Position numbers and translations under genes: made by a program. From Octopus bimaculoides (taxonomy: Eukaryota): a stretch of DNA of 64,000 nucleotides. The stretch lies in NCBI RefSeq assembly GCF_001194135.2, contig NC_069004.1, positions 1,935,661-1,999,660 on the forward strand, in the 5' to 3' direction. The notes under the pieces were generated by a model, which was given only the letters and a program-made list of their open reading frames with translations, had not been told where the DNA came from and did no database searches. Position 1 is the first letter of the stretch. The number at the start of each line of letters is the position of its first letter. This document shows positions 1 through 64,000 of the stretch, one piece after another.

Positions 1-610
1 TTTCATATTCATTTATACTTTAAATTCATTATTCACAATTCAGAGATTTATTCAGACACGGTAATTAAATGCTGGATTGCTGTGAATTGAAAAGTCATCA
101 TAACCACTTCACTCTACAATGTCACAAAAACCATTTTAATTGCTTCACCTGGAAAAAAGAATATTAAAGATTATTACCACACCTCTTTTACAGTTGAGTT
201 GAAGTGCTTATGTAGGACATGCAAGATAATTTATCCCACTCAAATAATTAGCATAACATAAAGCGTAGTTCAGTCATTGTGTAATGATAAAATTATAATG
301 ATTAAGACATGAGTATTAACAAAGAAATTAAGCAATATGGGCTGAACAAAGTTGATAGTTTCATTTTGTTATATTAAAAGCCATATAAAAACCATACCAA
401 AACTGACCTTATGCCAACCACTCCAAGAATGTAGTGGGTGCTTTTTACGTGCCACCAGCACAAGGGCCAATCAGGCAGCACTGGCAACAACCACAGTTGA
501 ATGGTGTATTTTACATGGCACTGGCACGGGAGGCACTCAAATGGTGCTTTTTACCTGCCACCAACACATGCATACATTTACATACTTACATATGTGTGTG
601 TGTGTATATA

Positions 611-639
<29 letters not shown>

Positions 640-652
<13 letters not shown>

Positions 653-880
653 CATTTACAACAGGTTTCTTCTTTTTTCTTTCTACCAACTCCATTTCCA
701 AGGCTTTGGTTGGCTTGGAGTTATGGTAGAAGACACTTGCTCAAGATGTCATGCAGAGTCATTGGACCCCGCAAGACTATATGGTTTGAAAGCAAGCTTC
801 CTAACCACACAGCCATGCATGAGGTTATACCACACCTGTGCCTATACCACACCTGTGCCTATACTACACCTGCGTCTATC
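640..880 (-). mobile_element. SINE family C head, with a triplicated ~17-nt start (TATACCACACCTGTGCC)
   Basis: tctaccaactccatttccaaggctttgg...agaagacacttgc...aaccacacagcc, followed by the tandem repeat at ~826-876. Confidence 0.6.
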
Positions 881-2092
881 TAGCTTGTTAATAAAGCTGA
901 AACGGTTCAGTTATTAAAAACCTGCCACACATCAGTATCAACTCACCCACACATTCTTGTTTTCATTTCTTTCTTCCTCGATTTATCAATCTTTACTCTG
1001 AACTTAAGTCTTCAGTCAATGCTTTTATTGAATATCTTTGAGACAGGAGTGCATGCAGTATGCTCTTTTGCCATTGTTCTTCCTTACTTCTGTTTACCAC
1101 TTGCTCACCCCATGAGAAGAAAAGTGCACATGAATACACAAACACAATAACATGTTTACAAGTTATATGCTTTCACATACATTTATGACTGCTTGTCAAT
1201 TTTAGCTCAGTCAGTTTGACCTTGTTTAGCTACCACTGACCTTTAGCTGTAATTCTATTGGCTAAAAATTACAACTACCAAAACTGCTTAAATATATTTA
1301 GATTGGTTAAAACCCGCTTGAAGTAGTTAGAAAATCTAGGAAAAAAACTAAATAGCTGAAAGTCTTCAGAGAAGAAGCCACCTCACCTTTGTGTAAATGT
1401 TTTGGCCCTTAATTCCTTATGTTCTAAGGGAGCCAGGCTGGGCTGCATCCTTGTCGTCACTCCTTGGTACTCCTCTGCTGCTACTTGTCTGCATTGCAAC
1501 CTTCCTGGAAAGTTAAGGTGCCCTCAACCTATGTTGCAATCGGTACCAAAACCTAAATCTACCTTAGCAGAGACTAAACACATGAAAGATTTCAGCCAAT
1601 CAAATTACTTACTGCTTTGGCACATTTGGCAATCTCGTGAACAAGCATCTGAACTTCTTTCGTATTATAAAAAAGAGCTTTTCTAACATGTCTTTAAAGT
1701 TTATTTTCTGTCTCAGCCGGTCACTGCGCTTGGCTGAGAAATGGAATCTAAGACTTATCTTCAGATGAGTTGCAGGGCACCTGGCCACTGTATACAATAA
1801 GTTCATTATTATTATTATTATTGTTATTTTTATCATCATCGTCATCATCATCATTTTAACATCTACTTTTCCATGCTTGCATGGGTCAAATGAAGTTTGT
1901 TGAGGTATGATTTTTTTATGGCCAGATACCCACCCCATAGCCAGACATGTTCTTACAGCATATTGGGAGTAAATGACACTGCTTGTATAACAGTGATACT
2001 CGTTTACAACTTTTAAACAATGACAAGGCAAAGAGACAAACACAGAGAGAGACAGTCACACACACACACACACACACATACANNNNNNNNNN

Positions 2093-2146
<54 letters not shown>

Positions 2147-2590
2147 GGTCCTCTTTTAGTTTCCATCTACCAAATCTACTAACAAGGCTTTGATTGGTCC
2201 AAAGCTATAGCAGAAGACTATAGGCAGCATACAGTGGGAGTGAACCCAGAATCCTATGGTTGGTTAACAAACTCCTTAACCACACATCCACATCTGCACC
2301 TGTCTTCTCATACATTCTCTATTGTTCTCACCTACTTGACAGGTTGCCATTAAATACAATGAAAGAACACACAAACACATACGTACTTCTTACCTCAATC
2401 TCTCACTGAATAGATAAGGTGAACATTTGAGCTACAGACGTATTCACTGTCACATTAAACAGTAAGCACATACATGCACCCTCTTCGTTTCTTTTAAAGT
2501 ATTTAGCTGTTGCTTTGTCTGATCTGTTGCAGTCAGGAACCATTAATTAAACTGTTGCAAAAATATGCTTTGCAGTATTTGTTTTGGCTC

Positions 2591-2802
2591 AAGGCTGTGA
2601 GTTGGCAGAAACGGTAGCATGCCGGGCGAAATGTTTTGCAGTATTTTGTCTGTCTTTACGTTCTGAGTTCGAATTCCATTGAGGTTGACTTTGCCTTTCA
2701 TCCTTTGAAGGTCGATGAAATAACTACCAGTTGTACTCTGGGGATTGATGTAAACGAATTACCCCCATCCCCTACCTGAAATTTAGTACAGAAATTTGAA
2801 AT
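2591..2802 (+). mobile_element. SINE family A copy with 18-bp target-site duplication
   Basis: Head ttggcagaaacggtagcatgccgggcgaaatg and core gaggttgactttgcctttcatcc. CAGTATTTGTTTTGGCTC is repeated at 2573-2590 and 2803-2820. Confidence 0.8.
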
Positions 2803-4963
2803 CAGTATTTGTTTTGGCTCTTTATTTTCTAGGTTCAAATCTTGCAGAGGTCAACATCACCTATTGACCCTCCAGTCAAATACTGTTTGGTAGGGTGGGA
2901 TCATGTTAACACTTTTGTTACCATATTTATTTTGAGAGACTCTGTGTTTCTTTCAATTAATTTTAAGCATAACAAAGAATTTAGTAAAATAACTGTTATT
3001 ATTCAGCTAGTGTTAGGAACATAAATTGTGACTAAGGTTTGGTGGAAGATTTTAATTCAGAACTTATAAAAACAAGATATTTGTACTACAGAGCCAGAAG
3101 TGATTTCAGCTGGGTTGGTATGGAAAGGGTTAATCAACTGACACCTTGGTTCAAATTTCTGGTCTTGTGCTTTTGTTAGAAATTATTCTTAAACAAGATG
3201 GAGGAGGGAGAGTTGGGTAGATTATTACCACAAAGAAAGTTATTTTTCATTTCTGGGCCTTTCCATATTTATATCTGTAACATTATAGCATATGTTGATA
3301 TGATGATTAGAAGCTGCTGTTTGGCATCTCAGACATGCTGATACTTCACTCATGCTTGTGCATCACTCATGTCAGTGCTTTACTCATGCTAGCACCTCAA
3401 TCGTTCTGCTTCCTCACTCATACTTGTGCCACAATAAAACACACCCAGTACAATCCATAAAATCATTGGCAAACAGGTGAAGAAAGTGTCGGGTTCAAGA
3501 GAAACTTTAGTCTTGCCTCACCAAGGACATGACAACATCTTTAGTTTTGGCGTCAAAGAAAAATGCACCATTTACACACTATAAAAGGGTTCGGTGTTAG
3601 GAAGAGCGTCCAGCCATAAAAAGTAACACAAAATGATAAGACTTACAAGCATGGCCTAGTTGTCCCCATTTGTCCATGAAAATTGTGGATTCAAATAAAA
3701 ACTGACTCAGACTCTGATCGCATATTCAGTTGACGTAAAATGTTGATGTACTCCCATAATAAAGTTAGTGCTATCACTAACCTGTTTGATCAGGTTCAAT
3801 CAAGCCACCATCAGCCATTGTAGGTTGTATAAGAACGAAGTTGTTTATTTAGTAAAAAAGACTCTTGCTGACTTTATACAATATAAATATATCTTGTAGG
3901 TATCGGCATATTTAGCTTACCCTATCGGATGCTAAACTATTTAGTTCTATTCATTTAGTGAGAAATGTGTAACTAACTTTAAACAATGTAAGCAGAAATG
4001 ATAATCGTGGAGTGCATTCAAAAAATACACACACATAAATACATATATGTGCATACATTCACAGTAAACACCCATCAGTGTTTTTCCACATCAACGTTTT
4101 CCCATTTTCCATGTTACCCCACATTCATGTATATTTGACTTGTGTTTCTACAAAATTGCTGACCCAGTCTCTACAGCCTTCTTTTCCTTCTTGCTTTCAG
4201 ACCATTTTACTGAAACCACAAACAAAACTCTCCCCTAAGTTAAGCAAAAACATTTTAGGTGTTTCAGTTGCCTTCCATAGCTTTATTTTGTTTTATTATT
4301 CTCACATTTGGGTAACACTTCCTTTTTTTTTTTTTACTTAATATTTTCTTGTTTGACTCTTTTTATTTTTTAGTTTAGTCATCTTGACCAAACTTTTGCA
4401 TGCAACACTCTTCAGGTTATGGAGCCAAAAAAAAAAAAAACAATTCTTTACATTTGCTTCTTACTTTAATCCTTTTAAGACCAACCTGCCTGAGACCGCT
4501 CCTGGTTTTATGATACAAACTTCCTGTTTCAAAGTGATCTAAATTAAAACTTTCCTTGGGTGGGGTTCGATAAATTAAGTACCAGTTGCGTACTGGATCG
4601 ATCTAATCGACTGGCCCCCTCCCCAAAAATTTCAGGCCTTGTGCCTAGAGTAGAAAAGATTAAAATTTGCTTTGTAGCCATGTTTGCAGTTGGGGTCTTT
4701 GTAAAACTTGTCTTTTGCATGAACACATGGCTTATCCTGTAGATTATTTCTTTGGCATATNNNNNNNNNNATGACAAATTATGTTTTGATAAGAACTTTG
4801 AATTGCTTGATATTATAAACAAATAAAAGAAATTATTTATACAGCAGAAGGTTATCTCAATTATTTTCTTCATAAATATTGATATTAATTATTGATATTA
4901 ATTATTGATATTAATTATTATTATAATAGGTGGCAAGCTGCCAGAAATGTTAGTTGTGTGCGA

Positions 4964-4995
<32 letters not shown>

Positions 4996-5281
4996 TTTGT
5001 TTTGTTTTGTTTTTATTTGTGGGGCAACAAGGCTACCATTGGTTCTGCAGTTTCAGCATCTTAACAGCAGGACCATTAGCTTCAGAATTCCATTGGTTTT
5101 AAAATTGGACTAACATAACAAAATAACCATCTGATTCTTATTCTTGTAACAACTGGAGTTCATTTTTAGGGCTTTGTAAGTTCTCAAATATTTAGAATTT
5201 AGTGTTTGCTTGCTTTTCTTTTTTCTTTTTTGATGGTGGTGGTCATGTTTTGTAAATCATTTATGGCTTCACATTTTACAG

Positions 5282-7236
5282 GAACAGAAGATGATAAAAA
5301 CATCATGAATGTAGGTCCTCGAAAAAATATACAAGAGTATGCTAAAAACCAATGGCGTGGGGAAACTCCAGAAGCTCAAAGATATCTCGAAGTAAGTATT
5401 TATGTTGTTGTTATTTTTATTTTGAAGGTGAACTGGCAGAACCGTTAGCACGCTGGACGAAATGCTTAGCGGTATTTTGCCCATCACTACATCCCAAGTT
5501 CAAGTTCAGCCGAAGTTGACTTTGCCTTTCATCCTTTCGGTGTCGATAAATTAAGTACCAGTGAAACATCGGGGTCAATGTGATCGACTTAACCCCTCCC
5601 AACAAATTTCAGGTCTTGTGCCTAGAGTAGAAAGGGTTATTTTTATTTTGACATGGTGCTGGCATAGTCGTTACGGTTAAGAAGCTCTCTTTGCGACTAC
5701 ATAGTTTCAGGTTCAGTCCCACTGCACAGCACCTTGGGCAAGTGTCTTCTACTATAGCCCTGGGCCAACCAATGTGTTGTGAGTGAATTTGGTGAACAGA
5801 AACTGTGCAGAAGCTTAGCATACACATGCGTGCATATATCTTTGTGTTTGCTCCCACCCACAATTTGACACCTGTGCAGTACTGTTCAATTTAATGGTCT
5901 CAAGAGGCATTAAAAACATACATGCTGTCTGGAGATTTATAGAATTTATGAGAAGCAGAAGTGAAACATAAGCACAATATATCTAAGGCAGTCTATATCT
6001 AAATACATAAATCGGTCTATTAAGCAACAAGTTTTAACTTTTCATACTTTAATGAAGCTATCAAACTTGTATAACTTTTACTTCATAAACTTTCATTCTC
6101 TCCATATTTCAGGCTTATAATCAAGTACAACAGACTTTCGAATGCAACTACATACGAGTTATGCGTGGAGATAACTACTGCGGAATTCGTTCCTGTATAG
6201 TTCAGGTGTTAATAAACGGAATTGCAATGAAACAGGAATTTGCCACAGCAGAAATTGTAAAGAATGTAAGACAATATTTGCTATAATCTCAGCTGCAGAA
6301 TGGTTTATGAAGTTAATTTTTCCTTCTATCTTTCCCACTTAGTCTGGGTTGAGCAAACCAATGGCTTGTAAATAGCCTCGCAAACAATAATCAGATTGGT
6401 GATGGCCACAGCAGAGATAGGCAAAGTTTAATCTAACCTTAGCATTTGCTGTTTTATCTTTAGTGCCGTACATCCCAGGTTTTGTGATTAATGAGCCTCG
6501 TAATACTGCTGGTATGTGTGTGTGTGTAGAGTGAGAGAGAGAGAGAGAGGAAGGGTGGCTTGATGTCATAGTTGTATTTTGGGATGTTGTACATATAAAT
6601 AACTCTTGTTATTAATTAGAGGAGGGTGTAAAGGAGGCAAACTGGCAGACTTATTACAACATTGGACAAATGCCTAGTTGTATTTCTTTGACTCCTTACA
6701 TTCTGAGTTCAAATTCTGTCAGGGTGAGCTTTGCTTTTCATTTCTTTCTCATCATCATTAATTAACATCCATTTTCAATGCTGGCATGGGTTGGATGGTT
6801 TGATGGGAGCTGCACCAAGTTCCATTCATCTGTTCTGATATGCTTTATACAGCTGGATGCCCTTCCTAACGCCAACCACTTTACAGAGTGCACTGGGTGC
6901 TTTTTATGTGACACCAGCACCAGTGCTTTTTTACATGGAACTGGGTTAGTAAAGTACCAGTGAAGTACTGGGGGTCAATGCAGCCAACTAACCCCCTCCT
7001 CTAAATTACTGGCCTTGTGCCAAAATTAGAAAGAATTGTTAAATACTAAAGTGTGAGACGTGCATTATCTTACTAAGACTGAATGTATTCCTCCATAATT
7101 CCAGTTCACTTTTTTGTTGTTAAGTTTTGACATTTCTCTTTCCTAATGAAGTCTAACTTTATTAATCCATAAAGTGTTGCAGCTTTCAACCACTCAAATG
7201 CTTACCTCAAGTTTTAAGCACAAAAAACATTTACAC

Positions 7237-7293
<57 letters not shown>

Positions 7294-8320
7294 ATATCTG
7301 ATGACATGAAAGATGCAGGGACATATTAGCTTCATGCCAAATTTCAACAGTGCATATTCAGGGAACAAACAAATGTTTTTTAGTGCATCAAAGCAAGTAA
7401 TATAAGCTCAACTTCACATAAAGGACCCAGGGTGAATATCTTTTTTTAAAGACATTTTTGGTGGGGAAAAACACTGCAAGTTATATATCATCAAGCATAG
7501 TAAACCTGTTACATTTACACAAAGCTAAAAAGTTTAACATTTCATAAGTCATTTTAATGTGTATTTTTTTTTTCTGTTACTTGCATGCTTGGAAAGTTAT
7601 ATAGAATGTCATTGTCACTGCCTTGACCTTCTTAAAGTTAGATGTATATAATGCAAAGATTTGAAGCCTAGATATTTTCTCTGACATTCATCTAAATAAT
7701 GTCTATACTTTTCTAGCTTTTAAACCAATATTTGGAGGAACCAGAATGGGAACTAAAGCGGTGGTCTTTTGCCAGGCGTTTAAACTACACTGATGTGAAA
7801 GAAATGCTGTTCTCCTGTATTGATGAATTTTATTCACAGGTACTTTGATTTTTATCTCTATACATAACTAAAATATGAGTTTTGGTGCTTAAGAAAGAAA
7901 AGCTTTTCAGTTTTCTGTCATTTTTCATCGAAGTCTACTAAACTGACATTGACCCTCTTACGAACCTCCTCTCTCTGCTTCATTTGTTGACCTCTAAATG
8001 CCTTTAGATGTCCATCTTAACACCTAACATCATTGTCCACATTTGTCAGTCAGTCTCCAACTAAAACCTGATTCAGTTATTTTATGTTCTGTGCTGAAAG
8101 AGAATCACATATGTGTGTCATTATCATCATCCTCATCGTTTAACATCCACCTTCCATGCTGGCATGGGTGGGATGGTTTGACAGGAGCCAGCCAGGCAGA
8201 AACCTGCACCAGACTTCTGTGACTGTTTTGGCAGGGTTTTTCCAGCTGGATGCCCTTCCTAACATCACACACTCAGCAGAGTGGACTTGGTGCTTTTTAT
8301 GTGGCACAAGCACAAGTGAG

Positions 8321-8360
<40 letters not shown>

Positions 8361-9301
8361 AGTACATACAAACAAACAACAGGCTCCTTTCAGTTTCCAT
8401 TTCCCAAATCCACAAGACTTTAACCAACTCAATACTATAGTAGAAGACAATTGCCTGAGGTGTCACACAGTGGGTTTGAACCTAAGACCAGATGGTTGGG
8501 AAGCAAGTGTCTTAACCACACAGCCACACCTTGATAGAGTTATTTCTTATTGTTTCTCGGCAGATAAAACAAATATTTCTTTCTTTCTTTTATTTCAGCA
8601 TAACTTAGCTTTAGAGATGGACAAGACAGAGAGAGAAGACTGGGTGGAGGACCTCTTAAACAGAGAACCAATTGTTGATATAAAAATAATGGAAGCTGCC
8701 AAATTGCTTATGATGCTTGATATAATTGACATTTATAAAAACCAACAAGCCGAAGATTATCCATTGTTCGTCCATTATATTTTTTCTCGGGATACATCTG
8801 ACACTCCTGCAAAACTGTTGAAAAACATCCTGAATGCAGTCGGAGATTCTGGCAGTTTAGAACAGGTATGCATCCTTTAGAAATGATGATTTGATTTCTT
8901 AAAAAAATAATAAAGTGTGAGGAAGAGGAGAGATCTAACTTTTGAAACAGGGCCTTTCTTGCCTGAAATATCAGTCACTTCTTCATCACAGCAAATTTAT
9001 TCCATCTGGTAAACTGCTTTGTTTCTTGTTTATTTTTTAAGATGTTTGAATGAAGAATTTTTTGATGGCCTTAAGATGAAAGTTGATCATTAATTGTTAT
9101 GTTTTTTTTTTTCCTTTTCAGATTGATATGTGCCTCTTAGGACATGCACTCGGTGTAAAAATAACGGTGCCTCGTCTATATCGATATGGTAGAGATGATT
9201 TTATACATGGATTTCCTGATTTACTGAACCAAAATTGGGACGAGGTGTATCTCATTACCGAAGACGATAGACATTACAACATTATAATAAAAGATAACTG
9301 A
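5282..9301 (+). CDS. OTULIN: OTULIN-family deubiquitinase, paralog A (5 coding exons seen; 5' exons not located)
   Basis: GT-AG exons 5282-5391, 6113-6265, 7717-7839, 8599-8865 and 9122-9301 join in frame. The translation has IRVMRGDNYC (catalytic Cys), FSRDTSDTP, LNAVGDSGSLEQ and [11 protein letters not shown] (His/Asn), matching OTULIN RRVRGDNYC, FARDTS, GGLEQVEM and EDDRHYNI. The first exon seen starts in phase 1, so upstream exons exist. Confidence 0.92.
5425..5635 (+). mobile_element. SINE family A copy
   Basis: ctggcagaaccgttagcacg...gttgactttgcctttcatcc...aagtaccag. The family recurs more than 10 times in the window (e.g. ~4545, 12600, 12820, 14530, 24830, 33710, 38770, 40140, 55850, 57180). 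Confidence 0.75.
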
Positions 9302-10890
9302 GAAGAGACAATTCTATGATTACATTTCTAATTCTCTGTCGTTATCTCTCTTCTCTGCTGATGATGATTGAGAAGAGAAGCTAGCATCTTGTTCATCAGC
9401 TGGGAATCTACTGACACACTACATGTGGAGGCAACAGCTATTCGCATCAGTCAACTGTACAAGCTGCTCTACTATATGCTGCTAGCTGACCAGTGGATTA
9501 AAAACATTACTTTACCGGTTGATTTTTGGATGAAGATAACAAGACCAAGCTACACGTAGACACTATATCGTACGTCCACCACCCAGAAATGGAACCCACC
9601 TTAAACAATATGGCTGTGAAACATTAGCTTTTATTTATTTATTTAATTTTCTTTGCAAATTTTTTTTTTTTTTTAATCTTTTCTGTTTAAAATCACAACT
9701 GTGAAGATGGAAGAATCGGTGGAATTGGTTTCAAGTTACATGCAATGCAAAGGAAAGGAGGCACCAAGCAAAGACCATAGAAATACCTGTTCCCCATGTC
9801 TATATCTGTTAAAACTGTAGTGAACACTGTTGACATAAATGGTTCAGTATCTTATTAGAAACTTTTTTAGTTTCTGTTGCTGAAGTATCTTGGGGAAAAG
9901 GCCAATGTATAGATAATTGGTAGATCATTGGTATAATTGAATGCTCTTGTTGCCAGAGATTATAAAACTTTTTTCCTATTTTCAAGGACCATTTAAATTA
10001 TGTGGCTACAAGCTTATCACTATTCAGTTTGGGTTACTTGTGAGGAAATCTATTTTAAGGACAAGATGTATAAAAGTTAACGCAAAAAACATGAATACAC
10101 CTGTGCATTTTAAATGTTTCATTTAAAACAGGATTGTTTCTACTGATCTAAGAAACACCTTCTAGATGTCAAATTTTGCTCGATATACATATAATTCTTT
10201 AGATGTCACTGTTAACCTTATTTATATTTTTGATAATTTTTCGTATATAGTTGACATCAATTTAGTCGTAATCAAGCAGAACCTTTAATGGCAGGGTCCT
10301 GTTTCATTGACAAATGAAGAGGATTGCACGTTAGCAAATTTTTTAAATGTAACGACTTTTGGTTAGATTCTACAGCAGTGACTTTACAATTAGTTTTGTA
10401 GTAAATCAGATCTTTTATTCTGCTNNNNNNNNNNCTAGTTTGCAATCCTATCCCATCCACCCCACAAAAACAGCAAAATCTAGCCTCCAGACACTAGATA
10501 AAGCTGGATGCATTTAAATACAGCACGTGTGTTTGTGGCTGTGTGCGTGTGCATGTGTGTGCGTGTGTGTGACGCTACTCAGTAGCACATGTTGCGCTGA
10601 ATGTAAATATCCTCTTGCTTCCTCTTTTTATATATATACATATAAAACATTTTGTTTATTAACTGTCTCAACCACTGTGCCTCTCCTTGTTGAAATACAT
10701 TTGGGACAAAGATGTGTTGAACTTGTTGGTTACTGTAGTGTAAGAACTATGGTCTGTCTAGAACATTCCTATGAACATGACATCTACTATTCTGTGTGCG
10801 AGAATCAAAAGCACACCAGTTTAGTTTATTTATCTGAAAAGGGTTGTTGCTTCATTTATTCAAATATAAATAAAGTACATTTTTTAAAAA
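9302..10890 (+). other. Probable 3' UTR of OTULIN paralog A, with AATAAA at 10869-10874
   Basis: Follows the stop codon and is collinear with 26143-27630 downstream of paralog B. Confidence 0.55.
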
Positions 10891-10954
10891 GTGTCTGAGT
10901 GCTTGACTTTTGCTTTGCCTATAGATTTACAAAGATGGATTATATCAACCAATT

Positions 10955-11240
10955 TATTTGTTCCAACATGGAAGTGTTACAAATAAGAAGCATGGAACAG
11001 ACTACCTGCATCAGTTGTTAGCTGCCGAGACATTGCATCCTTTAAAACCTCCAAGCTTCCTGAAATTCGCCAACACTACACCTGATATCCCACACCCTCC
11101 ATACACATGCACACATGTATATCATGACTCATACACTGTTCCCCTTTCTGACTTTTGTACATGATTCTATGTACTGTACATGCACCTTTGATGAGTTGTG
11201 GTGCACCTGAGCACAATTCACAAGAATTTCATTATTATTA
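10955..11240 (+). mobile_element. CR1-like LINE 3' end fragment
   Basis: Degenerate translation ...AWNRLPASVVSCRDIASFKT...PEIRQHYT resembles the CR1 ORF2 C-terminal WN.LP motif. Confidence 0.6.
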
Positions 11241-13049
11241 TTATTATTTTGAACAGGCTGATTACAATATAGAAGAAGAGTTTTATAAGTTGGTTTTCCA
11301 TGAGGAGTGTAAATTTGAGCAAAAGGAAAGGGTGGGGAAAATTTGTTACTTGGACTGAACGAAAGTAAATGAGGAAGGAATTAAAAGTTGCGAGAGCCAA
11401 AAACTCCTGCTTAATTAGGGAAAACCTTTGTTGTGTCTTCAATGCACTGCAAGCATATGTGATACATGATGACGACGATGACACAGCTGAAAAGAGTAAC
11501 CACACACACACACACACACACACGCATACATCATCATCATTGTTTAATGTCCACTTTTCTGTGCTGGCATGGGTGAGACTGAATTTGTTGAGGTACATTT
11601 CCTATGGCCAGATGCCTTTCCGGTTGCCAACCCCTCTCAACTGTTTCAAAACTAGGTTATATTTCTCCATGGAAGACCGGAAATGAATAACATTGCTTGT
11701 ATAACAGTGATGTTCCTTAACAATCATCATAGTGGCAGCAGAAGATGCTGTCGTTGTTGTAAAAAAAGATATCTCCACTGTTTCCAACAGCAGAAATATC
11801 CACGAAAGAGTTATATATAATGAACTTATTGTATACAGTGTTCAGATAAGATATGGGGACATGCACCTTTGCAGCGCGTCCTTGCATCCACCGTTTGTCT
11901 GGCCCCATCTCAGCGAAATACTTCATCTGCTTGACACATGTGACATGTGTCCGACCAACACGAGCCGTCATCCCAACTGGTTCCCCAGAGAAGAGAACAC
12001 GATACGCAGGACTCATTACGAAAAATCAAACAACATGACCAAACAATCTGAACTTGACCGAAATCCTACAGCAGGATGCATCACAGTTTCTGAATATCTC
12101 CGTTGGGTTGGTAATTGAGAAAAATTATTAAACGTCAAGTAGCAAGCAAGGGAGACAACTTCAGATATTGACGGTTGAAAAATATCAAACTTATTTTTAA
12201 TAAATAATGAAATATACCCTTTATATTTATCAATAAACCTTATTTTTGGTACCATACAAAGCATTCTTTTTCTCAAATAACTGTTTCTTTTTGTAGGCTA
12301 GTTACTATCGTCAGCGAGCAAATGTCAAGGTAAATGGCAGGTAAAAAATATTTAAAGAAATTAAAGTTGAAGTCGTTTCCCTTGCATTTCAGGTCGGGAA
12401 TGATGTTAGTTAAATTGAAATATTTTTATTTTCTAAATCACAAGTCAAGTTACTTTTCGTGTTGAAAGTAGAGAAAATAATATACTTAAATGCATTCTGT
12501 TATTATTAATGAATGGTGATCTACTTGAAGCAACATAAATTGACAATAGTTTTGCTCTGAGATCGTTATAAAATAACGCTTTCAAACTAGGGCACAGGGC
12601 TAGCAATTTTAGGGGCGAGTGATAGTCGATTACATCGACTCCAGTGCTTGACTGGTGCTTCATTTTATCGACCCCGAAAGGATGAAAGGCAGAGCTAACA
12701 TCGGCAGGATTTGAACTGAGAACGTAAGGAGCCGGAATAAATGCTGCTATACATTTTTATCCGGTGCGATAATGATTCTATCAGCTCGCCACATTTAATA
12801 ATTGTTTCAAACGTTGACACAAGGCCAGAAATTTTAGGGGAGCAAGTTAGACGATAACCTCGTCTCCTGTACTTGACTGGTACTTTATTTTATTGGCTAC
12901 AAAAAGATGAGAGGTAACGCTGAGCTTGGATTTGAACTGAGAACGTAAAGAGCCGTATCTGAATACTGCAAGGCATTTTGTCCAAAAATGGGACAGAGGA
13001 CCAGCACAAATACGTACTGAGCGAAAAATGGTCATACATCAACATATTC

Positions 13050-14290
13050 GAGACTTGTGCTGCTGTAAACAAGACATGCTTCTGGAAGGCACTGAGGAGG
13101 GTGGAATTGCCAGTGTATGAATCAAAGCCTTCCCAGCAAGCACGAGAACCTCGTATGAGCCTAAAATGACATCATAAAAAATTTAGAGAAATGCTCCGAG
13201 CGGGTTACATTCGAAACCATGTACTTTCTTTCAAGGATAAAGGAGAGGTAGAACCAAAAGAATTATAGACCTACCACCTGCCTGCCAGCAATGTCCACGA
13301 CTATTACCTCCATTGTTAGCGTGAGAATCTAAAGCTGCCTCTACAAAAACATATCGCCAGCAGAACAGAAGCAGTGTAAGAAAGGAAGCTACGGATGCAA
13401 AAACAAGCTTCTGATCAATATAATCGTATTATAAGAAGTTAAATCGAATAAAAGAAACTTGCTAACAGTATGGAATGACAAGAAGAAGACAGTGTGCCCC
13501 GCTCTTGAATAGAGGAAGCCTCAAGATTAGCAGAGTCTATCAAGCAACTCTGAAATTGATCGCAGTATGAAGTGCTGGGAGACCGCTCTGAATCTTTGTT
13601 AAAAACAGAAAACGTGCGTCTTCGAATTAAAAACATCAAATATACTTCCTGAAGGAAAAAGCAACACACTTCAAAAAAAAAAAAGCGTTTGATAACCCTG
13701 AAACTCCACCTGTAGGAAACGGGGTGAATACCATTTGCTCAAAAAGAGTAAAACAAGCATCAAGATGCCGCTGCCAGCTTCACATGTAGAAAATTTGGGG
13801 AGTGGAGATAAGATAGTGCACGTGAAGTACTCTAAATTGATTTATACATCGACTAAATAAAGACACATTAAAAGTTTAAGACTGACTATAGAGACGGGTC
13901 TTCATAATCACTGCACAATATTAGTCTTGCAACCAGATCCTATCACCATCGCATCATCAAGGATGGAATGAATCTGCAATACAGGATCTGTGGAAAAGAT
14001 GGATAAATTAATTGCCACATTGTCTTTGGATGCGTAAAACTAACAGAGACTATATACATCCAGAAGCGTTGTACCTGTGGGCGTTAAAATATTGTCTTTG
14101 GATGTCTAAAACTAGCTGAGGCTTAAACTAGACATCCAGAAGTGGTTCAAGGCAGCGGTGTACCTGTGGGCGTTAATATATTAAGATGGCTGAGAAGTAG
14201 GATGGATCGTCAGCCAAACACGGTTATTGACAATAAGAGATACGTATCTCTATGCAGTCAGATAAAAGCCAACAAGCCTATCAACATGAT
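13050..14290 (+). mobile_element. Degenerate, internally deleted R4/Dong-clade (RLE) non-LTR retrotransposon
   Basis: Broken translations in order: NYRPTTCL...EQKQCKKGSYGCKNKLLIN...RNLLTVWNDKKK (RT), FIITAQ, RIIKDG...RICG...HIVFGC (CCHC knuckle), QPNTVIDNK...IKANKP (RLE). Many stops and frameshifts. Confidence 0.7.
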
Positions 14291-14490
14291 TAGTGAATGG
14301 TGGGGAGGTTATGAGGAGGGGAGAGGGATGCACCAGTACCTGGCTGGTGTTTTTTTTTTCAGCTGAGTACACTGGAACAATAGGAAACGAAGTGCCATTG
14401 TTCAAGGACACAATGCGTCACACGTCCCAGGAATCGAACCAAGGACCTTATCATCATGAACACACCTTACCATTAGACTGAGCACCGTAA
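14290..14490 (-). mobile_element. tRNA-derived SINE (box A/box B head)
   Basis: Reverse complement ggtgctcagtctaatggtaagg...ggttcgattcctgg, followed by a ttgttccagtgtactcagctg core. Confidence 0.65.
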
Positions 14491-14971
14491 CAGCAACATC
14501 GATAACAACGTTAATTCTTTTTGCTTTCGACATAAGACCTGAAATTTTGTGGGGATGAAAGCAAGTCGATTCCATTACCCCAGTAATCGACTGGTACTTA
14601 TTTTATCGACCACAAAAGGATGAAAGGCGAAGTGAACCTCAGCAGGATTTGAACTCGGAAAGTGAAGAGCTGAGAGAAATGCCGCAAAGCATTTTCCCTG
14701 ACGAACTAACGATTCTGCCAGCACGTGCCAAGGGGGGATGTGGGAGATGATACAGACAGACATAAAACGAGGGGGTGGGGTTACACAGGAAGGGAATGAT
14801 TTTAGGAAAAAAGTATACGATCTTTGCTTCCCAACTACATGGCTCTGAGTTCAGTCCCACTGCGTGGCACCTTGGGCAAGTGTCTTCTACCATGACCTCA
14901 GGCAGATCAAAGCCTTGTGAATGGATTTAGTAGACGGAAACTGAAANNNNNNNNNNNNNNNNNNNNNNNNN

Positions 14972-15013
<42 letters not shown>

Positions 15014-15342
15014 TCCGTGTGAAACCGGTTAGTAAGATCGGCTGTAATGGATCTTAATACTGCGGTTTACTTGAATAGGTGTTTAGAACTCATAACTCGG
15101 TGGGGAATCTAATGTACCTTGTTCCATTCACTGCAACTGTAGGTTCAAGTCCAGCCGAATACCCTTTTCTGTGTTATGAGGATAAAATGTGGTGCAAATA
15201 TTTGTTACAGCATTTCCATTTCCAATTTGGTCGTACCGTTGCCGACTCATATTAAAGAAAGATTTATATATCCGATTTCATGCCATACTGAAGAATATTT
15301 AAAGCGTTTACAATATGTAGGCAGCTATTTCCGTTCGACACG

Positions 15343-15572
15343 TTCTTTACTGCCCACGGGGGGCTAAACACAGAGGGGACAAACAAGGACAGACAAAGGG
15401 ATTAAGTCGATTACATCAGCCCCATTGCATATAACTGGTACTTATTTAATCGACCCCGAAAGGATGAAAGGCAAAGTCGACCTCGGCGGAATTTGAACTC
15501 AGAACGTAACGGCAGACGAAATACTGCAAAGCATTTCGCCCGGCGTACTAACGATTCTGCCAGCTCGCCGCC
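15343..15572 (-). mobile_element. SINE family A, near full-length young copy
   Basis: Reverse complement reads ggcgagctggcagaatcgttagtacgccgggcgaaatg...gaggtcgactttgcctttcatcc...gtgggcagtaaagaa. Confidence 0.8.
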
Positions 15573-16515
15573 CTAAATGATATAAGTACCAGTGGTGCAC
15601 TAGGGTCGATGTAATCGACAGTCTCCGCCATACCCCGCCCCCACCAATATTCCAAGCNNNNNNNNNNNNNNNNNNNNNNNNNNNNNNNNNNNNNNNNNNN
15701 NNNNNNNNNNNNNNNNNNNNNNNNNNNNNNNNNNNNNNNNNNNNNNNNNNNNNNNNNNNNNNNNNNNNNNNNNNNNNNNNNNNNNNNNNNNNNNNNNNNN
15801 NNNNNNNNNNNNNNNNNNNNNNNNNNNNNNNNNNNNNNNNNNNNNNNNNNNNNNNNNNNNNNNNNNNNNNNNNNNNNNNNNNNNNNNNNNNNNNNNNNNN
15901 NNNNNNNNNNNNNNNNNNNNNNNNNNNNNNNNNNNNNNNNNNNNNNNNNNNNNNNNNNNNNNNNNNNNNNNNNNNNNNNNNNNNNNNNNNNNNNNNNNNN
16001 NNNNNNNNNNNNNNNNNNNNNNNNNNNNNNNNNNNNNNNNNNNNNNNNNNNNNNNNNNNNNNNNNNNNNNNNNNNNNNNNNNNNNNNNNNNNNNNNNNNN
16101 NNNNNNNNNNNNNNNNNNNNNNNNNNNNNNNNNNNNNNNNNNNNNNNNNNNNNNNNNNNNNNNNNNNNNNNNNNNNNNNNNNNNNNNNNNNNNNNNNNNN
16201 NNNNNNNNNNNNNNNNNNNNNNNNNNNNNNNNNNNNNNNNNNNNNNNNNNNNNNNNNNNNNNNNNNNNNNNNNNNNNNNNNNNNNNNNNNNNNNNNNNNN
16301 NNNNNNNNNNNNNNNNNNNNNNNNNNNNNNNNNNNNNNNNNNNNNNNNNNNNNNNNNNNNNNNNNNNNNNNNNNNNNNNNNNNNNNNNNNNNNNNNNNNN
16401 NNNNNNNNNNNNNNNNNNNNNNNNNNNNNNNNNNNNNNNNNNNNNNNNNNNNNNNNNNNNNNNNNNNNNNNNNNNNNNNNNNNNNNNNNNNNNNNNNNNN
16501 NNNNNNNNNNNNNNN

Positions 16516-16547
<32 letters not shown>

Positions 16548-17871
16548 CCAGTGCACGAAACTGTAGGCCCTTGGGTCACTCTAACTTCTGCCGATTATTA
16601 ATAATATATAGAGATAGATATAGACGTGTGTGTATTATGTGTATATACGTATGTGCGTGTGTATATATATATATGTGTGTGTGTGTGTGTATTTATATTA
16701 TATATATATATTTCTATGTATGTATATGTGTGTGTATGTGTGTATAATTATATATATATGTATGTGTGTGTGTGTGTGTGTACACTTAGACAAAATTTTG
16801 GCCGTTTGACATATTTTCGAATAAATGGTAGCTGCTGCATCATGTGAGCTTCTAGCTTTTAACTGTGGAATCTCTAACGTAAAATTCGGCAACAAATCCT
16901 AGAAAGGATCTTTGATTGCTTTCAATTATTTCCCTCCTTGTTCGTATGAATGAGCGCAGCCAAAATCATTCTGCCATACACCAGTTCTGCAGACCAATAT
17001 TTCACACACCTACACTTTTAGCATCAAACGACCGCATCTTTTTCTAATTTTTTTCAGAGCAATTAAGAGCATGGAATTTATTGTTTAACACTAAATTCAA
17101 CTTTGATCGAACATATTTATTATCATTTATTTCAGAGGTGACCAACAACTTTATTATTTTTTTCTTTATTAAGAGCTACATGATATAATATAATGTAGCT
17201 TTTTTATTTTAGATGGTTTAGGGCAATTTTAGACTGTTATTTCTAGAGGGTTCGACCAACCACACAGAGGTACAGTCGTCGGCGGTTAAGGTTACAATAG
17301 AAAGTTGGGATTTATTCTGCGCACCAATCTCTTGAATCGCTTGAAGAAATTGGTGATCTTAAAGTATAAAACTCTATTTTCACTTTCACAAAAGAAGTTT
17401 TCACTCTTTTTATGAATCCCCATTAGTAATTTATCAACTTTTACATTGATCTGAAGCAGCTTAGCATAACCATGTAAGATACAGGCGACTATGCTTAGAA
17501 ACTGAGATTATTGGAGACGTCTTCTTGCTGCCCGAGGTTATAGGCCAACTGTACGAGAGTGACTAACACTAAAACGTTACTGGTATTTCCTCCTACCTTT
17601 AGTGTTCTCGTTGTTTAGTACCATTAGTTGTGTTCTGTGATTATTTATTTCGTGGATCTGCTATTCCATAAAATAAAAATACATTTGATTTGCTGCAAAT
17701 TTCGCATATGTGTCTGGTGGTGAGCGAGCATTGTCCCCAAATTCTTCTTGTGTTATTATAATGAATGCTATCTCCATTTGTATAAAACTGCTGGTTCGTA
17801 AAACGATAGTTGTGTCTGTAGTTTAAAGTCTGAAACACGTCTGATTCATTTGCGTAGACGGGGCTGCACGG

Positions 17872-18537
17872 ATGAGCGAAGTTAAAGGTATGTATCCTGC
17901 TAAATGTACGTTCCAACGGCGAACATCCCAACTCTTTAAATTCTTTCAACCTGTGACCAACGCGTCTTTTCAAAGCGTTTCAACTGTAATCCTCCCGTGG
18001 TTTTTTGAAGTGTTTCGACCATGACCAATGCGTCTTTTAAAAGCGTTTCAACCGTGATCGTCCCCTGTTCCAAATGTGACCATCTTGTCTTTTGTTTATG
18101 TCCAAATCTTTTTTATGTCCCGCCCTACTCTCTGTGTGTCCTTCTCTCCTTTTAAGACACATTGGATAAGATAGTCTGAAATACCTGCCTGGAGAATGAA
18201 AGGTCGTATAATCATGGGAGGACAGCCTTTGAACATAGGTCGGAGACCATGGCGTTTATGCCTACTTTCACTTTTCAGCCAGCAGCTACTTTCATTATGG
18301 TGTGTGTGTGTGTGTTGTGTGTTGTTTTTCACTTGTTTCAATCATTGGACCTCGACCATGCTGGAGCACTGCCTTGAAGGGTTTTAATCAAACAAATCGA
18401 TCCCACTACTTTTTGTTTGAAGTCTAATATTTAGTCTATCGGTTATGGGGACGTTCACAAACCAACACCAGTTGCCAAACGATAGGAGAGACAAACACCA
18501 CACACGCGCACACACATGTATATACGAAGCCTGTCGC

Positions 18538-18576
<39 letters not shown>

Positions 18577-18577
18577 G

Positions 18578-18627
<50 letters not shown>

Positions 18628-21600
18628 ACACGTGTGTGTATGTAATACGTCTATGTGTGTGTGTGTGTGTGTATTTCTTATCTTTTACTTGCTTCAGTTA
18701 TTGGACTGCAGCCATGGGGTGGGGGTCATCGCTTGGAGGGTTTTAGTAGAAGGAATCAACTTCAGAACATGCTGAACTTTTCCAGTCACATGGTTCTGGG
18801 TTCCATCCCACTGCGTGGCACCTTGGGCAAGTGTCTTCTACCATAGCCTCAGGCCAACCAAAGACTTGTGGGTGGATTTGGTAGACGAAAACTGAAAGAA
18901 GCCTGTCATATATATTTCCTTAAGCAAGACACTTCATTTCACATTGCTCCAGTCCACTCAGCTGGCAAAAATTGAGGCTGTATCCATAATTCAAAAGGTC
19001 CAGCCCTGTCACATTCTCTCCCTGAGAAATGCATTTAGGGTCGGATGTCTATGGAGTACTGAGCCACCTGCACTTTAATTTGACGAGCAGACTGTTCCGT
19101 TGATTGGATCAACTGGAACATTCCTCAACGTAACTGATGAAGAGCCAGGCAGAATGGCAAAACTTGGAGCAAAGCAAATAATACTATCAGTAATGTCATG
19201 TAAAAGAAATTCAAAAACTTTGAGGGAGAACATGACATATTTCTTTTTCAAAATGGTGAAGCGCAAACCAAATAAAGCTGTTGATGATGTGACTTCAGCA
19301 ACAAACACATGTCTGTTTCATCTTTCCCAATGTGCTTTACTTGATTCTGTCCTTGGACTATGGCCATGCTGGGGCACTGCCTCAAAAGGTTCTAGTCAAA
19401 GAAATTCACCCCAGTACTTATTATTTTAAAGCTTGGTACTAATTCTGTCACTCTCTTTCGCTAAACCACTAAGTTGTGGGGACATAAATAAACCAACACC
19501 AGTTGTCAAGCAGTGGTGGGGAGCAAATGCAAGCACAAAGGCACCCACAGATATAGACATATATATGTGTGTGTGTGATGGGATTCTTTCAGTTTCCATC
19601 TACCAACTCCACTCACAACGCCTTGATCGGCTTGAGGCTATAATAGCAGACATTTGCCCAAGGTGCCATGCAGTGAGATTGAGCCTGGAACCATGTGGTT
19701 GACAAGCAAACTTCTTACCACATGGCCACACCTATTCCTCAAAATTAGATGCATTAGAGCTTTTCATCCATCAAATCCACTCTCGAGGTTTTGGTCAGTC
19801 CAAGGCCAAAGTAGAGATTTGCCCTAAGTGTGTGCACGCGCATGTGTGTGTGTATGTGTGCGTGCATGCGTGCAAGTTTTTTTTTATACAAGGAAAAGGA
19901 TATCAGTGATTTGTTCTTCACTATTCAGCTACACACACACACACAGAGTCTGAAACTTTAGCATAAAATCACCATTAAAAGCAATTAATTTATATCTAAT
20001 TTTTTTTTTCAACTTTTAGGAGATACTGGAAGAAAAGATTTAGAAAAAGGTAAATATAGCTACAACCTGCACACACACACACACAAACACACACACACAT
20101 CATTTACTTAATTATTTATTATTTGTTGTTCTTAAGCATTTTTGTTAACATTTTTCATTGTCTGTGTAACACTGCAAATAATTTTTTGACAATGTTCAAT
20201 TTAAAAAAATTTTTTTTTTGTGAACCAAAAAAGTCCCTGTACCCCATCTTCACCCCTAAACATTGTTATTAGATTATAGTGAGCAATACATGCTTTCAAT
20301 AAAATAATTAATAATGATTAATTTTTGCCATTAGAATTGTTGTTTTTTTAATTATAGTATTTTCATTCAAACATAAAATGCTTTCTTCGTAATAATAATA
20401 ATAATAATCCTTTCTACTATAGGCACCAGGCCTGAAATTTTAGTGCAAATATAGCAGATTATGGCCAATACAATCAGAATCTGAAAGCAAAATGAATAAA
20501 TTACTCATTGTGACATTCTTAAAACATTGCAAGAGGCACAATTTTAAGAAAATACCATCTAAAACTGTTTTCTTAAAAATCAGCCATTACTTTTACACTA
20601 ACCTGATATGTGCAGTAAATTAAGAAGGTACTATATTCGATGACGTACGAGACACACTTTTTTTCCCAAAAATGGTCTCAGTTAATCACCATTTTGAATG
20701 TGAATTCCTTGCCTTGTGGTTGTATTGCCAGCTAGTTTTCATCACAATTTTGTTATTCCCGTTTGCTTTTTCTCCCAAGATGACTAGTAAGGGAATAATG
20801 TAGTGAAGCCTAAATTTGAAACCACGAAGGTTTAGTATCTAGGATCGAACTACATCAGATTGGGCGACTGCCCTGAATACTAAACAATCACTTTGCAGCA
20901 ATATTATTGGAAGTTCCAGATGTGACCACATAAATGGGGTCCATGAAAGCAAGAGCATGCCAGAATCAGTGCAGTGGTTAGAGAAGGTCCCAGAGAAGAT
21001 CGATGACGACAAGATTCTTGGTCCCTGCTCGACTTGTGTTTAAATGAATCTCTTCACCTACAATGCACTTCTCCAAGCATGTACCATGAACACCATATCA
21101 TTACCTCTTACCACATATAAATAAGCAGCTTGCCAGTTCTTAATCAGAGGTGCACATAGGTGAAACAGACAGGTCCATAAGAAACTGGTTCCCTGGTTGC
21201 TGCTCAACCCTGAGTTAAAGGAATCATTGACTGCGAAGAACAGTATTTCCCCACCTCTCACATGAAGCCATTCTTATCTGTCATTAATAAACTTCATTTA
21301 CTGCTGGCAGGCCACAACACAGTCCTGATAGGCATCCGTGTAATTAATGTAAATATTGCGATAAGCACATATATAAATAAATGTTTATCAAATACAGTTC
21401 AGAGTTTGTTTTAATGTGGGACAGCACGTAGGTTAAACCGCATATCAATTAATCAAGTCCTGTCTAGAAAGTCTCACAATGGTAAGCCACAACATTCATA
21501 GCCAAGTCCAACATGTCTTTTAACCATCCATATAGGACTTCATACCTAAAGATAAGAAATGCTTACATGCATCTGTGGTATGCATATTGTTAATATGAAA

Positions 21601-24600
21601 TACTTTCTGTTCAATGTCAAGTGTACACAACTGATGTTGTTTTAAATCAAAAAAGCTACCTATGTATCATACATGGTAGTTGGCACCCTCTTGTAATAAT
21701 TGAAATTCATCTTCAGGATTTTATAAATTCTCAAATATTAGGAACTGATGCTTTCTTCTTTTGCTTTTGTTTCTTTTCTTTTTTTTTTTTAATTATTTGT
21801 TTTAATAATATTTTACAGGGAGAGATGATGAGAAAAATGTTATAAATGTAGGCCCCCAACAAAATATACAAGAATATGGTAAAACTCGATGGCCTAGAGA
21901 CAACCCAGTATCTCAGAAATATCGAGAGGTAAATATTTATATCAGTATTGCTCGTTTGTTTGCTTTTTCACTTGTTAGTTTTTGTTTTTTTTGTTTGTTT
22001 GTTTATTTTTGTGTGACTTGTCACGTCACTCAGCTGTCAAAAATGAACCGTTCCGTAATCAAAGGGCTGGCTTTGTCACGCTCTGTGTCACACTGAGAAC
22101 TATGTTAAGGATAGTCATGTCTGTCGGGTGCTTGTTAATTTCACAGACCAACTGGAGCACTCGTTGTAACCTGAAACACCAGCAGGCAGTATGTATGTAA
22201 TGTAAGGCGCGTGACTTAGTAGTTAAGATATTCAGCTCATGATTGTAGGGTCACGAGTTCAATTCCCGGTGGCTTGACATTTTATTTCATGTTGCTCCAG
22301 TCCACTCAGCTGGCAAAAATGAGTCGTACTTGTATTTCGAGGGGCCAACCTTGTCACACTCTGTGTCATGCTGAATCTCCCTGAGAACTGTGGCTGAGTA
22401 CTTTGCATTTGTCTGGAGATAATATCTCTTATGGATGTGTCAATAAGAGATATCATAATTTGTGTTTTGGGGATGTATCTACATTAAGTTTGATACATTC
22501 CTTCACAAAACAGGCAAAGGAACAAATTTACTCGTTCCATATTTCAATGCAACTATTAAACTTATGTAATTCTTTCTCCTTGTATTTCAGGTTTATGATT
22601 TCATATTTCAGGCTTATATTCTCTTCATCTTTCAGGCTTATGATTTCGTACAACAGACTTTCAACTGCACCTACATACGAGTTATACGTGGAGATAACTA
22701 TTGTGGAATCCGTTCCTGTATAGTTCAACTGCTAATAAATGGAATTACAATAAAACAGGAATTTGCTACACCAGAAATTGTAAAGAATGTAAGAGAGAAA
22801 AATATTTTCCATAATAACTTGTTGTGTGCAACAAAAGCAGATTAGATTAAAATAGTCATCTGTGTATCATACTTAATGCAGACATCACAAAAAGGCAAAT
22901 TAACTGCTGCATTTGTCTGGAGATAATATCTCTTATGGATGTGTCAATAAGAGATATCATAATTTGTGTTTTGGGGATGTATCTACATTAAGTATGATAC
23001 ACAAATGACTATTTATCACAATCTCAATAATTTTCTAGTACTTTTGAAGTTTTGTTAATGTAAACTTTTGCACAATTTTTTTTTCTTTCCTGTCTCTTCT
23101 AAGTTTTAATTTCTCTCTCTTTAAGCAGGTGTGGATCTTGTTTTCTAATTAGACTGGGACAGCTAAAATAAATGGATTCACAAGTTGGAACAAGAAAAAA
23201 TTGTTTGAAACTTCAATACTTTGGAAATAGATTATCAACTTTTATATTCAATGTTTCAGAAGTTCTTTTTGATGAAGTAATATTTTGCAATAACAATTTC
23301 TTTTCAGCAACCTTTTCTATCTCACTTTAGGTCACAATCTACTTTTCCCACAATCTTATTTGAAAAAACAGGTAAGGACTATTAGCAGGGAGGGTTTCCG
23401 GCTTCAAAACAATGTTCCAACAAAACATATTCATCTAACCCCAGCTAGCATGCAAAAACGGACATAAAAACAAATGAACAAATTTCCCATGATGCTTATT
23501 GATTGACCGGATTAGCAGACAAGTTCTTAGAAGAAATGTTTTATCTCTTGATATCCTTTCAGTATTATATTAAAAATAATTTCTATTGATTTCCTTTCGG
23601 TTAAATTTATATAACGGAAGGTTTCAAGTGTAGGTATTTTCTCTGATATTCATGTAAATAAATGTCTATACCTTTGTGATACATTTCTAGCTTTTAAACC
23701 AATATTTGGAGGAACCAGAATGGGAACTAAAAAGGTGGTCTTTTGCCAGGCGTTTAAACTACACTGATGTGAAAGAAATGCTGTTTTCTTGTATTGATGA
23801 ATTTTACTCACAGGTACTTTGATTTTTATCACTATTAATATAGTAAATCTTGAATGCAGAATAGCTGTGATAATAGAAGATTAGGTAAATACCCTCGGAA
23901 AATGGAAAATAGTGAACAGCAAGCTTCTACAGAGAATCGAATGAGGTATTTGCTTGTAATAGTTCCACCTTTGTTAATGAGAGGTAGAAGTCATTAGAAA
24001 GAATTCAATACAAAGATTTTTTTTATATTTTACTACACTACAGCAAAATATATCATTATTAAACACAGTGTCTCAGTGAAGAATATTAGTTGCTAAAACT
24101 ACAGATTAAAAAAATTGCTGCTCTTTTCATTTTCAGATCATGTTACAATCAGTTTCAACCTTTCAAAGTCATTGAAATATTTTCTTGTAATTGCTAAGTG
24201 GATTTGTATTTGATACTATTGCCAGGAGTTTTCTGTTTTCACTTAACACGAGCTGTCGGTTAACAATAGCTAAGCCTTCAGCTGCTTGTGCCTGTAAGGT
24301 CAAAAATATATTATTGTTTAAAGTAATTTCTTAGTGTTTCCTGGCAGATAAAGTATTTTTTCTTTCTTTTTTTCATTTCAGCATAACTTAGCTTTAGAGA
24401 TGGACAAGACAGAGAGAGAAGACTGGGTGGAGGACCTCTTAAACAGAGAACCAATTGTCGATATAAAAATAATGGAAGCTGCCAAATTACTTATGTTGCT
24501 TGATATAATTGACATTTATAAAAACCAACAAGCTGTTGATTATCCCTTCTTTGTCCAGTTTATATTTGCTCGTGACACATCTCACACTCCTGCGGACTTG

Positions 24601-26142
24601 TTAAAAAACATTTTGAATGCAGTCGGAGACAATGATGGCTTAGAACAGGTATGAATTCTGTAGAAATGACAACTTGCTTCTTTTAAAAAGGATTCCGAGT
24701 CTGTAAAATGTTTCTAAGTTTATCATCGTAATCATCATTGGAATTCTAGATTTTTCCATCTAATGAGAATATTATTATGAAGTGGAATATGGTAGCTGTT
24801 TGGAAATAATTACAAAATAGATAAGGGTGGTGGGGTGGCAGAATTGTTAGTATGTCAGAGAAAATGCCTTGCTGCATTTATTTCAGTTATTTACATTCCG
24901 AGTTCAAACCCTGCTGTGGTCGACTTTGTCTTTCATCCCTCCAGGGTCGATTAAATAAAGGTCCAGTCAAGTACTGAGGATGATAGTATAAGCTTATCCC
25001 TTATTACCAGTTTTGTGTCTAAATTAAAGACAAAAAAATAAATTTGAAATAGATATAATAGCCACTTGTGTTAAGTGTACTTCATAAACCTGTGCCATTA
25101 TGAAGGCTTTTAAATTTCTCAGATCTCTATATTGAGAGACTTGTTCTGGTTGCCTCTGCCTCATCCAATCTGTCCCTTCTCTCACTGCTGTTCCCATCCA
25201 TTATGGGACATCTTTCTCAGCAGAACTATCCCTATCCTCCCCGCTGCCCTGCCAAGGTGTCGTCTACCTCGGCAGATCTGTATCTGTCCTCACTGCTGCC
25301 CTGCCAAGGTGTCGTCTACCTCAATGGATCAATCTCTATTCTCGCTGCTTCTGTCATATACAATGGGATATTGATCCAACTGACCCACATTTCTTTGTGT
25401 CTTCGTTCACCGTACTCCACATTATCTAGCTCTCTTGTGGATTATCGAAACAACACGACAGTTTGGAGGTTTAAAATCAGGGACATGGCAAGCTGTGTGG
25501 TAAGGAGTTTGCTTTCCAATCACATGGTTCCATGGTCAATCCCACTTTACGTCACTTTGGATATGTCTTCTATTAAGACTTCAGGCCAGCCAAAGCCTTG
25601 TGAGCAAATTTGGTAGATGGAAACTGAATGAAGCTTGTCGTATATACATATATATATATATATAGGTGTGGGTGTGTGTCTATGTTTGTCCCCCACCACC
25701 GCATGACAACTGGTGAGAGTTTGTTTATGTCCACATAACATTAGCAGTTTGGCAAGAGAGACTGATACATCAAGCACCAAGTTTTTTAAAAAAGTCCTGG
25801 GGTCCATTCATCTAAAAATTTCTCAAGGTACTGTCCCAGCATTGCCACAGCCTAATTACTGCAACACGTCAAAAATATAGGGTCGGAGTTGAATGAAGAA
25901 TTTGCAAATGAGTTTAATTGAAATTTGATCTTTAAGTACTTTCTTTTTTTCTTTTTTTACAGATTGATATGTGCCTCTTAGGACATGCGCTCGGTGTACA
26001 AATAACGGTGCCTCGTCTATATCGATATGGGAGAGAGGATTTTATACTAAAATTTCCTGATTTGCCGGACAAAAACTGGGACAAGGTGTATCTCATTACC
26101 GAAGACGATAGACATTACAACATTATAATAAAAGATAACTGA
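17872..26142 (+). CDS. OTULIN: OTULIN-family deubiquitinase, paralog B (7 coding exons, ~292 aa model)
   Basis: Exons 17872-17887 (ATG AGC GAA GTT AAA G|gtatgt), 20020-20049, 21819-21928, 22636-22788, 23691-23813, 24382-24648 and 25963-26142 (TGA). The last five exons have the same lengths as in paralog A (110/153/123/267/180 nt). RGDNYC and EDDRHYN are intact. The first two exons are less certain than the last five. Confidence 0.9.
20020..20049 (+). CDS. 30-nt phase1-phase1 microexon of OTULIN paralog B ([11 protein letters not shown])
   Basis: Polypyrimidine tract tttttttttcaacttttag|, donor AAG|gtaaat, open frame, and phases compatible with both neighbouring exons. Confidence 0.55.
22205..22390 (+). 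mobile_element. tRNA-derived SINE with gctccagtccactcagctggcaaaaa core
   Basis: ggcgcgtgacttagtagttaag...gagttcaattcccgg head. Related cores at ~18925-19170 and ~22010-22190. Confidence 0.6.
22405..22993 (+). repeat. 85-bp direct repeats (22405-22489, 22909-22993) flanking the catalytic exon of OTULIN B
   Basis: Identical GCATTTGTCTGGAGATAATATCTCTTATGG...CTACATTAAGT units 504 bp apart. Confidence 0.9.
25490..25875 (+). mobile_element. tRNA-headed SINE family C with internal (TA)n/(TG)n microsatellite, full length
   Basis: Head gtgtggtaag...catggttcc...cccact...ggtagatggaaactgaa, then a central microsatellite, then tail ...ccccagcat(g)gcc. Confidence 0.7.
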
Positions 26143-27630
26143 GAAGAGACAATTCTATGATTACATTTCTAATTCTCTGTCGTTATCTCTCTTCTCTGCT
26201 GATGATGATTGAGAAGAGAAGCTAGCATCTTGTTCATCAGCTGGGAATCTACTGCCACACTACATGTGGAGGCAACAGCTATTCGCATCAGTCAACTGTA
26301 CAAGCTGCTCTACTATATGCTGCTAGCTGACCAGTGGATTAAAAACATTACTTTACAAGTGGATTTTTGGATGAAGATAACAAGACTGAGCTACACACAG
26401 ACACTACACCATATGACCACCACCCAGAAACGGAACCCACCTTAAACAATATGGCTGTGAAACTTTAGCTTTTATTTATTTATTTATTTTTTACTTTGCA
26501 GAATTTTATTTATTTATTCCTTTTTTTGATTGCAACCACAACTGCAAAGACGGAGGGATTTGNNNNNNNNNNNNNNNNNNNNNNNNNNNNNNNNNNNNNN
26601 NNNNNNNNNNNNNNNNNNNNNNNNNNNNNNNNNNNNNNNNNNNNNNNNNNNNNNNNNNNNNNNNNNNNNNNNNNNNNNNNNNNNNNNNNNNNNNNNNNNN
26701 NNNNNNNNNNNNNNNNNNNNNNNNNNNNNNNNNNNNNNNNNNNNNNNNNNNNNNNNNNNNNNNNNNCCCCCCATGTCTGTATCTGTTAAAACTATAGTGA
26801 ACACTGTTGACATAAATGGTTCAAAACCATGCTCGAATCATTGAATAAAACTTTTTAATTTCTGTTGCTGAGGTATTTTGGAAGAAAGCCAATCTAAAAG
26901 CCATTCACATATTTGAATACTCATGTTGCCAGAGATTATCAAAAGTTTTCCTATTTTCAAGGACCATTTAAATTGTGTGGCTACAAGCTTATCACTATTC
27001 AGTTTGGGTTACTGGTGGGGAAATCTATTTTAAGGACAAGATGCGTAAAAGTTAACAAAACTGGATCGTTTCTACTGATCTAAGAAACACCTTCTAGATG
27101 TCAAATTTTGCTCGATANNNNNNNNNNGACAGAGTTTGGTCACATTTGCATTTAATTTAAATTGAGACAATCTAGAAGAAAAAATAAGGAAATAGAGCCT
27201 CTAAGTTTTAGCCAATCTGGATTGCAACCTCTTCTTATCCCTTCAAAAAAACGTGGAATTCTAACCTCCAGACACGAGACACTGCTGTTTTACATTTAAA
27301 TGCAGCATATGTGTTTGTGTCTGTGTGTGTGTGATGCTACGCAACAGCTCATGTGCTGAATGTAAATATCCTTGTTTCATCCCTTTTTTTTTTTTTTTTT
27401 TGATATATTAACTGTCTCAACCACTGTGCCTCTCCTTGTTGAAATACATTTGGGACAAAGATGTGTTGAACTTGTTGGTTACTGTAGTGTAAGAACTATG
27501 GTCTGTCTAGAACATTCCTTTCAACATGACGTCTACTATTCTGTGTGCGAGAATCAAAAGCACACCAGTTTAGTTTATTTATCTGAAAAGGGTTGTTGCT
27601 TCATTTATTCAAATATAAAGTACATTTTTT
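26143..27630 (+). other. Probable 3' UTR of OTULIN paralog B
   Basis: Collinear with 9302-10890. Ends with TATAAA (27614-27619) where paralog A has AATAAA. Confidence 0.5.
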
Positions 27631-27665
27631 AAAAACCATCAGTGTTTTGACTTTTATTTCATATG

Positions 27666-27705
<40 letters not shown>

Positions 27706-27729
27706 ATATACATACACTTATATATAAAC

Positions 27730-28860
27730 AGGTTGTGTCTGCCATGTTAAGAACAAAAGTGGTCCATAAGTAGCTCAAACTAAATATCTTCTCTTTTTTC
27801 AGCTCCAGAATCTAGAGCAGACAATAAAATCACATACCATTCTCATTGCCTTAGGTACAAACCACAGTAATTCTGAGATTGCAACCTCCTTAAATGTTAC
27901 CAGGTCTTTCATGTTTAGGAGCAGAAAAGAGCTCCTGGCCTCTAGTAGGAATGCATGTTCCTTGGCCAAAAAGACTATTTTGGCAATCACACATTTTCAG
28001 AAAAATTAGGTTTCTTCACCAAGTCCAGAACATCATTAACAAGAATCCAGCAAGTCAACGAGGGTCATTGCTAATTGTTTCCATGTGTCAGAGTTAATGA
28101 TTAGACATGTGGTGCACAAAGTCATCACATACAAATCCTGTATTATAAGGTGGCAGATCATGTCTGATAAAACCCAGGAAAACCATGAGACCTGGTTGAA
28201 GTGCTTGTGGAACCCAAGCACCCCAAGAATCCCAACATGCTCTGGTTCCTGGTTCTTCTCAGATGAGAACTTTATCCAAGATCAAAAACTGAACAAAAGG
28301 AATGACAGATGGCTCTGCCACCAGCCCTGTTTAAGACACCATTATTATGCACATCAAGTTCCTATCATCTTTAATAGCCATGGGGTTTGTGAACCATGTC
28401 ATGCCCCTCATTTTTTCTCACAAGATGTTAGGGTCAATGCAGGAGCCTTCATCGAAACAATGGAGATGGTTGTCAAGCTTTAGATCAAGACACTTATTTA
28501 AGGGAAGCTGTACGTCCCAGAATGACTTGGCTCCTTCTCTCCCAGCCTGGCACAAACCAGAAGTGGGTGGCCGGAAATGCTCATAATTATGTCACCCTTA
28601 ACGTTTGGCCTTCTAATTCACCTAATTTAAAACTCCTGGGGTATTGTTGGGAGGGAGAATAATGAACATGCATACAATACCAAGGACTTGTTGACGTCTG
28701 CTGTTAGGAACATTGTGGACAGCATGAATAAAGATTCTTTGATCAATGGGTTTAGTTGTTTCAGAAACTGTTTGAAGGCAGTAGTCGAGTCTGATGGCAA
28801 CTTTACTGAATTGCCTTTTACTTTGCATAGGTAAGAATATGTATATGAAATTCTTTAAAA
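27730..28860 (+). mobile_element. Degenerate Tc1/mariner transposase, maT/DD37D-like
   Basis: Fragments HSNSEIATSLNVTRSF (HTH), WFFSDENFIQDQKLNKRNDRWLC, QNDLAPS and VWPSNSPNL (SPDLN motif). Frameshifted, with a SINE inserted at the 3' side. Confidence 0.7.
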
Positions 28861-29903
28861 ACGTATTCATCATCATCATCATCGTTTAATGTCTGTTTTC
28901 CATGCTGGCATGGGTTGGATGGTTCGACTGGGGTCTGGGAAGCCAGGAGGCTGCACCAGGCCCCAGTCTGATGGAGAGAATTAAATAAGAATGAAGCCTG
29001 GTAGGGTATTATTTGGTCCTATAGTCGTTACCTCTGCTTCATATACGACGGTCTCCACGTCAAAGTGGTCAATATATTTAAATCAATACTTTACATGGAC
29101 ACTTAAAGTACTACCAATTTACTATTCTGTAAGTATGCCACCACCACCCCACACTCAAATCTTATATGGATACCCCCTCCCCAGATTTCAAACGGACCCT
29201 GGCTGAGAACCACTGTAGACATTTTTTTCCTCCATTGCTATCAGCAGTTTTGCCAATTCCTATCCGGTCCTCTCAGTCTTTTTCTTGCACACACACACAT
29301 AACGGCTCCGACAGATGGACGCTAAAGATCATTTACGTTTTCTGAATTTGATTTCATATTTCCGTCGAGTATGTGCATTCATAACGAATTTTAAGATGAC
29401 TGTGATAGAATTTGCCTGAAAACATCATCCATCATCTTATTGTTTAATTAGGGAAGCTGAAAACCGGGATAAACCTTTTTTTGTTTTTTGTTTTTTTGTT
29501 AGGAAACTGAAATAGAAAAAACTTGGTTGACAAGATACGAGAAGAGTTAAATAAAGAAAAGTTATCACAAAGAACAGATTAATGCGAAATTCCTTTAGCC
29601 GGACATTCGAATTTTAAGTATATCACGGTTAAAAAACATCAACCTCGCAAGAATTTCAACACTGAGGAAAATAAAAAAAACGAAATTTTTAGTTTCATAT
29701 TTAAAAGAAAAGCAAAAATATCTATGTTGACGCGGACGCGCGACTGTGTCTGTGCGAGTGTGCGTGTGCGCACGAACATCTCTGTGCTGTGAGAGTGGAT
29801 GTGTGTGTGGAGTTATGTATACGCGTGTGCGTGCGAGTATGTCTCCTGTGAAAGTGGATGTGTGTGTGCGCGCGCGTGTGTGTATGTATGTGTGATCTGA
29901 GCG

Positions 29904-29909
29904 TATAAA
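29904..29909 (+). promoter_or_regulatory. Candidate TATA box of HAUS2
   Basis: TATAAA ~55 nt upstream of the ATG, in a locally CpG-rich stretch. Confidence 0.35.
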
Positions 29910-29963
29910 GCTCTCCTGACTGGAGAGGCGAGAAAGTCATTACCGCTCAATTTCAAATTCAAA

Positions 29964-32900
29964 ATGGGAAAGATGCAAGTTGAAGATGATCGCTGTTATT
30001 ACGATGACGTCTATAGATGTCTCTCTGAAGTGCATTGTATGTCAAAGAAATATGGACTCGGCGAGAAGGTAAAACACGGGAAATGATGTCTTTTTAAATT
30101 TAAAAAAATAATATATTAAGCAATCACTTTTCGCTTAATACGAAGCGGAATGTTTTCAACGATGGAAGTATTCTATCTCTGTTGTTGCTTATGAATTTTC
30201 ACAAATTCTGTGAACTGACAAAATTCATTTCTTCGTCAATTTCGTAATATTAAATGTCACGAACAGTGCAGTTACCAGTGTATGTAACTAAATGCTGTCA
30301 GTTATTATTGCTCGTAACATCATATTAGTATTCCCTGTTATGCCACCGATGACATCGCTTCAGTCGAAGGAATTATATCATAAACCGAAAAATCTTAATA
30401 TATATTATAAGGTTTTTAAACTTTTAAATTTTCATATTCAAAAGAGACAGAGACTTCAAATTCGATATATCGATTTATTCACCACTCTATGTTAACATTT
30501 CTGTGCCAAACTTATCCTGTGACTGGTCCATTGGATTTAGACATTTGGCACTTCTTCAGGATCAGGAGTGGTTACCTTTCGAACAAAACACGAAAAAACA
30601 CATACATAACTATTATTAAGTCTTTAGNNNNNNNNNNAGAATAGTTTTTCACTCGATATTATCTTTAAAATGATACGTAACTGATGCAAGTAATTACTTT
30701 TCCATATTATAAATATCAGTCTAGGGTAATCTTCCAGTTTCGAGGGGTTAAATAAATTACAAGGGAAATAACTGAACGTCTTACCAGTATTATCCGTACT
30801 ACTTTGTTTATAAATAAATCACGTGATTTGATTGACGTTAACTGTTTATATATAATTCACACACATGATTGAATATCATAGTTTCTTATGAGAAATCGAA
30901 AATGCCTCGTGGAAGACCGGCTGCACAACATCTAACCCGAACCCTAACCCTAACCCTAAACTTTTATTTTAAAAAATTCCGACGCATGCTGTTTGTAAAA
31001 AGAAAAAAGCCTTTTAAACTTTTATAAAAAAAAAAATTCCATCGCATGCTGTTTTAGATTCTTTTCTGCCTGTTAAAATTCCGTCGCATGCTGTTTTAGA
31101 GAAAAAGTAGTACAGATAATACTGGTAAGTCGTTCAGTTATTTCCCTTGTAATTTATTTAACCCCTCGAAACTGGAAGATTACCCCAATCTAGATAAGAT
31201 AGACAAATATCTTTTGCGGCGACATATTTTGTAATTATTTTCATCCGTGTTTCTGTGTTAAGATAAATCGACAAAACATTACAGCTGTGCCTAAGTCACC
31301 AAAGGATCGATAAGTTCTGATTTTTAGTTTGTTGTTATTAATATTTTGCATCATATTTGTTTGCCGTTTATCAATGACGGCGTTGTTGCCCTGATTTAAA
31401 AAAAAATAAAACTCAATAACCTAAAATGTTACTAGGACTGCTTGACATACTTTTAGTTCGACATCGACCCCTATTGTGATTGTTGTAACGTTTTGTCTCC
31501 CTTGATATTGCAGTTAAGTCATGAAGAGCTGAAAGAAAGGCAAAGGGCACCACTCACTCGGAAGTACCAATCCTTCGCCTTGATTGATGTCCTGCAGCAG
31601 ACGCGATCGACGCAGAAGTTAATCAATGACGTAAGTTACTTCCCATTTTTATTTACTGTGTTCATAAGTTTGTTTTCGTGCGCCCGTTAACTTGTCTATA
31701 TAAATATAAACAAATACATATATACATAGGTATCAAAGCCAATATAAACCATAGATCCAAACCAGGATTCCAGGTATGACGTGTATAAAAGAAGAACACA
31801 AGTGGGATTTTTATCACATTATCTAGTAAAGAAATATACCACTTTTCCATTGCAGGTTCAGCTTAAGAAACAGGAAAGAATGCTTCAACATGAGGCAGAA
31901 GATATTATATCATGCACTAAAATAGGTTAGTTTTCTCTTCTGTTTTTATATTTCAGTTCATGTTTTGTATAATTTTGACGGTTTTGTTGATGTTGCAGTA
32001 TATTGGTGTTTCTTGTTCTTGATGTCAACGTTATCTTTGTCAAAAATGTTAGCATTAATGACTTGTAGTATTTCATTATGCAACCATAATATGCTACAAA
32101 GTATATTGAATGCTTTCATAAGTCAATACCATGTACTCCTGTGTTAGCAGTGCTATTAAATCACGTGTTACAGTCATCTCTACAGATATTCTGTAGAAAT
32201 TATAACCAGCTCTGATTTTGTTACAATGTTTCATATCCAAGACATCAGATATAAACAAGATTGAAGTTGAAAAAATGGGCAATGGGCATATATGTTTTTG
32301 GTCTTTCATCAGCATGGTTTAGGTAGCCATTATAGTAGCCATGTGAGACAAAGAATACACAATTTGGTAGTTGGCAAGTAATTATTCAATAGTTTGTGTT
32401 AATAAAGCACTTCTTGAGCAACATTGACTCTTTTGTTACCATATTTCTGTTGAAATCACTACTTTTCTTTCGATTCCTTTGCAAAATAACGAAGAATTTA
32501 GTAAAATGACTTTAACTTGATGTTTGAAATTAACATGTCATTTTGCTGGTAAGTTCCCATTTTGGTCACTTCAAATCAGAAAGTTTGTAACATAAAACCA
32601 GGGCCAGTCTCAGACAGGTTGGTATCGAAAGGTTTAAGTCTTAAAGTACAGAATCACAAGGAACCACAACTGCCAAGGATATTTTAGTGCCATCTGTATG
32701 CACCAACAATCTAAGTCATATCAAAATTTATTGATTCTGAGTTGATTTGGAATGATCACAAAGTTGATAATTGTTCAAACAGGCCAGATCTAGCCTCTCA
32801 GACCTACCCAACAATATCATTCGAAAATTAAAGAATTATCATTGAAATTTTGATGCTACAAAATAATGCAGGATCAATTCAAAACAATGTGAATAAATAG

Positions 32901-35605
32901 GCATCACACTCGTCGTAATTGTCTGAATGTTGAAGGGTTTAGGGGACACTGACAGAAGACATTTGGACAAGGTTTCATGGGTTCAGATTTAGAAATATTT
33001 GACTATGATGTGAGTTTCTTAACCCACCCCCCTCCATAGCCATGCCCGCATCCTTTATCTGAATTGTTTTGAATATTTTGTTGTTGTCAATGGTCATTAA
33101 TTCCAACATAGTATTGTTATTTATTGTGTTCTTGTTTCTCTTAATTCAAAGATGCTAAAAATTTTTGTTTTTATTTTTCCATAGAGAAGAACCTCAATGA
33201 AATCTCTTCCTTCAATGAATATTTGAAAACCATTCTTCAGAAGAAACAGTCACTTCTTACTAATCTGCAAAGACCTCTCGTTGAAAATGCTATCAAACTT
33301 GAAGTGAAGTATCACAGGTATTAGTCTGTATTATGTTGCCTTTCAGCCTTTCATTGTTTTCCATACTCATGGCTTCCTGTCTCCTGTTCCCCTCCACATT
33401 TGATTATGAATAGGAAGAAGATCCAGCTGCAGTGAAGCAGTGACAAAGCCAAAACTACTTCCTATCATTATTCTGTTGTTGTTTTAATGCTTACTTTTCC
33501 ATGCTCACATGAGTTGGACGGAATTTGTTGAGGTGGATGTTTTATAGCCATAAAAATGCATGTCTCCTGAAATTACTGGCCTTGTGTCTGAATTTGAATC
33601 CAATGATGGCTTACTCTGGTTGTGATGATGGAAAAAGAAAATGTATTTAAATTCTGTTTTGGTTTTGAAGATTTAATTTTTAGTATTTTCCCCCCTTTTA
33701 AGGTGGGGAGCTGGCAGAACCTTTAGCATGCTTGGGCAAAATGCTTAGCAGTGTTTCGTCTATCTTTACATTCTGAATTCCAATTCTGCTGAGAATGTCT
33801 TTGTCTTTCATCCTTTGTCCATTATATATCCAGATGAAGGATGTATATGGAGTTACCTTCCTTTAGATAACCAAAGAGCTGAAGGGTTCCATTAAGGTTC
33901 CTCTGAGTGACCTTGACCTTCTTCTGGTGGCAGTTCAATGACTTGCTAATTAACCTATAGCTGGGATCCTGACGGAAGCTACTACTCTGGGTCAGAATGA
34001 CCTGGGTATAATAGTGTCTAAGAGGTGTGTTCGACATTCCTCAAAACCGTGGATCTCCCAAAGCAGCTCTTCATTATCAGATGCAGTTTTAAGTCAGACC
34101 CAAGACAAATAAGTAAAATTATGTGTATTTTTATTAAGTTACTTTGTGTCACAAACATTGTTCTCCAACTAACCTCTCTTTATCATGAATATTTTTCTTT
34201 TGCAGTATTTTTGTGAAAATGTTGTCCCATTCTGCAAATGTTTTGCAAAATTTGATGAAAAACATTGAAAACATCAACTGGATAAAATTAACAAAGTTAG
34301 CAGCTCCAAATAAACTGGTGAGTTCTTTCATATTTATCTCTTTAGATATCTACAGCTAGACACTAACTCCTTTCTTTCTTCCACCCAGTCACCCAGGCCC
34401 ACCTGACATCATCACTCCCTCTCCCTCAACTCCCTTTTCGGTCACCTGAGCAAATTTTCACACTCTAGGTCAACGGTTCTGTAAAGAAGTGTCTGTAAAA
34501 CTAGTTTTTAAACATCGAATGATTGTTGGGGGTCTACCAGAATGAAATAGTAATCAAAGGGGTCCGTAGATAAAAATGGTTGAGAAGTCCTGTTTTAGGA
34601 TCATTGTGCACTTTCAGCATTTACTTGTTCCCTTCAGCCATTTCTGGCCTCACTGCTTTCTCTTGCTCTCTCCTCCTCTTATCTTCCCTCTCTGGTCTAC
34701 TTGTCTAAGCTCTAAATCCAAACATGGACAACCATTCAGAACATTCTGGATGGCATGTGTAACAAATAATTACCTTCGATTTTTTTCAGTGGTGGTGATG
34801 CCCAACAAATGATGAGTCATGTCTCATCATGCAGCCTGCTTCTCGTAAAAGGTTGCCCATGCCTGCTCTTGGTAACCTCTTATGAAAAGGTGACTCTGAT
34901 CAGCCTTCCTGTAAAAGGTTTTACTCTCTACCTTGTCTTCTGTACAAAACACCACCTTTCTTGCATTGATGCCAGCCCTACAACTTGCACTCCTTTCAAA
35001 GTGATCAGTGAAACAAATCAATCTCTTTGGTACTGGTATCATAAAGGTAAAAAAGAAGGAAGAGAAGGGGGAGAACTATCAATGCTGTAGTATCATCCTA
35101 AGTCATTTTAGGTGATGCTCCAATACTGCCATTACATCTTTGTAGATTGAACGGTGAGATCAATAAAATAAACGACATGCATACATGTGTGTGTGTGTGT
35201 GACCGACTCACAGATCCAGTCTTTATTATTATAACCGATTATTAAACAAGTGTTATTGAAGTGAAACAAGCTCTTGGTCAGCCAGGTTTGCATTCTGGTT
35301 CTGATTCTTGTCTGAAGTTATTTTAATTCCCCTAATTAATTAAGCTTAATACCATACAATGTCATCTTCTCTCTTCTATAAATATGACACATCTATTGTC
35401 AATATATGAAAACTATAACATTGATTATTTTTGTTTATGCAGTAAATCCTTAGTTTGTGGAGGTCACCAAGACTAATACGTGCGTTCTTTCTCTTTTCAG
35501 CCTGAAATCGTTGATTATATTGAGACCAACTTGGCCCAAGTTAACACAAATTATCACTTAATGTGCCAGATTAAAACTCGTTTGAATCTATTACAAAATC
35601 CATAG
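29964..35605 (+). CDS. HAUS2: HAUS augmin-like complex subunit 2 (6 exons, ~213 aa)
   Basis: Exons 29964-30068, 31514-31630, 31856-31925, 33185-33317, 34206-34317 and 35501-35605 (TAG) are phase-compatible. LQQTRSTQKLINDVQL...EYLKTILQKKQSLLTNLQRPLVENAIKLEVKYH aligns by eye to HAUS2 LQQITNIQAEIYQ...[33 protein letters not shown]. Confidence 0.85.
30724..31185. mobile_element. MITE with 82-bp terminal inverted repeats in HAUS2 intron 1
   Basis: 30724-30805 is the reverse complement of 31104-31185, with 2 mismatches by eye. The interior has (TAACCC)-type repeats and three AAATTCCRWCGCATGCTGTTT copies. No clear TSD. Confidence 0.75.
34490..34865. mobile_element. hAT-type MITE end fragments
   Basis: AAAAATGGTTGAGAAGTCCTG and AAAAGGTTGCCCATGCCTG resemble hAT/Charlie TIR ends. 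Similar CAGTGCTTCTCA ends occur at ~50347 and ~61104. Confidence 0.4.
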
Positions 35606-36499
35606 AAACAAATCCCAAATATTTTCTCCTTTGAAAAGCGGTTTTAGATTTATCATCTGCTTGGTTATCTTTCTGCTTAACTGTAATTTTGGAGCAGCAA
35701 TAATTTCTTTAATTTGAAATATTCACTGGCAGTTTATTCAAATTTATTTCTTTAACATATACAATTTATTTATATATTAACCTCTTGACAAGCATGGTTT
35801 ATCAAATTCAATGTTGAAGCATAGCCTTCGGGACTGACTCTTCCCTTTTTTATGTTGTCTTGATATATGGGGACCAGTCCTAAACATCTAATCTATTTAT
35901 CATTAGCTCACCTATTAGATTTGATATGGAATATATGACTCTACTATTGTCCTTTTAAGTGGATCTTGATGCTTCACATGATGTGGGCCAAGTCTTGTGA
36001 GTCAATGCATTTGTGTAAAAATTAAATTCTAAAATTAAAACAACAGTCTGTCTTCACTTCCTCTTCTTGCTAAAAGCTTTTCTGATGGTTATCTGGTTAA
36101 AGTTCTCTCCAAAGCAATCATGAGGAAATGATTGCTTAATTGATAGTTAAGAGGCCTGTTGTCTCTCAAAAAACTTCTGTTTACATAACACACAAAATAG
36201 AACTTTTCTTATTTGTTTCCATCCTTTCAGGGTTGACAAAATACCAATCAAATATTAAGGTGGGGCTGGCTATGTAATTGCCAAATATTTCCCTTCAAAA
36301 TTATTGGTCTTGTGCCAAAATTAGATATTATTAGTCTAATTCTTTATTGTTTTTGTTTCTCCTTAGCTCTGATGTTTGTGCTTTCCTTATATATTCTGTT
36401 TATAATTGTCAGTATTTTCTACATGTTACAGTTGTGGTGTTTCATATTCTTTTCTTGTTCTTCACTTCCTGTATTTTGACTTTATGGTATTGCTTCTTA

Positions 36500-36860
36500 C
36501 GAAAGTGTTATTGTCTAAGTTAATAAAGTTCTACATATTTATTAACTGTCTTTATGTAATTTTTTTGTCAAATAATTAAACCTGATCTGAGTGAATTTCT
36601 CCCAGGTTTTTAATTTTTGTTCTTTAGTTTGTTTTTAGTTCTGTATCTTTTTGTTAATGGCTGTTGGTATTTTCTACGTTGTCATGGCGTTTTGTATATA
36701 ATTCTTTTCTTATCGTTTATGTCCCATCATTGACTTCATAGTTAAATTTATTTATCTAGTGAAAGTGTTATTAATTTGTTAAGTTAATAAAGTTTTGTAT
36801 TGTACATTCTAATAAATTATTAGCTGTCATTTAATTTTTTTGTCAAATAATTAAAACGTG
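36500..36860 (+). repeat. Degenerate ~260-bp-period tandem duplication downstream of HAUS2
   Basis: gaaagtgttatt...aagttaataaagtt...ttttgtcaaataattaaa...tgatctgagt occurs at ~36501 and ~36760. Confidence 0.6.
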
Positions 36861-39800
36861 ATCTGAGTTGATTTCTCTTGTTTGTTTAATCTTCGTGGTT
36901 TTTGTTTTTAAGCTCTTTGTTTTACCTTCTGTTAACATCTATGTTTTTTAATGTTTTAATGTCTTTATTTAAATGTACTTACTTAGAATATGTCTACTTT
37001 TACTCGTTTGTGTTTTAATGTGTTTTAGTAGTTATAAGTAATATAGATTCACTTTATACCTAACAAACATTTTAGTGATAATAATTATATTTCCTTTCAT
37101 ACTCTTTTTAAAAACTTTTCTACCGTGGCTTCATTAATTAACTGTATTCTACTAATTAGCAAAATGTTCTGCTGTCATTTTTCAGTACTTCTCTTGAGTC
37201 CTCTGCCTCTTAACTTCAAACGAGCCAGCAATTAGCAGTTCTTTCTTACTTAAAGCTGTGAAATAGGTTCAGACACAGGTATTGTCAATTTTTCGTTGCT
37301 TGAAGAGGAAGCTGTACAAGGCAGCTAAGGACATTGTTTACTTAGAAGAAAGCATGAAACACACTCACTGTATACACTACATCCAATGGTTTTCAACGAT
37401 TGAACAGTTATTCAGTTGACATGATATTCTCAGTATTGTAATCTCTTAAGAAATGTGTATGATATCCACAAAAGCCAAAATACCAGTTCAAAATCTATGT
37501 TTATAGCATCGGTTCATGACTTTGCAATTATGTATTTTATAAGTCATCATCATCATCATTTGGCATCCATGTTCCATACTGGCATGGGTTGGATAGTTTG
37601 ACAGGATCTGATGTGTCCAAGCTCCAATGTCTGCTTTGGCATGGTTTTTTTTTTTTTAATTTTTTTTTATGGCATGGACTTTATTATAATTGAAGAACAA
37701 AATCCGGGAAATGAATCTTCTGAAGAAGGTTTATAGACAGATCTTGTAACAATGTTGCTCAAATCCACAGTTGAGAACTCCATTCTGATTTTATGGTGAC
37801 TTCTGCTATGGAGCCACATTAAAGCTGTCACTACTGCATGGACAATCAGGAAGCACAACTACTAAAACCCTATCATGTTTTCTGGGGTGGTCATCTGGGT
37901 CTTTCTACATCTCATGTGAGCAGAGGATATTGCAATGCATCTTGCTGCGATGCTCACCCAAGCTGTTTTAAAGGGGTGGGTGTTAAAAAGTATTGGTTGA
38001 AACAGTCCTCGTCTGGAAAATTCCTGTCTTGTCTCTTTAAGTTAAAAAGCTTCATGTGAGATACCTTTCTCTTTAACAAATATCTTCAAAGAATGAAAAT
38101 ATTGATTTGTATGTTTATTTTTGTTTTTAATCTTTATTGTTTCATGCCATCAAGCATTCAGCTGAACATTTGACTAACAGAACTATGTAAGCTGAGAGCT
38201 TGTGTAAATACTGTAAATCTTCGACAAATAAAATACAATTTAATGTTAAAAAAATAAAAACCCTCTGATTTGACAATGTCTGAAAAGATAGATGAAAAAT
38301 AAAGAGAATGTAACTGTATGAGAAATATGTTTGTTTTCCATTGTCTTTGATTACTTTACTGTACTTTGAACAATGTGTATTTTAATTGTTGTTAAACACA
38401 AAATCGTCTCCTGTTAAAGATATCAAAAGACAAAAATTTTTGAGGAAAATCACAAAGCATTGTTTAATACCTCCCTAATAGTCATTTATTGATTCAAGGC
38501 CACATTTTTTGGTGAAGATATTGGGAAATAAGGTTATCCCAGTGTTTTCACTGACATTTTATTGATCCGAAAAGGATGAAAGGGAAGGGTCAGTCCAAGT
38601 AGAGTTCTAATTCAAATTGAGAAGAGATGCAGACAAATAGTGGCAGCAGAACATAGAATTGTTTCATTGTTGCTTCTGTCATTTCTTGAAAAAGTTGATA
38701 AAATAAAAGTTGGCACTGGTAGGATTTTGAATCCAGAATGTGGAACAAAATTAGATGCTGTTTCTTCCACTTCACCATCTTAATGATCCTTTCTGCTATA
38801 GGTTCAAGGTCTGAAATCTTGGGAGAGGGGGCGAGTTAATTACATTGATCCCCAGGGCTTGACTAGTATTTACTTTATTGATCCAATAGGCACACGGCCC
38901 AAAAATTTGGGGAAGGGGGCCAGTTGATTACATCGACCCCAGTACGCAACTGGTGCTTAATTTATTGACCCCAAAAGGATGAAAGGCAAAGTTGACCTCG
39001 GCAGGACTGATAACAATATTGAAGAGTGTAGCAGTGCACCATCCCTTCTCTCTGCAATCCTGCAGAAGGCTCTCATACTTATTCAACACCGTGGTAAAGA
39101 AAGAAAAACTATTTTGCCTCTCATTAATAAAGAGGGAATGGGGAGAAAAGACAATTTCATTAATATCTGTTGGCGAGGGGGAGTATCNNNNNNNNNNNNN
39201 NNNNNNNNNNNNNNNNNNNNNNNNNNNNNNNNNNNNNNNNNNNNNNNNNNNNNNNNNNNNNNNNNNNNNNNNNNNNNNNNNNNNNNNNNNNNNNNNNNNN
39301 NNNNNNNNNNNNNNNNNNNNNNNNNNNNNNNNNNNNNNNNNNNNNNNNNNNNNNNNNNNNNNNNNNNNNNNNNNNNNNNNNNNNNNNNNNNNNNNNNNNN
39401 NNNNNNNNNNNNNNNNNNNNNNNNNNNNNNNNNNNNNNNNNNNNNNNNNNNNNNNNNNNNNNNNNNNNNNNNNNNNNNNNNNNNNNNNNNNNNNNNNNNN
39501 NNNNNNNNNNNNNNNNNCCTAGTGCACTATAAAGTGGGTGGGCGTTAAGAAGGGCATCCTGCCGTGGAAACCCTGCCGAAACAGACGACTGGAGCCTGGG
39601 CTGCTCTCTCAAAACGTTCGACCTATACCAGCATGGAAAACGGGTGTTAAATGACGATGGTGGTGGTGGTGGTGGATTTTCAGTTTGAACATTTGTAGGC
39701 TGATGGCTTCAAAACACACTGTGGATAGGAAGAGAATTGTAGAGTTAGCATTTCTAAATAAGATTAGACATTGTGCTTAATACAGGACTTAGGGAAGAGA

Positions 39801-40594
39801 CAAGGCATAGAAAGAGGTGGAGTGAAGAGATGAGAAGAGCCAAATAGGGTTAGGTAGAGGAGGTAGCATATATCAACTTGTTAATAACTACAGATCAGTT
39901 ATTTCCGAACTGTGAGACAGAATCGTTAGAACGTCAGACAAGAAAGAAGTAGCAATATTTAGTTATGGACTTTGGTTTTCCAAGTTTCAAATCCTCCTAA
40001 AGTTAACATTGCTTTTCAATCCTTATGCAATAAAGTACTAATTAAGTACTGGAGGTGATTTATATATTTCGTTCGTGTATCCAAGATAGGAATGGAATTA
40101 TAAGTTCTAAGGTCCAGGGAAAATAATTCTTTCTGCTATAGACACAAGGAGGAAGGTGTTATGTCGATTTCATCGACTCCAGCGCTTCACTGATACTTTC
40201 TTTTATCGGCCTCCGAAAGATAAAAAGCAGTCAACCTCAACGGAATTTGAACGCAGAACGCCGGACGAAATGTCTGTAAGTATTTTATCCGGCGTGCTAA
40301 TGATTGTGCCGGCTCGCCGCCTTCCGAAAAGCAAGTTACTGCAATACAAAAGTGGCGCGCCTCCTACGTCTCGGCGTAGGCTTAACTAATCGATAACATG
40401 TATTGTGTAGTTATATACGTTAGTCACGTCTGTTCATCCTCACTTTGTCCATAGCAACAACGGACGACGACCAGCAAATCGTCTCGGACTTCTGGCTACA
40501 CTTGCACGGCCCCTAACTCTTTGTCTGTCTCTATTTTCTAATACCACATTCTACAGTGGCTTAAAACTTCTTATTCCAGCCGACTCACCCGAAA

Positions 40595-41085
40595 ATGACT
40601 ACGTCGTACAAGGTAAAAGAATGTTTTTCCTCTCACTTTCTCTAAAACTAGTCGTTCTTGTTCGTTTCTTTAACTCCCACCCACTCTAAACACATTTTCT
40701 CACTTCGGCACCTTTCTTTTCGTTACATTCTTGTAAATATAAATTTATATTCCATATAATGTTATAATATACATCACGAACACTTTCAATAAATCTCTTA
40801 GACAATATATCATCCCTATTGTGTGAAACTGTCTCAACTTTTCACTAATCTCTCATGCTTTTCAATATACACTTTGGCCTCCGGTTCTATTTGCTTTTAG
40901 TTTTTCTAGCTGTCTTACCTGCTTGTATATCTCCTCTATTTTCTGTTTACCTATAACACGTAGTTTTCATTTATACCTACTTACCCTATCTATCTATCTA
41001 TCTATCTCCTCTGTGTGTTTGTATGTATGTCTGTCTATCTACTGTGTGTATGTATGTATCTATCTGTCTGTCTATCTTTTGTATG

Positions 41086-41119
<34 letters not shown>

Positions 41120-44100
41120 CCTTTATATCTATGTATGTATGTATCTACCTTTATGTCTATGTGTATGCATGTATGTATGTATCTATCTACCTTTATGTCT
41201 ATGTATCTATATATCTGTCTATATCTATCTGTATGTATGCATGTATCTCTCTGTGTCTGTCTATTTTCTGAGTGTCTGTATGTATCTATGTATGTCTATC
41301 TACATGTATGTATGTATCTGTCTAATTTGCCGACTATCTTAGGTAGTCTTACGCTGTACTCCGAAATATTTTTCCTTACCATTTCTTATCTCAAATTTTC
41401 ATACATACATAAATATATAAAACTGTTAGAGATGCTGGTAGTTCAAACGCCCTCTTATTCCTTTATTTCAAGTGACATATACACATCGTACCATTTGCCA
41501 GCATTGTTCTCTATGTAAAATACGTTGATCTACAACAGACTTGCTTTCGGTACAAATGCACGCAAAATTTTTTTCTATTCTCTTACTATTATTATAATAT
41601 ATACATACATGTATGTATACACATTTATGCATGAGTATATATATATATATATATATATAGACAGAGAGATCGCCGTTTATCCACTTCCCCGGTGTTGGCT
41701 ACTCATTTTTCCGGTTCGTTGTTGATGTTTGTTGGCGTGAATGCCTACATAAATGATATACAAAAACAAAAATAAAAATCAAGTCCTGTGTGCGTGTGCG
41801 TCTTTATAAATGGAAATGCGTGTATCATCATCGTTTAACGTCCGCTTTCTAAGCTGGCATGGGTTGGGCGGTTTGATAGGAGCTGCCAAAGTTCCAGTTC
41901 TNNNNNNNNNNNNNNNNNNNNNNNNNNNNNNNNNNNNNNNNNNNNNNNNNNNNNNNNNNNNNNNNNNNNNNNNNNNNNNNNNNNNNNNNNNNNNNNNNNN
42001 NNNNNNNNNNNNNNNNNNNNNNNNNNNNNNNNNNNNNNNNNNNNNNNNNNNNNNNNNNNNNNNNNNNNNNNNNNNNNNNNNNNNNNNNNNNNNNNNNNNN
42101 NNNNNNNNNNNNNNNNNNNNNNNNNNNNNNNNNNNNNNNNNNNNNNNNNNNNNNNNNNNNNNNNNNNNNNNNNNNNNNNNNNNNNNNNNNNNNNNNNNNN
42201 NNNNNNNNNNNNNNNNNNNNNNNNNNNNNNNNNNNNNNNNNNNNNNNNNNNNNNNNNNNNNNNNNNNNNNNNNNNNNNNNNNNNNNNNNNNNNNNNNNNN
42301 NNNNNNNNNNNNNNTATATATATATATATATATATATACATACATACACACAGATAGAGATAATGCTGCAAATAAACAAGCTTGGGCTTGATATATAAAA
42401 TATACATACATATATACATGCGAATAGAGAGAAACAAAGGCTGAAGATATTCAGACAGTAAACATTCATGAATAGATATAAAGATATTTATATATTAACA
42501 GATCAGATTTACAGAGTACAAAGAGGTGGACAGCTAAGGGGAAAAGGTATGGTGTTATAGATCCGACTGCTGTTTGTGGGGAATCGGAATTATGTAAGAT
42601 GGAGTTCACACAAAGTCAAGAATATGCAACGAATATGGGATGCATAGAAACATTACAGTAAAGCCGGCCTCCATCTTCAGAGTGGAAAGATTGGTAACAA
42701 ACATTTCAAACTTTCAAAATCATGATATGGCGAAATTTAAAGATAGAATTGGTAAAGAAGAAGGCCAATAGAAGTAAGTACACACACACATATACATACA
42801 CACACAAATTATGTGCATTTTATGCATACTTACAATACATACATATATTTGTATATGTATATAATGGGTAAAAAATGCATCAAAAGATGTATAATAAATA
42901 CTGATATATATACATCATTATCATCATCATTTAACATCTGCTTTCTATGCTGGCATGGGTTGGACGGTTTAACTGAAAGCTGGGGGCTGCACCAGGTTCT
43001 GATCTGATTTGGTAAGGTTTCTATGGCTGGATGCCCTTCCTAACGTCAATATATATATATATATATATATAAATTTTTACCCTGATAAACCTCAAGGCAC
43101 ATGGCATAGCATTCAGGTAGACCCTGTCAATCAATTTCATGAGCTTCAAACAGAATTTTGTCGGTGTCTTCTGGAAATTGCTACAGAAGATTGCCTATGC
43201 ATATGGTAGCCCACTGCAGTCTCTCAACATTTTCCAAAGAACCTGTATGGAAACTTGGATTGAGGTATCAGGAAAGATTCTGATGACTAGTGTTATTACC
43301 AGTATTAGTTAAGGATGCATTCTGTTACCCTCTCTCTTCCCAATTGCAGCTGACATTGTGGCAAAGTGAGTGAATAATGAGATTACTGCATGTTTGGGGT
43401 GGATGGAAATAAAAAGGCTTTGTGATATGGTCTTTGGACTTTTAGCAGAAACAAGACCCGGCCTGCAAGAACTATCAAAGCTCAAAGAATAAGCAAGAAA
43501 GATTGGTCCCAGACTTTAACTGTGTAAAGACTAAGGCGATGCAGATTTTGGAAGATGTGGCCAGTTTCTCTGACCTGGACAGTGTGATTGGTTGGTAGTT
43601 CTAGAAGCATAGCAAATGATGTGAGCAATAGAATTGGCAAAGTAGGAACTGCATTCTTGCATATTTGCCAAATCTGAGTAATAACAGGCATCAGTACAAG
43701 CATGAAAGTCAGGCTATGCAGTGCCAATGGCTTTGTATGGCAACAAATAATGGAAAAGCTAGAAACATTTCACCAACAACGTCTACAAAAGATCCTTCAA
43801 ACTCAGCTGAGAAGATAGAACTACAGACGAGTAAATCCTTCTGCAAGGCAAATCCCACCTGCTCCAAAATATTGTAGCACTGCATCAGTTTCACCTGGCA
43901 GACCACACTGCAGGTAAAGACTGCAATGACATGGATCTGAGAAGAAAGGAAATGGCAAAGGACACAGGCTGGCTCAAGAACCTCTGGTGCTAGGCAGACA
44001 TTCCCAGAGGGCTTCAAAAGCACAACCACCTTTTGAATAGGAAGAAAGAATTATGGCAGGTCAACCATATTAGAGGAAGCTTGCTGCCATAGGAGTGTCT

Positions 44101-45574
44101 CCCAACAAGAGCAGACCTCTTATATATACATCTGTATGTATATATAATGTCTGATATAATATATGCAGTCTTTATAAGATACTTGTATGTATATATCAAG
44201 TATTTATAAAATGCATGTGTGTATGTATATATATATAATCATTCCTACATCTTTAGAACACTGACATTTTATGATTAACTGGCTGATTTGAAATTTTTAT
44301 TACCAAGTGGTTTCTGAAAATTACAGCAGCTATGAACTTCATAAAATGTCAACATTGTAAACATACCAGAGCTCAGGATGTTGATAGATTCATTTTATTA
44401 ATTGGCTGAGCCTTGAAACTACATACTTGGAACCAGTGACATAATCGCACACTAACTACATAGTCGTATGTAGAACACTATATATGTGTGTGTTTATGCA
44501 TGGCCTAAAAAGTTTGTTTTTCAACCATATGATTTTTGCATTGTTGTATCATTCAAACCACATTATTTTTTACACTCATGTATATATTTATATGTGTTTG
44601 TCTTCCACCACTGCTTGACAACTGGTGATCTCAAAAGAGATCGCTAGAATCAGCCCTGGGGTTAATTTGTTTGATTAAAAACCTTCAAGGCAGTGCCCCA
44701 GCATGGCCACAGTCAATTCACTGAAACAAATGATAAAAGATATGTATATATAAAATTCTTTTCTCTACCTCTCCTCTGTCCTCCAGGATGTCTAGATCAC
44801 GAAATAAAATTGGGATAAACTGTTTAAAGAAACAAACAAACAGAAAGTTGGTACAAGTAAAAATCATGTTTTGACCTGTATGACAATCTGCATACAAACT
44901 TTTTTAAAGCTGTTTATAATAGAGAAATGATAAGGAAGTATTTTTTTTTTATCATGAATGAATTTTCTGAAATTCTGTGTGAAAAAGATCAAGTGGTCAC
45001 TTGAAGAGTCTCCCCCGCACACAAAAACTACCAAGAAGTGCATTCTCAATAAATAACACCAAAATGACATTATGGTGAAGTGCTGTGAACCGTGACTTGG
45101 TTTTTGGTGTGGTTGTAGTCATTTTTATAATGTATATGTAATTCATCTCTCTGGTGTCTTTAACTCTTTAGCATTCAGATTACTCTGTCAAATGCAATGC
45201 TTATTTATTCACATTGTCTTGAATTAATCATGCATTATCTCATAACTTCAATGTTTTGATGATGTGATCGTTTAATTTTAGAATGATATTGTAGGATAGG
45301 GGTGGGGGGCTGGGTCTGGATGGTTTGAACATAGAACGGGTAGAATATTTGGGTTTGATATGCTAAATTGTTAAGTTTGTTCTATACTCTGTTTGGTTTT
45401 GTACCATGAGCTGCGCTCATCTTTCAGTATTTGTGGATAGTGCGGTGTCTCAGACCCTTGCATGGGTGTGAGGCACTTTGACATTGCTGACTTGACATTA
45501 ACATATTCGACATTAAATATTGACATACTTGACATTAAGCGTTTTAACATTTTTCTCATTCTTTTTCTCTCTCG

Positions 45575-45614
<40 letters not shown>

Positions 45615-47462
45615 GTCCACCCCATGAGGAAATGGGGAAAAATGGACTTGAAAAAAAAAAATTAGAAAAACAAGTCCATAGCACTTCAACATAAGGCCAT
45701 TTTTCTGTTGTATTTGCAGCTGTTAATTGTGTTTGCACTTCTCTGCATTTATTGTGTGAGTGCCTTTACTGTTGCAATTATTGTGTGTGTGTGTGTGTGT
45801 GTGTTGTTATGTAGTTATTAATTGTAGAATTACTGTGCATGTGATTCTAAAGTTGCCTTTAATGGTGTTTGCAATTCAATTAAGGGCAAATAGGGAGGAA
45901 AATGAAACAATAAAATGTCTTACTGAATGTTGTTCCTTGTGAGCTATGAAACTTTATTTTGAAAAGGAAAAAAGACTAAAATCTAATATCCTGTCCCACA
46001 CAAGATCTGTGCTTTCATCAGCCATTTTGATTTACAGCCAAATCTTGGTTTGTAGTCAGATCTGATTGAATGAAATACTAGTGGGTTCACTCAACTAGTA
46101 AGAAACCCAGAGTTTCAGTATGGCAACATGGCTGTAATTTACACAATAAATAATAATTTATACTCCACCTCCTGGCATTTGTTTATCAGTCTCTACATAC
46201 TGAGAAGATCTACAAACTCAAACACACTTGTCTCTTCAGCATCCATTTACTTTCACTCTCGCCTTCATTCATAATCACCCGACTCTTTCTAAAAAAAACT
46301 CTTATAGTCTTGTCATTCTATTTATAAAACATTAGGCCTTTCTTTCCTTTCTTTCTTTTTTTTGCCTGGAGCTTACTTCTCTAGTCTTTCATTGTTTATT
46401 AACCAGCTGTTCACTTTGTTTCCTGTTTTGTTTTTCTTTTTCACCTGACAAACTAGTTAACCACCTGTCAAAACTGCTTCTATAATTGCTGTCCTATCCA
46501 CACCCTACACTTCACTTGCACAGATTTTTTTTTTCTCTCCAGTTTAGCCCTGTTTGTAAATATCCTTCCTCACACATGTTGAGTGTTCTTCATTCAACCA
46601 CTGATTGTATTGAGTACTGGAGGCTGGAGTTTATTTGAAGTGAATGAAGATCTCTTCACAGTTACATATTAGAAATGGTTGTAATAATAATAATTTTAGC
46701 TGATCACTAGTCTACTCTGTCTTGACTTGTTCCGTTACTACATACAGGTTGGTATGTTAGTGCAATTGGAATAAACTTGTTCTCTTCTGGCTAAGTAAAT
46801 ACTAACCCAATGACTTTCTTTCTTCTCTGAATGAAGCAACTTTAGTTGGGTATTTTTTTTTTTTTTTGCTTTTTTTTCTTTTGTGTTTTTTAATAAACAT
46901 TTTATTCCTACTTTTCAGATAACCAGGGAAATCAGTTTTTGTAAAAAAAATTTTTTTATGTCATTTGTGTAAACTTAATTATTTTCGAAGGTGCGTGGCC
47001 ATAGCCAGGTGGTTGGTGTGTTGTATCTATGATCATAAGGTCTTGATTTCAATTCCCAGATTGGGCAATACATTGTGTTCTTGAGCAAAACACTTCATTT
47101 CCTGTTGCTTCAGTCTACTCAACCGGGACGTTAACCCTGTAATGGTCCGTTACTGAATATTTGTTCCCTTGAGGAATCCATGTCCCAGTAATTTTAACCA
47201 GTTAAAATTTTTTCTATTTATCTCTTGCAAAAAAACAACAAAAAAACATTTTCCCTTCTGCAACAGCCAAAATTAGAAATTATGAAAATTATGATAATTT
47301 ATGCATAAGCAACAGTACACTGTGAATCATTTTCCCCATTTTCACAAACTATGACTACTATGCAAAAAATTAATAAGGAATTTTTTCCAATTAAACCAAC
47401 TTTATTTTTGATTTTTGTGTGAACAAAAATACTGTGAAATAACCCATATAAACACACACACA

Positions 47463-47505
<43 letters not shown>

Positions 47506-48210
47506 TAGGCTTCCACACAATTTCATTCTTCCAAATTTACTCACAAAGCATTAGTTGGCCTGGGGCCATAGTAGAAGACACTTGCCAATGGTACCATGCA
47601 GTGGGACTGAAACCAGAACCATATGATTGAGAAGTGAGCTTCTTAACCACACAGCCATGCCTATGAAAATTAAACAAAGCAGAACAGAAAATAATCATGA
47701 GAGAGGGTTGTGATAATTGAAACGCTACCCAGGTAACTTTGGGTATGTGACGAATGCTGTTGTGCTCAGTAAAGTGGAACTACATACAGAATACAGATGC
47801 TGGATGCATTCAGTTTTAGAATTAGGAAGATGAAGCAGCTCCTACTTGGCAGACAGGCAACCAAGTAATTACAGGTTAGTCGTGACAAGGAGAAAATGAA
47901 GGTAAAAATGTGAAGAAAATGTAAGACACATACGAAAAAAAGAAGTTTAAGAGACACTGTATGACAATCAACCAAACTCTGAATAGGTAAGAAGCCTGTG
48001 GATGAGAAAGGTGAAGGAAAAATACTTGCAATAGTCAGTGTGGAAGGTGAGGATTACAACTGACTGGGGCAGACCTATTTGCAAACAGCATTCCGTTTAA
48101 GGTATAAGATGTTTTTGCTCAGCCGGTTTGGCATCACTGAATTGATGCTAACATATTTAATGTCAGGCATTTTATGTTTTGCTATGTTTCTCTCGTTCCT
48201 TCCTCCCTCC

Positions 48211-48269
<59 letters not shown>

Positions 48270-51200
48270 NNNNNNNNNNNNNNNNNNNNNNNNNNNNNNN
48301 NNNNNNNNNNNNNNNNNNNNNNNNNNNNNNNNNNNNNNNNNNNNNNNNNNNNNNNNNNNNNNNNNNNNNNNNNNNNNNNNNNNNNNNNNNNNNNNNNNNN
48401 NNNNNNNNNNNNNNNNNNNNNNNNNNNNNNNNNNNNNNNNNNNNNNNNNNNNNNNNNNNNNNNNNNNNNNNNNNNNNNNNNNNNNNNNNNNNNNNNNNNN
48501 NNNNNNNNNNNNNNNNNNNNNNNNNNNNNNNNNNNNNNNNNNNNNNNNNNNNNNNNNNNNNNNNNNNNNNNNNNNNNNNNNNNNNNNNNNNNNNNNNNNN
48601 NNNNNNNNNNNNNNNNNNNNNNNNNNNNNNNNNNNNNNNNNNNNNNNNNNNNNNNNNNNNNNNNNNNNNNNNNNNNNNNNNNNNNNNNNNNNNNNNNNNN
48701 NNNNNNNNNNNNNNNNNNNNNNNNNNNNNNNNNNNNNNNNNNNNNNNNNNNNNNNNNNNNNNNNNNNNNNNNNNNNNNNNNNNNNNNNNNNNNNNNNNNN
48801 NNNNNNNNNNNNNNNNNNNNNNNNNNNNNNNNNNNNNNNNNNNNNNNNNNNNNNNNNNNNNNNNNNNNNNNNNNNNNNNNNNNNNNNNNNNNNNNNNNNN
48901 NNNNNNNNNNNNNNNNNNNNNNNNNNNNNNNNNNNNNNNNNNNNNNNNNNNNNNNNNNNNNNNNNNNNNNNNNNNNNNNNNNNNNNNNNNNTCTTCAAAG
49001 CCTGAAGCCAAAGAACCAGTTGTATAGCATTTGGTGAAAGAAATTTATTCAGTTGCTATGGATGGATGTTCTGCTTTCATTTTCAAAAGTTGAGGTGTGA
49101 CAAATGTTTTTTTTCTTTGTTGTTAAAGACAAAATTAATAATATAAATCCAAATGTTGATTTGAGAATGGTGTGAAACAGTGTTTAAAGAGTAATTATGA
49201 CACAGGTAAAGTAATTGAACTAACCTAAACGGTGAGAGCTAAACAAAAGTGGGAGTGAAACTGGTTTAAGCAAGTCTAATGAAAAGAGGGGGGGGGGCAG
49301 ACCAAAAACAAATATGAGTCATCTGGTTCAAATGGAAGCACTTAAAGTTAAATGAAACTGCAGTGGGCCTTTTAGAGGAATTCATTGGCTGGATGGACTA
49401 ATTGAGTTTTAGCTTAATATTCAATTAGGCTAGTTTAAGTACTACCATAGACTTCAACTGGTGATCAGGGACAAAAATTTGTGTCAACTGAACACATTGG
49501 ATAGCGTTATGCTTTGAAGGGATATTGATTGGAACTCAAGAAAACCCCCTACTCCACAGCAGGAGTGTTAAGACCAGTGCCACATAAATGTGCCATGTAA
49601 AAACATCCATGTGGTGCCAGGTAAAAGCGTCTATGTGGCGTCACATAAAAAGCACCCATGCGGCACCACATGAAAGTACACGGCACACTCTGTAAAGTGG
49701 TTGGCGTTAGGAAGGATGTCCAGTTGTAGAAACCATGCCAAAGCAGACTGGAGCCTGGTGCAGCTTGTTAGCTCTGGTCAAACTGTCTAACCCATGCCAG
49801 TATGGAAAGTGGACATTAAATGATGATGATGTGTCATGGCCAGGGTAATCATTACATCTATCTTTTTTTTTTCTTCTTCTATAATGATAGAGCCCATATT
49901 TTCTATTTTCAGCCAGCAGATTCAAAAAGGGAAGAATTCCGAAAGTATTTAGAAAAGGCTGGGGTTTTGGATGCTCTCACAAAAGGTGACAGACTTCTTT
50001 GATTTCATTTATTTTGTTCCTCCCAAAAATATCTCAAAATCCATTCCTACATTTCTCTATTGTTTTATTATTATTAAATATCATAAAAGAATATGAAGTG
50101 GTGCCTTTGCATGGGGCTGATGTAAACTCCTGGCTAACTGGAATCCTATGATGGTTTTGATTACATAATGCAAAATCTTATACATTTCCTATAATACAAA
50201 TTTCATATATTGAGGCCATGTGTTAAGTGGGCTATTACAAAATTTTAATACTTTTAAATAAAACTAAAATATTTTCCAAAATTCATTTTATCTGTTTGTG
50301 ACCTAAAAGCATCGACATCTTTATTATTGTCAAACTTAGCTACAACCAGTGCTTCTCAAACTATGTCCCATACTGCACGCCTCTGTTTGCAACATGGTGT
50401 CTAGGTGTGGCATGAATTTTTAAAACACATTATAAACTGGCCTTAGAAAATCCATATTAATACTTGAACTTCTTGTAAAACTTGTTTTTTCATAATTTTG
50501 TTATACATCAATGTAATTAATAATACAAGTTAAGCAATAGCTTTTTATTATTTATTTTTTTTTACTTTAAAACATTTTTGTTTAACTTTCCATGAGAAAA
50601 CTGCATGAGCAAAATGTTTTGTTTATTTAATGTCCACTGCACCACAAAGTCAGAAAAAGACTGAGAAACTATTTGCATAAATGTTTGTGTATGTTGTTGT
50701 TGTTGTTTTTATTAGTGTCTCTCTCTTCTCCTTTCTTAAATCAATGATTTCAAGTTCAAATCCTAGAAAATTCACAGCATCTTGTAAACCCCTTCTTTTT
50801 TTTTTTTTACATAAATTTGTTATTCATCAATGATCAATGTGATTAATTATACAAGTTAATTAATAGTTTTCTGTCTGTTATCCAATTTTTTTAACTTTAA
50901 AAAATAGATTTAATCTTTTAGCCTTATCTTTTGCTTGTTCTGCTCATTGGATGGCAGCCATACTAAGGCACTGCCTTAAAGGGATAAGTCAAACAAATTC
51001 ACCCCCACTACATATCTTTAAGTCTGGTACTTATTCTATCGGTTTATTTTGCCGAACTGCTAAGTTATAGGAACATAAACAAGCCAACACTGGTTGTCAA
51101 ACAGTGAGTAATGGGGGGGGGGCAAACACACCCATGCGTGTGTGTGTGCACACACACTCACACACAGGCTTCCTCACAGTTTCCTTCTACCAAATTCACT

Positions 51201-53135
51201 CACAAGACACATTGGTTAGCTTAGGGCTAAAGTAGAATACACTTGCCCAAGGTGCCGTGCAGTGGGACTGAACCTAAAACTACATGGCTGCAAACAAGCT
51301 TCTTAACCATGTAAAGTGCACCACAAAGTCAAAAAAAAAAGATTAACTCCTGGCATAAATGTTTGTTGTTGTTGTATCATAGTATGGTTTTCTAACACAA
51401 ACGGAGGAAAAACTTTCCTTTTGTGTCAGGAAGCGAAACTAATGCTTTCGGTTCAAATCCTACTCTGATTCTGTTTCACCAATATCACTGACCCCTTAAT
51501 ATAAAGTATGGAAAGGCATTTCTCTAATAATTAAAAACATCTATTAGAATTATATATTACACAGCAATGGACATGTTGAGGCATCTTGTTAGAGTACAGG
51601 TATACATCCCAAGAACTTCTGTGACATTCTTGATATGGTTCTGGTACTTAAAACAAGATCTGCAGTGATATTCTTTTCATTAGAAATCTGTAGTGACATT
51701 CTTCTTAGAACAATGGTGAATCTAAATATATCCAGTGTTGTTTATACTAACAACACTGTGTGAATCTATATATAAACGACCAAACCTTCAAACAGCAGGT
51801 ATATGGTTTTTTTGGCTATGTTGCTATTATAATCTCTACTGGTTCGTGTTAACAAAGCTTGTAGCTTCATCATTTTGGCATCGAAATCAATATACAGGGT
51901 GAGGCCAGTGATTTTTATGATAGCAAACCTTGCCAAAACTAAAAGGAATTCCATGAATTTCTTCAAATGTTTTATCTGAGTTTTTTTTCTATTTTTGTTT
52001 TATTCTTTTCTGGTGAAAACTTTCAGGTTGTTAGTTTTTCTGAATGACATTAACAGCTCCACTTACTTAAGAAAGGCATGACTGCTACAACTTCCTATTT
52101 CCTCTCTCACTTTAAATCTAAGTTTTTCTAATCAAGAGATCTTCAGTGTTTGATAAGTTTCCTGAAAACTTACCATTTGTAGAGTTGCATAGAATTTTGA
52201 GCCGAAGGACTTCCTGATGGGATTGGTTCTGCTGCCATTAAACCCAGAGTAATCTGGATGCTGAAGGCTGAGACTGCTTGCTTTCTCTCTAATCCTTCCT
52301 ATTAACCACTTTCTGTTGTGCATTTCCTTTCAGTTCTAGTTGGACTTTACGAAGAACCTGATAAGCCAAACAATGCTTTAGAGTATCCTTTTTTCATTTC
52401 TTTCTCAGTCTTTTGGTAAGTTGTAAGATTTCATTCATTGTTTCATGCGATGGTGGCAGCAGAGCCTCCTCGAAGAGGTTCTACAAATCTCTTCCAACAC
52501 AGCTTCTCACTATTTTTCATGATCCATCGTCATCTCTTTTGTGAAGCTCAGCATCCTGAGATCAAACCTCGCTACATCTACCCATATCTTCTTCAGTCTT
52601 CTTCTTCCATTTGTATCATTTGAAATTTTTATCATGCAGCTGCCATCCTCCGTATCTATCCTCTATCCATAATTGTGCAGTCTTCCCTCTTGCACTCCAT
52701 ATCCAATTCCTCTCTTGCTTAATCTTTCATTCGGTTTATCTGTGTTCTATCATTCATGCACACCAACATTACACACCCAGCTGGACCTTTTTATCCCCCC
52801 CCCCCCGTCTTTATACATCCTCTGCATTCAATGTTTGTTTCAGTGCCATGCAACATCACGCTTTGGTCACTTGAAGAGAGAGGAACTTTTTTTTTTCTTT
52901 TTTGTTAGCAGTGGTGGTTCCCTGGACTTTTACCACTCTGTCCTATTGAGGTTTCTGCCAATGATNNNNNNNNNNGATATGTTTCTTGTTCTCTCTTTTT
53001 TCCACTGTTCTCTCTCAGTATTTCAGTGAGAGGAAGAGAAAAAAGTTTGAAAGAAACACACACACACACACACACACATATTCACTCACACACATAAACC
53101 TGCCTTAGCTTCCAGAAAGGATTGAAAGTGTGCTT

Positions 53136-53175
<40 letters not shown>

Positions 53176-54105
53176 TCATACAAACACACACACACTTAAA
53201 TCTGTCTTCGATCCCAGGAAATATTCCTTGTGATGTTGAGTTTATCCTTAAGTGAACCTAACCAGATTTTTGAAACAGCATCTTGGTGTTTCCGGTCCTG
53301 AAACAGCAGATGTAGATGCCTTGAAGTTAGAGGTCATAGAATTACAGGAGAAAGTGGAACAACTTCAAGAGGAGAATTCAGATCTCAAAAGCAAGGTAAG
53401 ATTCATCACCATCATCATCACCATCATCATTTAGTGTCGCGTTTTCCAGGCTGGCATGGATTAGACAGTTTGGTTGGAAATGGTAAGCCAGAGAGCTACA
53501 CCAGACTCCAGTCTGATTTGGCTCCATTTCTATGGCTGGATATCCTTCCTAACACCAACTACTCCAAGAGTATAGTAGGTGCCTTTTGCGTGTCACTAGC
53601 ACGGGTGCCCCTAATGTGTTATGTTGTTCTTTAGCTACTTCCAAATAGATTTATGACATAGGGTGCTTGTAAATGCATTCATGCTAACTTTGAGGTCTTT
53701 CATGGATAAAAGTGGAATGGTCAGTATCAATGTCCTACATCTGCTCTTCCATGCTGACATATTGTCTGCTTTGGCATGGTTTCTATGGCTGGATGCCCTT
53801 CCTTATGCCAGCTACTTCACTAATTGCACCAGCACTAAAGAGGGTACCTTGTAACTTGTAAGACGAAGGACCTAAAGGGATCTAAGTAACTAAAGGAGAA
53901 TAGGAAGAAGATGGTTTAATGTTTCTAAGCAGGATGATGAGATGGGGTAAAGTGAGATGAGAGAAACTGATGTAGTTTTTAAATTTGTTGAAATATTGAC
54001 ATGTTTTATGGTTTAATGAATCAATGTTTTTTTCTTATATTTGTATTCTATTTGCAGCTTCAACAATATGAACCCAATTTGACAGAACAGTCTGTTGATA
54101 ACTAA
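40595..54105 (+). CDS. MYCBP: c-Myc-binding protein (AMY-1), 5 exons, ~105 aa
   Basis: Exons 40595-40612, 49913-49985, 52334-52382, 53266-53395 and 54058-54105 give MTTSYKPADSKREEFRKYLEKAGVLDALTKVLVGLYEEPDKPNNALEFLKQHLG...LQQYEP, closely matching MYCBP MAHYKAADSKREQFRRYLEKSGVLDTLTKVLVALYEEPEKPNSALDFLKHHLG. Confidence 0.93.
40980..41325. repeat. Compound (ATCT)n/(ATGT)n microsatellite in MYCBP intron 1
   Basis: Directly visible. It is the source of the spurious ORFs at 40923-41518. Confidence 0.9.
43130..44030 (+). mobile_element. RTE-clade LINE 3' fragment
   Basis: Degenerate ILEDVASFSDLDSVI...DVSNRIGKVGTAF...LYG...LETFHQQRLQKIL, typical of the RTE RT thumb and C-terminus. Confidence 0.6.
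51500..51960 (-). mobile_element. RTE-like LINE RT fragment
   Basis: Minus-strand LTLYIDFDAKMMKLQAL... resembles the RTE LTFIDF.KAFD...GKMMKIL motif. Heavily decayed. Confidence 0.4.
52383..53265 (+). other. U12-type (minor spliceosome) GT-AG intron, MYCBP intron 3
   Basis: 5' splice site GTATCCTTTT. Branch-like TCCTTAAG at 53245-53252, ~14 nt before CCAG|, with no polypyrimidine tract. Splicing here restores the conserved ALE/DFLK frame. Confidence 0.85.
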
Positions 54106-54584
54106 CCATCCTCTGTTGTCATGTCCCACTGCTGTTGTCACATCCACACACATGACTGGCCTTATAACACTGGATGGCTTTAACTTTCCACTTAATTCAA
54201 ATAGAATTTTGAAAAGCAATTTATTTTTTATGTTTGTTTATTTGTTATTCTTTATTTCTATTGGTATTTCATATCATTTAGTTTCTCTCTATCTCTCTCT
54301 CTCTTTATCCCTCCCTCCTATCTACCTATCTATTTATCATCAATCTATCTATCTATCTTCCTGTCTGTCTATATATGTCATCTGGTTACCTGTCTATTTA
54401 TCTGTCTCTCTCATCACCTATACCTTCAGTAAATAACTGTCTCATTGGTTGCTATTATCAACAGCTGTTCTGGAGGGATACTCAGAACAGATTTCATATC
54501 CCACAATGCATTATCGCTGGGAGCCCCCATTGTTTGCTGGCTCCCAGTTGACAATTTGTTATTCAGTTGTGAAATAGTCTCATG

Positions 54585-54590
54585 AATAAA
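54585..54590 (+). terminator. Candidate polyadenylation signal of MYCBP
   Basis: AATAAA ~480 nt after the stop codon. Confidence 0.45.
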
Positions 54591-57509
54591 AAAAAAAATT
54601 AAAAAAAAAAGACAATGCTTCAATTGTTTAACTTATTTTCAATTTCATCTTTTTAAGTTAATAAAACATTTTTCTGTAATGAATTCTCTGATAATATCTG
54701 TTGTTAATTTGCATGGGTGAATGGTTAAGAAGTTCACTTCTCAATCACAAGATCCCAGTTTCAATCCCACTGTGGAGCATCTTAGGCAAGTGTCTTTTAA
54801 CTCTTTAGCATTCGGATTACTTTCTCTAATGTAATACTGATTTATTTCTTCTTTTATGAATTAATCCTGCATTATCTCATAGCTTTGAGATTTCAAAACT
54901 GTCCGATGAACGGAAACGTGAAACTCTGAGTAACAGCTTTTGTGATGTCTTTGCAGCTTTATTAATAAAGTATACATATATATATATATANNNNNNNNNN
55001 NNNNNNNNNNNNNNNNNNNNNNNNNNNNNNNNNNNNNNNNNNNNNNNNNNNNNNNNNNNNNNNNNNNNNNNNNNNNNNNNNNNNNNNNNNNNNNNNNNNN
55101 NNNNNNNNNTATATGTATGACAAGCTTCCTTTAGTTTCTAGCTACTAAATCTACTCACAAGGCTTTGGTTGGTCCACTGCTACAGAAGTTATGTCAAGTA
55201 TTTAACAGAAGGCAGACTGAGTCTAACAAAATCTTCAACGTTAAATAATTCTTAATCAGAAAAAAAAACGAAGGCAGAAATATAAATATAGATATTAAGC
55301 ATAATCTATGTTCTGATTACTCTATTGATTTTTGTTTTCCCCTGATTTCGCTCACTTGTATGAGCAGAAGAGTTATTTTTACAGCTGGACGTAATTTTTA
55401 TTGATAATCACTCAACTGTGAAGTAGGAGAGGAACCTGTTTTGTCAGCCAGATTAAATGGAGCAATTTATAAACTAACACAATGTCACCATTGTTGAAAT
55501 GATGTTATATTGTTTGTGTTGGAGATGTTATTGCTCGTTTGATGTATTACGAATTGGCTTGGGTCATTAGAGCACCGGATTGAATGGTTTGCAGCAGTTG
55601 TTCTGAATCTTTGTACCCTGAATTCAAAACCTACCCAGGTCAACTTTGCTTCTCTTCTGGTGGTAAATAAATAACTAGCTGAGAGTGGTAGATGGGTAGA
55701 ATTATCAGTGCATCAGATGGTGTGCCTTTTGGTATCTGTTACATCTTTATATGTTCCATGTTCAAATCCTGGCTCCTGCCACAGGAAAAAGAAAAAGGGA
55801 CAAAGACTTTTTCTATGAGAAGTTCCGATTAACAGACAAATATTCTTTTCCACTCTAGGCACAAGGCCCGAAATTTTGGGGGAGGGGGCCAGTCAATTAG
55901 ATTGACCCAGTACGCAACTGATATTTATCGACCTTGAAAGGATGAAAGGCAAAGTTGACCTCGGTGGAATTTGAACTCAGAATGTAAAGACAGACAAAAT
56001 ACTGCTAAGCATTTCGCCCGCCATGCTAACGTTTCTGCCAGCTCTCCACCTTTCANNNNNNNNNNNNNNNNNNNNNNNNNNNNNNNNNNNNNNNNNNNNN
56101 NNNNNNNNNNNNNNNNNNNNNNNNNNNNNNNNNNNNNNNNNNNNNNNNNNNNNNNNNNNNNNNNNNNNNNNNNNNNNNNNNNNNNNNNNNNNNNNNNNNN
56201 NNNNNNNNNNNNNNNNNNNNNNNNNNNNNNNNNNNNNNNNNNNNNNNNNNNNNNNNNNNNNNNNNNNNNNNNNNNNNNNNNNNNNNNNNNNNNNNNNNNN
56301 NNNNNNNNNNNNNNNNNNNNNNNNNNNNNNNNNNNNNNNNNNNNNNNNNNATACTGCTAAGCATTTCGCCCGCCATGCTAACGTTTCTGCCAGCTCTCCA
56401 CCTTTCACGTAGAGTCAGCAAGATGGAAGAAATATAAGACATGTTCTTTTCAGTACACTTTGTAAAGCGGTTGGCATTAGGAAGGGCTTGAACCTGTAGA
56501 AACCATGGCAGGACAGACACTGGAGCTTGGTACACAGCTCCCAGCCTTGCCAGCTCATGTCATCCTGTCCAACCCATGCCAGCATGGAAAACAGACATTC
56601 CCTTCATATATATATATATATATACATATATATATACATATATATATATATATGTGTAACAGATGCGGTTGCCAAATGCGAAAAAATGTTGCAGATGCTG
56701 ATGCTGGCTCCAGGAAAGAAGGACAGTGGCCGAAGTTGTGATAACCAAACTTTATTTACTGTTACTTTTTCTGAATGCCAAACCATGATGGGTAGGCATG
56801 CTTTACATGTACCCTGTTGTTTTCAGCAGTAATTGATAGATAGATAGAGTGAAGATGCCAGTCAGCCAGTGATGAAGAGGCAGAGAGTGACTGGCAGGAC
56901 GGCTGGAGCTGTCTGTGCCATTGCGTTTGGTTGCGGCAGCCAAGAACACTTCACATTGTGGTGGTCGAGGCTTTCTCTAATCTTCTGCTCACAGAGCGCT
57001 GGTATTTATAATAGCACATTCCAGCTAGAAAGATGGAAATATACCATTATAAGAATAGCTTATACTCATCTAGGTCACTTGCTATCCATTTGAACTCTTC
57101 CTGACACAACAAGGTGGTGCCCCAGCATGGCTGCAGTCTAATAACCACAATAAGTAAACGATGAAAAAAAACATTTGTACCATTTGCGTACTGGGGTCGA
57201 TCTAATCAACTGGCCCGCTTCCCCAAAATTTCGGGCCTTGTGCCTACAGTAGAAGAGAATGTGTACATTGAGTAGTAAAGAGTCTTGTGTTCTGTTATTC
57301 TATTATTGATGTTAAGGTTGATTTATTTTCATTTTCAAACTCTAAAATTATTCTAAAACGAGCAAACACACGGAACATACCATTGTGAGGGACATAGATG
57401 TTTTGACACCGTTTCTCGATTGAATATACTTTTGGAAAATAACTTTTTTTTTTACAACCACGATTTCCGTTTTTGTTTACGTGAAATTATTAAAAAAAAA
57501 AAGATTTGT

Positions 57510-57906
57510 AAGATTTAGCTGTTATTTCTAGCACGTGGAGAGACCTTCTAGGCTTAACTTTATGTGTTGATTGAAAATCACCTAAAAAAGATTCTGGAGT
57601 TGATACATTCAAAGCGGTGCCCCCAGCATGGCCGCGGTCCAGTGACTGAAACAAGTAAAAAGATTTTTAGAAAATTTTAAAAAAAAACGAAGAATAACCA
57701 AAAAATATAACCGAGGTAGATTATGGAAAAATTTCAAGAGATTTGGCTGTTATTTCTAGCATCTAGAGTGAACTTCTAGGCTTAACTTTGTGCGCTGGTT
57801 GAAAATCATCTAAAGAAATTCTGGGGTCGATACGATCGACTAAAAGTTCCTGAAGTTGGTGCCCCAGCATGGCCGCAGTCTAATGCCTGCAACAAGTAAA
57901 AAGAAA
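57510..57906 (+). repeat. Tandem pair of SINE family C 3' halves
   Basis: gattt(a/g)gctgttatttctagc...ttctaggcttaacttt...ccccagcatggccgc...aacaagtaaaa occurs twice, abutting an N-gap. Confidence 0.55.
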
Positions 57907-59495
57907 NNNNNNNNNNNNNNNNNNNNNNNNNNNNNNNNNNNNNNNNNNNNNNNNNNNNNNNNNNNNNNNNNNNNNNNNNNNNNNNNNNNNNNNNNNNNNN
58001 NNNNNNNNNNNNNNNNNNNNNNNNNNNNNNNNNNNNNNNNNNNNNNNNNNNNNNNNNNNNNNNNNNNNNNNNNNNNNNNNNNNNNNNNNNNNNNNNNNNN
58101 NNNNNNNNNNNNNNNNNNNNNNNNNNNNNNNNNNNNNNNNNNNNNNNNNNNNNNNNNNNNNNNNNNNNNNNNNNNNNNNNNNNNNNNNNNNNNNNNNNNN
58201 NNNNNNNNNNNNNNNNNNNNNNNNNNNNNNNNNNNNNNNNNNNNNNNNNNNNNNNNNNNNNNNNNNNNNNNNNNNNNNNNNNNNNNNNNNNNNNNNNNNN
58301 NNNNNNNNNNNNNNNNNNNNNNNNNNNNNNNNNNNNNNNNNNNNNNNNNNNNNNNNNNNNNNNNNNNNNNNNNNNNNNNNNNNNNNNNNNNNNNNNNNNN
58401 NNNNNNNNNNNNNNNNNNNNNNNNNNNNNNNNNNNNNNNNNNNNNNNNNNNNNNNNNNNNNNNNNNNNNNNNNNNNNNNNNNNNNNNNNNNNNNNNNNNN
58501 NNNNNNNNNNNNNNNNNNNNNNNNNNNNNNNNNNNNNNNNNNNNNNNNNNNNNNNNNNNNNNNNNNNNNNNNNNNNNNNNNNNNNNNNNNNNNNNNNNNN
58601 NNNNNNNNNNNNNNNNNNNNNNNNNNNNNNNNNNNNNNNNNNNNNNNNNNNNNNNNNNNNNNNNNNNNNNNNNNNNNNNNNNNNNNNNNNNNNNNNNNNN
58701 NNNNNNNNNNNNNNNNNNNNNNNNNNNNNNNNNNNNNNNNNNNNNNNNNNNNNNNNNNNNNNNNNNNNNNNNNNNNNNNNNNNNNNNNNNNNNNNNNNNN
58801 NNNNNNNNNNNNNNNNNNNNNNNNNNNNNNNNNNNNNNNNNNNNNNNNNNNNNNNNNNNNNNNNNNNNNNNNNNNNNNNNNNNNNNNNAAAAGTCTGTCC
58901 ATTCCAGACATTGAGAACTTTACTACGTCTTGGCACAACTAATTTGATTAGATGCATAAGTTTGCTGAAAATTAATTTTAAAATGAACGATATCTGGAGA
59001 TGAAAAACGAATGAAAACAACACAATTTTTAAAGAGAGTGAAAAAAAAAACCTCAATCATTCTTCATCTAAAGTCGGTAATTGGTTCCAAGTTAATGCGA
59101 CTTAAATCGAAAAACCAGATAACACGAAAAAACATAAAAAAAAACTTTATTAGCTTATATCTATTTCAATAAATGGTTTAATTGATTTTCCACTTCAGTA
59201 TTGAATTTTTGGTGATTTTTTTCTAATTCTTATGCTTTTAAATATGTTCACTGGGACCGAGGTAAAGTCGGATAAATCGACTTAAGTTGAAATTTATTTT
59301 TTCTCTCAATTTCTGAAGACAACGACGTAAAATCGCAAAAGACATATCTCGAAACGATGTATGTTGAGGTACACCTGTATTTGTGAACACATTGGATTTT
59401 CTTGTTTCAACCCAAGAAACCCAGAAATCTTTTAGTAAGGTTATTGTTTTCCCTATGACACCGACTTCACACCAGTTACTTCCCTTATTTGAAAA

Positions 59496-60576
59496 ATGGC
59501 GGACGGTGACAACGATGTCGGCGAACAGTGAGTGAAATTTTATTCCCTTTAACTTTTAATATTTCGGACTTTATTTAATACATAAGAATATCGTTGGAAA
59601 AATTCTGCTTAGAACTATTCCTGTTTTACTTACGTTTACAAAGACATCATTTCTTATATACACATTCAGAAGTATTTTTCTGATCCCGTGTGAAGACAGG
59701 TTTTTCTTTTTAAATTTAGTCCATTCTGTGAAATAACAATTTCGGAGGTTTGCCATAATTATATTATGATATAATGTTGCAAATGTTATAGTTTATATTT
59801 CGTTGGTAGTTGCATTTCGTTTGTTTAGTCTTCACTTTATACTGGGCGGAAGAATAAATGTACACTCCAGGCTGATTTACTCAAACGAACGTACCTCATG
59901 TAAAGACTGTATTTTCCGCTGTTATTTAACATTAAATACTTTGTATTGGTTATCTGTTGTTTATTCCTTCAAGTCAAATAATACATTGGAATCTGTTGCG
60001 ATATAAACACATTCCTTGATGTTCTTAGTTAAAATAAACAAACCAGTCATGATGTCACATGGGCTTTGTTTTTTAAGAATCATACAGTGTATATTTCATG
60101 GCTTGGTCAGAAGAGGACTGCACCCATGGTCTTTTGCGGTTCCTGCGAAGTGAGATTATGAGGTGGGGGAGAAGTCACAGCATTAGGAGACAATGTAGGC
60201 ATAACTACAGGGTTTAAAACCCTGTAGTTATGCCGACAATGTATCATGTTATTGAGTAATCTTTAGATCGGTCCGAATATTAGAACCAGGTGCAGAGGTT
60301 TGGTTGTGTGGTTTAGAAGTTCGTTTCGCAATCAATACATTGAAGAGGTTTCGTTGTTGGTTGTTACTAGTTGAGACCCAGTGAATGCTTATTCTTTTGT
60401 TTCATTTTTGACTGTGGCCATGCTGGAGCACCGCCTTATTAGTCGAAGAAATCGACCCCTGGACTTATTCTTTGTAAACTTGGTACTTATTCTATCGGTC
60501 ATTAATGTATGCCGAACCGTTAAGTTACGGGGATCTAAACACACCAACATCGGTTGTCAAGCAATGATGGTTGGAG

Positions 60577-60610
<34 letters not shown>

Positions 60611-62997
60611 GTACACACACACACACGACAGGCTTCTTTCAGTTTCTGTCTACCAAATCCATTCACAAGTCTTTGGTCGGCCCGAGGCTATACTAAAAGA
60701 CACTTACCCAAGGTGCTACGCAGTGGGACTGAACCCGGAACCATGTGGTTGGTAAGCAGGCTTCTTACCACACAGCCACTCCTGCGGCTATACTTAACTA
60801 TTCATTCTTCCCATGACTCACCTGATCATTGCGAATCACTTCAGCTTCCTTACTTGAAAAACGGTTAAGGGTTAGTGACAGGAAGGGCATCTGGCTATGA
60901 AACAATGTCTCTATAAGAAGTATTGTCCAACCCATGCTAGCATGGAAAAACGGACGTAAAACAAACATATGAATGAACATTACATGAGCAATTTTATTTT
61001 TAGATTGGAAGACTTAGATGCTGCTTATGATGAAGAACCTTTGGATGAACCAATTGAAAACCCGGAGGTGAGTTATACTTTCTTAGCAGACTTCAGCCTA
61101 GATCAGTGCTTCTCAGTTGGGGTCCATGTGACTCTTTGCGCGTCCAGGTAAGTGTTTTGTTGTTAAAATTTATGTGCAATAAATAACAACATCTGATAGC
61201 CTGTGATCAACCAGGCTATTAGATGTTGTTACACATCGCTGGTCACAATGTGCTTTGCGTTGTTTTAGCCTTTGAGTGACGTCACCCTGCTGGCTAGGTG
61301 AGCAGGCCAACATTCCCCACTGGTTGAAAAGAGTACAGGAGTGATGTGAAATGGAGTGTTTTGCTGAAGAACATAGCACGCCGCCCAAACTGGGAATCGA
61401 GACCACAACCTGGTGATCGTGAGTGCAACAGCCTAACCACTAGGCCACGTGCCTTCACAAACTGGCTACACTTGTACAATACACAAAATGTTTTAATCTT
61501 CTTTTTATACAAATTTCTAATAATTTTGTAAAAATACACTAAGATTTTTTTTTTTTTTTATAAACATGGAATGGTCCAGAGAGTAAAAGAAGAATCAAAA
61601 AGATCCATGGGCAAAAAATGGTTAAGAAGCACCGGCCTTGATGGTGAATTGTCCTGGGTCATTGCAATATTGGATAGAATGCCTGGTTGTATTTCTTTTC
61701 ACTCTCTATGCTCTGAGTTCAAATCCCACTATGATCAACTCTGCTTTTGATCATTTCAAGGGTTGATAAAAGGGGTACCAATCTGCTCGTTTACAACCAT
61801 CACATGATGTAAAGACACACTTAAATGAAGGGCTTCTTTTGGTTTTCACCTACCAAATCTTCTGACACCACATGGTTGTTAAGCAAGCTTCTCAACCACA
61901 TAGCCAAGCCTATGCCTTGCTGATTGTTATAATCCCTCGATGCCAATGACGTTCTTGAAAGAGGCATGAGTATTGTAACTGTCTCCTTCCCTTCATACAA
62001 AAAAAAAAATTTTCTTTTTTTTTCATTCTGTCCTTCTTTATTTTAAGGAATCTGAAAATATTGACATCCTTCCAAGCAGTGAAGCATCTCTGAAAGTGGA
62101 CCACGACAAAAGAATCACAACACCATTTATGACAAAATATGAACGAGCTCGAGTGCTTGGTACAAGGGCCTTACAAATAGCGTGAGTTATTTTTGTGTTG
62201 TGCATTTTGTAAATTTTTATATTTATATTTACGTGCTGGTGGCACGTAAAAGCACCCACTACACTCTCAGAGTGGTTGGCGGTAGGAAGGGCATCCAGCT
62301 ATAGAAACTCTGCCAAATCAGATTGAAGCCTGGTGCAGCCTTCTGGCTTGCCAGTCCTCAGTCAAATCGTCCAACCCATGCTAGCATGGAAAGCAGACAT
62401 TAAACGATGATGACGATGATGATATTTTTTTTTTGTAAGCTGGAAGTGTGGACATGTTTTTGAAGAACATTGGAAATGAACGGCACCGTTTGTATGATAG
62501 TGTGAATGGTTTTACAACAACTGTGTGATGTCAAGTCAGGGAGTCACAATCATGCAGATATGGGTCCATGTTGTTGCCATGTTAAAAGCACCCAGTACAC
62601 TCTGAAAAATGGTTGGCTTGGGAGAACATTCAGTTTTAGAAACCAAGTCAAAACACATTACTGGAGCCAGTTATTCCAGCCCTAGCCAAACTGTCCAATC
62701 CATGCCAGCATGGAAAATGGGCATTAAATAATGATGATGTGCTTCTTTTAGTTTCTGTCTGCCAGATCCACTCACAAAGCTTTGGTCAGCCCAGGACTAT
62801 AGTAGTGAGTGCCATGCAGTACCGAAACCCTGTGGTTAAGAAACAAACTTCTCTGCCACACACTCCATGCCTGTGTCTTCTGTTTTGTAATGAATGATTA
62901 AACTCAATCAACTTTTGAACTGCAGGATGTGTGCTCCAGTCATGGTCGAACTCGAAGGTGAAACAGATCCATTACAGATAGCTATGAAGGAACTCAA
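59496..62997 (+). CDS. POLR2F: RNA polymerase I/II/III shared subunit RPABC2/RPB6 (4 exons seen; last exon beyond window)
   Basis: Exons 59496-59527, 61004-61067, 62048-62181 and 62926-62997 encode an acidic N-terminus, then [48 protein letters not shown], the RPB6 signature. The C-terminal exon was not seen before 64000. Confidence 0.95.
60198..60234. repeat. Perfect 18-bp-arm palindrome in POLR2F intron 1
   Basis: GGCATAACTACAGGGTTT-A-AAACCCTGTAGTTATGCC. Confidence 0.9.
60385..60785 (-). mobile_element. SINE family C, full length
   Basis: Reverse-complement match to 25490-25875, including the central (TA)n(CA)n tract. Further full copies at ~19335-19735 and ~50925-51310. Confidence 0.75.
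61170..61455 (-). mobile_element. tRNA-derived SINE in POLR2F intron 2
   Basis: Reverse complement ggcacgtggcctagtggttagg...ggtctcgattcccag has box A/box B-like motifs. Confidence 0.6.
62232..62425 (+). mobile_element. SINE/LINE-tail family B ending in (GAT)n
   Basis: gtggcacgtaaaagcacc...gtggttggcggtaggaagggcatccagc...ccaacccatgctagcatggaaagcagacattaaacgatgatgacgatg. Many copies in both orientations (~405, 1832, 6750, 8118, 11525, 28866, 37545, 39520, 41823, 42915, 49540, 53403, 56440, 60850, 62580, 63390). Confidence 0.75.
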
Positions 62998-63955
62998 GTA
63001 TGTATTATTTTCATTAACCACTTCTCTGATTGGCTTAGATGAGTGGGATTAATATGGTCGGTTCTTCTGTTTGGACTTTTTTTTTATTTTGGTGTAGAAA
63101 GCATCATCAAAGGATTGGAAGATGTGTTTCTCAATTGTATAAACTAGTAAAGGGTGCCAATCACTGTATTTATCCATATAAATACGTTGCGCTGTTTTAT
63201 TCTAGATTTTAATTTGTACAGGAACAAAGCTAAAACGGTGAAGGGGAGAAAATTTTTACTGAGACAACATTAAATTAGAATGTGATATGGATAAGTAAAT
63301 CTGGAAGGTAGTCTTAATCAGCCCTTTAGCATTCAAAATGGCAATATCAGATTCAAATATTCTACTGGTTTTACGTTGATCTGAGCCAGATCCAGCTGTA
63401 AGAGCCATGCCAAGACTGACCATCCCTGTGCTGGTGCCATGTGAAAAGCACTCAGTCCACTCTGCTGGGTGGTTGGTGTTAGGAGGGGCAGCCAGGTGTA
63501 AAAATCATTCCAAAACAAACACCAAAGCTTGGTCAGCTCCTGTCAAATTGTCTGACCCATGCCAACATGGAAAGCAGATGTTGAATTATGATTTATTCAT
63601 TATAATCAAGCTGTTCTGCAAGAATCTCCTCAATTTTTACATACAACACTCTGTTTACCTGGATTTGCATCAGAGAATTCCTCTGTGCCATGTCTTTCTG
63701 GGTTTCTTTCTACCTCTGAGACAAGGTAAAAAGCTTAACTTCAAACATTTAGCATCACCTTCCTGCAGGTCATGATTTAATGCATTCAGTATGCACAGGT
63801 GTGGATGTGTGGTTAAGAAGCTTGCTTTCCAGGCCGCATGGGAATGAGTTCAATCTCACTGTGCAGCATCTTGGACAAGATGTGATTTCTATTATAGCCC
63901 CAGATCTACAAAAGTATATGGTAGATGGAAATGGAAGAAGCCCATTGTGTCTATA

Positions 63956-64000
<45 letters not shown>

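Follow-up and report, generated by a model that had tools for sequence, protein, structure and literature searches.

The 64,000-nucleotide stretch of DNA analysed here (the window), from Octopus bimaculoides, probably carries two separate, selectively maintained genes of the OTULIN family, of which copy A is the end of a long gene and copy B is an octopod short derivative. The octopus source proposed in the initial annotation is confirmed. OTULIN is dedicated to the removal of linear ubiquitin chains and is indispensable in mammals; to our knowledge, it has hardly been characterised outside vertebrates, and a literature search did not find a dedicated study of OTULIN in octopus or molluscs. 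The locus itself is an ordinary though neat gene-family duplication, present already in the public annotation.

Each copy contains five collinear OTU exons of identical sizes (110, 153, 123, 267 and 180 nt), with AG at all the acceptors, GT at all the donors and a frame that stays open up to a TGA stop codon. The copy-to-copy offsets are 16,537 and 16,841 bp. The same exon blocks were recovered by an independent repeat finder, and tblastn revealed no third OTULIN copy in the window. The initial annotation of two collinear OTULIN-family copies, with equal exon sizes and intact RGDNYC and DDRHYN motifs, thus agrees with the exon coordinates (Table 1), the Pfam matches and the conserved residues. 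The copies are divergent at 11.7% of the coding nucleotide positions and 16.7% of the amino acid positions. Global alignments of the introns of copy A with those of copy B score slightly above shuffled controls, so the intron interiors are considered unalignable. Comparison of the window with CM046624.1 of GCA_001194135.2 gave 100% identity for all 27,947 bases compared. An ORF at 28085-28483, considered as a transposase fragment, has no Pfam match and was rejected.

Table 1. Positions of the features of copies A and B in the window
Feature	Position	Strand	Remarks
Copy A OTU exon 1	5282-5391	+	110 nt, phase 1 entry, acceptor ttttacag|GA; identical to residues 669-706 of P0161
Copy A S1' helix, ancestral motif QWRGETPEA	5350-5376	+	In OTU exon 1, with Tyr91/Trp96 equivalents
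Copy A OTU exon 2	6113-6265	+	Catalytic Cys in RGDNYC
Copy A RGDNYC	6164-6181	+	
Copy A OTU exon 3	7717-7839	+	Amino acids identical to copy B exon 3
Copy A OTU exon 4	8599-8865	+	Helical arm / S1 site
Copy A OTU exon 5	9122-9301	+	Asp336/His339/Asn341 equivalents in DDRHYN; TGA stop
Copy A DDRHYN	9263-9280	+	
Copy A 3'UTR-like block	9302-10890	+	Paralogous to 26143-27640; holds gap 10425-10434; 3' boundary is an AATAAA-containing element
Gap	15658-16515		Matches O. vulgaris L001 9541-10496; most likely hides the copy B ancestral first exon and promoter
Copy B alternative first coding exon	18196-18238	+	Used by XP_052832307.1
Copy B micro-exon (DTGRKDLEK)	20020-20049	+	30 nt; skipped in O. sinensis isoform X3 and the Argonauta model
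Copy B OTU exon 1	21819-21928	+	110 nt
Copy B derived S1' helix RWPRDNPVS	21887-21913	+	In OTU exon 1
Copy B OTU exon 2	22636-22788	+	Catalytic Cys in RGDNYC
Copy B RGDNYC	22687-22704	+	
Copy B OTU exon 3	23691-23813	+	123 nt
Copy B OTU exon 4	24382-24648	+	267 nt
Copy B OTU exon 5	25963-26142	+	DDRHYN and TGA stop
Copy B DDRHYN	26104-26121	+	
Copy B 3'UTR-like block	26143-27640	+	Paralogous to copy A block; holds gaps 26563-26766 and 27118-27127

Copy A encodes the last 276 aa of the 945-aa protein XP_014779690.1 (P0161), isoform X1 of LOC106875898, the isoforms of which reach up to 945 aa. The annotated end of this gene (L003 1106) coincides with window position 9301, the stop codon of copy A. 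The N-terminal 669 aa of the product, including a predicted membrane helix, are encoded upstream of the window; positions 1-5281 contain no convincing ORFs and show no homology that would indicate upstream exons of copy A, which places the N-terminal exons outside the window. The AATAAA-containing element closing the 3' block is conserved in O. vulgaris too, and the transcript is inferred to end at this element.

The long product is composed, in this order, of a conserved N-terminal module, a predicted transmembrane helix (AKAAGFLCVLGIGLGIGSLLIYRLF), a Ser/Asp/Glu-rich linker of ~500 aa with a heptad-like segment resembling a coiled coil, and the OTU domain. The helix, predicted from hydrophobicity and conservation, is absent from some RefSeq isoforms of the long gene. 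P0161 displays the anchor motif [KR]A[AST]G..C.LG[IV]G...[YC][KR]L[YF] and an OTU domain at its extreme C-terminus, a combination of N-terminal hydrophobic anchor and C-terminal OTU domain that is defined in this analysis as the protostome long, anchored OTULIN architecture. The long form also occurs in squid or cuttlefish, bivalves, gastropods, mantis shrimp, locusts and thrips, and an HMM of the anchor region detected further long forms at E-values down to 5e-14, as compared to at least 2 for shuffled controls. The architecture of the copy A gene is seen in the Mytilus "OTULIN" CAG2239059.1, Saccostrea LOC134279138, Patella LOC126824694 and Schistocerca LOC124555767, with the anchor motif, a long low-complexity linker and a C-terminal Peptidase_C101 domain with intact triad. 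Since the long architecture is common to molluscs and arthropods, copy A appears to descend directly from the ancestral gene of protostomes. Protostome OTULIN is usually a protein of ~900 aa with a predicted membrane anchor, mostly listed in databases as "uncharacterized" or mislabelled ("serine-rich adhesin", "dentin sialophosphoprotein-like"). The long gene spans ~149 kb in O. vulgaris and ~159 kb in Argonauta.

Copy B corresponds to RefSeq XP_052832307.1 (P0008), a protein of 301 aa named "otulin-like", to which the reconstructed CDS translates exactly. The product (291-301 aa) has neither the hydrophobic anchor nor a predicted membrane helix. The gene has two alternative ATG-bearing first exons, which are conserved between Octopus and Argonauta. 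The one beginning with MATS was not found in the window sequence. This ancestral first coding exon, MATSSEFEDLCTTP, is located at 10001-10043 of O. vulgaris L001, and synteny with this gapless sequence places it, together with the promoter, most likely in the gap at 15658-16515. The initial annotation is right as regards two real OTULIN domains, but these do not belong to equivalent five-exon genes, A being the tail of a 945-aa protein and B a protein of 301 aa.

Copies A and B might also belong to one long gene as alternative 3' exon cassettes, with the short B mRNAs as minor products of an internal promoter. They share a strand, B starts 6-9 kb past the putative poly(A) site of A, and the decapodiform transcript contigs P0172 and P0173 suggest long and short isoforms from one exon block. 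The O. vulgaris annotation also merges A and B and predicts a chimeric product, so that read-through or chimeric transcripts are possible. However, this chimeric model (P0010), in which exons 1 and 3 of A are followed by exons 4 and 5 of B and the Cys exon is missing, looks like a prediction artefact and is not on record as a gene product. Copy A moreover ends in a stop codon of its own, followed by a conserved 3'UTR that contains the AATAAA element, the two first exons of copy B are conserved between genera, and RefSeq has separate genes in both O. bimaculoides and O. sinensis; a single transcription unit is thus unlikely, and two genes are preferred.

Both types, long A and short B, are present in O. 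vulgaris, O. sinensis and Argonauta hians, so that the duplication is octopod-wide and old. The first OTU exon (36 aa) displays 18-23 differences between the types and 0-11 within a type among Argonauta, O. vulgaris and O. sinensis. The genes called in L002 do not include the long gene of Argonauta; this gene therefore stops over 10 kb upstream of B, with a separate set of exons. In the NJ tree, the octopod copies form a 100% clade inside the cephalopods, with the decapodiform long forms as its sister group. The B sequences, Argonauta included, group together with a bootstrap value of 98%, and those of vertebrates form a separate clade at 100%. This tree upholds the earlier view that the duplication arose independently of the vertebrate OTULIN/OTULINL split. 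To this extent the duplication is lineage-specific, as had been proposed, but it is older and wider than the species level; an old and widespread origin, which had been named as evidence against that proposal, holds in part, the pair being octopod-wide. Copy B would have arisen by tandem duplication after the octopod/decapodiform split and before the Octopus/Argonauta split, the absence of a B-type gene in decapodiforms holding for the database clusters that represent them. It would then have gained its own promoter and short 5' exons. The five OTU exons and the 3'UTR are the only parts of the copies in which the paralogy can still be recognised.

A plain reading of the A-B synonymous divergence (dS 0.33, as compared to >2 for either copy against the Argonauta short gene) would place the duplication within the genus Octopus, recently and with no gene conversion, and exons 2 and 3 do group by lineage. 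Such a history is improbable, as Argonauta carries a first OTU exon of each type, A and B, in separate genes, the grouping of the B sequences including Argonauta is well supported in the tree, and divergence along the CDS is strongly uneven. There are 35 A-B differences in the first 138 nt and ~9 in nt 244-535, a segment in which copy B and Argonauta B differ at ~60 positions. The longest tract without A-B differences measures 83 nt (P = 0.002 if the differences were evenly spread). Moreover, the first 200 nt of the 3'UTR (9302-9501 in copy A) are identical at 199 of 200 positions, whereas the orthologs differ there, with 9 mismatches and 17 gapped positions between copy B and O. vulgaris B. 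The low A-B divergence is thus explained by gene conversion, and on the exon-wise comparison and the 3'UTR tract the dS of 0.33 was dropped as a date of the duplication. The two cassettes may have swapped sequence repeatedly since the duplication; for O. vulgaris and Argonauta, conversion is judged from protein models only. The pair is a clean case of paralogs with conversion in some exons and divergence in another. Exon 5 of Argonauta A equals exon 5 of B in amino acids. The use of the Argonauta short gene as an outgroup, from which A seemed to evolve faster, was withdrawn, since that gene is the ortholog of B.

Pfam PF16218 (Peptidase_C101) covers the whole 276-aa products of copies A and B with E-values of 5.5e-66 and 1.7e-61 and scores of 223 and 208 bits, respectively (profile positions 3-265 of 265; curated cutoff 27). 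The best solved relatives of both are human OTULIN chains (E 1e-39, PDB). The AF2 model of copy B (pLDDT 85.3, pTM 0.86) is structurally closest to OTULINL (6drm, TM 0.88) and OTULIN (3znv, TM 0.87), with otubains at ~0.6; the OTULIN-type OTU fold was assessed on this model, copy A being 83% identical to B. Cys129, His339, Asn341, Asp336, Tyr91 and Trp96 (human numbering), whose roles in OTULIN have been described (PMC3690481), are kept in A, B and all the orthologs examined. Human OTULIN (FAM105B, MEROPS C101, Met1-specific), of the same family and fold and ~33-35% identical, shares with both octopus copies the triad, the autoinhibitory Asp336, the Asn-coordinating Tyr91 and the S1' Trp96. 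The residue alignment therefore bears out the intact OTULIN domains and full catalytic triad claimed for both copies. Copies A and B would most likely act as cysteine deubiquitinases via the OTULIN mechanism, in which the Cys-His-Asn triad would be restrained by Asp336 and switched on by the substrate; A would act at the membrane and B in the cytosol.

That one copy is catalytically dead or decaying, and serves as a ubiquitin binder or pseudo-enzyme like human OTULINL, is very doubtful. Human OTULINL provides a precedent (PMC7862380), and the candidates would be a faster-evolving A domain, which carries L259Y in octopus, or copy B, whose S1' helix departs from an otherwise invariant motif. Yet no change in the triad, Asp336 or Tyr91 is seen in either copy or in any of the orthologs, frameshifts, premature stops and broken splice sites are absent, and the new helix of copy B is identical across Octopus and Argonauta, indicating constraint. 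The ω values are also well below 1 (0.25 for A-B and 0.077 for copy B against O. vulgaris B), and 14 of the 276 amino acids differ among copy A orthologs.

The exons of copy A lie on the uninterrupted sequence 4771-10424 and those of copy B on 16516-26562, and no coding exon is touched by a gap. The gap at 10425-10434 lies in the copy A 3'UTR, with flanks collinear with the paralogous UTR of copy B and with gapless O. vulgaris DNA, and ~90 bp are probably missing from it. The gap at 14947-14971 is intergenic and within repeats; the nearest aligned flanks are ~1.7 kb further apart in O. vulgaris. Although three gaps separate the copies on a highly fragmented scaffold, an assembly or haplotype artefact, with alleles or a collapsed or expanded repeat put in tandem across N gaps, was already called unlikely and is effectively refuted by the nucleotide and amino acid divergence of the copies, their unalignable intron interiors and different 5' structures, by the separate orthologs of each in O. 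vulgaris, O. sinensis and Argonauta, by the collinearity of the intercopy DNA (10965-15656 and 16516-21675) with gapless O. vulgaris sequence upstream of the B gene, and by the contig 10435-14946, which links the tail of the copy A 3' block to that intergenic DNA.

Vertebrate OTULINL (FAM105A) is an ER-membrane pseudo-deubiquitinase with an N-terminal membrane-localisation motif (PMC7862380). Its membrane motif and OTULIN fold are comparable to the predicted helix and OTULIN fold in the parent protein of copy A. Human OTULINL is inactive, with Asp139/His350/His352 in place of the Cys/His/Asn retained in both octopus copies. The contrast with vertebrates drawn in the initial annotation was overstated, as the catalytic residues of OTULINL are lost only in mammals (PMC5381560) and GDNYC and DDRHYN are still present in lungfish OTULINL (P0045). 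That the protostome anchor is homologous to the membrane motif of vertebrate OTULINL stays speculation, since the anchor HMM gave no match to lungfish OTULINL at E ≤ 10.

Sequences from human to insects, as well as copy A, share the S1' motif EW[KR]G.T..A. Copy B has RWPRDNPVS instead, the same sequence in Octopus as in Argonauta, and thereby departs from Gly98 and Thr100, which are otherwise invariant. Human TQK (100-102) is replaced by TPE in copy A and NPV in copy B; Q101 and K102 thus differ from human in both copies, and Trp96 is kept in both. In the S1 site, Leu259 is Tyr in copy A and Phe in copy B, and Glu314 is replaced by Asp in the two copies, as in most of the protostome sequences examined; these two substitutions are conservative. 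A simple regex scan detected no PIM (D-[LM]-Y around Tyr56, HOIP-binding) in P0161, P0008, P0009, P0002 and P0210, and a C-terminal PDZ-binding motif was not found in the octopus proteins, which end in ...IIIKDN. Human OTULIN, in contrast, has both motifs and is a protein of 352 aa, whereas copy A forms the end of a protein of 945 aa for which a membrane helix is predicted. As S1 and S1' residues differ and no PIM was found, Met1 specificity and LUBAC coupling are assumptions for the octopus proteins. The split or expanded linear-ubiquitin control system suggested earlier is not something that the locus by itself shows.

The linkage specificity of copy B may differ because its S1' helix is rebuilt. 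This helix may have been rebuilt and then frozen, and the chain or substrate preference of copy B may depart from classic Met1 specificity. Octopods have added a short anchorless second gene in which the catalytic centre is kept and the substrate-positioning helix is rebuilt, and the pair offers a natural experiment on the determinants of Met1 specificity. It is a tentative and rather speculative suggestion that octopods split an ancestral OTULIN, with a tethered and probably a short form, into two genes, that conversion keeps the core matched, and that the new S1' site of copy B confers a preference other than Met1-diubiquitin. Soluble OTULIN would then have evolved twice from a tethered ancestor, in vertebrates and in octopods. 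According to the cluster listings, Mytilus, Saccostrea, Patella and Schistocerca each have one gene with several isoforms, and a second short gene with a derived S1' helix is seen only in octopods.

BLASTN between the first and second parts of the window revealed seven collinear blocks (5142-10911 versus 21689-27655), and a repeat finder independently returned the same block pairs. The block edges define five exons in each of copy A and copy B, of equal sizes (110/153/123/267/180 nt), with AG at all acceptors and GT at all donors, and each set is read in one open frame up to a TGA stop. The initial annotation had reported two OTULIN genes 16.5-16.8 kb apart, with five shared exons of identical size and intact RGDNYC and DDRHYN motifs; the exon sets match its coordinates and spacing exactly, and both the shared exons and the motifs are found. 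No third OTULIN copy was detected by tblastn within the window, which has a G+C content of 36.6% and 15 N-gaps.

Positions of the OTULIN-type exon sets and other features in the window
Feature	Positions	Strand	Basis or remark
Copy A OTU exons	5282-5391, 6113-6265, 7717-7839, 8599-8865, 9122-9301	+	block edges, splice sites; stop ends at 9301
Copy B OTU exons	21819-21928, 22636-22788, 23691-23813, 24382-24648, 25963-26142	+	block edges, splice sites; stop ends at 26142
RGDNYC motif	6164-6181 (A), 22687-22704 (B)	+	
DDRHYN motif	9263-9280 (A), 26104-26121 (B)	+	
HAUS2	~29964-35605	same as copy B	213-aa product, PF15003
94-nt direct repeats (two)	22404-22497, 22908-23001		99% identical, internal palindrome in each, MITE-like
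tRNA-like SINE family, core GGATTTGAACTCAGAAC	12662-12757, 14600-14695, 15444-15539		introns and intergenic DNA
Related SINE copies	2591-2707, 5421-5537, 33696-33816		
Second repeat family	5678-5805, 14823-14946, 18788-18897, 19587-19717		

The stop codon of copy A is the end of an annotated gene, LOC106875898, whose 945-aa product (XP_014779690.1, 'uncharacterized protein LOC106875898 isoform X1'; P0161) has copy A as its last 276 residues; what the window shows as copy A is thus just the 3' cassette of a large gene. Coding sequence for the remaining 669 residues lies beyond the 5' edge of the window, nothing recognisable of the upstream exons being present in 1-5281, and the O. vulgaris ortholog spans ~149 kb. 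For copy B, its relatives in a database cluster include XP_052832307.1 of O. bimaculoides ('ubiquitin thioesterase otulin-like'), the locus of which (CM046624.1:1943856-1971802, GCA_001194135.2) is 100% identical to window 8196-36142. Splicing of 18196-18238 and 20020-20049 to the five B exons yields this 301-aa protein exactly. Both octopus genes are already present in RefSeq. In each of the three species examined (O. bimaculoides, O. vulgaris and Argonauta hians), HAUS2 is found downstream of the B gene, the OTULIN-HAUS2 neighbourhood being kept in the latter two. The O. vulgaris annotation (L001, gapless genomic sequence around its B ortholog) merges the long and short genes into one locus, and a chimeric 897-aa model from this species (P0010) combines A exon 1, A exon 3 and B exons 4-5 and skips the catalytic-Cys exon; it reflects either an error of gene prediction or transcriptional read-through.

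The 276-aa products of the exon sets match the full profile of PF16218 (Peptidase_C101, OTULIN family) with E values of 5.5e-66 and 1.7e-61, and among solved structures the closest in sequence are chains of human OTULIN (E 1e-39), with OTULINL next. The AlphaFold2 model of copy B (mean pLDDT 85.3, pTM 0.86) superposes on OTULINL (6drm) and OTULIN (3znv) with TM 0.87-0.88, as compared to only ~0.6 for otubains. Tyr91, Trp96, Cys129, Asp336, His339 and Asn341 (human OTULIN numbering), the roles of which were described by Keusekotten et al. (PMC3690481), are kept in both copies in the alignment.

According to Keusekotten et al. (PMC3690481), OTULIN is found in vertebrates and in a selection of invertebrate lineages, and its origin has been placed in Bilateria (Vlasschaert et al., PMC5381560). 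The contrast drawn initially with a vertebrate paralog lacking the catalytic residues is too strong, as FAM105A/OTULINL lost them only during mammalian evolution (Vlasschaert et al., PMC5381560); lungfish OTULINL (P0045) has GDNYC and DDRHYN, consistent with a mammal-only loss, and octopus is therefore not alone in having two catalytically intact paralogs. Among the papers searched, no study on OTULIN in octopus or molluscs was found; the points of interest are the long versus short architecture, the conversion that is still going on and the remodelling of the S1' helix.

An exhaustive HMMER search returned 317 relatives of copy A, and the closest of these are mostly proteins 640-1250 aa in length that end in the OTULIN domain, among them those of squid or cuttlefish, oysters, mussels, limpets, snails, a mantis shrimp, locusts and thrips. 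Long proteins of this kind are the usual OTULIN form in protostomes. Some mussel long forms are labelled OTULIN and others (Mytilus P0017, P0195-P0205) carry the misleading RefSeq names 'serine-rich adhesin for platelets-like' or 'dentin sialophosphoprotein-like', presumably due to their low-complexity linker. Pfam recognised no domain besides the OTULIN domain in the long proteins. They share a hydrophobic motif of helix length (AKAAGFLCVLGIGLGIGSLLIYRLF in octopus, VKASGVILLLGVGSLVCYKLY in locust), preceded in molluscs by a conserved N-terminal module, and a profile of this anchor region finds further long forms with E down to 5e-14, shuffled controls giving E >= 2. Several RefSeq isoforms of the octopus long gene begin just before the helix, and others are without it. 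Human OTULINL is an ER-resident protein with a membrane-localisation motif (PMC7862380), which parallels the predicted anchor of the parent protein of copy A; the vertebrate motif gave no match to the protostome anchor profile.

The A-type domains of O. vulgaris (P0165, 948 aa) and O. sinensis (P0158, 877 aa) are likewise on long proteins, and their B-type domains are on proteins of 291-301 aa. Argonauta hians displays the same arrangement (P0210, 986 aa; P0002, 291 aa). The genes that overlap the 10 kb preceding the Argonauta short gene do not include the long one; the long and short exon sets are therefore separate. When compared exon by exon, OTU exon 1 shows 7-11 differences among A-types and 0-6 among B-types, as against 18-23 of 36 when A-types are compared with B-types. 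Exon 3 groups by lineage (0-1 differences within a genus, 5-7 between genera), exons 2, 4 and 5 sort unclearly by type and follow lineage in part, and exon 5 is identical between Argonauta A and B. A neighbour-joining tree (25 OTU domains, 272 columns, 200 bootstraps) places all eight octopod sequences in one clade (100%), sister to the decapodiform long forms (100%), with a B clade that includes Argonauta B (98%); vertebrate OTULIN and lungfish OTULINL form a separate clade (100%). Exon sorting, the Argonauta pair and the tree together place the duplication in the octopod stem, apparently after the decapodiform split and before that of Octopus and Argonauta. The initial interpretation is thus supported in part: its underlying observation is confirmed and the duplication is independent of the vertebrate one, but it is octopod-wide, being shared with O. 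vulgaris, O. sinensis and Argonauta.

Over the whole CDS, A and B differ by dS 0.334 and dN 0.084 (omega 0.25), B and O. vulgaris B by dS 0.138 (omega 0.077), and A or B and Argonauta B by dS of ~2 or more. A date after the Argonauta split, as read from dS alone, is contradicted by the exon 1 sorting, Argonauta's own A and B, and the tree. The A-B differences are very uneven along the CDS: the first 138 nt carry 35, and positions 244-535 carry ~9, as compared to ~60 sites between B and Argonauta B there; the two share an uninterrupted identical stretch of up to 83 nt (P = 0.002 under uniform spread). The 200 nt directly after the stop (9302-9501 versus 26143-26342) are identical at 199 positions, a closer match than in the neighbouring coding exon 5 (166/180), whereas 9 mismatches and 17 gapped positions separate copy B from its O. 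vulgaris ortholog over this stretch. Its homogenisation therefore postdates the split of the two Octopus species, and it is a recent gene-conversion tract. Intron interiors are not alignable between the copies, and homology extends from ~140 bp 5' of the first OTU exon to an AATAAA-containing element ~1.6 kb past the stop; this fits a duplication old enough that similarity survives only where sequence is constrained or has been converted. At the ends of the 3' blocks (10650-10890 versus 27399-27640), a ~220-nt segment with an AATAAA-like signal is 97% identical between copies, its last 130 nt matching O. vulgaris B except for 1 mismatch and 7 gapped positions, and homology stops abruptly beyond; a 1.6-kb 3'UTR probably ends in this conserved segment.

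The S1' (proximal ubiquitin) helix motif EW[KR]G.T..A is conserved from human to insects and reads QWRGETPEA in copy A. Copy B has RWPRDNPVS, in which Gly98 and Thr100, elsewhere invariant, are replaced; in human OTULIN, W96A and TQK100-102AAA weaken Met1-diubiquitin binding (PMC3690481). Because RWPRDNPVS departs from the motif yet is identical in Octopus and Argonauta, we infer that copy B altered the surface orienting the proximal ubiquitin and then kept the new version under constraint. At the distal S1 site, Leu259 is Tyr or Phe and Glu314 is Asp. The motif scan found no PIM-like motif in the octopod OTULIN proteins scanned, and the C-terminus is without a PDZ-binding motif. A and B are most likely two enzymes, of which A would be a deubiquitinase tethered at a membrane and B would be soluble, possibly with a different chain or substrate selectivity. 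Decapodiform transcript contigs encode 944-aa and 319-aa forms with the same OTU sequence (P0172, P0173), the shorter starting in the intron directly before the first OTU exon. An in-frame ATG (MASHFTG; 5263-5281) at 5263, within the intron just 5' of A OTU exon 1, lies at the place equivalent to the P0173 start, and the octopus long gene may also make an OTU-only product from it. The contigs and this ATG weakly suggest an ancestral gene with long and short products, later divided between the two octopod genes.

All coding exons of copy A lie on gap-free 4771-10424 and those of copy B on gap-free 16516-26562. Gap 15658-16515 corresponds to L001 9541-10496, which holds the first coding exon of the O. 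vulgaris B ortholog (ATG at L001 10001, MATSSEFEDLCTTP, GT donor); since no matching exon is present in the entire window, the gap most probably hides the ancestral first exon of copy B, with its promoter. Gap 10425-10434, within the A 3' non-coding block, has flanks collinear with the B paralogous region and gapless O. vulgaris DNA, and probably lacks ~90 bp. Gap 14947-14971 is intergenic with repeats on its flanks, and O. vulgaris is longer by ~1.7 kb between the nearest aligned flanks. The 10-N gaps 10425-10434 and 27118-27127 occupy equivalent positions in the two 3' blocks. As compared to O. vulgaris, gap 26563-26766 (204 N) is too large (~65 bp expected) and 27118-27127 too small (~250 bp expected). 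Assembly gaps tend to adjoin SINE or second-family elements and (TA)n/(TG)n runs. The 94-nt repeats lie in the introns flanking the catalytic-Cys exon of copy B, one on each side.
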